Below, piece by piece: positions 1 to 64,000 of a DNA stretch of 64,000 nucleotides (the first letter of the stretch is position 1; every line of letters starts with the position of its first letter). The stretch comes from Alloascoidea hylecoeti (taxonomy: Eukaryota), in NCBI GenBank assembly GCA_001600815.1, contig BCKZ01000010.1, positions 681,506 through 745,505 of the forward strand, in the 5' to 3' direction. The position numbers were made by a program, and so were the translations under genes. The notes beneath the pieces were generated by a model. The model searched no databases, was not told the origin of the DNA, and saw only the letters and a program-made list of their open reading frames with translations.

Positions 1-2009
1 CTATAACTGACCAATTATCATCAACTTTGGCTTTTCCATTAGCTTCAATTGACCCAACTAAGGAAACTGAAATTCCAATAGACATATCAAATACAAAAAC
101 AATAAAAACACCGAAGACAATAGATACACCGGATTCAATAGATACACCGAATACGATAGACACTATAATTACTACTCCAGTAGTTACATCAAATGCAATA
201 GATACTGAAATTACTGCTACTCCAGTGGATACAATTTCTCCAATAGATGCGACTACCCCAACAGATCTAACAACTCCGACGGATCGAATTGGAACAACTA
301 GAATACCTTCAAAAATAACATTATCAATTCCTATAACATCTGCAACTCCTAGTGAATCAGATGAATACATCCATTTGAAAATGTCTCACTCCTCTACCGC
401 TAAACTATTTACTACAGATTCTTCCATAACTTCCAAACCTAACCTTCCAGTAGATCTATCTACAGGTGAAAGTTTCAAATCTATAAATACAGACAGTCCT
501 AAAACCGAATCAGTGGAAACAATCAAATTATCAGGTGTAACCTCAAACCAACCTTCTTTAGATACTAAACGTGTGGGTTCATCGACAGAAATGAATACTG
601 AAATACCAGTACGAAGTGACTTGACAGAACATGAGTCTAATAATCGGTTTAGTGTTATTAGTGATGGAAATATCATTACAACAACAGATATCACTAGACC
701 AAAATTTCCCACTCAATCTAAAGAAGCAGATAAAACTGATGGGTATAGTATCGATAGCTTAGTTACTACCGCTGATACAGGAACCGGTACCACAAGAACT
801 GTACCAATCACAGATCTAAAATCAAACCAAATATTAACCGCTTCAAAATTAATAATGATTACTTCTAATATAATAATTCCAAATCCAACAGAGAAATTGT
901 CTTTGCAAACTAGTATTTTAATAGCTTCAACGGTGGACTCTGATTTACCAGAATCCACCGCGATTCCAAGACGAATTATTCCTTCCGTTGAGAATATCAA
1001 TATTCCACCCAATAGTGCATTAAGTCAGATTGGGTTTGGCTCACAATTAAACTACGAGTTTCTTCTAGAGAATCAATTAGCAGCAGTTCAATTATCATCC
1101 TTTTTACCCCCAGCCATCGCATATGGCTTAAATATTGATACAACAAAGGTCATATTCGCCTGGATTGAACCATCACAAATTCCAAATAAAGCTTATTTGG
1201 TAGCCATAGCAAAATTATATATTCCTAAAGATTCACTTGGTGATTTATCTAAACTGGTAAGAAATAATAGTTCAAGGTTATATAATAATCCAAACCCTAG
1301 TTTTAAGGCATTGCTTTCATATATTGACCTGTCAATTCCTGTTGATCCTTCTATCACTGGTCTAAACACAATAACAAAAAGTACTGTAAATCCATCATCA
1401 CAAAGTACCAACGACCCATTATATAGTAATATCGAAACAGGTTCAATTAAAGCTGCATGGTTAACGTCTGCTACTGCAATTTCTGGTATTGCTTATGTCG
1501 GAATAGTATTTACTCTAGTACGAATGCTTTTTGTATGTACTGGAAAAAGGGTAACACTTGAAAGTTCTACTAGTTCTCTGAATTCAGATCAAAATTTGAG
1601 GGCTACTGTTGAGAACAATTCTTCTTCAAATTATTTTTTGCGTTCGATTGGTCGAGCACCATTCAGATTTTTTGAATATGATAATGAAATATCAAATAAC
1701 CCAACACAACCAGAAATGACGCCCAGATTTAGGGAAGACCATCAAACTCATTCGGCTTCAGTAGTTCAGGATACACTTAACCCTTTTCTACCATATTCAG
1801 CTACTACTCCTGATCTAGATATCATATCTCTGGGGACAGATACTGGTATCGAGACATCTAAAAATGGTACAGTGGTTCCAAAAGAGAAGGAAGAACTTCG
1901 AAAGGGAAAAAAGGTTAGGATTTCCACTAATAGTATATCTTATCCATTGTTGTCTAAAAACACGCTTGGCTGGATGGGACCTACTGACGGTTACAATATT
2001 AATAATTAA
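1..2009 (+). CDS. MSB2: Msb2/Hkr1-family signalling mucin (5' end outside window)
   Basis: Frame is open from the window edge. S/T/P-rich mucin region with TIDTP-like repeats, Hkr1/Msb2-homology block (QIGFGSQLNYEFL...QLSSFLPPAIAYGL), one TM segment, C-terminal ISYPLLSKNTLGW resembling the Msb2 tail. Confidence 0.75.
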   Translation, partial: ITDQLSSTLAFPLASIDPTKETEIPIDISNTKTIKTPKTIDTPDSIDTPNTIDTIITTPVVTSNAIDTEITATPVDTISPIDATTPTDLTTPTDRIGTTRIPSKITLSIPITSATPSESDEYIHLKMSHSSTAKLFTTDSSITSKPNLPVDLSTGESFKSINTDSPKTESVETIKLSGVTSNQPSLDTKRVGSSTEMNTEIPVRSDLTEHESNNRFSVISDGNIITTTDITRPKFPTQSKEADKTDGYSIDSLVTTADTGTGTTRTVPITDLKSNQILTASKLIMITSNIIIPNPTEKLSLQTSILIASTVDSDLPESTAIPRRIIPSVENINIPPNSALSQIGFGSQLNYEFLLENQLAAVQLSSFLPPAIAYGLNIDTTKVIFAWIEPSQIPNKAYLVAIAKLYIPKDSLGDLSKLVRNNSSRLYNNPNPSFKALLSYIDLSIPVDPSITGLNTITKSTVNPSSQSTNDPLYSNIETGSIKAAWLTSATAISGIAYVGIVFTLVRMLFVCTGKRVTLESSTSSLNSDQNLRATVENNSSSNYFLRSIGRAPFRFFEYDNEISNNPTQPEMTPRFREDHQTHSASVVQDTLNPFLPYSATTPDLDIISLGTDTGIETSKNGTVVPKEKEELRKGKKVRISTNSISYPLLSKNTLGWMGPTDGYNINN

Positions 2010-3138
2010 ATATAATTTTATGAATGCGACATTCTATTTTATTGATTAATCATAGGTTGCAATTGTATAGTATAACGGTTTTATTTATAATTAGTTCAAC
2101 ACAAAATCTCAAATATTAAATACAATACCAAATATAAAGTTAACCCATAATAATAAATCTCTACAAGTGCAATCGACACGCTTAATTATATTCGTACCGA
2201 CTATAATATAATGATGATTGACAGATAAATTGAATCCTATACATTACTGCCTAATTGTATTAAACTAGAGAAGTATATTTTATCATACGTTATGAGGTTT
2301 AAATGAAGTGTTAAAGTTGGGGCTAACATCACTAGAATTATTATTCCATCAACTTTCAATTTTTACATAATATTTAGTATAAACCTATATATTTACCCAT
2401 TTATTAAACCTAGTTGGTTGTTACCGAATTACTTAATAAATCCACATCCTTTCCCATTTTTACCATAGTATTTTCGGTTTGAGAATTGGTTAACGTCAAA
2501 AGTGATAATTCAGTGATTACGCTTTTGGGAACTAATTAAAATATTACTGGAAAGTTATTAAGTAATTTTAATACTTCGTACTTCTTTTTTACTATAGTAT
2601 GTAACATAAGACTCATAAGTAGTTTATAAGATATTTGTATTCATGCTCATTTTCCATTTAGTTACAGCGCTGAGAGTTATTAATTCTAATATTCAAAAAT
2701 TAATCAACGACCGATATGGAGTTATTTATTTTAGCGAGTTCATTCCGTAACAAGCAGAAAACATAAGCTTTAAACTCCTGCTGAATTTTTTAAAAATGAA
2801 TTCTATTGACACCCGGGCAATGAATAACTTGTTCCCAGTGGGGGGAATTATTTAGTCTATATTTGATACAAGAATATGTATACTAAAAGTATAATAAGCA
2901 TGTTGTGAATTTATAAAAGGTATATATAGACTCTATCTTAGGTGCTAGAAAGAAAGGTACGATTTCGGTATTGTGCTTTAAATTTGATAAATTTCATAAT
3001 TGGGTCTAGTGAGACGACTATATGTATAAATCAGCTAAATACTTATCAAAAATACACTGCAGCAGCTACAGCTATAGTATATCACCACTGATCAATCTCC
3101 GAACTGTAAAAAAGTCATCTTTTTAAATATACAATATA

Positions 3139-4064
3139 ATGCCCCCAGAATTCCATTAAGCGAGATTTCAGGTGATTCTAATTCTAATAAGCAAGTAAAA
3201 CCATATAAAAGAGTCAACATCTGTGACGTGAGTAAAAATGAATTGGTGAAATAGGCAGAAGGCTTAATGTTGCATTTTAACTGATGCTCACAGTAAAGTA
3301 TCCCAACAACTTTTCTAGCATAACGCCTGAAAGACACTTTCTAAAAGGGTAGTGAATGAAATCCTGAGAAATGTAAAGGTTCCCCCTTTAATATGCTCAA
3401 GGAGCTGGCTTCAATGTTCAACATTAGGACATCAAATACCGCCTAAGAACCTTCTGTAATTACAAAAATATATAATATTTCCATCATGTAATTGATCTTA
3501 TCTGAATAAGAAAAACCAGATGCATAGAATGGTACTACCTAATATAGATTGGAGTGGTCTCATGACTTTTGGGATGGTGTTGAATTTGGTGGCTAATGTT
3601 CGGTAGTACAGTATCCGGATTTAAAAACCTATATGATCAACAACACCCACACCAAGCCTTTGAAACAAAACATGCTCATAGTACAGGGAATTTTTGGTCT
3701 GTAAGTCTTATACTGTGGACTGAAATTTGGAAATGAGGCCGTGTTTCACTGTATAAGGTGGTTGGGGATCTTAATAGCAAAAAACTAAAAAATAGCCACC
3801 GGATGCTCCTACATAGAACTTCTGGAGAAAGCCTTTGGTAAGATTCATGAGGATCTCAAACTATATAGCAGGGTAGCAAACCTATCCATAAAGCAAAAAT
3901 CATGGTGAATTTCGTGGAAAGGAGATAGAGGTGATGGAGTGGCTATTTTTGTGCGGATCTCAACCCTTTGTAGCACATATAGAATCTCTTCATAAAAATT
4001 CATCAGATGTCAGGAATTGCGATTAGAAGCCCTTCATATGTAATAAAGGGGAATAAATATTTAA
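3139..4064 (+). mobile_element. Degenerate Tc1/mariner (DD34E-type) transposase remnant
   Basis: Frameshifted, stop-riddled fragments in the expected order: MP-RIPLSEISG (3139), YIELLEKAF (~3809), *QGSKPIHKAK (3866; QQDNAPxHxSK motif), IEVMEW..DLNPL*HI* (3925-3982; WPxxSPDLNPIEHxW), RLEAL..KG..KY (4020-4064). TIRs not identified. Confidence 0.7.
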
Positions 4065-6656
4065 TGTTTATGTCTCTTTCAAAATATTGATAATTCGTAG
4101 ATCAGGGTATAATCTGATTAACTCCATTTTCTTATGGTGGTAGCCGTTTATGGGATTAAGAGTTCCAACACTAACTATTATACTCAATTTCAATTTATAT
4201 AAACACACTAATATAATCTCTACAATTTATAGATCATTATGTACTATTTTAGGAACAATTTAGGGTGATCCGTGGCTGAATATAATGCTGTCAAAATCGT
4301 TCGGCTTTAGCATTTCCCGAAAATACCTAATGATATTAGGTGGAGAAACTGTAGATATCGGTTGGCGGGATAACACCGATTCCGGAACCGGAACCTGTAG
4401 CAGGCGCAGTTGAAAAAGGACTTCAGCTTTATTTGAAAAATATTTAAAAAGCTTAAGGAGTACGAATTGAAGAATTATGTTATAAAAGATTATTAGTTAT
4501 TTATAACTAATTGGCATTAAGTATTTCAAAGACTTAAAATAGGCTTATAAGTCACTTTAAAGTGATCGCAATTAGTTTATTAATAGAGTTGTAGATATAG
4601 CGCTATAGGATATAACTTATAGGATATTATTTAGCTAGGGCTCTATAAGCTTGTATATAGGCCTATAAACCTAATTGTAACCAGAATATCAAATTTATGC
4701 AATGAAATACACAATGTATTACAATGACTGCACAGCACCAAAAATACTTGCAATATTAATGTTCCACATTTTGCCTTCTTTCAACCTGTCTTAAATAGTT
4801 ATATAAGTACCCTTACTAGCAGTCTCAAATCTTCTTAGCTAAAACTTTATTCTCCTTAGCTAAAACTTTGTTCTTATTCTTTTCTTCTAGTCTCTCCTTT
4901 CTCGATTCATAGTCATTCTTTTATCTCTTCTATTGCTATCGCTATTATTTCAAAATATTTTAACTGCTGGGCCGTTAAAAACAATATCAAATTAAAATGT
5001 CTGTAAACATGTACAAATATAGATATAGGCATACTACTGACGCTAAAACAAAGATCATACCATTCATAAATATCAATAGTCATCATATTAAGAGTTCCAA
5101 AGTTCTATCGGTAACTCTTTCAGATGATAATAAATCTTCCTTCTCATCTGAAATAGAAGCTCACACTTTGCTGCCATTCTTAAAGATCGAAAATTATTGT
5201 CTTCAAAAATATCAGTTTTCTAAAGAGAGCCATTTATATTCGACTAAATCTTCTCTTTTGAATTTGAATATTCGATCCAGACGACCATATGCATTGATTA
5301 ATTCTTTCTTGGTTAAAGGGACTGTTATCAACAAATTTAAAAATTATGATCAATTGCTGAGAAGTAAAATTAATATTATGACACCGATATTAGTTCTCAT
5401 AGTCTTAACAACAGGATCTTTCGCTCTCTTACAATTGGGCTCTTATTATCTTATTTCTAGGCTTCAGTTATTAATGATACTAACAATTTATAACTGCCTA
5501 CTACCTATATAAAGGCAGAGATAAAATCAAATATTGAGGGTTAGCTTCTATTCTTCTTGAACTCACAATTGCAATAATTTGAGTTACTATATTTTTATTG
5601 GTTGATTACTATTTTAAATTTATATTCTTGCCTAAATATGCATATGAATATAACGATGCAATATTTTATCTTGCAATTGGCTTTAAACTTAGTTATCAAA
5701 CTCTATGTTATATGTAATATCTTATATTGGAGAGTTTTGCAATGAATTTATATTATTTCATCTAAAAATCAGGATTTTTAAATTCAAATATAAGTTATAA
5801 TAAATTCATCATTTTGAACCTTTCATATAAATTTACCACCGATAGAGAATTAACTTGCAAATAGCTATAGGTTATATACCATATGGTATATTCTTTTATT
5901 CTTTCACTGGCTATAATAAACTCTTTCTTTTTTAGCTCAATAAAGTGCATTGTACTGGTGACATATAATTTATATGGGGAAATTGTGCATATCTTCTTTT
6001 TGTCTATTTTCATATTTTACTTCTGTTTGTATTCTATATTGTCTTGAATGTCTTCCAATGACCAGGTAGTAGATATTTTACTTAGATAATTCTACTCCCG
6101 ATCCCTATAGACCTCCATTATACGAGTAGTTCGTGATTAGGTGGTGTTCACACATTATATTCTCAATTCTAACGTTAACGCCTTCACCATGAATTGAAAA
6201 GTTCTTTAAATTGAGGTCTCGGAAATCACTCCCAGAGTATAAAACCTCTTCTTCTTAATTTTTCTTTAACTATATATTCTGTTTTTCTTGTACTTATTTT
6301 TCTTTTTATCTTACCACCGTGTTTTTTTTTATACTTTTTCCGTTTGTGTTTATTATTAAATTCTTTATTCCGATAACTTGGTTTTCTAGTATTTTTTCAA
6401 TATAGTAATATTTTATAAATTTTGTTACATTCTTCAAAAATATGATAATCATTTAGGCAAAGACTACATGTACAAATATCTGTTTTGTGCCACCATTATT
6501 GCATTTTAATTTATATTAAAAATATGAGTTACGTTTCCTAAGCTGAAAAGGTGAAACCATTATGTTTCTTTTTTTTTTTTTTTTTTTAAGTTTTTATTCT
6601 TATATGAGCAGATAATCTAATTGAACCTGAATTGATATCGAAGGGCCAGAAAACAG

Positions 6657-6750
6657 GCCCGCGTAGCCTAATGGTTAGGGCGTCAGACTTCTATTAAAGT
6701 TTCTTTAGATTGCAATCTGAAGATTGTGGGTTCGACTCCCACCGTGGGTG
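6657..6750 (+). tRNA. tRNA-Arg(UCU) with 21-nt intron (6694-6714)
   Basis: Acceptor stem GCCCGCG/CGTGGGT, A box TAGCCTAATGG, anticodon stem TCAGA/TCTGA with TCT at 6690-6692, intron one base after the anticodon, B box GGTTCGACTCC, T-run Pol III terminator from 6751. Mature length 73 nt. Confidence 0.95.
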
Positions 6751-7668
6751 TTTTTTTCCGTCTTTGTGATTTGGAGAATTGTTTGGATTTCGGCGGCAGC
6801 CTTATAAGAGTTCATAGTGATATTAATTTGGAAAATTTGAACAACAAGGAGATAATTATGAATATAGTGAAGAGAGAGAAAAATAGATTATTTTTAAAAT
6901 AAATACAAGATAATTTCTAAAATACGAATTTGTTCATTATCAGATATGATACAGATATAAATAAAGAAACTAATTACAACTATAAATTTAGCTAGTTTAT
7001 AATAAAATAATATTAAGTAAAAAACAATTTTGTGCAGCGGTTGAATTTCTTATCTCAAATCGAAAAAAAACTGAGATTGTGGTATGATATCTAAAGTTTA
7101 TAGCTAACATATAATAATATTCTTTCCACAAAACAATTCAGTGAAGCTTAAGCAGATATAAAAGGTTTGGATATAATCAATAATGTAGCTCTAGGTCTAC
7201 ACTCAAGCCACTAAGTAGCATGGGAAAATACTAAATGATTTACTCGGTCCAAACAATAATCGTCAGCCTTGGAATTCAATTAATGGATGCTATCAAAAGC
7301 CTTTTGTTATCTGGAGAAGAATTTCGAATATTTCAAATCAATTAGTTTTCCGGGACGTAATAATTCGTGGTAAATATTACGATTCAAATCGAATCATTTC
7401 TCACACTACTTTGAAAGTGGGAAGATTCAGCCAATTATAATTAAATAGTTTTCTAGTTCAGAAAAGAAAAGATCATGATTCGATTAGAATGTTAAGTTAG
7501 CAATACAGTTATAACTCATACTCTACAGCTAAGTATATAGTTTAAGAAGATGGAAAAAGAGTAGGTGGGGAAATTTGTAAAAGGCAACTTAATTCTACAA
7601 TTTCATTGTCAGTCGTGGCATAACTTCATGCTATGGATTTTCCACTATGGGTAAGGTTATGCCAAATT

Positions 7669-7686
7669 GCGGGGAAATCTGATCCG
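7669..7686 (+). promoter_or_regulatory. Overlapping Mig1/CreA-type GCGGGG box and CGG-N11-CCG zinc-cluster-type site
   Basis: GCGGGG at 7669-7674; CGG-ggaaatctgat-CCG at 7670-7686; about 130 bp upstream of the enoyl-CoA hydratase ATG and upstream of a TATAA. Confidence 0.35.
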
Positions 7687-7814
7687 GTTACAAAGCATCT
7701 ATTGGAGGAGAAGCAAAATCAATTATTTGTATATAAGCATCAAGTAAATCCAGATGATGCTTTCTCTTTAATTTACATGCCATAATCGGATTTTCACTAA
7801 TATATTTCATTAAA

Positions 7815-8603
7815 ATGCCATCTTTCCCCTTCGATTCAAAAGACTTGAAAGTTTCTAAACCTGAAACTGGTGTCCTGCTTATTGAGTTAAACAGACCAAA
7901 AGTATATAACGCCATATCTTTTTCCTTGATTGAAAAATTCAATGCTACTCTTGAAATGGTACGTTATGATCCTGACATAAATGTGGTAGTGGTAACAGGA
8001 AATGAACGTGCTTTTGCAGCTGGTGCGGATATCAGAGAGCTGCAAGTTACTGTTGATGATCGTACTAGAAAAGAGCATATGAGATCATGGAGTAAAATTA
8101 AAGATTTTCCAAAGCCTTTAATTGCAGCAGTAAATGGGTATGCGTTGGGTGGTGGTTGCGAATTGGCGATGAGTTGTGATATAATTTATGCTGGAGAGAA
8201 AGCGATTTTTGGGCTCCCGGAAATATTACTTGGAATTATACCTGGGGCTGGCGGTACACAAAGATTGATTAAAACAATTGGTAAATCAAGAACAATGGAG
8301 CATATCTTAACTGGTCGTAGATTTAACGCAGAGCAAGCAAAAAGTTGGGGATTAGTTTCAAATGTATATCCTGTTGATCAAGTAGTTAATGAAGCTGTTA
8401 AATTGGCCATAGAAATAGCTTCGCGCAGTGGGACTAGTGTTCGACTAGCCAAACAATGTATTAATAAGGCAAATGAAGTTTCCTTATCTGATGGTTTGGA
8501 TTATGAAAGAAGTTGTTTCTACTCTTTGTTTGGTGCTGGTGACGAAAGTGAAGGATTAGCTGCTTTTATTGAAAAAAGAAAGCCAAGTTTTACAAAGCTG
8601 TAG
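7815..8603 (+). CDS. Enoyl-CoA hydratase (crotonase superfamily), possibly peroxisomal
   Basis: LNRPK..NA, AFAAGADI, KPLIAAVNGYALGGGCELAM, FGLPEILLGIIPGAGGTQRL. No obvious mitochondrial presequence; ends in PTS1-like TKL. Confidence 0.93.
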   Translation: MPSFPFDSKDLKVSKPETGVLLIELNRPKVYNAISFSLIEKFNATLEMVRYDPDINVVVVTGNERAFAAGADIRELQVTVDDRTRKEHMRSWSKIKDFPKPLIAAVNGYALGGGCELAMSCDIIYAGEKAIFGLPEILLGIIPGAGGTQRLIKTIGKSRTMEHILTGRRFNAEQAKSWGLVSNVYPVDQVVNEAVKLAIEIASRSGTSVRLAKQCINKANEVSLSDGLDYERSCFYSLFGAGDESEGLAAFIEKRKPSFTKL

Positions 8604-9042
8604 CAGTATTTAAATTATCATGATATTCTACATAATGCCATAATTAATATGAAATAATCCGTGACTATTGATTATTGTTAATATTGGATGATACGGACAC
8701 TCTTTTAAGTTCCTTATAATTTGACAGTAAATATAAATTCACTACATGTTAGCTTACTACCATCATATCAATACTTACTGCCAAATAACTAAAAATTTCA
8801 TTCCTTGTAAGGGAGGTGAGTAATGCGTATGGCATCAAGAAATTGTGCGATTGTGACTTATATATTTTGGGTGGATAGTTGTTTCATATTGAAATTTCAA
8901 TATAGGATTTAGCTCCTCCTTTTCGATATCTTAGAATATTACGATATTAAAACTCATATTATCGAAATAAAACATTTATAGCTCAAAAAGTTCACCAGAA
9001 AAATACAACCGATTAATAATATAAGAAATATCCATTGATAAA

Positions 9043-10653
9043 ATGGTCCCAGTGCATTTGCAAGAGATTGATCCAAATAATGTTAATTCACGCCATCAGG
9101 TGTCTCGAGCTAATGGATTTCTACACGCTAGATCCAATAGAATAATAGATCGTCATCCTCGAGATTCAGGTAGGTTTAATGATTTGCGTATAACCAGGCG
9201 CTACATTATACCTGTGAATCACCAACGACGTGAACTTGGTGAACAATACCCACGAAACTACGATTTTGAAACGGCACCTGGGACTAATCATACTCGATTA
9301 ATTGGAATTCATAATGATTTAGAATCAGAAGTGAATGGAAATAATGGCTCTTCAACTTCAACTTCAGCCGCTACAGTAAATGGTATGTTAAATGATAATA
9401 CAAATCCTTTAAATTCGGAACAAACTATCTCAACCCTAATTAATCAATTTGAGGAAGATGACAGTGAAAGCAAGGATACTACCAGTGATAGCTCCGCTGA
9501 TATTATTAGAGATAGCGATAACTTCAGTGATTTTGACAGCTCCAGTGATCTTGATGATGATAGCTCTAGTGATCTTGATAGCGATAGCTCTAGTGATACT
9601 AATGAAGAAACGAATTTCCGGGAAGCCTCACAATTCCAAGATGTATCTATCACCAATACGCTTGATCAATTTCTTGTTCAACAAGAATTACGAAAAGAGA
9701 AATATACAGATACTAAATATTGTTCATTCCTTACCCCTGGTATCAATTATGATTTAAAGAAAGAGATTAATTCATTTGTATTTAGTAATATAGTAGATGA
9801 TTATAAATCCCCCGAATTATCTTTCACTTTCCATAATGTTGATCAAGAAAAGAATAAAATTTGGGGCCAAGGATCATGTTCAAAATCATTTTTATTAAAG
9901 AGTTTCCCAACTCCTCAATTTGAATATGGTTCTGTGATCATTAAACAACGAAGAAGTTTAGGTGCTGATTTTCTTTCTACTTGTAATGAAGTTACATTTG
10001 ATTTGGAAGGTACAATTATTGATTTTTGTGAGAATGATTTAAGATGGGTTAGTAAACAAACATTTATGGATTTTAATAATCCAAGAACAGGATTACAAGA
10101 TTTAATGGAGCAAAGAAGAAGAGATAGATTAATTTTTGCAACAATGGTAGCGGGTCATATTGCTCCTCGAGATCTTCCACAAAAACCATATGATGGAAAA
10201 ATCTTTGAAGCTGATTGTATTTTATCACAAATTAAACTATGGCAAAATTTAGAGCCATTTAGTAAAGTTAAAAATATTGATGCTTTATTAGATTTAATCA
10301 CTACTCCTAAGGAAATTGAGAAAATTTTATCGAATTATATTTTGATTAAATTTGAAATTTCAGATGTTGGCTCAGATTCAAATAAACAAATGAGAGGTGA
10401 TGAAGAAAAATGTATCCAAGATTCAATTATTTTACTTTCAATTAGAAGATCAGATGGTCATGCATCTTTATCAATTGTTCACAGAACTTCGATTATAAAC
10501 ATAATAACTTTAACGGGATATGATCAAGGGGGTCTCGAATGGGATGTTGTAAATAATCTTGATAGTAATTATGATTCATATTCAAAACCAGTTTTTACGG
10601 TGGTTCCTTGTAATGGATCATCATATTGGCATAAAAGTATAGAGATGCGATAA
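9043..10653 (+). CDS. Divergent Vid24/Gid4-like (GID complex substrate receptor-like) protein
   Basis: Disordered acidic N-half with 24-bp SSSDLDxD repeats. C-half motifs (SFLTPG, VD..K..I.G, LEGTIIDF..NDL, W..LEPF, YILIKF) resemble the Vac_ImportDeg domain. Confidence 0.5.
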   Translation: MVPVHLQEIDPNNVNSRHQVSRANGFLHARSNRIIDRHPRDSGRFNDLRITRRYIIPVNHQRRELGEQYPRNYDFETAPGTNHTRLIGIHNDLESEVNGNNGSSTSTSAATVNGMLNDNTNPLNSEQTISTLINQFEEDDSESKDTTSDSSADIIRDSDNFSDFDSSSDLDDDSSSDLDSDSSSDTNEETNFREASQFQDVSITNTLDQFLVQQELRKEKYTDTKYCSFLTPGINYDLKKEINSFVFSNIVDDYKSPELSFTFHNVDQEKNKIWGQGSCSKSFLLKSFPTPQFEYGSVIIKQRRSLGADFLSTCNEVTFDLEGTIIDFCENDLRWVSKQTFMDFNNPRTGLQDLMEQRRRDRLIFATMVAGHIAPRDLPQKPYDGKIFEADCILSQIKLWQNLEPFSKVKNIDALLDLITTPKEIEKILSNYILIKFEISDVGSDSNKQMRGDEEKCIQDSIILLSIRRSDGHASLSIVHRTSIINIITLTGYDQGGLEWDVVNNLDSNYDSYSKPVFTVVPCNGSSYWHKSIEMR

Positions 10654-10705
10654 TAATAGATATATCATATATATATAATAACTATGTATTAGAATTAAAA
10701 TTTCG

Positions 10706-10956
10706 TGTTACATTAGTTCATTCATTAAGTTTATATTTGGGCCTATCCATAGTATATCTAGTATATCAGATCTTGCAACTGGGAGATTTAGCGCAACTAT
10801 CACCAAGGGTGGTCAGACTATGAACTCCGAAAGGAATAAGGAGAAGAGAAATTATGAACACTAACACGAACAAAATAGGAATAGGGTCATATAAAGGAAA
10901 CCAAGCGTAGAAACTAGTACTCCTAGTTCTTACTTAAATGTTTTAAGGTTATAACA
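10706..10956. mobile_element. Probable solo LTR (251 bp)
   Basis: TGTTA...TAACA inverted termini, near-identical 5-bp flanks (TTTCG 10701-10705, TTTTG 10957-10961), internal TATAAA; lies between convergent genes. Confidence 0.55.
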
Positions 10957-11409
10957 TTTTGGGAGTGATGGTTAGATATACATATTTAATTTATTTGAAT
11001 ACTTAGTTAATCACTTTATTTAGTGGATCGTAATCTCTAGTAGGACTCTATCCCAATATTGGCAACCCTAAATTCCTTGTGCATTAATTATACTCTTTAA
11101 ATTTTCTTGAAGTAAAACTTGCACAAAATTCAATATAAATGGTATGAAACATTATAGAATTGGTGGAAAACATAGTACATGTTATAATTTTTTCAAGAAG
11201 AGACGTTGGGTTCTTTGATTGGATCATAACTTTCAAACATTACATTAATTAACCATTTACTCATGTTCACCTTCAATTATAAATATTTATTATTTCATAT
11301 ATAAATTATACTCTTCAAATTCAAAACTACGCAATTATATGTAAATATATCCTTCATATACACTCTCCAAAATCCTTAATATAACGTATAGTCCCAGCCC
11401 AGTAATAGA

Positions 11410-12657
11410 TTACAAAACGTATGTATCATTAAATGATATTGATTCATAATCAAAATCAATTACATTATTATTCCCTCCATAATCCGGTGGATCAGTAGCA
11501 CCTAAAGCATTTCTTGGTGAACCACGCCTAAAAGGAGAACCAGTCAAAGAAGACACGGGCGAACTTAATATATCACTTACAGTTGGGGATTCAATATTAT
11601 TTAAATTAACAGCAGTTCCTAAAGGAGTATCTAATGATGATAGAGAACCAAAATCAGTTGTTCCAACAAAAGCCAGATTTAAAGAATCAGATAAATCTGA
11701 ATTATTTTGTAAAGATAATGGTAAGAAAGAATTTGAGTATGAAGATGATATCATCGGTTTGATATTATTCATTGAAAAGGATTCGGCATCATGAATAACA
11801 CCTCTTGTAACTTCAATATCTCTTAATAAATTCCTTACATGATTTGAATCAGTATTTGGAAAATGAATTCTAATAAATTTTGAGGAATTTAATGATTCGA
11901 TAGATATTGGTAATTCACCTAAATGTTCACCAATTTTGGCAATTTCATTGTTAATTTTGGGTAAATCAGAAGATGTTCTTTTCAAATCTTGATTAATGAT
12001 TTCAAGAGACTCATCATCTAAAAAGGTCATTGATGGAATTGTAAAACGTGGGGTAACATCAAAATCGACAAAAGTTCCCTTAAGTTTAGATTCACTGGTT
12101 GATTTTGATTTTGCCATGATTGTACTAACGGATCTAGAACCAGATCTTCTCTTCTTTAACAGATCATCTGATGAGTATAAAAATGCACGGAGATTCATGC
12201 TCATATTTTGAATGATTTGATGAGCTGAAGAACTATGGGTTGAAAACAAACGAGATGAGCCACCAACAGAATAACCGTAAGCATTTCTAGGAAGGGTTCC
12301 ACCGATAAGTTTTGGTCTCAAGATTGTTCTAAAAGCCGAACAAGATTGAGTGAAAGCTGCTAAAGAAGCATTAGCGCCACTGGGCATAAAATTTGGATGA
12401 AGAGACTTCTGTTGGAACTTTTGCTGAAACTTTTGTTTTGGAAACTGCGAATTCCGGGGAGCGTGAGATGCGAAATTTCGGGTCTGATTCCAAGGGTTTT
12501 GTCTTGGGACGGGGATTCTTGCCACTTGGGGTACGGGTTGTGCTCCTGGCGGCCAAACGGGGGACAATGTCCGGGACAGCTCCTGAAGCTGCTGCCGAAC
12601 ATTCTCCGCCGCTTTCCGGGACAGCGAGATAATCGAACGAAGCGATTTCCCTGCCAT
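11410..12657 (-). CDS. Spg5-like fungal protein (stationary phase protein 5 family)
   Basis: RPKLIGGTLPR..GYSVGG..RLFST...QIIQNMSMNLRAF and VDF...LGELPISI...IRIHFP blocks typical of this family. Confidence 0.6.
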   Translation of the reverse strand: MAGKSLRSIISLSRKAAENVRQQLQELSRTLSPVWPPGAQPVPQVARIPVPRQNPWNQTRNFASHAPRNSQFPKQKFQQKFQQKSLHPNFMPSGANASLAAFTQSCSAFRTILRPKLIGGTLPRNAYGYSVGGSSRLFSTHSSSAHQIIQNMSMNLRAFLYSSDDLLKKRRSGSRSVSTIMAKSKSTSESKLKGTFVDFDVTPRFTIPSMTFLDDESLEIINQDLKRTSSDLPKINNEIAKIGEHLGELPISIESLNSSKFIRIHFPNTDSNHVRNLLRDIEVTRGVIHDAESFSMNNIKPMISSSYSNSFLPLSLQNNSDLSDSLNLAFVGTTDFGSLSSLDTPLGTAVNLNNIESPTVSDILSSPVSSLTGSPFRRGSPRNALGATDPPDYGGNNNVIDFDYESISFNDTYVL

Positions 12658-12730
12658 CTTGAATATTCAGTTGTGTTGGTGATTTGAGGAAAGTGTGGGA
12701 CTAAACATGTTATAATAATTATCGCTCTAA

Positions 12731-12739
12731 GTTACCCGG
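12731..12739 (+). promoter_or_regulatory. Reb1-type site GTTACCCGG
   Basis: Exact TTACCCG in the short divergent promoter between the Spg5-like gene and SAM5. The same motif recurs at 34413 and 49439. Confidence 0.5.
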
Positions 12740-12795
12740 CCCGGAAAATAAGTTATAACCGATTATTAAATAAAGTGAAATATTCTTCGATATTA

Positions 12796-13771
12796 ATGTC
12801 TGTAGACTCCAACACTTTTTTCACTTCCTTAGTGGTATGAAGTCTTATTGTAACGATAAATCAATCGCAAAGTAATAATAGTTATTGTCTAGAGTGGAGC
12901 TGCTGCTGGTACCGCCACAGATGTGGTCTTTTTCCCAATTGATACTGTTAAGACCCGTCTTCAAGCAAAAGGTGGCTTTTTTTTAAATGGTGGTTGGAAA
13001 GGGATTTATAAGGGAATTGGAAGTATAACTGTTGCTTCCGCTCCAAGTGGTATGTCTTTTGTTGTTTTTCGCTTGTTGGTTTTTGTTGTGATTGTTCTAA
13101 TGGAAATTATAGCCTCATTATTTTTCGTTACCTATGATTCTGCCAAAATCATACTTAAACCTATAATATCCAATCATATTAAAAACCAAAATCTAAGCGA
13201 TAGTATTACTCATATGATAAGCGCATCTTTAGGGGAAATTTCAGCGTGTTTTGTGCGTGTTCCCGCTGAAGTTATAAAACAGAGAACTCAAGCATTCAAA
13301 CATAATTCATCCCTGGACTCTTTGAAATCAATTCTTAAAAATGAAAATAAAGAAGGTATATTAAAAGGTTTATATAGAGGTTGGGGAATTACAATTATGA
13401 GAGAAATTCCTTTTACGATTATTGAATATCCATTATATGAGTATCTAAAAAAAGTTGTAGCTAAAAAATCCAACAAGGAAAAAGCAAGTCCTAGTCAAGG
13501 TGCTTTATGTGGTTCAATCGCTGGCGGTGTTGCCGCAGCTATAACAACTCCATTAGATGTAATTAAAACAAGAAAAATGTTACATAAAGATCAAATTTCT
13601 GTTTCCAAATTAGTTAGTAGTATTATTAAAGAAGAAGGTTATTCTTCATTTTGGAGAGGAATTGGTCCAAGAACAATGTGGATGAGCTTTGGTGGGGCTA
13701 TTTTCCTTGGTGTTTATGAAACCGTTTCAAGTTTTATTCCTAAACCAACTACATCAACAACCGCATTTTGA
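12796..13771 (+). CDS. SAM5: Mitochondrial S-adenosylmethionine carrier; exons 12796-12834, 12893-13049, 13113-13771
   Basis: Three carrier signatures (PIDTVKTRLQ, PAEVIKQR, PLDVIKTR), ASAPS(A)SLFF and REIPF. GTATGA..TAG and GTATGT..TAG introns restore the frame and N-terminus. S. cerevisiae alias PET8. Confidence 0.9.
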
Positions 13772-13850
13772 TTATAGAAATATATAAATAGATAACACTA
13801 AAATTTGTAAATAAGATGATAATAAAAAAGTTATAGACAGACTCATACTA

Positions 13851-13963
13851 ATTAACGAGCTGATATCATGATTTTTTTTACCAATTTGTTTCTTTCTAGC
13901 ATATTTTATTAACGAGCTGATATTATGATTTTTTTACCAATTTGTTTTTTTCTAGCATATTTT
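13851..13963. repeat. Tandem ~57-bp duplication of the DCC1 3' end
   Basis: 13851-13907 and 13908-13963 differ by two substitutions and one T indel. Confidence 0.9.
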
Positions 13964-14949
13964 ATTATAAAACTTTCAATTTTTATATTTCTTGTATTTA
14001 AATCCTTAACATATGGTATAATATCATCCAATTCCCAAGATGATTGTTCTTTAAATAAACGTTTAAATCTAATAACTGGATCTTTTGATAAATTTGATAT
14101 TGGGAAATATTGAATTTTATTTGGTAATGGTTGTGAATAGTAACCTCTTAATTGACTGATTTCAAATTTTGTTTTGAAAGTTGTTGGAATTAATTGTTTC
14201 CAACTTGTAATAAAATCTTTTTGTGAAATTAACGATGATGATGATAATTTTTTCAAAGCTTGAATACCATAGAATTTTGTAATTTTTTCAGAATTTAATT
14301 CAAATGGTTCAATTATTGTATTTGAAAAATATTTTAAAGTTGTTTGAATTAAATTTGAATCAAACTCAGAATCATTTATTATTGATATTATTTTATCAAT
14401 TGTTATATTTTTATATAATTCTCCTTCTTTACAATCTATTGTTGACGAAGCAGTTATAATTATATTTAATGATTCCATTAATAGATCCTGTGATAAAATA
14501 CATGATATTCCATTAAGTTCACATCCACCAACAGAAGCCCACAGTTGATCAAATTCTAAATCTGACATTGGGGAATTTTTCTTTAAAGTTGATAAGGAAG
14601 GTGTTTGATCAGTTAAAATATCATTAATACTGTTATATATTGGAATATCATTAATATTTAATTTTGGTGATATTTTAGTACATTCCAAAAGAAATTTTAT
14701 ATCTGTAAAAGCAAACATATCATTTTCATCATGTTTTTTAGTTAATAAAAGAGTATTGGTATGATGAACTTGTCTTAATTGAAAAGTTGAATCAGCAACA
14801 CATAAAACGGCGTCCGAATTCTCATCTGAGGCTTTTATAGAGATATCTTCAGTGACATTGTTTCCTTTCATCACCAGTTTCTGTAGTTCTGGAGTCAGTC
14901 GTAACAAATGATACCCTGTTTCTGGTTTCTGGGATAAATACAAGTCCAT
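13909..14949 (-). CDS. DCC1: Sister chromatid cohesion protein Dcc1 (Ctf18-RFC subunit)
   Basis: Y.LLRLTPEL, DAVLC..STFQLRQVHHTNTLLL, C-terminal DP..RFKRLF..W.LDDIIPYV...FIIKYAR. Likely start at MDLYLSQ. Confidence 0.9.
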   Translation of the reverse strand: MDLYLSQKPETGYHLLRLTPELQKLVMKGNNVTEDISIKASDENSDAVLCVADSTFQLRQVHHTNTLLLTKKHDENDMFAFTDIKFLLECTKISPKLNINDIPIYNSINDILTDQTPSLSTLKKNSPMSDLEFDQLWASVGGCELNGISCILSQDLLMESLNIIITASSTIDCKEGELYKNITIDKIISIINDSEFDSNLIQTTLKYFSNTIIEPFELNSEKITKFYGIQALKKLSSSSLISQKDFITSWKQLIPTTFKTKFEISQLRGYYSQPLPNKIQYFPISNLSKDPVIRFKRLFKEQSSWELDDIIPYVKDLNTRNIKIESFIIKYARKKQIGKKIIISAR

Positions 14950-15003
14950 GATGAAGAAGATGATGAGATGCAGTTGGTCAGAGAACAAACAATATTTATA
15001 ACC

Positions 15004-15011
15004 ATCACGTG
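15004..15011 (+). promoter_or_regulatory. Cbf1-type E-box ATCACGTG
   Basis: In the ~170-bp DCC1/BUD3 divergent promoter. The same motif occurs at 23203-23210 (minus strand) and 49457-49464. Confidence 0.45.
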
Positions 15012-15116
15012 CCATTGTTGTTGTATACCACAAGCGTAAATCCCAAATTTTAAATGTTTAGTCCTCGCAAATTAGCTAATTTTCCTTTTTTCTCCGAGCC
15101 TCTCCAGTCGATATTA

Positions 15117-18100
15117 ATGGAAGAAGAAACAGACTCCTGTGCCATCTCCGTCCCCCACCTGGCCGCCCCTGGGTCTGGAGTGTGGGAGAATGTGGCTTAT
15201 TATGTTGGAACGGACCCAATGTTTGGGAAAGTGATGGTCGTTTTATACCGACCTCAAGATTCCTCAAAATATTCCTCTGTTTTCTTATCTTCCCATGGCA
15301 TATCTCATTACAGAAATATAACAGTTGACCCCAGGTCAAGATACTATTTGGCCTGTCAAAACTTACCTGTTGAAATGGAACATGATGTTCGAAGATGTGC
15401 GTTAGCCATTACAGCTTTAAGAACTTATGCTTCTCTTCCACAGAATACAAAAGTTGCTCTAATCTCTTCTTCACAATCTCCAACTGGTTATCCTTTAACG
15501 TTTGATGAAACTTCAGCCGGAGATTTTGCTGCTACAATGAGATTAATACCAATCCATGAAAACCATTCTTCAATAACAACCGCTATGGAACAACTAGGAT
15601 TATTTCAAACTAAAAAAATAAACTCTGCAGTAATAGATGTTATATACTCAAATGAATCTAACGTTATTAATGATAATAATAATTTAGTTTTTTTATTAGG
15701 ACAGCAATTAGAACAATTATTTGATCCTTTAACTGAATATTCTCCAGAACCAACCGAAAAGTTATATGACCCACCATGTCCTGGTTCGCCTGACTCTTCA
15801 AATTCAACTCGTTCAACTGATTCTTTAGATTCTAATGTTGTTAGGGCAATTTGTAACGAGCTAGTTCAGGTTGAAGCAACTTTCACAAATAGTCTTGTTC
15901 TATTTCTACAAAATTTTATTGTTCCTTTACGTGTTTTTGTAATGAATAATAATAATAACAATAACAATACATTATTATCAATAACAAAGTTAAATTCAGT
16001 TTTCCCACCAACAATTGATGAAATTACGAGGATAAATTGTTTATTTTCTGAAGCTCTTGTTAAAGCTCAAAATTTTGGTTCTTTTGAAATTGTAAAAGCA
16101 TGTGGTATTACAATCCCTTATTTTTATAAAGCCTACATGAGACATGAAGCAGCTACTTTAGATTTTGGTGAAAAATTAAGAGAAATTTATCCTTTAATTC
16201 AACCATTTATGAATACTAATAGTAATACATTATCAGATTTAAATTCAGATTTAAAAATTGCAAATTATAGTATTGCTAAAATTGAATCTTTAATTCATAG
16301 TAGTTTAAATCTTGCAAGATTAAAATTAATTCTTGATCGTTTAATGAATGAAAAAGTTTGGTTACAAGAAGAAGAAGAATTAGTTTCAAAATATTACAGA
16401 TCTTCCGTTGGTACAATTGATGATTTTGCAACTCGTTCAACTGTTGATGATAGTTATAATAATAGAATTTTCACCCCAACTGGTAGTATATTACCTGAAT
16501 TAACAACTGATTGGCCTCCTGAACTTCAACATGGTTCAATATCAAGAAGAGTCGTTTCAATTGTTGATGTTGTTAATTTATTACCTGAAACTGATAACAA
16601 TTATAATAACATAACAAGAAAAAAACTTGATATTATTATTATTTTTACAGATAATGCTTTATTTTTAACAGTTGATGATAACGATTATATAAATAAACAT
16701 TTCTCACATTTTCATTATTCAAATTCTTTTAAATTATTTAAAGATAATAGCATGCATAGGCCAAGTATTGCAGATATGTTAATGCATTCTTTAGTTAATA
16801 AAGTACCTTTAAAAAATTTACCAAAATTAAGAGTTGAAGGTTGGTGTCCAATACAAGATATTTATGCTTCTGAATTTAATAATGGTTCTGGTTTACATTT
16901 ATTTGTTAAAGGAGAAGGTATAAGACAAACACAAATACAACAACAACAACAACAACAACAACCACAAAAATCATCAATTAATACACCTTATCTTCGACTT
17001 TATCAATTTAGTAATCCAAATAAATATAGTAATACATCACAATTTGTTGAATTAATTAATAAAGCAAAAGTTTTAAGTAAAACTCAACCATTACATTTAT
17101 TTCAAGAATCTTTCCCAGAACTTCATTTATTTTCAACAGCTCATGAAGTTTCAACATATTTAAAAGAAGAAAAAAAATTCCCTGTTGCAATTTTATTGAA
17201 TATGGAAATTAGTATGTCATTTCTAGAAGAAAATGATTTATTTGCTTGTTATTCAATATCATTTACAAATGAAGAATTAGATCAACCGCAACAAAACCAT
17301 CAATATCAAAATCGTCAAAATTATAGAAATGTCAAATTAATGGGATTAACAAAAGCAGGTAATATAACAAGAATGATTATTAAAAGTTCATCTTTACCAT
17401 TATGTTTATGTAAAGAAGTATCAAGAGCTTATTCATTATTTTTATCACAATTTAATGAAGGAATAGTTGATCAATATATTGAAATAAATAAATCAATTGT
17501 TGATTTTTTAAGTAATAAGTTAATTAATCATTTTGAATCAAATTCAAAAGTTTTTAAACCGAATCAACAACAACAACAACAATCTTCATCATCATCTGGT
17601 AGATCAATAAAATCATTTCATTCTCAATCTGGTTCTATTAATGTTTTACCTGTTGATTCAAATAGATCAAGTGTTCGTTTTGCTTCATCCATATTGCAAA
17701 ATAATACCAAACATAATTCAATTGGTATTGATCCTACAATGGCCCATAGTAGAATAAGTGTGCAATCATCAATTACTTCAACTTCTAAAAAAGAATCAGA
17801 GAAAAAACAACAGCATAGAAGATCAATTCCAATATTTGATAAAGTTAAAACATTCTTTCACAGATCATTATCACGTTCAAAACATAGTGGTAAAAACCAT
17901 AATAGAAATGGTAGATCTACTTCAGTTGGTGTTCAATCACTTTATATACCTAGCACTAGTGATGATTGTGATAATTCAGATGATAATGAAATTGCTCCTA
18001 CAAATTCATTAGAACATTATAAAAGAAAAAAAGATTCTGTTAGCTCATTACGATTAAAACCTGAAAAGAAAAGGGTAAAATCTGAATTAATGAATCCTTC

Positions 18101-19643
18101 TGGTCTAAGAAATGTGACTTTACCAAATACTTCTTTGAATTCTCAAGATGTAGGAAAAGAAACGTATAATATTAATATTAATAATAATCATAATAATAAT
18201 AATAATAATATAGCTCCTAGTATTTCTTTAAAAAAATCGATTTTACCTGGTGAAATCTCATCATCTAATAATAATAGCAACATGTTAATTGATGATGGAG
18301 CAACGATGCCTGAAGAACCAATTATTTCTGCACCGAATAATATTAACCTATCTCCAAACTTGGTTAAACCTTTGCTTGACCAAATACCTACTACTACCCC
18401 AGTTACACTTACTACCCCAGTTACTAATTCTCAAAGACCGTTAAGTCATTATACGAATGCTAGTGAACAAAGTTCAAAAAGTAATAAGAGTGATATTACT
18501 AGTCAAACTAGTTTGGATATGCCTAGCAGTTTTGTTGGTGCTGGTGATGGAAATACTACTGGTGGAACTCTGACACCTAAAAATCATCAAAGACACAAAT
18601 CTTCGGCTTCTAGTCAAGCATATGCTCATAAGCCTAGTTATTCGGTGGCTACTGAGACAGATAAATCTGCGACACCAAGTACCGTGCGTGGATCAAAAAT
18701 GATAGCTGCAACTTCCGCTAATAATAATAATGATGATGATGATGATGATAGTATTAAGGATATTTTTAAATATTCATCATATATTGAGGATAATAGCAAT
18801 GAAACAGCGACCAAGAATTTTGAAGTTTTAGCTTCAAGTACCGAAGAAGAAGTTGGGTTATACTTTAAAAATCATTCATCTTCATTCTTTGATGATGATT
18901 CTCCAGTGCAAAAAGTACATAAACATCCGAAAGAACGTCTTGATTTTAATAACAATAATGATGGTAGTGCAAATGAGGTAAACTCTAAGAACAGTAATGG
19001 CAATTATCCTTATGTCATATCAAGTTCATTATCTTCATTATCCGTTACTTATGATGAAACAATTTCAAGTCCAAGAAGCGATCATCAAAGAAGATTATTT
19101 GTTGGTTTAACATCTCCTGAAAATCAACCAAGAACAACTTCATCTCGCACAGCTGATTCTGATTCATTATGTGGAGATGATGCTGATGAATTCTTTGCAA
19201 CTGATTTACCTTCTTATAGGAAGAAAAATCAAATACTACCAGCAATGAAAATGAAAACAAGAACAAATGCTGGTACTGTTTCAGGAGTAAATGGAAATGC
19301 AGTGGCTACTGCAAATGATTACATGTCAACACGAAAATTCTCCGCGAACAGTTACCAATCTGGTAGTTCAGAATGGGTTACTGAATCTGAATATTCTAAT
19401 AGTGTTAAACCAAGTAGAAGTTCCCTTAATAATATCTTAAGAGATCCTAAATGTTCAACCCCAATATATGGTAGTTTTATGGACAGGAATAAAGCTCCAC
19501 AATTGACATCACAACAGCGGGAGAGTTTCAAGGAGAGTCCACAAGAAACAATTGATAGTGTTTTAACTGAGGATCCTATACTTAATTCTTATGAATACCT
19601 TATTGATGCAATGTCTAGATTTGATACGCATGAAAATATTTAA
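15117..19643 (+). CDS. BUD3: Bud site selection protein Bud3 (DH/RhoGEF-like domain)
   Basis: LLGQQLEQLFDPLTEYSPEPTE, DH-like EL..E..F...L..FLQNFIVPLR and FPPTIDEITRINC, long low-complexity C-terminus. Next to DCC1 as in S. cerevisiae. The start could also be 15054. Confidence 0.85.
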   Translation: MEEETDSCAISVPHLAAPGSGVWENVAYYVGTDPMFGKVMVVLYRPQDSSKYSSVFLSSHGISHYRNITVDPRSRYYLACQNLPVEMEHDVRRCALAITALRTYASLPQNTKVALISSSQSPTGYPLTFDETSAGDFAATMRLIPIHENHSSITTAMEQLGLFQTKKINSAVIDVIYSNESNVINDNNNLVFLLGQQLEQLFDPLTEYSPEPTEKLYDPPCPGSPDSSNSTRSTDSLDSNVVRAICNELVQVEATFTNSLVLFLQNFIVPLRVFVMNNNNNNNNTLLSITKLNSVFPPTIDEITRINCLFSEALVKAQNFGSFEIVKACGITIPYFYKAYMRHEAATLDFGEKLREIYPLIQPFMNTNSNTLSDLNSDLKIANYSIAKIESLIHSSLNLARLKLILDRLMNEKVWLQEEEELVSKYYRSSVGTIDDFATRSTVDDSYNNRIFTPTGSILPELTTDWPPELQHGSISRRVVSIVDVVNLLPETDNNYNNITRKKLDIIIIFTDNALFLTVDDNDYINKHFSHFHYSNSFKLFKDNSMHRPSIADMLMHSLVNKVPLKNLPKLRVEGWCPIQDIYASEFNNGSGLHLFVKGEGIRQTQIQQQQQQQQPQKSSINTPYLRLYQFSNPNKYSNTSQFVELINKAKVLSKTQPLHLFQESFPELHLFSTAHEVSTYLKEEKKFPVAILLNMEISMSFLEENDLFACYSISFTNEELDQPQQNHQYQNRQNYRNVKLMGLTKAGNITRMIIKSSSLPLCLCKEVSRAYSLFLSQFNEGIVDQYIEINKSIVDFLSNKLINHFESNSKVFKPNQQQQQQSSSSSGRSIKSFHSQSGSINVLPVDSNRSSVRFASSILQNNTKHNSIGIDPTMAHSRISVQSSITSTSKKESEKKQQHRRSIPIFDKVKTFFHRSLSRSKHSGKNHNRNGRSTSVGVQSLYIPSTSDDCDNSDDNEIAPTNSLEHYKRKKDSVSSLRLKPEKKRVKSELMNPSGLRNVTLPNTSLNSQDVGKETYNININNNHNNNNNNIAPSISLKKSILPGEISSSNNNSNMLIDDGATMPEEPIISAPNNINLSPNLVKPLLDQIPTTTPVTLTTPVTNSQRPLSHYTNASEQSSKSNKSDITSQTSLDMPSSFVGAGDGNTTGGTLTPKNHQRHKSSASSQAYAHKPSYSVATETDKSATPSTVRGSKMIAATSANNNNDDDDDDSIKDIFKYSSYIEDNSNETATKNFEVLASSTEEEVGLYFKNHSSSFFDDDSPVQKVHKHPKERLDFNNNNDGSANEVNSKNSNGNYPYVISSSLSSLSVTYDETISSPRSDHQRRLFVGLTSPENQPRTTSSRTADSDSLCGDDADEFFATDLPSYRKKNQILPAMKMKTRTNAGTVSGVNGNAVATANDYMSTRKFSANSYQSGSSEWVTESEYSNSVKPSRSSLNNILRDPKCSTPIYGSFMDRNKAPQLTSQQRESFKESPQETIDSVLTEDPILNSYEYLIDAMSRFDTHENI

Positions 19644-21526
19644 ATGATTTGGCTATGGTCTCTACAAGTTATACGTGAACTACTTGTGTTACAAAACATT
19701 TTTAACAATTTTTTTTCTTTTGTTTCTCTCCATATATTCCCAATCTTTTGATCTTGATATTTTGCCTTTCGCTCTTTCGATGTTTTAAAAAAGTTATTTG
19801 CAAACAAAAATATAAAATGTCTTCTTTTTTTCTCTTTTTTCTTTTGATTTTAAACAAGTTAGGGGGTTGAATTTTCATGCTACTGTTTTTTTCTGCTTTC
19901 CAGCTGGTTTATAGTCTATATATTGTTTGTTAATTATTTTGGTTTTGTGATTATTTTATAATATATGCTTTAGTTTTTCTTATTATATTCGATATGTTAT
20001 GCATACATTTATATAAATACTCCCTATGTTTTGTTTAAATTTACTTTACATTTATTTCAGATTATGAGTCTGTAGTACTTTGTACTCTTCCATCTAGTAT
20101 ATTTTCTTCATTCAATGGCCTTAAACTTTATAATAAACTGTCCCATTTCTTCTATATGTTCTTCTTTTGTATTGATGATCAGCTCTTTAATTCTTACTCT
20201 ATCTGGGCTGATCATGATTTTCTTTGGGATCTGGATTATATTAATCTTCCTTTGTATGAGCTATATGTATTATTGTCATTTGTGTCGATTAAAAAGTAAT
20301 TCTATGTAAAGAGTAGTAGGAAAAAAATTCAGAATAACTATAATCAACCCCCGATGAAAATGAATAAGAGAAAAATAATACTAATGATCAAAAAATAAAC
20401 AAAAACTCAGATATAAGTGAATATCTAACATCAGCAAGAGAATTAGATTTTATGGGCTTGTGAGTATACACTGGGGATTACTGTTTAAGGAAGGTCCCAG
20501 TATTTAAGTGAAATACAGTATGGACTCCACCACATTCCTATGAACAGTTTATCGATTAACACTTAAGCGTGGCCGGTCTTAAACTGTCGACTACAAGTGT
20601 ACAACTACATCTAGATCTAGCTGGACTTAACTAATCATGCAGTAATCACCACTAAAGTTACCCTGATCACCTACATCTTATTATGATTATGAAAATTGAG
20701 TAGTAACAGCAACAATATATAATTATGCTTGACAGGTCTCAATATATTTGTAATTAGTTGTCCAGATAAACTTATTCTAATAGTCTAATAGAGACTTCTA
20801 GATTAATGATCTACCACCCCTTCTTATTTTTTATGATCAAAATTCTTTAATTCTGCTATTCATATGACATTAATACTTGAATTGGAGTTGTTGATGTTGT
20901 TTTCTTCTAATTGTTGGAATTAAGATCTAAATTACTTGATACTACAACATCATTTGCGAAAAATGTTGTGCATGCAATTGCAACGACATCAAGACATAAT
21001 ACGTATTATATAGCAATTTTAAAGCCAACAACAACGAATTAATATAAAATTATAATCATAATCAAATACTTAGAATAATCATTAATTATAGGCCAAGAAC
21101 TTGTATGTTTATGACATGTTCTGCATTATTATATTCAAAGGAGTTGTTAAATCTGCATAAATATCTAATTCCGTTCCCCATACCGTATAATTATACATTA
21201 TTATATATTAAATTTATAATAATATAACATCACTGACTCCTTTTTTTTACTGTCCTTCTAGGTTTTCCTCGTCAATACATTTTACAAAAATCCCGTTAAT
21301 TCCTTTCGTTTCATTATTCTCAAAAACGTCGATTAAATAATCTGTTTATCATCTTAAAGAGGTTTATATTCAAGTGGGAAGAGCATTAGTATCTATTTGT
21401 CGCGCCTTAGCTCTTACCATCTACATATTGAAAATACAACTAGAATAAAAATTGTTCCAAATTTACTAATTTCGGTTCCCTCGCTAACTTCTCCCAAATC
21501 AAACGACTTCAAATAAAATCAGAGAA

Positions 21527-22150
21527 ATGTCATTTTTTAAAGGTTATGAAAAGAGTGAGTATTATTTTTATAAAATACTTGTACCCATCATTCATATTTA
21601 TGCGTATGAAAACTATATCTATAGTAGATGTATTTCTTTCTTTTAGTACAAAGTTTTAACAATATTAGTATTAAATAATTTAGGGCATCGAAGAAAGAAT
21701 AAGAGAAATAATAGAGAAAAACATCAAAGTCAAATTGTTTATTCATCGTTAGAACCATCGGGTCCAACAAGCCCAGCAAGTGCACCAGTTCGATATAGTT
21801 ATCAAAAGCATGATAGAAGTAGACTTAGCTTTTTCTCAGATATGAATATGGGTCTGTCATCTCGTGCTTTTGATCTAACTGTACATAATTTAGATGATAA
21901 TGAAACGCGGATGGGATTAGATGAAAGTTCAAAAGAAGGGATTTTAGAAATTATGAAGAATAGAAAAGATTTATCTTTTGATGATGCGCGACTATTATAT
22001 ATAATGAGAAAGATGTATGAAAATGGAATAGGTAAGTTAATTTCACATTTATGTTTATAAATCTAGGTTTGCTAATGATTTATTTTATTTTAATGTATAG
22101 CACCAGATGGAACACCAATGGACCCTAGAGCAGTCTGCTTTAGTACTTAA
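21527..22150 (+). CDS. DUF2015/UPF0357 protein (YCL012C-like); probable exons 21527-21554, 21684-22031, 22101-22150
   Basis: SFFSDMNMGLSSRAFDL...RMGLD...EIMK..LSFDDARLLY...NGI|APDGTPMDPRAVCFS after removing a GTAAGT..GCTAAT..TAG intron (22032-22100). The 5' exon structure is uncertain. Confidence 0.75.
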
Positions 22151-22549
22151 TGATAATTAATTTATATAACTTCACAATGAACTGAACTACAAATACCAGT
22201 TAATAATAATATGATATATGATCAAATTAATTAATATACTTTTTGTTCAAATCACAGATTATGGCATTTAATAAATATACTTCTTTTAATAAATGATAAG
22301 CCATAAGTAAAAAAAAAAAAAAAAAAAAAAAAGAAAGGAAAATATAGGTGTATGTGTAATTATATAAATATCGGTAAATCAACTTTTATAGTGGTACAAA
22401 TGGAGAAAAAAAAATATTGATAGATTATACATTAAATCTTCAATTCAAAATATATTATCATTATTACTATTATCGTTGCTTCTTTCTTTCTTTGATTGTG
22501 GCCGTGTAACATTGATTGATTGAATATAACCTTATATTATATTAATTAA

Positions 22550-23119
22550 TTATTTACTTTGCTTCTTTCCATATTTTGTCTTTCCAATATCAAAGGGAAG
22601 ATACTTATATTTTATCATATGTTCAATTTGTTTCCTTAAAGTAGCCGTTAATAAAATAATGAAATAAATCAATAAAATTGGCCAAAAGACTGGAATATCA
22701 CAAGCTGGAATAAATGCACAAACCAATGAAATAGTAATAGCTCTTATACCCCGATACCAAAATTTAAACTCAGGTAATCTTCTAATAAATGGACGGAATT
22801 CATCATCTTCATTTGTTGGTAAACCTTCTTCAATTTCAGCATCTTTTGTCTCTTGTTCTAAAACAGGATTGAACTTTGGTTGTAAAAATGCCAAGAATAA
22901 ACTTAGAAGATAGATTGCCAATATATAACAAACAATATACCACCCTTGTGCCAATATAATTCTTAGCATAAACAAAGAAAATAAAACACCAAAACTGACC
23001 CATCTATAGAGCATAAATGGTGTAGTTTTATCTAAATAGCCTTGATAGATCATTTGAATATGCTGGACTCGTTTGGAGATTCCATCGAACGGAGTGGGGG
23101 ATTCGTCCATAGCATCCAT
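22550..23119 (-). CDS. RER1: Golgi-to-ER retrieval receptor Rer1
   Basis: YQ.YLDKTTP, EFRPFIRRLPEFKFW, DIPVFWPILLIYF, HMIKYKYLPFDIGK. Confidence 0.97.
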   Translation of the reverse strand: MDAMDESPTPFDGISKRVQHIQMIYQGYLDKTTPFMLYRWVSFGVLFSLFMLRIILAQGWYIVCYILAIYLLSLFLAFLQPKFNPVLEQETKDAEIEEGLPTNEDDEFRPFIRRLPEFKFWYRGIRAITISLVCAFIPACDIPVFWPILLIYFIILLTATLRKQIEHMIKYKYLPFDIGKTKYGKKQSK

Positions 23120-23285
23120 TTTTGTTTGTTGTAAGAGTGATAAAATCAGCAGTATAGAAATGTAAAATAACCGAAGTGGCAGAAACTAAAAAATACCAGT
23201 GACACGTGATCAATTGATGTTTGGATGTTTTACAAACCTCTTTTTTTACAAATCTTCTCCAATTTTCAAGACCTTTGGAAAAGTA

Positions 23286-24509
23286 ATGTCAGCGTTAGGA
23301 AATCTTTCTCGTGCTTCTCGTGCTGTATCTGGTTTACTGGGCTCAAGCACATTAGTGGCTTCTCAGAAATGTCAGACTGTTTCGATTCTTTCATTTGTTA
23401 GAGGTGCTCATAAGAAAGTTTCTGGTACCTCGAATAACGGCCATAATTCAGCTGGTAGACGTCTCGGTGTGAAAAGAAGTGATGGTATGTTTTTTGCTTG
23501 TTTGTTTATTGAAAGCTTTGTTTACTGATATTATATCCATACAGGACAACAGGTTAAGGCTGGTGAAATCATCGTTAGACAGAGAGGTACAAAGTTGTTC
23601 CCTGGAGAAAATGTGTCAATTGGTAGAGATCATACAATTTTTGCAAATGAGCCAGGTTTTGTTCAATTTTACTTTGATCCTTTCCATCCAAAGAGAAGAC
23701 TTGTTGGAATTGCATTAAGGAAAGATATTAGATTACCACTTCCCCATTGGGAACCAAGAGTTCGAAGATTTGGACATGTTTTACTTGCAGATCCAGTTGA
23801 AAGCAAAAGAGAAATGGATCATATGTCAAGAAAAGAATACCTTGCAACACCTATAATCAAACAAGCGGAAGAAAAAAGAGCCGCAGATAGAGAAGTTAGA
23901 AAAAATAAATGGGCTGAAATTGTACCAAAAATTATAGATCTTCAAGGTGAGGAATTAAATGTTGCTATTAATCGTTTAATTTCTGTCCGTGCTTTCTTGA
24001 GTGGTGGTCGCTCAATTAAAGAGTCAAGAGATCTCACTACTTTTAATTTTACATATGATTTAACTTTAGCTACTCAAAGAGGAGAAATTGCAAAAGAAGT
24101 TGCTGAAAAACAGAAATCTGAATATCTTCAAGTAGCTGAAAAGGTTGACGCGACAACTACTTTTGATTCTCGGTTCCGATTATACAAATCTATTCCAAGT
24201 GATCAAAAAAGACAAAAAGTTACCAAAATTCTGGCAAAGATTGATGAATTATACAAACAACCCACTTTCTCAACATCAGAAACACGGGCTCAAATAGCTG
24301 CATTGATTCATTCAGGATTAATTGATATGCCATTGCGTGTTAAATTAATTAGAAAATATTTGAAGAGATCACCTTCGTTAGAGAGAGATGATGAGATTAC
24401 ACCTTCCAGTAAACAGAAAGAGGTTACAATCAAAAGCTGGAATTATGAGAAGAAGAAGTTGGAAATTATCAAAAGACCATCTGGTGTGTTTCCCCCAGCA
24501 AGTAAATAG
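23286..24509 (+). CDS. MRP7: Mitochondrial ribosomal protein bL27m; exons 23286-23484, 23545-24509
   Basis: Presequence followed by [57 protein letters not shown]; 60-nt GTATGT..TACTGAT..CAG intron. Confidence 0.93.
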
Positions 24510-24593
24510 TATGGTGGAACAGGAACAGGAAGCTTAATTTAAACTATACCAATTGTAAATACAGGATAATAAATATATATAGTTGTATATGCA

Positions 24594-25064
24594 TTATCTC
24601 ACATTAGAGGTTTCATTTTCTTTCCATGTTGACGAGCCGTCCCCATACTCTTCACTTTTCCAAATCTCCGCTTTTTTCTTGATTTCTTCTAATATCCAAG
24701 TAGCAGCAGCCCATCCTTCTTCGCGATGTGTAGCGGTTAATGCAATAATGATACTTTCTTCTCCAACAGGAACCACGCCCAATCGGTGGCCAATTGATAT
24801 TTTGTGTATCTTCTTATTCAATGGAATATCCGTGAACTTTTGCGTCGCCTCAGAAGCAATCCTAGAGAAAGTTTTCAAGGCCATTTTCCTATGGGCTTCA
24901 TATGATAACGAAATGACAGTTTTACTATCAAAAGAATCACGGGTAGTACCTCCGAAATAGATCACCGCACCTGCGCTGTTTTCTCTCACAAAACGCAGGG
25001 CATGTAAAGGGTCCAGAGGATCTTCAGTGAGATAAAGATCAAAGTTTTCAATGCTCCGGCTCAT
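24594..25064 (-). CDS. MOCS2: Molybdopterin synthase catalytic (large) subunit, MoaE/CnxH
   Basis: GAVIYFGGTTRDSF, LSYEAH, HRLGVVPVGEESI, HREEG, EIKKKAEIWKSE. Confidence 0.93.
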   Translation of the reverse strand: MSRSIENFDLYLTEDPLDPLHALRFVRENSAGAVIYFGGTTRDSFDSKTVISLSYEAHRKMALKTFSRIASEATQKFTDIPLNKKIHKISIGHRLGVVPVGEESIIIALTATHREEGWAAATWILEEIKKKAEIWKSEEYGDGSSTWKENETSNVR

Positions 25065-25651
25065 TTGGAGGTACTATACTTATATTATATGCTACTATGT
25101 ATGATGGCATAACAGGAGTATGTGCTGCTACAGTTATGGCATATGCGCAGCGCCCGGCAGTGGAATATATTATTTTAGTCCCACTCACACCTTTTCTTCC
25201 GATAAAAGCATCATCGCGTGTAATATTATCAAAAAAGGGTATGTTGAGCAGAAAATTAAGTGTGACAGGGCTCGGAGAAAATTGAAGAATTTGAAGAAAG
25301 ATTTTATGAAAGAGAGTGATTATTAATGGGGTGGATGGGTATTGAGACAATGATGAGTGTTGTGATGAACTGTTTTGCTGAACCTCTTTGTTTATAAGGA
25401 AGCTTACAAGCATAAAACTTATTTGGGATGGCGGAAGAAACATCAAGAGCACATTATAATGGGCTAAATGACTGGACGTTCTTTAACTTGAAATTTGCTG
25501 ACTTTTCTACATCTCACATCTCAATTCGCATTCACTGCAAATTGTTTAAACAAGCACAGTTCATTTCTCTTTTTTTCACCCCAATCTCACCATTCAACTG
25601 AGACTAATATGTCATTAGTGTTTTTGACCATATATATACCATACGGAGATA

Positions 25652-27379
25652 ATGTGTAAGTTGGAGTAGTTAGATCTGGTCTCACCCTTTACGGAATTAA
25701 AATGCTAATGTTGGTAATTTTATAACAGCTGATTATTCAAGAGATGTATGTTTATGAATTGTTTTCCATTTATTGAGCTTTTCTCAATTCACCCAATTGA
25801 TATTGCAATTGAGTTTAACAACTCTTTATAGAGAGATTCAAGGAGTACTTTCAGAGATAGATCTCCAGGAAGAAGGGGATATAGTCGATCTCCTCCCCCA
25901 AGAGATTCTTCAAGACATCGTTCAAGATCTCCAAGAAGATCATTTGGTGCACCTTATCGTGATGACAGACAAGGAGGTGGTGATCAAGACACTCGCGTTT
26001 ACGTTGGGAATTTGGCTTACTCCGTCAGATGGTCTGACCTAAAAGATCATTTTAGACAAGGTTGGTATTCAACTATTCATACTATGATAGTTCATCTTAT
26101 ATTAACATTTTATTCATAATAATAGCTGGTGAAGTTGTTCATGCTGATGTTTTGAAAAATTTCGAAGGAAGATCTAAGGTAAGAAATTTAAAAAATGAAA
26201 AAAAAAAAAGATTAAATATTTCTGAGCAATGCTAACAGTTTATTATCATTAGGGATGCGGGTATGTTTTTAAAGTAACGAAAAAACAATTGAAGGGAAAC
26301 TCAAGTTTCTAATATCATATCTTATAAATAGTATTGTCGAATTTGCAAACTCCGCTGATGCTAGAAGAGCTGTAGAAACTCTCACCAATACCGACCTTTT
26401 AGGCCGTTCAATCTTTGTCCGTGAGGTAGGTTTAATTTAACGTCTATTAATCAAAAAAAAAAAAAAAAAAAATATCATCATATTAACTATTTTGACATAG
26501 GATCGTGTTGGTTCGCGTGGCCCACCACCACCTTCCTACCGAGGAAGAGGACCTCCACCGGGTGGCCCCCCAGGAGGTGGTTTCAGAGGACCTCCAAGAG
26601 AAAGAGGTTCACAATTATTTGTTGGAAATCTTCCATTCAATGTTGGTTGGAGAGAATTAAAGGATTTATTCCGAGATGCAGGAGAGGTTGCCCGTGCCGA
26701 TGTTAAGACTTTATATAATGGTAGATCTAAAGGTAATGGTATAGTTGCGTTTGAAACTGCCGCAGATGCTAGAGTTGCCATTGAAAGATTTAATGGTTAT
26801 AACTGGATGGGTAGAAGAATTGAAGTCCGTGAGGATAGATTCAGTGATGCTCCTCCTCGTGGTTTCCATCCTCCACCAGGATCTTTTCCTCCAAGAGAAA
26901 GACGACCTCCTAATGCTTTCACTGATGGTGTCACCGGTAACGGAGAACCTGGTCAAATAATATTTGTAGGAAATCTACCTTGGACAACTACAAATCAAGA
27001 TTTATTGGAATTATTTGAAACTGTTGGTCAAGTTGAACGTGCTGAAATACAATTTGAACCATATGGAAGATCTTCTGGAAATGGTGTTGTTAAATTTGAT
27101 ACACAAGAAACAGCTGAATTAGCAATTAGCAAGTTTTCAGCTTATGTTTATGGTAATCGTCCACTTAATTTATCCTATGCTCAATACGCAAATATTGATG
27201 GTCCATCTCGTGATCAACCACCACCATTTGCTAATAATGCTGCTCCTGTTGCTCCTACCCAAGCACCTGCCTTTTCATCTGGGACTGTTACTGATCCAAT
27301 GCAATCAGCATCCTCTGCATCTGCCGAATTTGGCGATAATCATGCTAATAATAACATGAATGATATTGAATTAAGCTAG
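25652..27379 (+). CDS. GBP2: SR-like three-RRM mRNA-binding protein Gbp2/Hrb1; exons 25652-25655, 25729-25745, 25832-26060, 26126-26178, 26253-26260, 26332-26425, 26501-27379
   Basis: RS/RD-rich N-terminus; RRMs VYVGNLAYSVRWSDLKDHF, LFVGNLPFNVGWRELKDLF, IFVGNLPW. Six GT-AG introns keep the frame and rebuild SKGCGIVEF. Confidence 0.88.
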
Positions 27380-27748
27380 ATTATTTATGCAAGTTGGTAG
27401 GAGCTTAAGTGTATTATTTGCTTAGCCTTTATATTAGCGATTTGAGCACTTTAGTGTAGTAATATAGAGAAGAATTAAATGTATATTTTTTATTTATGTT
27501 TGAAGAAATAAATTAAAACTTTATAATTAGAGGGATCTATGTATTTTCATAATTCTCCTTTAGACTGCAAAATATTTGTCCAGGTTTAACTTATCTTAAA
27601 AGTTATTACTAGGTCTACGTAATACGTATATTATTGATATTTTGCACATATATTAATTGATAATAGTTTATTAAAAACTATTTAAGCTAAAGCTAATATA
27701 GAAGGAGTTTTTTTTTTTTTTTTTTGTAAATTTTATGTTTTCTGATTT

Positions 27749-30700
27749 TTATTTTTTATTTTCTAAATTTAACGGTTCGGGTGCTTTAAATCTCATAGTT
27801 TGTCCTTCATGATAAATTTTTAACAATTCAGGGAAAAAAATTCCTTTAGATTGTAATTCTAAATATTTATGATATAATAACAATGTAGTTTTTGCATCTT
27901 CAATTGAATCATGATTATGCATTTGAACTTTTAAATCAAGTGCAATATATGCCAAGAATCTTAATGATAATTTCCTTTGCCATGATTTTAAATAATATAT
28001 TAATGATGTATCACGAACTTGTTGTGGTGGTATATGAATATTAATAATTCTAAAATCACTTGCAAGACCATGACCAACAAAAACACACCCAAGATTTAAT
28101 AATAGCCATAATCGTCTATAGGCAGTTTCTAAAGTGACTAAAGAACGTCTTGAAACCCGTGGATCTAAATCACCAGGTTCTATACCAGAATAAGCAGTTA
28201 AATAATCTTGGATATGAGCAGAAGTTGAAATATAATCATCGATGAATGGTTTACCAAATAATGAATCATCTTTATTTCCACGTAGAACAGACACACGGGC
28301 TAAACTTAATCGTTTCGGTCTAATTGTACTTCGAGTACCATCACTTCTGATTTCAATTTTTTCAGACTCTAACGATACAAATTCAGCATCAATTGCAATT
28401 AATGAACCCGGTTTGGGTGCTTCTTGTCTAGTTAATAATTCATATTCAATAATTTTATCTCTTCTTGTACCAACAGCAAAATGATCTCTATATAAGATCG
28501 ATTCATCTAAATTTTTCCTCCATGAAACATAATCAAATAATTGAAGTTGATTATTATCAATCGTAGATTTTGATTTAAAATTTTCAACTTTTTGATACAT
28601 TAATATAACTGGGATTTTCCAAGTATATTGTAGATTCAATGCTTCAGATTCAGAAATTGGGTTTACTAAGAAATCATTAAATAAATGCCATGTTTTCTTC
28701 ATGTTTGATGTATCATCACCTGCTGTTGGAATATTTATAAACGAAATTAGATGATTATCATCTTCATTTGTAGAAACAATTTCTGCAACGTATCCTACCA
28801 ATTCATATTTTTCAACAGTAACATCATTTTCCGTTCTTGTTATTGTGATATTAGAAGAATTTAATTTAGGATCATTAACGTAAAATTCAGGTACAAGCCA
28901 ATTTTTAGAAGTATGAATTTTTGAAATTTCATCGTCAGTAATATCAACATTCATTGATAAAACATTTGGTAATTTGTTAATGGATTTAATTGTTTCCATT
29001 GTTTGATATTTTTTACATTTATTACACCATCCTCTCGTTTGAAATTTCTTCTTCATTGAATCTTCCAAGAAAGTAAATGAGTCGAATATTTGTTGCGAGG
29101 AGGAGTTTGAATTGATTGTAGATGATGGTGGAGAAGAAATATTAATTGTATAAACCATTGATCTTTTTGAACGTATAGAACCACAATTTACACCTCGAAC
29201 ATCAGTATTAAGATCAATTCCTAATATATCATCTAATATCCCCTTATTATTTTCAAGATCATGTTCATTTTCATTGATATTAGTTTTATCTTCTTCATTT
29301 TTATTTTTATTTTTATTGTTATTTTTATTGTTATTTTTATTTTTATTTTCATTTCCATTTCCATTTCCATTTCCATTATTATTTGATTTATTTCCTTTCT
29401 TTTCATCATTAGCTAATTTCTCCAATAAAAATCTGTTAAATGAATGAATTAAAACCCTTAAACCTAAAGGATCTTTTGGTCCTTCTTCTTGAATTAGTCC
29501 TAAAACTTGAGCCTCGGGAACTTTGCAAAAAGCTAATTGAAAATTTGATGGTATACAATGAACGCCATTTCCTTTATATAACATATCAAATAAATAACCC
29601 AATTGAACAATTAAATTTAAATTTTCTCCTCCAATTGTAGTACCATCATTGAATAATTTATTTTCAATTTTATTATTATCATCATTATTATATTCAAGAT
29701 GTTCATCTTTTAAATAATCAATAACAAAATTGAAAATAAAAGGACAAAATCTTAATAATTGTAATAAAGGATTTGAATAATAATTAATAATATGAGTTTC
29801 TAAACCAGAATATTTTGTTTTATTATAAAAATCAAAATCAAAATCATCAACACCAAATTTACTATATAAAATTTCTAATTTATTGTACATATTGGGGACT
29901 ATATTTGAATCTAATTGAATATCTTCATTAAAATAATCATCAGTTTTAATAACATCGAATATATTTGAAGCTAAATTTGAATTTGAATTTGAATTACTGT
30001 TTAGGGAATGATGATTATTGTTCTTGTTATTAACATTGTTATTATTATTATTAGTTGTAATATTAGAATTGATATCATTCTTATCACTAATATTATTATT
30101 AGTGTCATTATAAGAACCATTATAAAGTCTTCTCTTTTGTTGTTCAGATATAAATTTTGGTATATTATTATCATCTTTATTTTTGTTTTTATCTAAACTT
30201 TTATAATGAGTTGTTAAATTTCTTTTACCATATTTTTTTTTATCATATGGAGCAAACCCAATAAAATCAACCATTTTAACATTTTTAATAATATCATTAT
30301 CAATTGGTTTAGATGGCATTGAATCAACTGAATTAAATACCATATTATGATTCCAAGCTGATAATAATGGTTCACGGTAGTAAGGTAAACCAACTGAATT
30401 TAATGCAACATCATCATTTATTGAAAATATAGCTTCTTTTGAATTTGAATCCTGAATAGTTGGATATTCTAATGGTTGTGATGAAAATGAGAATTGTTTG
30501 GTATGATTATGGTTATGATTACCATTTCTATTACTTGTTGTCATTGGAGATTTCAATGAACCATTATTTTTTGCCCCATCATAATCAATTACAACACTAG
30601 ATGATGGTGGATCTTTCCTTTCATTAGACAGCACATGTAAATTTGAATAACCATCTAAAACAGCAATATAATCACCAGTATTACAATAATTTAAAGAATT

Positions 30701-31740
30701 TATAAATGTTGGTACTTCAACCTGAAAAACGCTCGTTTCCTCTGGATTAAACATATCAACACTATGAATCAACCCAGATGATGAAGCAATTAAACATTTA
30801 CTGGAAAACATTGGATGTAACTTAACAAAAGAAGCACCTGAAGGGAAAGAAATTGGGGTTAATGATCTTAAGAATCGTAAATCATAGACATTAACCAAAG
30901 TATCTGGTACCAAGACATCATTTCTTAGTGAAGCTCCACAAGTTAATAAAGTTGTATCATTACAATCTATACCTGATAATATTCCAGAATGTGCTTGTAA
31001 AGTTTTTGTTATTGACATTGTACGAGTATCGAGTAAATCAATTAGACCATCATCTCGTCCTATACATGCCGTTCTACCATTAGAACACATTAAAGAAGTG
31101 TCATGAGTATAAGGAATATTGGAAGTAATTTTAGATTTCTCAAGATCAACTGTGATTAATTTTTTCATAGAACCAGATAAAACTACAGATGTTTGATCAA
31201 TATTTGAATAAGCCATGCTTGTAAGGAAAGTGAATTGTGGGTCCCTAAATGATCCCATCTGTTAGTACTAAATATATATTTTATAAATATATATTTATAA
31301 TTACCTCATGACGAGTTTTGGAATACCACGTCTGTTAGTGAACCTCAATGAATCCGATCCAATGGAAACAATTCCTTGTAAATGTTGCAACAATTGTGAG
31401 ACTTGAGAATCGTGTCCTTTAAATGAGACATATCGAGAGACATTATTAGCATCAAAAGAGGAGATAAATCCCTATTAAAGCAGAATCAAGCAGGTTAATA
31501 ACAAATGAAAAAATTGGCAAGAAGAAGTTATAATAAACATACTTTTGTGTCACCAACCCATATTAAATCTGAAACGGTATCAAAGATCACCTTTGTTGAT
31601 ACAGACGGTGATATTGAATGAAGGGGATTTTTATTTGTTCTTGATGTTGTGATACACCAATTCTACAACAAGCGGTTAGAATTTTAGTAATAAATAGCCG
31701 AGGAAAAGAGGTTCGTTCTTACTTCTTGCCAAATCTCCAT
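27749..31740 (-). CDS. PAN2: PAN2-PAN3 deadenylase catalytic subunit; exons 31740-31723, 31662-31543, 31471-31305, 31244-27749
   Basis: WD40 N-terminus, YSKFGVDDFDF, pseudo-USP domain, DEDD exonuclease (AIDAEFV, FVGHGL.SDF, HDSIEDA). Three phase-compatible introns; Asn-rich insertions. Confidence 0.93.
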
Positions 31741-32001
31741 AATCGTTATCGAAGGTTTGTAAAACCTTTTGAGCAATTGATTCTTCTGATACAAAGAAAA
31801 GTGTACGGGTGTATTCCTGGGTCACTACAAAACATCGAATTCGTTGGAATATCAACAAATTTTATAAAAAAAAAGAAATTAGAGGGAGAAATTGATTTAA
31901 TTTATATATTTCAGGGTTACCAATAGTATAACATTAATTTAATTCGATAGTATATAATATATGATTATACAAAGTCTAGAATCAACTATTAATATTAGTA
32001 T

Positions 32002-34328
32002 TTACCACCAAAGTAATCTATCTGCATCTTTAATAACAGTCTGAGATAATTTCTTAAAATACAATCTCTCATTTCCTTCTTTATATTTTTGGAATAATTC
32101 ATTTAAATCTTCTTTTCCTTTCCCATTATTTGTATTATTGTTAATATTAGGTAATGATAAAGTATCATAACCTTGTTTTATAACTTGTTCAACTTCATCA
32201 CTTGAAGAGAAATTAATATTTTTAACTTGCACTGTATTATCATTTTCACTATTTTGATCATTATTAGCATTATTATTATTTTTTGGATTTGAATAATGTG
32301 AAATAATGTCTAATAATACAATTGCAACTTTGGAATTTTTTAAATTTATAAATTGTTCCAATATAAGTTTATTTAAAATTAAATTTGATTGTAATAATTT
32401 ATAAAATAAATCATCATAATGTTGTTGTTTTTCAATAAATATATCTCCATTTTTTAAACATTGATATAAAATTAAAAATAATGATTCAACCACAAATTGT
32501 AAATCTTTTTTTGATGGAGCTTTTAATTTACTTTTTTGTGTTTGTGTTGTTAAACTTTTTAATAATGTATCATTAATATTTGATGAATTTTTTGTACCAA
32601 TTGTTGAAATACTTTCTTGACTATCATTATTATTAGAAATAGTTAAATTATTATAAAAAACTTCATATTGTGATGATATAAATTTAAATAATTGAAATAT
32701 AGTCTCCCATAAATCATCCCAATTATAGTCGATTCTAATATTTTCAATTTTTAAAAAATTTATTAAATGATATAAATTAATAATATCCAACTTAAAATCT
32801 TCAATATTAAATCTTCTTGTTAAATTAAAACGAATTAAAATTTGTATTGAATCTAAAAATCCATCAATTGACAATTCGATTGAATCTTTATATTTTAATG
32901 GTGGATTTTTATGCCGACAAATAAATAAATGATTTTTTAAATTTTCATTAATTAATTCTTTTGTTAAATCATAATCATTAACAAAACATCTCATTATTAA
33001 TAAACATAATCTTGTATAAATTCTTGCTCTTTCATTTTTATGCTGATATTGAAATAAAAAAGAAGTAAATGAAAAAAAATTAAATAATGGTGAAATTTCT
33101 TTTTCATTATTTTCTTCTTGTTCTTGTTGTTGATATTGATCAAAATTTAAAAATAATAAACAAAATGATTTATTTAAATGAATTAAATCATAAATCATTA
33201 ATAATGATATAATTTCTTCAGATGGTAAAAATTTATAATTTGGTACATCAGTAACAGTTGTTGAAATAGATATAATATTTTCTTTATTTAAATCATTATT
33301 AACAATTAATTGATCTGATTTTTTATTATTCCATCCAATAAAATTCCAAAATATATCAGATAATGAATTAATTTCTTGTATATTTGTACCTAAATCAGAA
33401 TATTCAATTAATTGAATTTTAAAAATATAATTAATTGTATTAATAATATTAATACCTGTTATTAAATCATTTCCATTTCCATTTTCATTTTTTGTAAAAT
33501 TTAAATTTGTTAATTTATGTAAATAAGGATTTTGAGATTGTAATTTATCAAAATTTGATAAAATTCCTAATAATGATAATATTTGACATTTTACTTTAAT
33601 AACTGTTTCTTCATCATTAAAATAATCATTTTTAACATTTTCATCACAACAATGATTTAATAAATTTATTGAGCAATCAAAAAAATCAATTTGAAAGAAA
33701 AAACTTGTTAAACTTGATTGATAACTACCTCTCGCAACGATTAAAATAGTTTGTAAAGCAGCCGCTTTTATAGAATAATTAACATTATCATCTTCTTGTG
33801 TTTGTGTTTGTGATTGATCGATAGTTAAAAAGCCTTGTAATTTTTTTAAAAAATCAAAAAATACAGAATCAATTTTATCTAAGCCAACCAATATATCAAT
33901 TACATCAGAACTATTATGAAAATTTTTATGAAATAAACAATTTAAAAAAATCCCTAATATATTAATTGTATTTTCCGAAATTTCTAAATTTGAATCATTT
34001 AAATAAGTATAAATTCCTTTTTTAAATAATAAACGAATCGTTGATTTATATTGTAAAACTTGTGAAGTTGATAAATTTTGAAAAGTGGCTGTTAACGATG
34101 GACGATGAAATTTTAATATGAAAAATTCATTCCAATAGTTTTCATCGGTTGGTGGATCTATATTCTATAATATATTAAAAAGATTAGTTTTCATAATGTT
34201 TAGGTGTCCATAAAGATACGTACAAAGAATAATCTACCATATACGGATATCACTTTTGGTTGAAGCTGACCCCGAGGTAACTGATGAAGAGGTGAGAAAT
34301 TCATAGCATCTGGATCATTTGAAGCCAT
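32002..34328 (-). CDS. ARMH3/C10orf76 (UPF0668, DUF1741)-like protein; exons 34328-34224, 34164-32002
   Basis: PKVISVYGRLF|..YWNEFFILK N-terminus after removing a GTACGT..TAG intron; QNPY, LFQYQHK..RARIY, GDIFI...YDDLFYKL. Confidence 0.75.
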
Positions 34329-34534
34329 TTTATAAGGTTGATTATAAATATATAAGCTATTTGGATGAAGTACTAAACATTATGTTTCGATAAGTTGCAA
34401 TTGACAAGGAGGTTACCCGTCGATGCCGTTACATTAAAATTTAAAAGTATTAAATAAAGATAAAAATAAAGATAAAAATAAAAATAAAAATAAAATCTAT
34501 TAAGAATCAAAAATCAAAAATATCAAAAATTAAA

Positions 34535-35830
34535 TTAAACCACAGCACTTATATCCCCGACATTCCCAGCAACACTTGAAGTAACATTATCATTATCACG
34601 TTCATCATTTCCATTTCCATTTCCATTTCCATTTCCATTTCCATTTCCATTTTCATTTTCATTTAATTCATTTTCATTATTATGACTTATATATGAAGAT
34701 ATTGAATGCGAAGCTTGACGAACTCTATCACCAAAATATCTAAAAAATCCAAAAGATTCAAAATGAGGAGGATGAAGATTCCAACGTATAGTAGAATTTG
34801 TAGAATTTGTAGCAGAATCTGAATCAGATGATATATTAGGTGTTATAGTACCATACTGATTATTTTGATTTTCCGTATTAGCCAATAGTCGTAATTCTTC
34901 ATCATTATTACTACTAGTACTAGTTTGTTGAGTTATATCCCGTTTACATATAGGACAAGTTTTATGATGATCAATTAACCATCTTCTAACACATTCTTCA
35001 TGAAATTCATGATCACAAGGTAACTTCATAATTAAGGACTCCCCATTTTTATAAGGATCTAAACATATAACACATTCTTTCGTTGAAGACCAAGATGGAT
35101 GAGATTCATGATTTGAATTTGAACCTTGATAAATCCAAGTTGGTAAAGAATTAACAATTTTTGGAGGAGCTCTTTCACGGCGCTTTATTAGTTGACGGCG
35201 GGTTACCAATAAGATATAAATCAAGGCAATTGAAAACACAGGAGATACCAATAAAAATAGTAAAGTATCTAAAATGGTAGAAGGACTTGAATCGGAGATT
35301 ATCGTGACTTCTTTGATGTTTTCGGCTGAAGATTTCAATAAATTGTAGGAATATCTCGATATGAAAACTGAAGGAACAGTGACTTCTCCAGTATCGTTCT
35401 GGGCGTACATTGTGACCAAAGATCCGTACTCGTTATCGCCCACAATGACGGCATCTGCACCCATTTTTTGTATGTTGAGAACCTTTGTATAAAAATTGCA
35501 GCCTCCTCGTTGAACAACGGCGATTTTCCCACGCAGCGAGCCACCAGAATCGCCCTGGTAGTGGTCCAGATAGGCTGGGGGGTCAGGGGCGGAACAGCCA
35601 AGGGTCGAGACCAGAGCCATGGGCCCGTGTATCCCCTCAGTTTGGTTGATCTCCGGACCAAAAGTGGCTTGTCTGGCTTGCATTGGGTCCAGGACCTCGG
35701 AATAGACAACGGCAGACATGGGGACGAGGGCAGGCGGAAGATCGGAGTCCACTAGAGCCACCCACACAGAAACCACCGATAACACGAAAACAGCACCCAC
35801 AAAAAGAATCCGCGGCAGAACTGACGGCAT
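34535..35830 (-). CDS. PA-domain/TM/RING-H2 ubiquitin ligase (RNF13/RMR-like)
   Basis: Signal-like MPSVLPRILFVGAVFVL, PA domain (ATFGP, GKIAVVQRGGCNF..KV), TM helix, CVICLD..LPCDHEFHEECVRRWL..TCPICK. Start taken at 35830 rather than 36094. Confidence 0.9.
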   Translation of the reverse strand: MPSVLPRILFVGAVFVLSVVSVWVALVDSDLPPALVPMSAVVYSEVLDPMQARQATFGPEINQTEGIHGPMALVSTLGCSAPDPPAYLDHYQGDSGGSLRGKIAVVQRGGCNFYTKVLNIQKMGADAVIVGDNEYGSLVTMYAQNDTGEVTVPSVFISRYSYNLLKSSAENIKEVTIISDSSPSTILDTLLFLLVSPVFSIALIYILLVTRRQLIKRRERAPPKIVNSLPTWIYQGSNSNHESHPSWSSTKECVICLDPYKNGESLIMKLPCDHEFHEECVRRWLIDHHKTCPICKRDITQQTSTSSNNDEELRLLANTENQNNQYGTITPNISSDSDSATNSTNSTIRWNLHPPHFESFGFFRYFGDRVRQASHSISSYISHNNENELNENENGNGNGNGNGNGNGNDERDNDNVTSSVAGNVGDISAVV

Positions 35831-36101
35831 ACAGTTTGTTCTGTATGTTTTTCGTTCAAGTCTCACGCGAGGTGCACGGGTGTTGCACGGGCACGTGTGG
35901 CACGTGGCGATGCTCGAGGGTGGGTGCACGGGTGTTGAGGGTTGAGGGTGGGTGTCGAGGGTGTCGCGTGTTCCAGGGTGGCCCCCCGGACGGCTTTCAT
36001 CCAAACCTAAACCATAAACCTCCGAAAATTTTAAATATAAATAAATAAATAAATCCCATTGTTCTCCTTCTTTTCTTTCTTCTTCTCCATCCATTCCAAA
36101 A

Positions 36102-38735
36102 ATGTCAGAAAGAGACGTCCTCCCAAAAGTAGCAATCCCTTCCCATTATCAGATCTCAATCTTCAACGTAGATTCGGTCGCTGAAACCTTTCATGGTGAA
36201 GTATCAATTGATCTGAATGTCATTGAGACAACCGACAAAATATATCTCAACTATAGAGATCTTAACATCACCCATGCTCACCTGAAAGTTGATGGTGTTG
36301 ATCTTCCTGTTAAATCTATTGATCATGTAAAAGAAAAAGAAACTGTTATAATCAACCTTGAATCTCCTGTTGATCCAACAAATGCTACAATCACTTTAAA
36401 ATATACTGCTATTATTCAAACTAACATGGCTGGTTTTTATAAATCAAAATATAAAGACGTAAATGGAAATGATGCCATCATGTTATCAACTCAATTCGAA
36501 GCCACTGATGCAAGACGTGCTTTCCCATCTTTTGATGAACCAAATCTAAAGGCAACTTTTGATGTTAAATTAACCATTCAAGATGATTGGGTCGGTCTTG
36601 GTAATATGCCTGTTATTGATACAATTTCAAATTCAAACGGCACTAAAACTTTAATTTTTGATACCACTCCAACTATGAGTACTTATTTAATTGCTTGGGC
36701 TGCTGGTGATTTGGAATATATTGAAACTTTTACTGAAAAAACTACACATAATGGTTCAAAAATTCCTGTTCGTGTCTATACTACAAAAGGTTTAATTGCA
36801 CAAGGTCAATTGGCTTTAGAAAATACTTCTAAAATTGTTGATTATTTTAGTGAAATCTTTGATATTGATTATGCTTTACCAAAAGTAGATTTATTAGCCG
36901 TTCATGAATTTAGTCATGGTGCAATGGAAAATTGGGGTTTAATTACTTACCGAACAACTGCTTTATTATATGATGAAACAACAAGTGATGCCAAATATAA
37001 AAATCGTGTTGTTTATGTCGTTGCCCATGAATTGGCTCATCAATGGTTTGGTAATTTAGTTACAATGGATTGGTGGAATGAATTATGGCTTAATGAAGGT
37101 TTTGCAACTTGGGTTGGTTTCACTGCTGTTGACTATTTATATCCTGAATGGAATACTTTTTCAACTTTTGTTACTGATGCTTTACAAACTGCTTTACAAT
37201 TAGATAGTTTAAGAGGTTCTCATCCAATTGAAGTTCCTGTTAAATCTGCTTTAGAAATTGATGAAGTATTTGATACAATTTCTTACTTAAAAGGCGCAAG
37301 TACAATTAGAATGTTAAGTAGTTCTCTGGGTTTACAAACTTTTTTAAAAGGTGTTTCAAATTATTTAAAAAAACATAAATTTGGTAATGCAACAACAAAG
37401 GATTTATGGGATTCTCTTACTGAAGTTTCAGGAATTAATATTAATTCAATTATGAAAAGTTGGATTGAAAAAATTGGTTTCCCCGTTTTATCTGTTGAAG
37501 TAAATGATAATAATAATGATGTTATAATTACACAAGATCGTTTCTTATCAACTGGTGATTTAAAACAAGAAGAAAATGAAACTTTATGGTGGATTCCATT
37601 AGAAATTTCTTCATCAACAATACAAAGTAATGATATTAAATCTTTAAATGATAAATCTTTAACAATTCCAAATTTAGCTTCAAATTTTTTTAAAATTAAT
37701 AAAAATCAAATTGGTGTTTATAGAGTTAAATACCCTGAATCACTTTTATTAAAATTTTCAAAAAATTTATCAAATTTAACAATTAATGATAGAATTGGTT
37801 TAATTGCTGATACAGCTGCTTTAGCATCATCATCTGATGGTTCAACAATTGGTTTATTTGAATTTTTATCTGGTTTTATAAATGAATCAGATCCAATTGT
37901 TTGGTCTGAAATTATTTCAAGATTAAATGAATTAAAATCAGTTTCTTATAATTTATCAATTGAAACTAAAAAAGGTTTAAATAATTTTATTACTAAATTA
38001 ATTACTCCAACTATTGAAAAATTAGGTTGGGATGATATTAATGATGATTATTTAACAACACAATTAAAAGTTGATTTATTAAAATTAGGTGGATCTGTTA
38101 GAATTCCTTCAGTTGTTGAAGAATCATTAAAAAGATTTAATGATTGGGTATCAAATGGTATTCCAATCCATCCTTCTTATAGAGGTACTATATTTACAAC
38201 TGTTTTAATTAATGAACCAACATCTAAAAATTTCCATTTAATTTTAAATGAAGTATTTAATCCATCATCTGTTGATTCAAGAGAAATTGCCCTTGGAGCA
38301 ATTGGTTCAATTAATTCAGAGACTTTAGTTGATGATGCAATTAATTTAATTTTATCTTCGCATCCACAATCTAAATCTTATAATGAAACTGAAAATGTTC
38401 CAGTAATGGATATTCATTTCTTAGCGATTGCTTTAGGATCGAATTCATTAGCAAAGGAAAAAATTTGGTACTATATTAAAGAAAATTGGGATATTATTTA
38501 TAAATTAATGTCTACAAATATGGTTGTTTTGGACCGTTTTGTTAAAGTTACTTTGAAACAATATAATAATAGTAAATTTCATGATGACATCGAAGAATTT
38601 TTCAAAGATAAGAATAATTCTGGATATGAAAGAAGTCTTAAACAAAGTCTTGATGTTATTAAAAGTAAAGAGAATTGGATTAAGAAAGATTGGAAGAGTG
38701 TTGAAGAATGGTTTATTTTAAACAAGTATACCTGA
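36102..38735 (+). CDS. APE2: M1-family zinc aminopeptidase (Ape2/Aap1-like)
   Basis: TQFEATDARRAFP, GAMENWGL, HELAHQWFGNLVTM..W..LWLNEGFA, ERAP1-like C-terminal domain. Confidence 0.92.
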   Translation: MSERDVLPKVAIPSHYQISIFNVDSVAETFHGEVSIDLNVIETTDKIYLNYRDLNITHAHLKVDGVDLPVKSIDHVKEKETVIINLESPVDPTNATITLKYTAIIQTNMAGFYKSKYKDVNGNDAIMLSTQFEATDARRAFPSFDEPNLKATFDVKLTIQDDWVGLGNMPVIDTISNSNGTKTLIFDTTPTMSTYLIAWAAGDLEYIETFTEKTTHNGSKIPVRVYTTKGLIAQGQLALENTSKIVDYFSEIFDIDYALPKVDLLAVHEFSHGAMENWGLITYRTTALLYDETTSDAKYKNRVVYVVAHELAHQWFGNLVTMDWWNELWLNEGFATWVGFTAVDYLYPEWNTFSTFVTDALQTALQLDSLRGSHPIEVPVKSALEIDEVFDTISYLKGASTIRMLSSSLGLQTFLKGVSNYLKKHKFGNATTKDLWDSLTEVSGININSIMKSWIEKIGFPVLSVEVNDNNNDVIITQDRFLSTGDLKQEENETLWWIPLEISSSTIQSNDIKSLNDKSLTIPNLASNFFKINKNQIGVYRVKYPESLLLKFSKNLSNLTINDRIGLIADTAALASSSDGSTIGLFEFLSGFINESDPIVWSEIISRLNELKSVSYNLSIETKKGLNNFITKLITPTIEKLGWDDINDDYLTTQLKVDLLKLGGSVRIPSVVEESLKRFNDWVSNGIPIHPSYRGTIFTTVLINEPTSKNFHLILNEVFNPSSVDSREIALGAIGSINSETLVDDAINLILSSHPQSKSYNETENVPVMDIHFLAIALGSNSLAKEKIWYYIKENWDIIYKLMSTNMVVLDRFVKVTLKQYNNSKFHDDIEEFFKDKNNSGYERSLKQSLDVIKSKENWIKKDWKSVEEWFILNKYT

Positions 38736-38852
38736 AGTTGTAATTAGTTAGTTCGTTAGTAATATCACATGACAGCCCACGAGACCTCTTACTTTTATTT
38801 TAGAAGTTTGCCAACTCACGTAAACAAAACATTTTAGAAAAAGCCGTGAAAA

Positions 38853-39766
38853 ATGGAAGTCCACCCCCCTGTTCTTGAGTTTCACTGTATGTTGTCAAAT
38901 ATCCTCACTTCTCTCGCTAGATGCTAACTTGGAACAGCCCCTTTGAAAGAAACCTCAACAAAGAGTTTAACCCTTACAAACACCTCTGGATCTACCCTGG
39001 CCTTCAAGGTGAAAACCACTGCCCCTAAAACGTAAGTCCTCATCCATTTTGATTATCGCTCCATTATATTCTAACATTCTTATTTAATTTTGATTTTAAA
39101 AGTTATTGTGTTCGTCCAAACTCGGCTTGTGTTAAACCTGGTGAAAAAATAGAAATCGGCATTACCCTTCAAGGTCTAAAAGCCGAACCAGAACCATCCT
39201 TTAAATGTCGTGATAAATTCCTACTGGTTACTTTACCAATTGCTGATGGTCAAGTTATTGAAAATATATCAAGTGTTTGGAAGGAATTGGAATCTTCAAC
39301 TCCAAAAGATAGAATCGTGAATACAAAAGTTAGAGTAAACTATAAAATTGATCCAACATTAAGCAATCTATCTTCAATTGGTGAAAAAGCAGAATTAAGT
39401 CCTGTTAGTCCAAATGGAATAACAAGTCCTTTGGTATCTGCATCACCTAATTCTTCCCCTGTCACTGCTCGAAATATTAATAGCGCTACTACACCAACCA
39501 CTACTGGCAGCCCTATCAAAGTAGCTCCTGCAAAACCTGTCCTTACTGGAAATTCACCTGCTCCTTCAAAGCCTCTCGAAAAGCAACCTGCTCCATCTCC
39601 AGTCGAAAAGGCTCAAATTCCAAAGAATACTGCACCGGTCGCCATTCCAGTTCATGCTACCGGTATTGAAAATGGTACTGTAACTTCTGTTCCAAGCGGA
39701 GTCCCACTCCAGATCGTTGCCTTAATTGCTTTTATATCATTTTTGATAGGTGTTCTTTTCTTTTAA
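38853..39766 (+). CDS. SCS2: VAP-family ER protein Scs2; exons 38853-38886, 38938-39031, 39103-39766
   Basis: Splicing rebuilds the MSP signature AFKVKTTAPKTYCVRPN; CRDKFL; C-terminal TM anchor. The second intron uses an AAG acceptor. Confidence 0.92.
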
Positions 39767-39816
39767 ACTTAGATTTAATATCTTTATCAAAATCAATTTT
39801 TTTTTTCTAAATTTTA

Positions 39817-39832
39817 GTGTGTGTGTGTGTGT
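39817..39832. repeat. (GT)n microsatellite
   Basis: GT dinucleotide run of about 8 units in the SCS2 3' region. Confidence 0.8.
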
Positions 39833-40904
39833 GGAAAAAACAAAAGATAAAATAAAAATAAAATAAAAATACAAAATACAAAATGAATCAAGTTTCTTTA
39901 AATTTGCAAATGGTTGGTTTCTAAGTTATTAATTTAATTTCTTGAGGTATAGTTTTAATTATATATATTGTCATGATCATGTTCACTCGTAATTAAAAGT
40001 CTCGTATGTCCTATACTAATTATGAGGTAACAAGTATAGCTATATAAACTAAATTTAACTACAATCCAAAAATATCAGTAGTTAAAACAATAGCTGAATA
40101 AGCAGCGGCGTGTTTTGTTTTGTTGCGATTGGAGAAGCTGAAGAAGACAAGCCTCTAAGTTACATTTAAGGAAGTTGGGGTTGCAATTGTGATTGGTGGA
40201 TCAACTGCAACGGTGGCATACCAACTTGAATTAATCCTAATCTCCTCATTAATAACAATAGAAGTATAGAAAGTCATTTGTTCAACAAAACTTTGATATT
40301 TTTTCTTTTAGAAATAAATTGACAGTTTCTTCATCTGCCGTAAAAGTTTCTGTGAATTTTTAGTAATTCGGTTGGAAGTTTAATGTGTAGATTAATAAAT
40401 TCATTCAAAAGTACCTTATAGATCAACAGATGCAAAACTTGTAAAGGAGCCCAGCGATTATTTACTGGTATATTTTAAGATGATGTAGTTTATAATTATA
40501 ATACATGGATGAGAAAAATTAGATAATGCAACTTCAAATAACACTTAAGCTTGCATGTCACAATATAAAACAATATATTGGAGTCAATTTTGGCAGTCTA
40601 TTTGAAATATAGTAATATTGTCTATATATAAATTGCAAATTGCAATAGATATCGATTATGAGAGAAATTTTAAAATATACCTAATATATAGCTAGTAATA
40701 TACGAATTAATAACTTATGTCAATTTAAAAATTAGTGAAAAATTAGTGGAAAATTATAGCAAGAAATTGAATTAAGTGGAGGAAAAATCAAATTTATAAT
40801 ACATATTAGTAGCAATAATTTTAATAGTGCTTTGATATTTTAAGAATAAAATTAAAACTTTTAGAGAATTCAACACTTCATGAGATTCAAATGGTTTCAA
40901 AAAT

Positions 40905-40995
40905 GAAAATGAAAAATGAATAATGAGAAATGAATAATGAATAATGAATAATGAATTATGAAGAATGAAAATAAATATTAAAAATGAAGAATGAA
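40905..40995. repeat. Degenerate (AATGAAT/AATGAA)n simple repeat
   Basis: Repeated aatgaat/aatgaa units in intergenic DNA. Confidence 0.7.
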
Positions 40996-41124
40996 AATAT
41001 ATCAAAAAACCCACTTAGTTAATAAAAGTTGAAGTTTTATTGCAAAATCAGAACAATAACTTCATATATGAAATTTAATACAGTATAGGTTCAACCAGAA
41101 GTAATGTAAAATATGAATATGATT

Positions 41125-43200
41125 TTATTGTTGCTTCTCTTTTGAATTCGAGTGCAAAGCTGGAACAATAACTTCATATACGGCAGTATTTGCTTTCACA
41201 TCTGTTCTATCCTTTTCAACATGTAATTGGATAGACAATGAATCTTTAAAAATGGGATATTCTACTGTAGAAGAGCCTGATCCAGGAGAATTTATATAAA
41301 TTCCTTCCTTAATGTTATTTTCATTGATATTTGAGGTATTACTTGATCCTATAAATGATGACCAAACAGGACCTGATGGTTTAGTTTTAAGTTTAATATC
41401 TAGTTCATCAACTTTTACTATTGAACACCAATTTCGACGATTCATAAATTTTGTAGTATTTCTTTTTGTACTATCAACATCTAATTTAAAAATATTTTCC
41501 AAATCTTCATCAGTGTCTTTAGTAAAATGATGAATTTTTGATCTTTTTTGCATAAGAGTTGCTAAAGCATTTGGTGGTGGAGTATTAACAATTGCAGATG
41601 TTATGACATTTAACATAAATTTCGAATCTGTTGCTGGATTTGAAGCAGTTTTAGAATCTTTAGAATAAAATTTACCAATTGCACATAAATGAACATCACC
41701 AGATAGAATTGTTATTCTAGTTCCTGTTCGTTCAGTTAATAATTGCAATTCTTTAACAAACCAATTTCTTTCAGTTTTATGGTTTCTTGCACACCAATGA
41801 TCATCTAAATCATCTAATAATTCAACTGATCCATCAAATTCATTAACGAAACCTTTTAAAATTATACCTTTTTTTGATAACCATTTTATTGGTGCAACTA
41901 ATCTACTACTTAAAATCCATTCAAGCCAAACTAAACGAGGATAAGCAATTGGTACACCAAGCATAAGTAATAAATGTTTAATTTCGCCATTGGATTCTTT
42001 TATTTCGGTTTCAATTCTTTGAAAAAATCTAGCATAAGTTGGAGTTGTACAAATTTGATTATGTTTTCTTTCAGTTCTACAATCAAGACCATAAAATGCT
42101 ACTTCTTTGCCTAATCTTGCATAGATCGATCTTGATTGTTGATGGATATAAGGACCTTTATGTGGTGATAATATGAAAGACGGTTCTTTTGTTAAGTCTT
42201 CGTCTAATGAAACCTGTTGTTGAAATAAAGAATAATATTTAAAAGCAACTTTACCAATTCCTTGAAAGACAGGAGATGACATTGTATGATTATGATAAGA
42301 ACCATACCCATCAATTATATCATGGTCATCAAATATATTAATAGATGGAATTTGAGCAAAAGCAACTGGTAGTAACGATTGTAAAGTTGAGCTATTTGCA
42401 CCTTTCCAATATCCTTGTCCAAACCATGCTATATAATGTTCTAAATAATAATGATTTAATTCATTTTCAAATTCGTCTGTAAATTTGGTTTGTAATTTCC
42501 TTATTTTATTATGACCTTTTGCCCATTTTCCAATATTTTCACCACCAAAGATTTTAACAGAATCACAATAGATTTGATCACCACCACCAAGCATTACATG
42601 ATAATGTTTTTGTTCATGTTCACGTAATACATCTAACCACATTGATCCTTTAAATGTTTTTGTGTCAACAGCAAGTGAAAATCCATTACACGAATGCGTC
42701 ATAATATTCATTGTTTGATCAATAGCGGGTACATAAAATGTAAACAGATGCGCCGGGTCGTAATTGATAGAATAAACAATTTTTAATTCATACGGCTTCA
42801 TTGCAATTTTTAAGTAAAATCGCCAAAATGTATAATTTTCCTCTTGAAATATCTTTTCGGCCTCAATGTCGCCGTTTATTGTAGATCCCCGGCGACTTTT
42901 TGTTTGTGTAGAAGGTCCCACTCTAAATTCGAATTGAGGAGCCCGGGAGTAATCCGAGGTTCTATCATCCGTGACAATTAACACAGAAGCTTGATAGATA
43001 TTTGAGGCTTCCTTCTCTTTCATGGCTATGAATCTAAGTAGCGGACCACATTTTATATTTAACGGCGGCGTACCGGAAGGTTGAGTTTCTGGAGGCCTAA
43101 TGGGGAAAATGACTTTTGAAGCGATTTTCTCATAGTTATCTATGGCATGTTGTGGGGGATGAAACCACGAATAATTGGATGAACTATGATTCGTAACCAT
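41125..43200 (-). CDS. PhoD-like metallophosphoesterase family protein (YGR266W-like)
   Basis: CGPLLRF, HSCNGFS, HVMLGGGDQIYCD, IFDDHDIIDGYGSY, GLDCRTER, LSGDVHL. Confidence 0.85.
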   Translation of the reverse strand: MVTNHSSSNYSWFHPPQHAIDNYEKIASKVIFPIRPPETQPSGTPPLNIKCGPLLRFIAMKEKEASNIYQASVLIVTDDRTSDYSRAPQFEFRVGPSTQTKSRRGSTINGDIEAEKIFQEENYTFWRFYLKIAMKPYELKIVYSINYDPAHLFTFYVPAIDQTMNIMTHSCNGFSLAVDTKTFKGSMWLDVLREHEQKHYHVMLGGGDQIYCDSVKIFGGENIGKWAKGHNKIRKLQTKFTDEFENELNHYYLEHYIAWFGQGYWKGANSSTLQSLLPVAFAQIPSINIFDDHDIIDGYGSYHNHTMSSPVFQGIGKVAFKYYSLFQQQVSLDEDLTKEPSFILSPHKGPYIHQQSRSIYARLGKEVAFYGLDCRTERKHNQICTTPTYARFFQRIETEIKESNGEIKHLLLMLGVPIAYPRLVWLEWILSSRLVAPIKWLSKKGIILKGFVNEFDGSVELLDDLDDHWCARNHKTERNWFVKELQLLTERTGTRITILSGDVHLCAIGKFYSKDSKTASNPATDSKFMLNVITSAIVNTPPPNALATLMQKRSKIHHFTKDTDEDLENIFKLDVDSTKRNTTKFMNRRNWCSIVKVDELDIKLKTKPSGPVWSSFIGSSNTSNINENNIKEGIYINSPGSGSSTVEYPIFKDSLSIQLHVEKDRTDVKANTAVYEVIVPALHSNSKEKQQ

Positions 43201-43329
43201 ATCTGGTTGAAGCGCGGGGATGTGATCAATGTTGTGTCTCGGGAAAAATGGGAATAATTGGAAAACGAAAGAGAAAAAGGAAGGTTTAAACTTTTAAATA
43301 TATTCATGACGACCAATTACAGCTAGCAA

Positions 43330-45888
43330 TTACATAATTATACATTTCTCTCTATCTTTCTCTTCCTTCATATGCACAGATGCATACGGTTTACCAGCTG
43401 CATTCACGAAGGCATGCATGTGTTGTTGTCGTAAAATTGCTTGTTTGTATCCGTTGTTTGCTGAAAGCGTATACCATTTCTTACTTTGACTTAAATTTGG
43501 AAAGCATCCCACTCCTCTTTCATACATCCGAGCAAGCAAAAATTGAGACTTAGCATGTCCTGCAATTGCACATCTTTTAACCCACTCAAACGCTTTTAAT
43601 TCGTTTCTTGGTATATACCAACCAGCCACCCAAACCATTGATGAAATATCTCCTGCTAACCCAGCTTTTGTATAATACTTCAAACTTTTTCCTGGATTGA
43701 CATTCTTATAATACTCCCCTAGTCTTTTTGAAGCTTTTATATATCCTAAGTCTGATGATTTTTGGTATAATGATAACGAGTAATCCATATTCTTTATAAT
43801 AATATCTTTAAATCCACTTTCATAAATCAATCCAAGCTGATATGGCGCTTCGGAAGTAATGGTGGTTGCAGTTTCAGAAGCTCTTGTTAACCATTTAATA
43901 CCTTCTTGTTTAGTTGCAATTGTTTCTTTAAATCCCATCTGACTATAAAACATTTTTAATCCAAGCCTTAGCATGGCTGATGAATGTGATTGGCTTGCCG
44001 CCAATCTTAAAAACTGTTGGAATTTATTAACATTAGCAGATACACCATATCCATTTTCATAACATAATGCTACTCTAAAACATGCTTCTGGGTGCCTTTT
44101 TTCAGCAGCTAGATTAAACCATTTAAAAGCCTCTTCTTGATTATTCTTTTTATCGGTAAGCATACCAGTTGAATATGCTTCACCTAATAAGTATTGGGAA
44201 TCAGTATGGTTTTGTGTTGCTGATTTTCTTAAATATTTATAAGCCATTTTAAACAATTCATTAATTTCTTCAACTCTTTTTTCATATTCAACTGTATCAA
44301 AATTATAAAAATCTTTCAAAGTATAACTGTAGTTTGGGTCTCTATGCTCCAAATCGATTGCTGAAGTAGAAACTGAATATCCATGTGATCTCTCATATCC
44401 TTGGTCAATTGGTGATTTTGGGAAAATATCATGCTCGTTAATATTTAGGAATAAGTCGTCTGAAGTTGGTCGTTGCAACGTATCAGAACTATCAAAATTA
44501 AAAGTGACTTTTGCATTCGGGTACAGTCTATTTAAATCTTTGATTGACTTTGTTGGATGTGATATCATAATATTACTTGTTGATGAATCCGTTGATTTTC
44601 TTAAATTTTCTGGATCTCTACGATCAGAGGCAGCTGCAGAAGCATTAGACCTTGGACTCGTATTATTGTTATTCTGTTGTGATGCAGTACCAGTTGAAGT
44701 TTCAACATTGCAATTGATATCAAAATGAATTTTAACTGATAGTTCAATTTTATATTTTTCTGTTAATGCAACATTTAAGATATAACATGAAAATTGGAAT
44801 AAAATCTCTGGATCTTTTATTCTATCAGCATTCTCTTTATACAACAAAATTGTTTGTAATCTTGGTAATAAAAGATTTGTACCAGCTGGAGAAGCGGCGA
44901 TAGTATTATTACTAGCTATATTTTTACTTGTCTTTTCAAAGCAATTATATAGATAATCTTGGCTCAAATCGCATGCTGAAACTGGTCTAGTACGTTTTGA
45001 TGGTAATGGAGAAGTACGAGGAGATATGTATGGTGATTGTCTATTGGGATTAAACTCTGTTTGAAATTGTAATTGTTCATGTTGTGATTGACCTGCGCGA
45101 GACTTTTGCAATTCACTGCAGCTGTTGATAACCGTGTAATTCTCGTCTGCATGCAGATTATAGTCGGGATTATCATGGGGAATTGTTTGATTGTAATCAT
45201 TGAATGGAACATTTAAAAAATCTTTTTGGTCAGCAACAGAGCTCTTATTTAGAGATGTCTGAGGAGTGGGAACTTCGATCGACGTTTCAGAGTATGCAGT
45301 TTTTGGAGTAGCGTATGTGCTTGTAGTTGGGGTTGTAGTTCCAATAGTACAAGAAATACTTGTTAAAGTTGTTGTGCTTTTGTCATAGCTGGGATCAATA
45401 GAAATTGTAATTGGAGGTGGAGGTGGAGCGCAAAGAGGAGGTGGCAGAAATGGGAGACCTAGATCTTCGTCTAGATTTTCTTTCAACTTCGATTTATCAA
45501 TATCATCATCTTCATGAGTAAAAGATTCTTTTGGGTCTGGATTAGTTAAATAGAAATTTCTCTTAATATGCCTTGAACTAAGAGTTGTAGGGCTGACAAT
45601 GGATTCAGAACTAGTACTATACTTTGATTCTCCTGAAGGAATCCTTTCAACAAAAGAAGAAAATTTTGAATAATAAGGTAGATAATTAGGTGTCGGAGTT
45701 GGACCTGAAGAATCTGATCGTGAAGTAATTGCTGAATAAGTTGAGCTTGATTCTGAACATGATGTGTCTGATTTATTAATAAAAGTTTTTTTTGGTTCTG
45801 GTCTTAAATTAAGAACAGATGATGCTCTTGAAAAGGACATGTCCGAGCTCGATTCATAATCATAATTATCAATATCTGTATAATTCAT
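43330..45888 (-). CDS. SKT5: Chitin synthase III activator Skt5/Chs4 (Sel1 repeats, CaaX)
   Basis: TI.LYKENA....DP...FQF block, multiple Sel1-like repeats, C-terminal CIIM prenylation motif. Confidence 0.8.
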   Translation of the reverse strand: MNYTDIDNYDYESSSDMSFSRASSVLNLRPEPKKTFINKSDTSCSESSSTYSAITSRSDSSGPTPTPNYLPYYSKFSSFVERIPSGESKYSTSSESIVSPTTLSSRHIKRNFYLTNPDPKESFTHEDDDIDKSKLKENLDEDLGLPFLPPPLCAPPPPPITISIDPSYDKSTTTLTSISCTIGTTTPTTSTYATPKTAYSETSIEVPTPQTSLNKSSVADQKDFLNVPFNDYNQTIPHDNPDYNLHADENYTVINSCSELQKSRAGQSQHEQLQFQTEFNPNRQSPYISPRTSPLPSKRTRPVSACDLSQDYLYNCFEKTSKNIASNNTIAASPAGTNLLLPRLQTILLYKENADRIKDPEILFQFSCYILNVALTEKYKIELSVKIHFDINCNVETSTGTASQQNNNNTSPRSNASAAASDRRDPENLRKSTDSSTSNIMISHPTKSIKDLNRLYPNAKVTFNFDSSDTLQRPTSDDLFLNINEHDIFPKSPIDQGYERSHGYSVSTSAIDLEHRDPNYSYTLKDFYNFDTVEYEKRVEEINELFKMAYKYLRKSATQNHTDSQYLLGEAYSTGMLTDKKNNQEEAFKWFNLAAEKRHPEACFRVALCYENGYGVSANVNKFQQFLRLAASQSHSSAMLRLGLKMFYSQMGFKETIATKQEGIKWLTRASETATTITSEAPYQLGLIYESGFKDIIIKNMDYSLSLYQKSSDLGYIKASKRLGEYYKNVNPGKSLKYYTKAGLAGDISSMVWVAGWYIPRNELKAFEWVKRCAIAGHAKSQFLLARMYERGVGCFPNLSQSKKWYTLSANNGYKQAILRQQHMHAFVNAAGKPYASVHMKEEKDREKCIIM

Positions 45889-46869
45889 ATTTTTTAATAC
45901 AGATTATGAACTATGAAGCTAAAGAGGGATAGATTATTTAAAGGTTGAGTTTATATAATAGTAGATTCTGTATTCTCAATCAGATCTAGAAGGATAGACA
46001 GAAAATGAAGATATTTATAATGCATACGAGAATACCTTATCCTACTAGCAACATAATTCGGTTATATTTAGCAACTAAAAATATTACTAATATTGTTATG
46101 AAAACCACGGGGAAAGTGTATTCTTCAATTATCATTTGTGGGCATAGCTGGCAGTATTAGTGTCATTCTAGGTTACAAACATTAATATTAATATTTATAC
46201 CCTTGCATGAACTTATAATTATTAATACTTTTGACTCAAATGAAACTTATTTAGCCATTCTCTAAATATCGCTATAAAATAGTCATTTTAAATTGATAAT
46301 CGTAAGCATTAAAATACGGTATACTTTTCCATTTCTTATGAAGGTTTCAAGATTAATCGATGTCTCAAATAAATCGTGACCAGTGATAACACAATGCTGA
46401 AAACTATGGGATATATGAACGCAAGTAGATCTACCCTGCCATAGCCCCTTATAGTTATTATGCTTGTTCTCTGATTATCCGAAGGGAACAGCAAATATCA
46501 TGATTAACATTTCTCTTCTATTTTGAGGAGGGTAGTGGCAGTGCCAAGTATCAAGTAGTCTATAGCTATCGTTATGTATATGAATAAGTTATAGAGTTAA
46601 ACAGAACTTTGTTGTATTAGGATAAATGCAATTGAGATCTCAATTTTCAGGAATCTGCAACAACATACTAGTACTACCACTGTTTACTTATTGGATTCAA
46701 TTTCAATTGAAAATATATCATCTTAATACGTTCTACAGCTATTTTTATACTAAATCATGGCGCTTTGGCATTGGAAAGCACCCCCAAAATATGCTAGCGT
46801 AAAACTTAATTTCTTTTTAGCTACACTTACAATTCAAAGAGGAAGATGATATAGCTATAGTAGAACACA

Positions 46870-47990
46870 TTCAGTAAACGGCTAAAAACGATTGAGCTAT
46901 GGATATGTTTATTTTGATCGTCGATGAACACCTAGACCCCGAGTGAATTATATTTTACCCAGGTTTAAGCAGGTACAGCAAATATGGGCATGATCATGTG
47001 AGCGACTAATGGGTTACGGCCTTTTTGGATAGACATGGTGGGATCGTTTGTAAACCGTCTTTGGTTTTTTATTCGTATATATTCTTTGCAAAGGACAAAG
47101 ATAGTATGCAATTGTGGTTCAAATGGCTGAAATGGTTATGTGATAAAAAGATGCAAACCATGCAACATTTACAATGTGGAAGAGACTGGCTGTATTCTTG
47201 GATGTTGAAAAGTCCAGGGAAGTTATGGTTCTCCCTGGAGCGAACTAGCCACTTGTCTTGAAGGTCATCAACAATTATGTTCCCCTTAAGGTTATTTTTA
47301 AATCAAAAAATGTCTAGAGTGGTCTAAAAATCTCAGACTTGCTCACAAAGTGGTTATACTATAGTCCCTATTTCAATATTAAATGGATCAAAATTCTCTT
47401 CCCCAAAAAAGAGATAAAAGAACCCTCCTCATCTTAAATAGATATTTTCATGAAGCAACTCAGGACTTTTACTTGAGAGTCGAAACTACATGGATCCCAA
47501 AAGGATGGTTTTTTTGATATGGAAAAGCAAGAAATTGGCCTGAAGTAAATCATCTGGTTTTAGATATCCCGACTATAGCTGTCGGTTCTCCAAACTAAAG
47601 GATAAGGGAAGCATTCTGGATGAGGGAAAAAAGGGCCCAAATAGTGAAATAACACTTGTCCAGTTGTCATGAAAAAGCTTGCACTTAATCAGAAAGTGTG
47701 ATGTCAGTGGGAAAATATAGGCAATTATGGAGGAGATCATGATGCATATGAGCTTATTATGAGGGAACTTTACTCACTTATTAGAACACAACCTGATCAA
47801 TGATTTATAATTTACAGATAAGCCCTTTGGCAAAGTATTTGACAGGCAAAGTGGCAATCGTTGCAAGCGTTCCTTGTATTACTAGAGATCCAGTAAAGAA
47901 AATGATTGAAACAATATCAAGGCTAAAAACGCCCAGCTACGAGAAGAGTTGTTATAGAGCGCCTGAAGAAGTTATTACCTGGTTCTCTAC
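46870..47990 (+). mobile_element. Degenerate Fot1/pogo-family (DDE_1) transposase remnant
   Basis: Ordered decayed motifs: ELWI (~46894), WVTAFLDRH (47010), WFKWL, NIYNVEETG (47164-47190; IYNMDETG), VPLKVIFKSK, SQSGYT, KRTLLILNR..H (47416; RLLILDGH). Boundaries are approximate. Confidence 0.7.
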
Positions 47991-48411
47991 TTGACAATCT
48001 ATAAATATACTTATAGGTTCATATTTATTTACTTATTCTTTCGAATTTTAGAAAATTTTGAAAAATATGTCTTGATTTTTGATTTCCATTGGCCAATGAA
48101 TCTACATATATACTCTATATGTACGCACTTCGCCCACTAGTAAGGCCACTACAATTGAATCTTAATGCTAACTATATATTAATATATTCATTATAAACAA
48201 TTATTAATTATAATCTCTAAATGCCATGTTTGGCATGTATTGCAATGGGGGCGTGCATTGATGTCCCTAAACCAACGTTTCATCGATCGATTCCATATAT
48301 GATCTATTGTTTATAAATGTTATAAAACTATGTGAATATAGTTATCGATATATCCGTAGTATAATTACGAAATTCATAAAACAAAGAATATTGATAATTA
48401 TAATTCATATT

Positions 48412-49377
48412 TTAAACAATAGCGTGATTAAAAAGATAGGAAACACTTTCACCATTATGTAATCTTCTGATGGCTTCCGCTAAAGTTGGAGCAATATCAA
48501 TAGTTTTAATTAAAGGACATTCTTTATCCTTTCCATCCAATGGAATTGTATTTGTGCAGACTATTCTTGATAATTTTGATTTGTTCAGCTTTTCAATTGC
48601 ATTACCACTAAAAATACCATGCGTCACTATTGCAATGACTTCTTTTGCACCATTTGATAGTAATGTATCAGCAGCTTTACATAAAGTACCACATGTATCA
48701 GCCATATCATCAATAAGAATACAAATTTGATCACTAACATCACCAACCAAAACCATTTTAGATACTTCATTTGCAACTTGACGTTCTTTATGAATTAACG
48801 CAAAATTTAAGTCCAACTTATCAGCTATCGAAGCTACTCTTTTAGCACCACCGGCATCGGGGGAAACAATAACACTATTCTTGTAATCGATTTCTTCTTT
48901 AATGTATCTTAAAACTGCGGGCTCTGCGTATAGATTATCGACGGGGACTTTAAAGAAGCCTTGAATTTGACTAGCATGTAAATCCATAGTGATAACATGA
49001 TTACATCCAGCAGTTTGAAGTAAATTTGCAACTAACTTTGCTGTTAGTGGAGCTCTACTTTTATCTTTTTTGTCCTGTCTAGCATAGAAATAAGTTGGGA
49101 TGACTGCGGTTATTCTTCTTGCTGATGCTGTTCTACAGGCATGAATCATAATCAACAATTCCATTAAGAAATCATTAATTTCATTTTCTCCACAACCTGT
49201 TTGAATAATATAAACGTCTTCATCTCTAATTGATTCCCCGATCGACACAGCTGATTCTTGATTAGAGTACTGAAACACTCCTACTTTACTAAGTTCAATA
49301 CCTAAGCGTTGACTGACAGCAGCTGCCAATTCTCTATGCGAATTTCCAGCCAATAATTTAATAGAATTAGACGACAT
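48412..49377 (-). CDS. PRS2: Ribose-phosphate pyrophosphokinase (Prs2/Prs4 type)
   Basis: [57 protein letters not shown]. Confidence 0.93.
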
Positions 49378-49437
49378 CTTATTGAATAATATATTTCATG
49401 GACAAAAAGAAGTTGGATCAAACTTTTGGTGAGGGGT

Positions 49438-49464
49438 GTTACCCGGTTGGTTGTGTATCACGTG
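49438..49464 (+). promoter_or_regulatory. Adjacent Reb1-type (GTTACCCGG) and Cbf1-type (ATCACGTG) sites
   Basis: 49438-49446 and 49457-49464 in the ~220-bp PRS/YET divergent promoter. Confidence 0.55.
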
Positions 49465-49600
49465 TAGACGTCCTGGGTTCATTGTTTGCCGAGTTTCCTT
49501 TTCATTTCTCTTTCTTTTTTACAGTTCACTTGATTTTCAGATTATTCATTGGATCCTTTTTTTCTTTACTTCAGTTATTTGTATCTGATAACTTCAAAAG

Positions 49601-50289
49601 ATGACAATTTACTACTCAATGGTATGTGAATATCTGTATATACATTATTCTTCAATTTTATGGTAGTGGCAATGCTCCATCAACCTTGCAGTTAAGTTCT
49701 AACTTTCATTTGATATATTCAGGTATTCACCATTCTCGTTGCTGAGATGGTATTTTTTATGGTTCTTGCTATTCCTTTACCCCCTAGAATACGAAGAGTC
49801 ATCCTTAATGCTGTCAACAAACCTTTTCAAAATGCAACATTTCAAATCGGTCTTAAGAGTGGTTTGATCTTCGTCTTAATCTTATTTATTGATTCTATCA
49901 ACAGAGTAGTATCTGTTCAACAGGAATTGGATCATGCTAGAGGACCTTCTTCAATTCATGTTGATAGATCTGAGATCCAGGCCCGTCGTTTTTATGCTCA
50001 AAGAAATATGTATTTATGCGGATTTACTTTATTCTTATCATTGATTTTAGAAAGAACATCAAAGTTGGTCTTTGAATTGATTGACACTCAGAATAAATTA
50101 AGATCATTGGGAGTTAAACCAAAATCTTCACCCTCTACTGCACATGCTGCTGAAGAAATTGCAACTTTGAAGGAAAAAATTGCTGAAAGAGAAGAAGCTT
50201 TAAATAATGTTAAATCTCAAGCATCAAGTTTGAGAAAAGAGTATTATAAAGTTAGCGAAGAATTAGATGTAAACAAAATAACTGCATAA
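49601..50289 (+). CDS. YET3: BAP29/BAP31-family ER protein; exons 49601-49621, 49723-50289
   Basis: MTIYYSM|VFTILVAEM, ILFIDSINRV, ARRFYAQRNMYLCGFTLFLSLIL, C-terminal coiled coil. Confidence 0.9.
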
Positions 50290-50860
50290 CTACATATTAT
50301 TATGAAAGGGTGAAATGGGTTGGAAAATATAAATTTGGGATTTAAACTATTTAAATAGGTTATATCATTTGCATATAAATATTAGTAATATTATTATTGA
50401 ATAATCAACCAGGTAGGCTTCATCATATCAATTAGAAATCAATAATTGATCTACAATTCAAATAATTATGCTTGTCATGAATACGTGTCTAAGATCTTTT
50501 ATTCGATATTAAGTTGATATCGATTCTTAGTTATAATAACCATAGTAGTTTTAGGTTTTCTATACTAAATCGTAATAGTGCTAAACTTAACCCCAAATCA
50601 TCCCTACCTAGCTCGCTAGTTCTTTGTAGGTCCGTATTCCCCTCAAATAAACATATATATATAGCTGGGCTCCTCTTTAACCTTACAAGATGTCAGTATG
50701 CATATCAAATCATATTTTAAATCTTATGAAGCACACAAGAAAGGAATTAAATCAAAATATATTTCTAAAATTTGATTTCGAATTCTAACTAAAACATTGA
50801 ACATTAATCATATAAAACACATTATATTATTTGGTATCACAAATTTATTTAACACTATAT

Positions 50861-53800
50861 TCATCTAGCTGACACGATCTTAAATCCTTCACTTAAAGCA
50901 TTTGTAATTGCTTCATTTTTATAGGGTAAAGAATTCAAGACATAAGCAACATCATTCCATTGAGCTTCAGTATCACATCTTGATAATCTTTGAATTAATT
51001 TTTCACATAGTTGTTTTTGATGTTTTTCTTTTTCAATAAATGATAATAAAAATTTAACAATTCTTTTCATTGAATCTTTATTTAAAGTTTCATCATTAAT
51101 TAAACCACTAAAAATATCAATAAATCCATTATAAATTGCATTATCTTTAGTTGATAATTCAGTGAAAAACATTCTTGACATATCTGCCATTTTTTGATCT
51201 TTATGTTCTAAAAATTTTGCCATATGTGATAATTGACCTTTAACTTTAACCTGTCCTGCTAAAATTAAAAATGTAACAATCATTAAACATGTTCTTTGAA
51301 CCATAATATTATCATCATATAATCTTCTATAAATGTAATCTGTATTTTCACCGACTAAATTATTAAAACAAACAGAAATATCACCTAAACCAATTGCAGC
51401 ATTACTTCTAATAATTGGATCTTGTGATCTTTCCATTATTGTTATCAAAACTGGTAAATTTGCTTCACAGTATCTTGAAGATACACACATGAATTTGCAA
51501 AGACATAAAACAGCAGATTTTTGAAGTAATTCATTATTATATTTTGATTTGTTTAAACAAATTTCTCTAACAACATTACCAAATCTTGCTAATAATGATT
51601 TTTCTCCAAATAAAATTTCCTTTTCTTTAATATGTGTAACAGCTTCTGTAAAATCATCTTCTGATGTACCACCAATCATTTCTAATTCATTTGCATCCTC
51701 GCCATTTTTCTTGGACCCTTTTTTAGCTGATTCAAGTTCAATTTTTCGTCTTTTAAATTCAGTTTCTGCTTCCTCAAGTTTTATTACTGTTTTAATAGCA
51801 GTGTGTCCAGTTATAAATAACAATTGAGCTAAAGCCTGTAATCTCTCTTTACTTGAGATAGTAGTAGTTCCAAAAACAGCTGTTGTTTTTTCTTTAATTA
51901 ATTGAGAACTAACATCATCCGGAGTTTGACAAACTGCATATATACAGTCAATAGCCTCTTCTGCTAATGGATACCATTGTGTATCATCAGAATATTCTAA
52001 CAAAATTGAAGTTAATAATTGTATTGTTTGATGATCTGAAGTCATTTGATATGCTTTCTTAGATGCAATTTCTTTTTTCTTTTGTACTTTTGCAGTTGGT
52101 ACAACTCTTTGTAAAGCAATACAAGAGAAACGAGCTAATTGTAAATCTTCTTTCCCTTTAGGTCCTAAACCAATACGTAACAAAGCATCAAGTCCTTTTA
52201 TAGAAATTTCATTATCAGCTAAAGCTAGCATACCTAAGATAATTATAGCTCCTCTTCTTTGTAAAATTGAAAAATCTTGTTTTTGAAAACTATAAATATC
52301 CCATAACATTTTAACAACATTATCAGAAACCAATTTTTTATCCATCATTAAACATAATAAACGTTCTAATGAAGTTAATTCAGCAGTTGTTGTACCATAT
52401 GTTAAACTAATTAAATTTTTTGAAATATAAGCAGCAGCTTCTAATTCAGTTGCATCATCAGGAGCAACGAAATATAAAGTTTGATAACATTCAATTAAAT
52501 GTTCAGCAATTGCTTGTCCTTCTTCATTACTACCACTAAGCCAGACTAGATGTAACATTTTTCTAATACCTTTTGGAGAATTTTGAATTGCAAATGCATC
52601 AGAAATTATAAAAATATCCATTGCTTCCCTAATTTCAGATTTATTTTTACCAGATAATAAATCTGAACAACTATCTAAACCTTGTTCTACGTTTTGAATG
52701 AATTTAATAGCATCTGTAATATATTTGGCGGTTAATTTTAGTTTCATCAATTTTTCATTTTCTTGATCATTTAAATCATTTGAATCATTTGCTTCATTTG
52801 GTTGTTGATTTTCATTTGTTTCTAAAGAATTTTGTTGTTCTTCTTCATTTTCTGGTCGAGGAGTAACATTTTCAGATTCTAGTTCCAATTGTTTGATTTC
52901 TTTATTAACACCAATTAATCTTTTCCCCCATACTTTTCCATTTAATTGAGTACCATATAACATTCCAAAAGGATGAGTTAAAATTAATTTTGCTAATAAT
53001 TTAATACTATTTCTCCTAACAAAAGAACTTTTATCATTTAAACCATTAATTGCCAATTCAGTTATATGATGTCGCCTATTTGTAAATTTAACATCTAAAT
53101 CACATAATTTTGATAATATTTGAGCGGATTTCATTCTAACATAAGGATTTATATCCATAAATCTTTCTTCAATAATATCAAAATATTGATCAATTTGAGA
53201 ATTATGATTTTGTAAATCAGATTCATTATTAGATAAATCAATAATTATATTTCCACAAACTTCAACAACAGCAGATCTTAAATTATAGGCATTATTATCT
53301 AATAATTTAACTAATAAAGTCATTTGTTTCATTACTAATTTTGGAATTAGTTCAGATAATTTTGTTATAAAAGCAGCAATTGATTTAGGACCAGTACTAT
53401 CATTTGAATTAAAAGTTTTATTTGAAACTTCTTGTAATAATTCTTCAGTTAATTGTTGATGATCATAATGATCATTTAATATTTGTAAGAATTCAGCAGT
53501 ATAATCAGTTAAATGAACAAAATAAGTTAAATTTTGAATAATTGATATTAGGGCATCAGAAGCATGACCATGATATTTAATAGCCATACATAATATTTTA
53601 AAAATATGCATTCTTAAAGTTGTTGATTTCATTCTATTTTCATTTTCCATTAATATATAGATTGGTCTTGTAAACAAACCAATATATAAATCTCTTTCAG
53701 GAGTTGTAACAAACAATTTTGATAATTTTATTTTAAAAACATAAGTAGTTGAATCCATAATTAGTTCAATTTGTTTACAATTATGATTAAAAGCCTCACT

Positions 53801-54208
53801 TCCTTTCCTCTTACCGGTTGTGGAATTAAAAGGGATATCTTGTATTGATAACTTCTTTAATAATATGTGAGTAAGAAAACCATACATTTCTAAATATTGT
53901 TTATATTCTTCAATTGGTATATTTTCGGAAGATTCTAAAGATTGAAACAAAGATTCAGCTATTGTTCTAAAAGCAGAAGTGATAAGATCCACCAGTTGAT
54001 TCTGATGTTTTTTGGAAAGATCAAGATAAGATAATGCTAAATCTAAAAGTGGTTGAAAAACCTCAGATCTAGAAACCGCTTCCGAAGTTAAGGCCAACTC
54101 ATTGGTTGCCTCTTGAAGAAGAGACTCAGCTTCATCGACATCGTTAGAAGAGGTGAGTTTTTCAGATTGAAACTCGTTTAGAGATTCACTTAAAGAAAAC
54201 TGATCCAT
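50861..54208 (-). CDS. YCS4: Condensin HEAT subunit Ycs4/Cnd1 (CAP-D2)
   Basis: ERFMDINPYVR, DKSSFVRRNSIKL, ELEMIGGTSEDDF, IRSNAAIGLGD, TFLILAGQVKVKGQL. Start taken at MDQFSL. Confidence 0.95.
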   Translation of the reverse strand: MDQFSLSESLNEFQSEKLTSSNDVDEAESLLQEATNELALTSEAVSRSEVFQPLLDLALSYLDLSKKHQNQLVDLITSAFRTIAESLFQSLESSENIPIEEYKQYLEMYGFLTHILLKKLSIQDIPFNSTTGKRKGSEAFNHNCKQIELIMDSTTYVFKIKLSKLFVTTPERDLYIGLFTRPIYILMENENRMKSTTLRMHIFKILCMAIKYHGHASDALISIIQNLTYFVHLTDYTAEFLQILNDHYDHQQLTEELLQEVSNKTFNSNDSTGPKSIAAFITKLSELIPKLVMKQMTLLVKLLDNNAYNLRSAVVEVCGNIIIDLSNNESDLQNHNSQIDQYFDIIEERFMDINPYVRMKSAQILSKLCDLDVKFTNRRHHITELAINGLNDKSSFVRRNSIKLLAKLILTHPFGMLYGTQLNGKVWGKRLIGVNKEIKQLELESENVTPRPENEEEQQNSLETNENQQPNEANDSNDLNDQENEKLMKLKLTAKYITDAIKFIQNVEQGLDSCSDLLSGKNKSEIREAMDIFIISDAFAIQNSPKGIRKMLHLVWLSGSNEEGQAIAEHLIECYQTLYFVAPDDATELEAAAYISKNLISLTYGTTTAELTSLERLLCLMMDKKLVSDNVVKMLWDIYSFQKQDFSILQRRGAIIILGMLALADNEISIKGLDALLRIGLGPKGKEDLQLARFSCIALQRVVPTAKVQKKKEIASKKAYQMTSDHQTIQLLTSILLEYSDDTQWYPLAEEAIDCIYAVCQTPDDVSSQLIKEKTTAVFGTTTISSKERLQALAQLLFITGHTAIKTVIKLEEAETEFKRRKIELESAKKGSKKNGEDANELEMIGGTSEDDFTEAVTHIKEKEILFGEKSLLARFGNVVREICLNKSKYNNELLQKSAVLCLCKFMCVSSRYCEANLPVLITIMERSQDPIIRSNAAIGLGDISVCFNNLVGENTDYIYRRLYDDNIMVQRTCLMIVTFLILAGQVKVKGQLSHMAKFLEHKDQKMADMSRMFFTELSTKDNAIYNGFIDIFSGLINDETLNKDSMKRIVKFLLSFIEKEKHQKQLCEKLIQRLSRCDTEAQWNDVAYVLNSLPYKNEAITNALSEGFKIVSAR

Positions 54209-54262
54209 TTTGTTTTTATTTTCAGAGAAGATGCGAAAATGTTCAAAGAAAGTGAATTTCAA

Positions 54263-54285
54263 TGTTTACAAGTTGTCATGGCAAC
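54263..54285. promoter_or_regulatory. Forkhead site (TGTTTAC) next to an RFX X-box (GTTGTCATGGCAAC)
   Basis: 54263-54269 and 54272-54285, 55-77 bp upstream of YCS4. The X-box is one mismatch from the GTTGCCATGGCAAC palindrome. Confidence 0.6.
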
Positions 54286-54286
54286 A

Positions 54287-54318
54287 GGTGTATGGGTGTA
54301 TGGGTGTATGGGTGTATG
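54287..54318. repeat. (GGTGTATG)4 perfect tandem repeat, Rap1-site/telomere-like
   Basis: Four exact 8-bp units; the minus strand reads (CATACACC)4, containing ACACCCATACA. Confidence 0.9.
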
Positions 54319-54809
54319 TCTGATAGAGAGAAGTTGTTATCTATCTGAATGAATGTAACGTAATTATACCAAAAAAAAGCATCAATTCTTCTTGTTTAAC
54401 GGGAATTCCTCATTTTCATTTTCATTTTCATTTTCATTGCAGATCCTTCGACATTCATCTTCGCCATTTAAATCTGTCACTGCAAGTCTGAAAAACAGCA
54501 GAATCCGGAAGTTGGCGCCGGGATGGAATAATTATAAGTTTCACCGAGTCAGACTCTGTGATTCATATTAATATTAATATTAGCGTTTAGATTTAACTGC
54601 AACTGATAACAAACAATATAAAACTGTTATCCCCGACTCGGCCACCGGCGGCTCGGATCAATGAGGAACGAGTAATGGGTAAAGAAGAAAAAGCGTTTGT
54701 CCGAAGTGTGTAGCATCTCTTTGTGTTATTAATATTATTTATTTCTATAGTATAAATACCCCAAGCTCTCCGCTTAAAACTATAATTGCAATTGTGTCTC
54801 TAAACTAAA

Positions 54810-56477
54810 ATGACTTCCTTATCTAATGTCCAGATTTTGGCCTCTATTCCTTCTTCAGGAGAATATCCCACTTCTCCTTCTGATATCCTAACTAAATCTG
54901 CTCTAAAGTTCATCACTTTGCTCCACAGAACTTTTAATTCTACAAGAAAACAGCTTCTTGAAGAACGAAAGAAATTTCAAGCATCCATTGACAAAGGTGA
55001 ATATCCAAACTTCTTACACGAAACGAAACAAATCCGTGATGATGTCTCATGGCAAGGTGCAATTCCTGCTCCTGGTTTAATCGATAGAAGAGCTGAAATT
55101 ACTGGTCCTCCTGATAGAAAGATGATTGTTAATGCCTTAAATTCTTCGGTTTATACATATATGTCCGATTTTGAAGATAGTTGTTCTCCAACTTGGTCAA
55201 ATATGATTTGGGGTCAAGCGCATTTATTTGACGCCATCAGACAACAAGTTGATTTTAAAGCTTCAAATGGTAAAACATATGCAGTTAACAGAGATGGAAG
55301 ACATGTCCCAACTCTAATTATCAGACCAAGAGGTTGGCATATGGTTGAAAAACATCTTTTAATTGATGGAGAACCAATCTCTGCTTCAATTTTCGATTTT
55401 GGTCTATACTTTTTTCATAATGCAAAAGAATTAATTAGTAGAGGTGCAGGTCCTTATTTTTACTTGCCAAAAATGGAATCTTATTTAGAAGCAAGATTAT
55501 GGAATGATATTTTTAATGTTTCTCAAGATTATTTATCAATTCCAAGAGGTACAATAAGAGCAACTGTTTTAATTGAAACACTTCCTGCTGCTTTTCAAAT
55601 GGAAGAAATTATTTTTGAATTAAGACAACATTCATCTGGCTTAAATTGTGGTAGATGGGATTATATTTTTTCAACAATTAAACAATTAAGAAATCATGAT
55701 TCTCATATTTTACCTGATCGTAGTGATGTTACAATGTCTGTTCATTTTATGGCTTCATATGTTAAACAATTAATTCTAGTTTGTCACAAAAGAGGTGTAC
55801 ATGCAATGGGTGGTATGGCCGCTCAAATTCCAATTAAAAATGATCCTAAAGCAAATTCAATTGCAATGGAAAAAGTTGAAAAGGATAAATTGAGAGAAGT
55901 TAAAGCTGGTCATGATGGTACTTGGGTTGCCCATCCTGCTTTGGCTTCTATTGCAACTAATATATTTGATAAATATATGCCAACTCCAAATCAGTTATTT
56001 TATAGACCTGAGCTCACATCATCAAACTATGTTCGAATCAATTCGACTGATTTAGTTAATACTAATATTCCAGATGGTAAAATTACAGAATCTGGAATAA
56101 GGCTTAACTTATATATTGGTCTATGTTATATGGAAGCATGGTTACGTGGTTCAGGCTGTGTACCAATTAATTCATTAATGGAAGATGCCGCAACAGCAGA
56201 AGTTTCACGGTGTCAATTATATCAATGGGTTAAAAATAATGTAATAACAAATGATACAAGTAAAAAAATAACACCTGAACTAAATGAGAAACTTTTATGG
56301 GAAGAAGTTAAAAAATTAGAAAAAATTGCACCAGAAGGTAATAAATTTCAATTAGCTGCTAAATATTTCTTACCTGAAATAAGAGGTGAAAAGTTCAGTG
56401 ATTTTTTAACTACTTTATTATATGATGAGATTGTTGAAGTTGGACCAAAACTTGATTTGAATACGTTAAAACCATAG
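54810..56477 (+). CDS. MLS1: Malate synthase A (glyoxylate cycle)
   Basis: [64 protein letters not shown]. Confidence 0.97.
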
Positions 56478-56813
56478 ATTTATATACCTTACATATATTA
56501 TAAGGTTACACTTTAAGTTTGACTTAGAGTTTATATGAAATATACTATAATTATGACCAACCCTTTTTCATTTATTCATATATTCAGATAAAACACTTAA
56601 CGAATATATTTCATATTTATATTTATATTTATAGAAACGTAAATAAATACAAGTTTTATGACAGAAAATTTAATGATCAGCATGAATATTGTTATGACAA
56701 CGGGTCAAAGGGTTTTCCAACTCCATCACCACTGTTCTATGTCAAATAGATTAACACAACAACCTGCCACCGCACATTCCTGATCAGCCCGGCACAACTT
56801 AATAATTTCACTC

Positions 56814-57755
56814 ATGGACGAGACGCAGTTCTTCGATCACGATCAGGATCAAGAGTTGGATACCCTAGTCCACTCCCAACCAGAGTACTCCATCAGAGTA
56901 ACGCCTTTCATCGATCATTCCCTAGCTTCCATACCACTCACCTTCAGAACAGTAGAACGTCAGTGTTTGCCCGGCACAAAAATCCCTGTTGGTCGACATG
57001 CCCCTTCAAATGGATTGGGGTTGGCATTCAGATCAAAGGTTGTCTCACGTTCCCACGCTGAACTAACGGTGGATGAGCAAGGTAGATGGTATCTGCGGGA
57101 TGTCGGCAGCTCCAGTGGTACTTTTCTTAATCACGTGCGTATGGGTAATCAATCAACAGAACTTCACGATCAAGATGTTGTTCAATTAGGAATTGATTTT
57201 AGAGGAGGTACTGAGGAAATATACAAATGTGTAAGAATGAGAATTGAATTAAATGCGTCCTGGCATCGTGCACGTTCTAAATTTAATACCCAAGCTTTAC
57301 ACCAAGTTATGGCTTTAAATCAACTGGGTAATCCAAAAGCAACGGTTAATAGTAATAACATTGGTCTGGATTGTGCTATATGTTTACAAAAGATGGGTGC
57401 ATGTCAACCACTATTCTTCGCCCCATGTTCTCATAGTTGGCATTACAAATGTATTAGACCTCTGATTATTAAAGCTTATCCAATTTTTACATGTCCAAAT
57501 TGTCGAGCCATAATAGATTTAGAAGAAGACACAGATCCTGAACCAGAACCAACACCCGAAGAAATTCCAATACTTGTACACAATGTTCAGCTTTTTCGGC
57601 CTGATGGGAGGCCTCTCTCCCCACATCCAATCGCAATGGCAACTGGGAGTGAAAACACAAATGAAAATGAAACCGAAAATGCAGGGTCCAATGCAGGGAC
57701 AGGACAATCCCCTGAAAAGGAAGAATGGACACGATTGGGTGCCTGTCGATTTTAA
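56814..57755 (+). CDS. DMA1: FHA-RING-H2 E3 ligase Dma1/Dma2 (Chfr-like)
   Basis: FHA (VGR, FRSKVVSRSHAE, DVGSSSGTFLN, QLGIDFRGG.EEIYKCV) plus CAICL..CSHSWHYKCIRPL..CPNCR. Confidence 0.92.
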   Translation: MDETQFFDHDQDQELDTLVHSQPEYSIRVTPFIDHSLASIPLTFRTVERQCLPGTKIPVGRHAPSNGLGLAFRSKVVSRSHAELTVDEQGRWYLRDVGSSSGTFLNHVRMGNQSTELHDQDVVQLGIDFRGGTEEIYKCVRMRIELNASWHRARSKFNTQALHQVMALNQLGNPKATVNSNNIGLDCAICLQKMGACQPLFFAPCSHSWHYKCIRPLIIKAYPIFTCPNCRAIIDLEEDTDPEPEPTPEEIPILVHNVQLFRPDGRPLSPHPIAMATGSENTNENETENAGSNAGTGQSPEKEEWTRLGACRF

Positions 57756-59570
57756 TCATATGCATTGTCAATCAGAAAACATTTATTGTTATACTGATCA
57801 TAATAATAATGGTACAGTAATTGGAACAATTGATAGAGAAATACAAATCAATAATAAGACCATCTCTACTATTGGTAATGAAATCTCAAGTTCTGTAGAT
57901 CTAGACTTGGAGTCATCAAATTATTATGAATATCTTATTTTTTATATGGTTCTTTTGATTTTGGTTTTATTTATGATGCTTTATCAATTATGATTGGATA
58001 CAAAATCTCATAATCATACCCATTTTCATCCTTTTCATAATTCATATCATATTACCTACATTAATAACTCATCCTTTTTTTTAAAAAAAAATTGTTAACA
58101 TTAATATTGTTATTTCTTATAATTATCCTATTAATTTTATATCTTATGTATGTTTTTCTGTTATTGTCTTTGATTCATTTATTACAGCTTAATTTGATTT
58201 TATGAATTTTCCATGATCTCTTCATTTGTATGTCATTCTTCATTCTTCATTTTTTCTATATAATCGTTAGTTACAATTGAACTGTGAATATTAATGATGA
58301 GTTTTATTACAGTTGCTTATTTAAATTTATGAGCATTAAAGTGTGTTTATCATTATAAACTAAATCGTAACATTAATTGGTTGTAATATTTCCACCTAAG
58401 TAATGTTGGATTCAAAACTACAAATCGTATGAAGTATCAATATTTCTCCCTCAATATAATGGTTTATTTGAATGCTCTAAGTTCTTGAATTGATTTTTTA
58501 GATTCACCAACTCACGAATGAGGAGAGATTCTCGTTCCTCATTTTTTGCCATTATTAACTGTGGCACGCTTAGTTGTGTCTATTTTATTTTTGATATTAG
58601 AATGGATTTTTCGATAGCAAATATGTAGTTCGCCAAAACTAGATATTATGCATGTACATTATGCATGTTCATAACTTTTGGAGATATTAATTATACTTTA
58701 TTTACATTATATTGTGATATATGACATTATACCCAGTATGTGTATCCCTTAAACAGACATTATACAGCACAAACCAAGATATATCCATAATCCTATAAAA
58801 AACATCTTTTGCAAGTTTATCCCTTTTTTTTACATATTCAACAATCATCATGGCAAAAAGCAGATCAGTATCACCCATTATCTCCTCTTCCAACATAACC
58901 GCTGCTGCCATTGTTCCAAGTGCCTCAACCACCTCTTACGGCACAACCGCTGATGGTAACGATGCCATATCTTTCTCGGCTCTCGGAATCACGCCAGAAC
59001 TGGTCCTTGGTTTTGACCAATTTGATTATGAAGTACAACTTTCTTTTAACTCAGAGCCGGATACATTATTTATATTTGCAGTATAAACAATATTGCCGCA
59101 ACAAGAAAACAAAAAATTTGAAGAATTTCTATTAAAGAATTCAAATAAAGAAATTAGGATTTGATTGTTGTCTTGCTTAAATTACTTTATTTACAAAATT
59201 TATATTGTAGATGTACTGTACGATGACATTTGGGAATTCAGCCGTTAATACTATATTGAATTGTAATCAAATCCAAGAATATTACTCTTGATAAAATATA
59301 AGTGATATAATTACATTATTTTCCTCCCTGAAAATCTATTTTTCCTATTCTAATACAGTCTTTGTAATGCGTGATTGAGATAATACATCTAAGATTTTAC
59401 ACGCTTATATGTAACTAATATTAACTACGAACTTTTTAACTGTTTTTCTTTAAATTTATAATTTAGTTTCATATTTAATAATTATATATTTTTATTTATT
59501 CTTTCGCTTCTTCATAATAAAATTGAACCCTATAATGTTAACATATGGTCAGCTCACAGCAAGTTTGTCT

Positions 59571-60314
59571 TTATTTTCTGATACAATGAGTTTTATCAGT
59601 AATAGCAGCTGGACACTCAATTTGCTGATAAGTAACAGTTGGATTGCTGACACCTTTCATCCAATCAAATCTCCAATTACATCCAGATTGCAACTTGGAT
59701 GGAATCTTTGAACATTGAGTTTTAGTATCAACACCACCATATTGGTTTCCCCAAACAGAAGAAGAAGTTGACCATTGAGTTGTACAACCTTTTGTATAAT
59801 AACCCACACCGGCTGCTGGAATCAATATATCAAAAGCAGTTGTTGATTTAGAAACATCATTACCAGTATTTGTAATTTGAACTGCCATTTGTCTTCCTTT
59901 GATTGCACCTGATTGAAATGTAAGTAATAAACAAGAACAGCACGTTGCTTTTGGACCAAACCCATTAATATTCGCAGCAATTGTACCAAAAGCAAGAGTA
60001 TTATTAAATGCCCATGGTTGGTTATCATTACACACATAAGCTGACCCACCAACACATCCACTTTGTGTATTATCATCAATTGTCGTTACACCATCTGCTT
60101 TACATGATCTAATTGGGTTTGTAACAGATGCATAACCATTCCAGGCACATGTTGGCTTACAGCAATCCCAATATCTTGTTGTTTCTTTGACGGTTCCTGA
60201 AAATCCATTTGAAACCTTTTTAAAATTATAAACTGTTCCAGCAGATGTTAACCAAACAAGATTTAAGATTAAATTAATTTGCAAAACTAGATTAAGAAAA
60301 TATTTATTCAGCAT
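59571..60314 (-). CDS. Secreted glycoside hydrolase family 45 endo-beta-1,4-glucanase
   Basis: Signal peptide; TTRYWDCCKPTCAW (first catalytic Asp), CCSC..L.F, VQITNTGND, AFDILIP (second catalytic Asp), WGNQYGG, GCNWRFDW, CP. Intronless, no CBM. Confidence 0.95.
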   Translation of the reverse strand: MLNKYFLNLVLQINLILNLVWLTSAGTVYNFKKVSNGFSGTVKETTRYWDCCKPTCAWNGYASVTNPIRSCKADGVTTIDDNTQSGCVGGSAYVCNDNQPWAFNNTLAFGTIAANINGFGPKATCCSCLLLTFQSGAIKGRQMAVQITNTGNDVSKSTTAFDILIPAAGVGYYTKGCTTQWSTSSSVWGNQYGGVDTKTQCSKIPSKLQSGCNWRFDWMKGVSNPTVTYQQIECPAAITDKTHCIRK

Positions 60315-62280
60315 TTTAATTTTGAATAAGATAGAGATGGTAAATGATTTTGAACTTTGTAATTATAATGATATTAAAATGAAGATATTTCTAACCTTTA
60401 TATAAATTTCTTATAATGTGTGTATCGATACAACTAATCTTAAAGCGGTCAATATTATACCACTTATCATATTAATTATAATCATTATAATAATGTTATT
60501 ACAACTTGAACATGTTATCATGAATAATGATCATATGAAATTGATCCTGGATTAATATTCAAGATACTGTCGCTGTAAATCTGTTTCATCTATCTTAATT
60601 ACAAAGCTTATTTCAAAATAATAGTCTATATAATTAATATTATTTTACAATATAAGTTAAAACTGATTGAGCAACGTATAGATATTAATCAGAAGACTAT
60701 GAAAATTTCGAATGAATATATATTTCCTGAATTATGTAAACTTGGATAGCTTTTAATTCTAAGCTAGACGTATAATATACATAGCACCAAATATATCTAT
60801 ATAGCGCTACAAGTATGTGAATATACCTATTACCTGTAGACTTATATTTCATATCGCTGTAATACTAATTAAGAGATATATCAAGTTCAAGCATATATCA
60901 ATGAGATTTAGAAATTTTGATTGCAATCGTATATATGAATGACTTCTTTACTTCTTTTACAATAATTGAAAACTAGAAGTTCTTCATGATCATGATCAAT
61001 TATTAATATTAGTATATTTAAATGTAGCTAGTCGTCGTATCATACTCAAATATTAACGACTATAATACGATACATACGCGTAGCTCTCCTAACTTTATGC
61101 ACCTGCTCAACCCTTTATATACTGAATCCTTATCATATATTCATCATAGAGGATTACACTTAGATCAATCATACGTACTACACCTTGGATCGTATGATTA
61201 TATTGTATGCCATTTAATTTTCTACTTATACGATCGCAAAGTTAAATGTTTACGTTACCAGTTGCTTTATTAAATATAGAAGTAGGTGCGGCTCTAGTAA
61301 TTATATTCCGCCTGTGCTACAATGATGAATAACATGTATACGAAAGGTCACCGAGAATATTTTATTTATATATTTATGTAAGGTTATCATCAGATTTTAA
61401 TTATACTAGTACTTTCAAATCGATTTGAATTTACTGCCTCACTTTATAATTAATGTATTCATAGTTAATATTGTGACAGTATATCTAGGAGTTTTACAAG
61501 GCTTATAGTTATAATATAGTAATTATGGGTGTAGTACTAACGTCTTCAGATGTCACAAATATAATGTTATAATTATACCGAGTACACATTCTGGTGAATA
61601 TTCCATAGTACTAGGCTACTACTACTAGCTACGAAATATAGGTTAATTATAAAAAATCTACCTATTATAATTGCACAAGGTTGGGATTATAAATAACAAC
61701 TAATGTTGTATTATATTGTAACTTACATTAAGACAATTGCAAGCTGTGTAACGCTTTGTGTCACTGGTACCATAATTGCATCGACAGAACAGCTAACATA
61801 ATGCATTTAATTTTCATTTGATTGAATCCTTCACGAAGTTTACAACGTTAACGTTAATGGTTCTATATAAATAACTAAAGTAGTGCTTAGTTCAGCGAAC
61901 TCTTAATCATATGACTAACTATAGTGTATGATTATCATTTATGATTTGAATAATAATAATAAAAATGCTGATTTTAAACAAATATGAAAATTAAATAACA
62001 ATAATAAAGAGCGTAATATAAAAAGAAGTACGTACATGTACAATGATAATCGTGCTGTAATATTAAAAATAATGTTTTTTTATATGAGTTTTATCTATTT
62101 ATGATCTTATTCCAACTTTTGATAATTTTATTCCAATTTTTTATAATTAATGGTTTAACTTCCATATCCAGTAAACCATATACCCTTCAGATTTTTCTAT
62201 TTATCCCTCTGATACAAGTACAATAAAATCTAATTAATCGTAATCATGTGCGCCTCTTCATTTTCTTTTTTAATTCACGA

Positions 62281-64000
62281 TTATCGTCTAGATCTCAATC
62301 TACCTCTCATTGGTGCCAATTTCCTACCAATTGGTGTAGTTACACCTCCATGATTAGATAAACCACTTGCGAATATATTATTTGATTGATTCGCAGCAGC
62401 TGCTCCCGATCCAAATCCTATACCTCCATTGTTATTATTGTTAGGCGTTGGGGCACCAAATGTAGGCATCGAAGAAACGTTCGAGTTATTGCTATTATTA
62501 TTACCATCAAAATGGAATATCGAAGCAGGATTTAAATTTGGTTGACCTGTTGATCCACCAAAGTTAAATGATTTTGGAGTCTCTGTAATTACGGGTTTAC
62601 TAAATGCTGGTGTTAAGTTTAATGAGTTTGAAAAATTAAAGGTTGGTTTTGATGCTGGTGTTGTTGATCCAAATGGTGTTGTATTTAAATTATTGTTATT
62701 AATCGTAGCTGTATTATTATTATTATTATTAAATAATCCTGCACCAACCCCATTATTATTGCCAAATATTGATGGTTGATTTGAAGGTGTTCCAAATATA
62801 TTAATTGGTGGTGCCGATGCTGGGGTGGTTGAAATGGCATTCATTGAAAATGCATTTTCATTACTATTAGTATTATTTTTATTAATTCCAAATCCTCCGA
62901 ATACAGATCCACTATTCGTTGTTGCGGTTGCCATTGAATTATTACCACCTAGAGTGAAACCACTATTTCCTGCTGGAGCCACCGTTGCTGGTTTATTGAA
63001 TGAAAATGCACTATCTCCCGCTGGGGCCGCCATTGATGAATTGTTAGTATTAAACGAAAACCCAGCGTTTGAAGTTGATGTTAATGATGCAGCAGCATTA
63101 TTAGAATTATCTAAAGTGCCTAATTTCTTCTTCGGCAATTGAAATTTTGGTCGATTGGTTGGTGTTTGGTCAAGTTGTGGAGTATTAAAGGAAAACGTTG
63201 TAGCTGCAGCTGATTTCGGGGTTGGTGTTGAAAAATTGAATACACCTTCCTTTGTGTTATTCGTATTATCAAATATCTTTTTAGATGGTGTAGAAGCTAC
63301 ATCAAATACTGCAGAAGTTGTTTTAAAGGTATCATCAAATGTGACACCTCTGGTGTTTGGTTTGTTAAATAGAGTTTCTGAACCACTAAAGTTAAACCCA
63401 GTATTAGAAGTACCAGTAGAAGGTTTTGCATCAGTAGAAAATGAACCGCCAAAAGTTTGCTTTTTTGAAATCGTTTCGTTATTATCATCATTATCACCTG
63501 AAGGTCTCTTTTTAGAAGATGATTCTGATATTGTATCTTTTGAAAGAAATGAAAAAGTAGGAGCAACAGGAGCAGCAGTAGTAGTAATAGTAGCAAAAAG
63601 AGGTTTGGGATTTTCAGAACTTTCGGCTTTATTTGTACTTTTTTGATCAAGAACAGATTTAGGCTTATCTGAGTTCAAGGAAAAGCTAAATAAAGATTCC
63701 TTAGGTTTTGTAATATTAGATTTCGATGGCTCCGATGTAATTGGCTTAGGATCAACCTTCTTGCCAAATTCAAATAATTTTGATGTACCAGACAGCGATA
63801 CCGACGCAATCGATTTTGACTCCGATGTTTTATCTATATTAAGTACAGGAGTGGTGGTTGGGGAAGGAGAAACATCTTGACTTGTTGTTGTTGTCTTTGT
63901 TGTAGATGACGGAAATGAAAATAATGGTTTAGTTTTATCTTTCGGTTCAGATGATGGGTTGGATTTAATAGGTTCAGGTGACTTTTCAGGACTTGGTCCT
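62281..64000 (-). CDS. NUP1: FG/FxF-repeat nuclear basket nucleoporin, Nup1-like (5' end outside window)
   Basis: Many FSF/FNF/FG repeats and a basic C-terminal GRKLAPMRGRLRSRR resembling the Nup1 tail. Frame open towards the window edge. Confidence 0.65.
   Translation of the reverse strand, partial: GPSPEKSPEPIKSNPSSEPKDKTKPLFSFPSSTTKTTTTSQDVSPSPTTTPVLNIDKTSESKSIASVSLSGTSKLFEFGKKVDPKPITSEPSKSNITKPKESLFSFSLNSDKPKSVLDQKSTNKAESSENPKPLFATITTTAAPVAPTFSFLSKDTISESSSKKRPSGDNDDNNETISKKQTFGGSFSTDAKPSTGTSNTGFNFSGSETLFNKPNTRGVTFDDTFKTTSAVFDVASTPSKKIFDNTNNTKEGVFNFSTPTPKSAAATTFSFNTPQLDQTPTNRPKFQLPKKKLGTLDNSNNAAASLTSTSNAGFSFNTNNSSMAAPAGDSAFSFNKPATVAPAGNSGFTLGGNNSMATATTNSGSVFGGFGINKNNTNSNENAFSMNAISTTPASAPPINIFGTPSNQPSIFGNNNGVGAGLFNNNNNNTATINNNNLNTTPFGSTTPASKPTFNFSNSLNLTPAFSKPVITETPKSFNFGGSTGQPNLNPASIFHFDGNNNSNNSNVSSMPTFGAPTPNNNNNGGIGFGSGAAAANQSNNIFASGLSNHGGVTTPIGRKLAPMRGRLRSRR

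Follow-up and report, generated by a model that had tools for sequence, protein, structure and literature searches.

With a probability that we put at about 0.6, the 64,000-nucleotide stretch of contig C10 analysed here (the window) carries an ancient gene block that exists twice through segmental duplication, and it contains no centromere. The duplication took place at the DNA level, within this lineage and long ago, and reciprocal gene loss followed. The gene cluster in the window is real: all eight genes of a sequence-only reading were found at the coordinates which that reading had given, by Pfam profiles and by spliced models that are free of stops and hold 11 introns in total. Their domains, in gene order, are Mito_carr, Dcc1, Bud3_N with PH_BUD3_C, DUF2015, Rer1, Ribosomal_L27 with L27_C, MoaE, and RRM. 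The series begins with a PET8/SAM5-like mitochondrial carrier (12796..13771, + strand; two introns in the spliced model, 12835-12892 and 13050-13112), whose product is 50-57% identical to the DCC1-adjacent carrier of seven yeast loci. It continues with the single-exon DCC1 (13909..14949, -; Pfam Dcc1 E 1e-61), for which the start codon was identified, and with BUD3 (15117..19643, +), recognized by Pfam, homologues, and trees. Beyond an intergenic gap of 1,883 bp (19644..21526; about 30% GC), the largest within the block, lie a YCL012C-like DUF2015 gene (21527..22150, +; introns 21555-21683 and 22032-22100), RER1 (22550..23119, -), MRP7/bL27m (23286..24509, +; one intron, 23485-23544), the modelled MOCS2B/MoaE gene for the molybdopterin synthase large subunit (24594..25064, -), and GBP2/HRB1 (25652..27379, +; seven exons, six introns).

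The claim that seven genes linked to CEN3 and CEN14 cluster here, interrupted by MOCS2B only, is thus borne out by domains, gene models, and the count of seven in eight consecutive genes. Named homologues support the orthology of Bud3, Rer1, and Mrp7; that of the others is based on a best PDB match to HRB1 together with syntenic matches in other yeasts for GBP2, and on such syntenic matches for PET8, DCC1, and YCL012C. In the section of the gene table for the pre-WGD Saccharomycetales ancestor that covers this region (Gordon et al. 2009 supplement, PMC2675101), the ancestral centromere Anc_CEN1 follows Anc_1.418, and the seven genes fall within Anc_1.404-417, to its left (PET8 404, DCC1 405, BUD3 406, YCL012C 407, GBP2 408, MRP7 410, RER1 417); MOCS2B is absent from rows Anc_1.381-445. 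Other block genes adjoin BUD3 in 10 of 13 yeast metagenome loci, the orientations PET8(+), DCC1(-), and BUD3(+) recur in four of them (L117, L118, L120, and L121), and ancestor table and metagenome loci agree on ancient synteny with the left flank of Anc_CEN1. By a rough calculation with an assumed ancestral gene number, seven of eight genes would fall within about 15 ancestral genes by chance with a probability of 6e-13 per window. The neighborhood had been described as shuffled, which holds for RER1, MRP7, and GBP2; it is less so than claimed, with 404-405-406-407 intact in ancestral order. Genes of the other flank (DOM34, CDC10, MRPL32, CIT1, SSL1, and ILV1) are not near the block and lie on C6, C15/C5, and C4, and ATO-ADP1 stands about 160 kb from the block on C10.

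A second, collinear copy of the block lies on contig C21. In a comparison of 277 kb of C10 with 160 kb of C21, four paralogue pairs at 45-67% identity occur in the same order and relative orientation, with no further close collinear pair: BUD3 (C21 16.4-20.5 kb), YCL012C (near 15.5 kb; 54% over 70 amino acids), RER1 (14.4-15.0 kb; 60%), and GBP2 (8.5-9.9 kb), which has all six intron positions and phases in common with its C10 paralogue. Silent sites between the copies are near-saturated, four-fold sites being 0.37-0.49 identical against 0.30-0.40 expected. Beyond the genes retained on both contigs, C10 keeps PET8, DCC1, and MRP7, no copy of which was found on C21, and C21 keeps NFS1, LEU2, PGS1, SGF29, and a YCL002C-like gene. 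LEU2-NFS1 adjoin BUD3 there, SGF29 is single in the genome by profile search, and the adjacency PGS1-SGF29-GBP2 is common to C21 and two Scheffersomyces/Debaryomyces-like loci. In trees, the two Bud3 copies (protein P0122 is that of C21) are sisters with support of 100/100, and their lineage falls outside both Dipodascales and Pichiomycetes plus Saccharomycetes; grouping both with one Dipodascales Bud3 gives p-AU 1e-5. The free tree does not pair the Rer1 copies as sisters, although their sisterhood is not rejected (p-AU 0.33). The yeast orders that read CUG as Ser or Ala do not fit: at 13 CTG positions neither is ever the commonest residue, and the five in near-invariant columns align with Leu (0.91-1.0).

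We find it hardly credible that the second copy is foreign (a contaminating contig, a recent hybrid haplotype, or a horizontal transfer) or an assembly artefact. The unlike GC3 of the BUD3 copies (0.12 on C10, 0.29-0.49 on C21) and the failure of trees to settle the relationship of the Rer1 copies would suit such an origin. Against it, GC3 changes smoothly along position; the C21 genes SET1, ORC6, SIS1, and STP22 are each without a further copy at the DNA level, nor has SGF29 a second one by profile search; the Bud3 copies are sisters; both Bud3 and both Rer1 proteins occur also on other, shorter contigs in the protein collection; and 89-100% of the sampled words are present in each of four runs, which come from three studies and two of which may be the source, for words taken from 19-28.5 kb of the window. 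A whole-genome duplication (WGD), auto- or allopolyploid, ancient and unreported in this lineage, is a possible but unsupported source of the C10/C21 pair, and we regard it as doubtful. Reciprocal loss would be expected of it. Some genes that are normally single occur in pairs of comparable divergence (RPC34 60%, CDC10 70-72%, CDC3 57%), the genome measures 24.8 Mb, and the order with the best fit to the tree position, Alloascoideales, has the top mean genome size (24.15 Mb) and gene-family size (1.49). The published survey confined its synteny test to assemblies of high contiguity and says nothing of Alloascoideales in its text. However, none of the RPC34, CDC10, and CDC3 pairs (0 of 3) has common neighbors within 20-30 kb, DNA searches with two other blocks gave no sister region, paralogues of the remaining window genes are scattered over different contigs, and the Anc_2.30-41 block on C10 appears nearly unfractionated; with about 4% of the genome read, 0 of 4 other DNA queries brought up a sister block. 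A 400-species reconciliation, which may not have included this species, reported spikes only in Saccharomycetales and Dipodascales. Since the lineage lies outside Dipodascales, any such event would not be WGD2-4. In the preferred reading, LEU2-NFS1-PET8-DCC1-BUD3-YCL012C together with RER1, PGS1, SGF29, MRP7, and GBP2 would have been inherited from the common ancestor with Pichiomycetes and Saccharomycetes and since held together with local inversions, and the event would have been a segmental duplication of about 15-25 kb, although RPC34, CDC10, and CDC3, also duplicated (57-72% identity), speak against a single one. The window copy would now lie in ordinary gene-dense arm sequence that has no centromere. 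Because the block is present twice, at most one copy need still be centromere-linked if both once were; if either is, it would be the C21 copy, which adjoins a copia-filled assembly break.

The proposal that the centromere of this chromosome lies in or near the window, with which transposon and LTR debris was said to be consistent, found no backing: the window has ordinary GC3, small gaps within the block, none of the genome's 50 matches to RVT_2 (copia reverse transcriptase), no tblastn hit from copia ORFs, and no kilobase inverted repeat around a gene-free core, the longest arms being simple repeat of 75 nt. About 30 transposon-derived ORFs of other parts of the genome were compared with the window, and only two, both from one remnant, match it, at 3.7-4.1 kb. 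This dispersed debris (3108..4127), which we take from its motif to be Tc1/mariner-like, is not an LTR element and has copies of about 68% identity on other contigs. A decayed multi-copy repeat (47001..48100) has 63-81% identical copies on many contigs, mostly in interiors; window repeats recur widely. Nor does the block form a GC3 trough, ranking 32nd lowest of 93 six-gene windows sampled from the final 297 kb of C10, which is 799 kb long. A C10 centromere in the block or within about 30 kb of it, for example in the BUD3-YCL012C gap or just past GBP2, seems unlikely to us. In its favor are the published conservation of centromere positions over about 200-250 Myr, a mild dip in the six-gene window from BUD3 to ARMH3 (GC3 0.115, 5th lowest of 93), a bulk GC that reaches its minimum for the window (0.19) at 32-34 kb, and the position of the 1.9-kb gap two genes from RER1. 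Essentially single copy (its only other genome match is 68 bp) and with no ORF over 86 codons, this gap is the only room in the block for a small regional centromere, the other gaps being 84-587 bp; it stays a candidate because a centromere that is small and regional, or defined by sequence, would escape the methods used. On the other side stand the lack of a gene desert, the nearness of the neighbors of RER1 (399 and 166 bp), the dispersal of the other CEN1 flank (DOM34 on C6, CDC10-MRPL32 on C15, citrate synthase and SSL1 on C4), and the lowest GC3 on sampled C10, at 589-613 kb, about 75-100 kb upstream of the block and beside the remains of a copia element that carry a 183-bp, 99% inverted repeat. 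Conserved order by itself decides little: seven Pfam-supported genes span Anc_2.30-2.41 at C10 766-786 kb, 13 of 20 genes at C21 31-73 kb come from Anc_2.128-154, and within the window MLS1 and DMA (54804..57755, +; Pfam) are adjacent as Anc_2.156-157, the gene names and chromosome-interior positions of these controls, and the systematic names of that pair, being our assumption. Equally long non-centromeric ancestral blocks survive here, so that conserved synteny is in itself no evidence of a centromere.

Better centromere candidates than the window are the C21 start and the C4 end. An orthologue of Anc_CEN1 may survive in an unassembled gap at the C21 start, which might connect to the C4 or C7 end, a tentative idea that is compatible with the duplicated block and by which centromere linkage would predate the Pichiomycetes-Saccharomycetes ancestor. 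The first 7 kb of C21 consist of inverted repeats and remains of copia elements, and GBP2-SGF29-PGS1-RER1 come immediately next. C4 terminates in inverted repeats and copia debris behind citrate synthase, ERG26, ILV1, and SSL1 (1,388-1,402 kb; GC3 0.04-0.11 in four genes); in Phaffomycetales, SSL1 and ILV1 lie beside CEN1 on the side away from RER1, and ERG26 flanks ancestral CEN4. C7 ends with copia debris and LST8-RFX1 (Anc_1.399-400), LST8 presumably being correctly named from its N-terminus. Yet the copia cluster at the C21 start resembles many contig ends, where GC3 is high: copia debris lies at at least 11 contig ends read, three of the 11 with Anc_CEN1-region genes; of the 10 pieces of the region that were located, four are no more than 50 kb from an end (p ~0.12 on a rough 20% background); and genes within 30 kb of copia ends are GC3-richer (median 0.24, n=61, against 0.18, n=167), much like the telomere-proximal GC3 rise of C. 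albicans (Lynch 2010). There is no sequence match between C21 start and C4 end, and the linkage was not found in Blastobotrys.

That the Anc_CEN1 neighborhood is still centromere-linked via C21, toward the SSL1/ILV1/citrate-synthase end of C4, and that an unreported large-scale or whole-genome duplication also occurred, is as a joint reading very improbable; in this lineage (probably Alloascoideales), which split before the Pichiomycetes-Saccharomycetes ancestor, duplication would then have been followed by loss of the centromere from the window copy. That at least one of C21 linkage and WGD is true comes somewhat short of even odds. If true, they would make the inherited centromere position older than the bound of 247-311 Myr in the literature and bring the ancient WGDs of yeasts to five. 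Conserved pericentromeric order being published, the cluster itself is what one more species should show, and the Anc_CEN1-flank block now extends to a lineage outside the range of shown centromere linkage. The C21 start, C4 end, C10 589-620 kb, and C24 start are candidate sites for dating that position, and an old duplicated block with reciprocal loss, together with unusually large gene families, makes a genome-wide WGD screen worthwhile.

Conservation of centromere-linked neighborhoods is established in the literature (Haase et al. 2026, PMC13017519; Hession et al. 2025, PMC12711049): the neighbors of point centromeres have remained linked for 200-250 Myr in different yeast orders, linkage groups at centromeres exceed the rest in size (KS P=0.0161), and RER1 lies directly beside CEN1 in three Phaffomycetales species. 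Those blocks are tied to mapped or Ty5-inferred centromeres within Pichiomycetes and Saccharomycetes, unlike the window copy, at which none is shown; the same studies found no linkage in one Dipodascales species, whereas the present yeast branches outside Pichiomycetes and Saccharomycetes. Compared with the regional centromeres of Scheffersomyces, Ogataea, and Komagataella, built on Ty5 clusters or inverted repeats, the window has neither feature, whereas the C21 start and C4 end are likewise copia-dense with inverted repeats, and these adjoin centromere-linked genes as they do there; the C21 family is known only as copia. Post-WGD sister regions (Saccharomycetales WGD; Dipodascales WGD2-4, David et al. 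2025, PMC12424943) likewise comprise two collinear copies, with retained pairs and reciprocal loss against outgroup order, but here only one such block was found. Set against the Anc_CEN1 portion of the ancestor table, the present genome has DOM34, CDC10-MRPL32, citrate synthase, and RPC34 away from the block, on other contigs. Within its rows Anc_1.402-418 the genes are the same, window and C21 jointly covering all nine of Anc_1.402-410 as well as 415, 417, and probably 416; here, however, RER1 adjoins YCL012C, MRP7 and GBP2 are reordered, MOCS2B is inserted, introns are more numerous, and the block is divided between two old paralogous copies.

Eight genes occupy window 12,796-27,379: a mitochondrial carrier (+), DCC1 (-), BUD3 (+), a DUF2015 gene (+), RER1 (-), MRP7 (+), MOCS2B (-), and a three-RRM gene (+). 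Their spliced models contain 11 introns across the block and are free of internal stops; named homologues back the identities of Bud3, Rer1, and Mrp7, and the top PDB match of the RRM protein is HRB1. Immediately 5' of the carrier gene (PET8) are two long ORFs (window 9,025-10,653 and 11,410-12,666), both without a Pfam family. The block was compared with the reconstructed Saccharomycetales ancestor by matching common gene names to the systematic names of Anc_1.402-418. In the accessible portion of the ancestor table (Gordon et al. 2009; PMC2675101), Anc_1.402 to 410 are YCL018W, YCL017C, YNL003C, YCL016C, YCL014W, YCL012C, YCL011C/YNL004W, YCL010C, and YNL005C, respectively, and Anc_1.415 to 418 are YCL004W, YCL002C, YCL001W, and YNL001W; the available text of Hession (2025; PMC12711049) places the centromere after Anc_1.418. 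Written in ancestral numbers, the window order is 404, 405, 406, 407, 417, 410, MOCS2B, 408. Seven of eight consecutive genes from one ancestral region (chance about 6e-13 per window, a rough estimate) is far beyond chance. The clustering of PET8, DCC1, BUD3, YCL012C, RER1, MRP7, and GBP2/HRB1, interrupted by MOCS2B, that the sequence-only reading described is thus confirmed as a set of Anc_1.404-417 genes, and synteny with the flank of Anc_CEN1, the ancestor of S. cerevisiae CEN3 and CEN14, is supported. That reading held that the neighborhood had persisted but was shuffled: persistence stands, whereas shuffling begins only after 404-405-406-407, which keep their ancestral order.

The block is widespread among yeasts. 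Gene adjacency was judged from locus tags and metagenome loci, in place of accession-level adjacency. A scan of metagenomes with a Bud3 alignment gave 13 loci, and in 10 of them BUD3 is adjoined by other block genes. For instance, two Scheffersomyces/Debaryomyces-like loci read PGS1-SGF29-GBP2-(YCL012C)-BUD3-LEU2-NFS1-PET8-DCC1, and PET8-DCC1-BUD3 occurs in four loci with proteins nearest the Saccharomycetaceae type. Block neighbors of BUD3 are missing from the other three loci. Two of these are <8 kb, and in the remaining one, whose nearest match is a Dipodascales-clade protein, 10 kb of upstream sequence contains none of the block genes. Locus tags separate BUD3 from MRP7 by six loci in Candida boidinii and by four steps in two Lachancea species. 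A Dipodascales-clade Bud3 (P0131) and an Mrp7 (P0261) are encoded on contigs that both measure 10,369 bases and are probably identical. As a counter-case, Sugiyamaella and Scheffersomyces coipomensis each carry RER1 and BUD3 on contigs that differ in length.

A second copy of the block lies at the start of contig C21. The first 7 kb consist of copia reverse transcriptase (RT) remnants and are followed, in order, by GBP2, SGF29, PGS1, a PQ-loop-like gene, RER1, YCL012C, BUD3, NFS1, LEU2, and a SAT4-like kinase. The PQ-loop-like gene is probably YCL002C; a 28-residue piece of the exon matched the PQ-loop family with E 3e-4, short of its cut-off, and an ESM Atlas search with the exon returned no informative match, so the name is assigned by position. 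Comparison of all ORFs in C10:521-799 kb with C21:1-160 kb recovered four collinear pairs (identities: BUD3 45%, YCL012C 54%, RER1 60%, GBP2 67%) and, beyond these, weak kinase-family matches only. PET8, DCC1, and MRP7 are confined to C10, and NFS1, LEU2, PGS1, and SGF29 to C21; jointly, the two copies restore every gene of Anc_1.402-410. The GBP2 copies have all six introns in common (6/6), with four-fold sites near saturation, and the Bud3 copies are sisters (branches 0.51 and 0.56, stem 0.33). The Rer1 copies are not sisters in the unconstrained tree, although sisterhood is not rejected (p-AU 0.33). Taken together, the collinear pairs, common introns, near-saturated sites, and sister Bud3 proteins show an old duplication within the lineage at the DNA level, followed by reciprocal gene loss.

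Several further features of these regions were recorded. The C21 GBP2 model (C21:8.5-9.9 kb, L004) has an AAG acceptor at three of six introns; the window copy has TAG. GC3 drops strongly from 5' to 3' in C21 BUD3 (L005/L006; 0.49 to 0.29) and in a kinase on C10 (L058/L059; 0.26 in the 5' part, 0.02 in the 3' part), and such falls within long genes add noise to GC3 profiles. SIS1, CBF5, and STP22 lie at C21:53-58 kb, and CBF5 fragments with 75-90% DNA identity, probably pseudogenes, occur at C34:109-110 kb, C50:4 kb, and C24:44 kb.

The window is C10:681,506-745,505 of an assembly of 24.8 Mb in 136 contigs, and CTG codons align with Leu. In unrooted Bud3 trees, built from the first 850 residues of 36 and 18 of the 120 matches listed, the lineage branches with Dipodascales on one side and Pichiomycetes+Saccharomycetes on the other (support 100/100 and 100/99), and a rooted Rer1 tree places it outside Lipomycetales. 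Membership of the Dipodascales WGD2-4 clades is rejected by the Bud3 trees, which include one Dipodascales sequence, with no named Geotrichum or Magnusiomyces among the matches. We infer that Alloascoideales is the order best fitting this position and the genome size; in the accessible part of a recent preprint (bioRxiv 10.1101/2024.06.05.597512), it has a mean genome of 24.15 Mb and a gene-family size of 1.49, the top of 12 orders. The DNA read also encodes a set of at least five GH45 endoglucanase-like enzymes, one bearing a CBM1 domain, and a GH28 polygalacturonase (sites: window 59,571-60,362; L011:6,644-7,960; L078:1,249-2,595; C13:166 kb; C34:39 kb; L025:5,819-7,273), and a wood-decay metagenome run contains DNA of this genome.

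An origin of the C10/C21 pair in whole-genome duplication (WGD) appears unlikely. RPC34 (C19:46 kb and C2:1,484 kb), CDC10 (C15:498 kb and C5:424 kb), and CDC3 (C3:1,124 kb and C23:35 kb) are likewise doubled, with old second copies, and gene families are large in the probable order, Alloascoideales, as a WGD could explain. However, neighbors are shared within 20-30 kb at 0/3 of these pairs, so that sister blocks around them were rejected; four more DNA queries found no sister block; and DOM34, SUP45, SSL1, and SGF29 are each single. Paralogues of MLS1, DMA, SCS2, ACK1, YET, PRS, and VID27 were also placed by DNA search. The accessible text of David et al. (2025; PMC12424943) reports new WGDs in Dipodascales only, from a synteny test limited to highly contiguous assemblies. 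On the roughly 4% of the genome that was read, we favor segmental duplication over WGD. The genome has about 11 septin loci, which, with the doubled CDC10 and CDC3 and the two BUD3 copies, suggests that septin and bud-site machinery is expanded.

Conservation of the block does not locate a centromere. Blocks distant from any ancestral centromere are also conserved here: C10:766-786 kb carries SSB, PTP1, BRE4, MFG1, VID27, IES2, and GYP7, with ends corresponding to Anc_2.41 and 2.30; 13 of 20 genes at C21:31-73 kb are drawn from Anc_2.128-154; and the MLS1-DMA pair within the window is Anc_2.156-157. Because such blocks are kept as well, the seven-gene block alone is no pointer to a centromere in this genome. 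That a C10 centromere, perhaps a small one, lies in or near the window is improbable, and we found no copia RT, large inverted repeat, gene desert, or GC3 minimum there to support it. All 50 genome matches to RVT_2 (the Pfam copia RT domain) fall outside the window, the closest of them at C10:619.6 kb; a Pol remnant occurs near 797 kb, where C10 ends. Repeats at window 3.1-4.1, 47.0-48.1, and 58.6-58.9 kb are dispersed over many contigs, and inverted repeats in the window amount to nothing beyond simple sequence. Neighboring genes of the block are separated by 84-587 bp, apart from BUD3 and YCL012C, which have 1,883 bp between them; a multi-copy LTR in this longer gap was rejected, as the gap has a single 68-bp match elsewhere in the genome and is essentially single copy. 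GC3 of the block (0.139; median of all windows 0.153) is the 32nd lowest among 93 windows on the sampled part of C10, where the minimum is at C10:589-613 kb; a shifted window, BUD3-ARMH3, reaches 0.115 (fifth of 93). Further, genes of the opposite CEN1 flank are scattered (DOM34 on C6, CDC10-MRPL32 on C15, RPC34 on C19 and C2, LST8-RFX1 at the C7 end); ATO-ADP1 is on C10, about 160 kb upstream of the block. A tRNA-like gene at window 6,657-6,753, whose anticodon received no assignment, recurs on C7 and at C10:616 kb with 95-99% identity.

Candidate centromere sites lie elsewhere. One is C10:589-621 kb (L058-L061), an alternative candidate for C10: it has the lowest GC3 on sampled C10 (several genes at 0.02-0.07), beside an ORF-poor stretch that contains a copia remnant and a 183-bp inverted repeat at 99%. 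Another is C24:1-26,000 (L022-L024), the clearest GC3 trough observed, with 11 consecutive ORFs at 0.04-0.14, against 0.2-0.28 past 26 kb, and no copia RT at the contig start. Its genes, named from Pfam families, are SUA7, RNH202, ESS1, APE2, RAD18, and VPS34, for which we know of no centromere linkage. A join of the C21 and C24 starts, to which an APE2 paralogue at C24:5 kb had pointed, was rejected, as the other C24 genes are unrelated to the window.

The Anc_CEN1 centromere may lie in a gap joining the end of C4 to the start of C21, but this is doubtful. C4 carries SSL1 with ILV1, ERG26, and a citrate synthase gene in low-GC3 DNA; inverted repeats and copia debris fill the contig end, which is some 25 kb away. 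A C4-gap-C21 join would restore the layout SSL1-CEN-RER1; in the available text of Hession (2025; PMC12711049), CEN1 lies between RER1 and SSL1 in three Phaffomycetales species, with ILV1 farther on the SSL1 side. ERG26 is a flank of ancestral CEN4 in the accessible part of Haase et al. (2026; PMC13017519). At C4:1,427,148-1,434,447 (L111), a perfect 573-bp inverted repeat has the same 176-codon ORF outward in each arm, and nested inverted repeats and copia debris continue to the contig end. However, copia debris marks at least 11 contig ends, only three with Anc_CEN1-region genes, and the end-proximity of Anc_CEN1-region pieces is not significant (4/10, p about 0.12). Genes <30 kb from copia-marked ends have GC3 of 0.24, against 0.18 in the interior (genes not independent), unlike centromeric troughs and like telomere-proximal DNA of C. 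albicans (Lynch 2010; PMC2997560); thus, many such ends may be subtelomeric rather than centromeric. An overlap search of the C4 end against the C21 start found no joining sequence.

The old duplication of the block was unanticipated by the sequence-only reading, and we found no printed account of it. Our search, with most subscription papers outside its reach, returned no published report of the block, its duplication, a centromere map, or WGD in this lineage, and the accessible part of Coughlan (2016) has no synteny statement. Linkage of this kind has been described elsewhere. In the available text of Haase et al. (2026; PMC13017519), Saccharomycetales centromere-linked genes have kept their linkage with Ty5-cluster centromeres for about 250 Myr, and the accessible part of the Haase preprint describes Blastobotrys aristatus as lacking the linkage, with shared ancestry dated at 247-311 Myr. 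Hession et al. (2025; PMC12711049), as far as its text is available, describes centromere location as conserved while structure changes. Since conservation of centromere-linked genes is already published, the cluster in Alloascoidea hylecoeti adds one more case to an established pattern.
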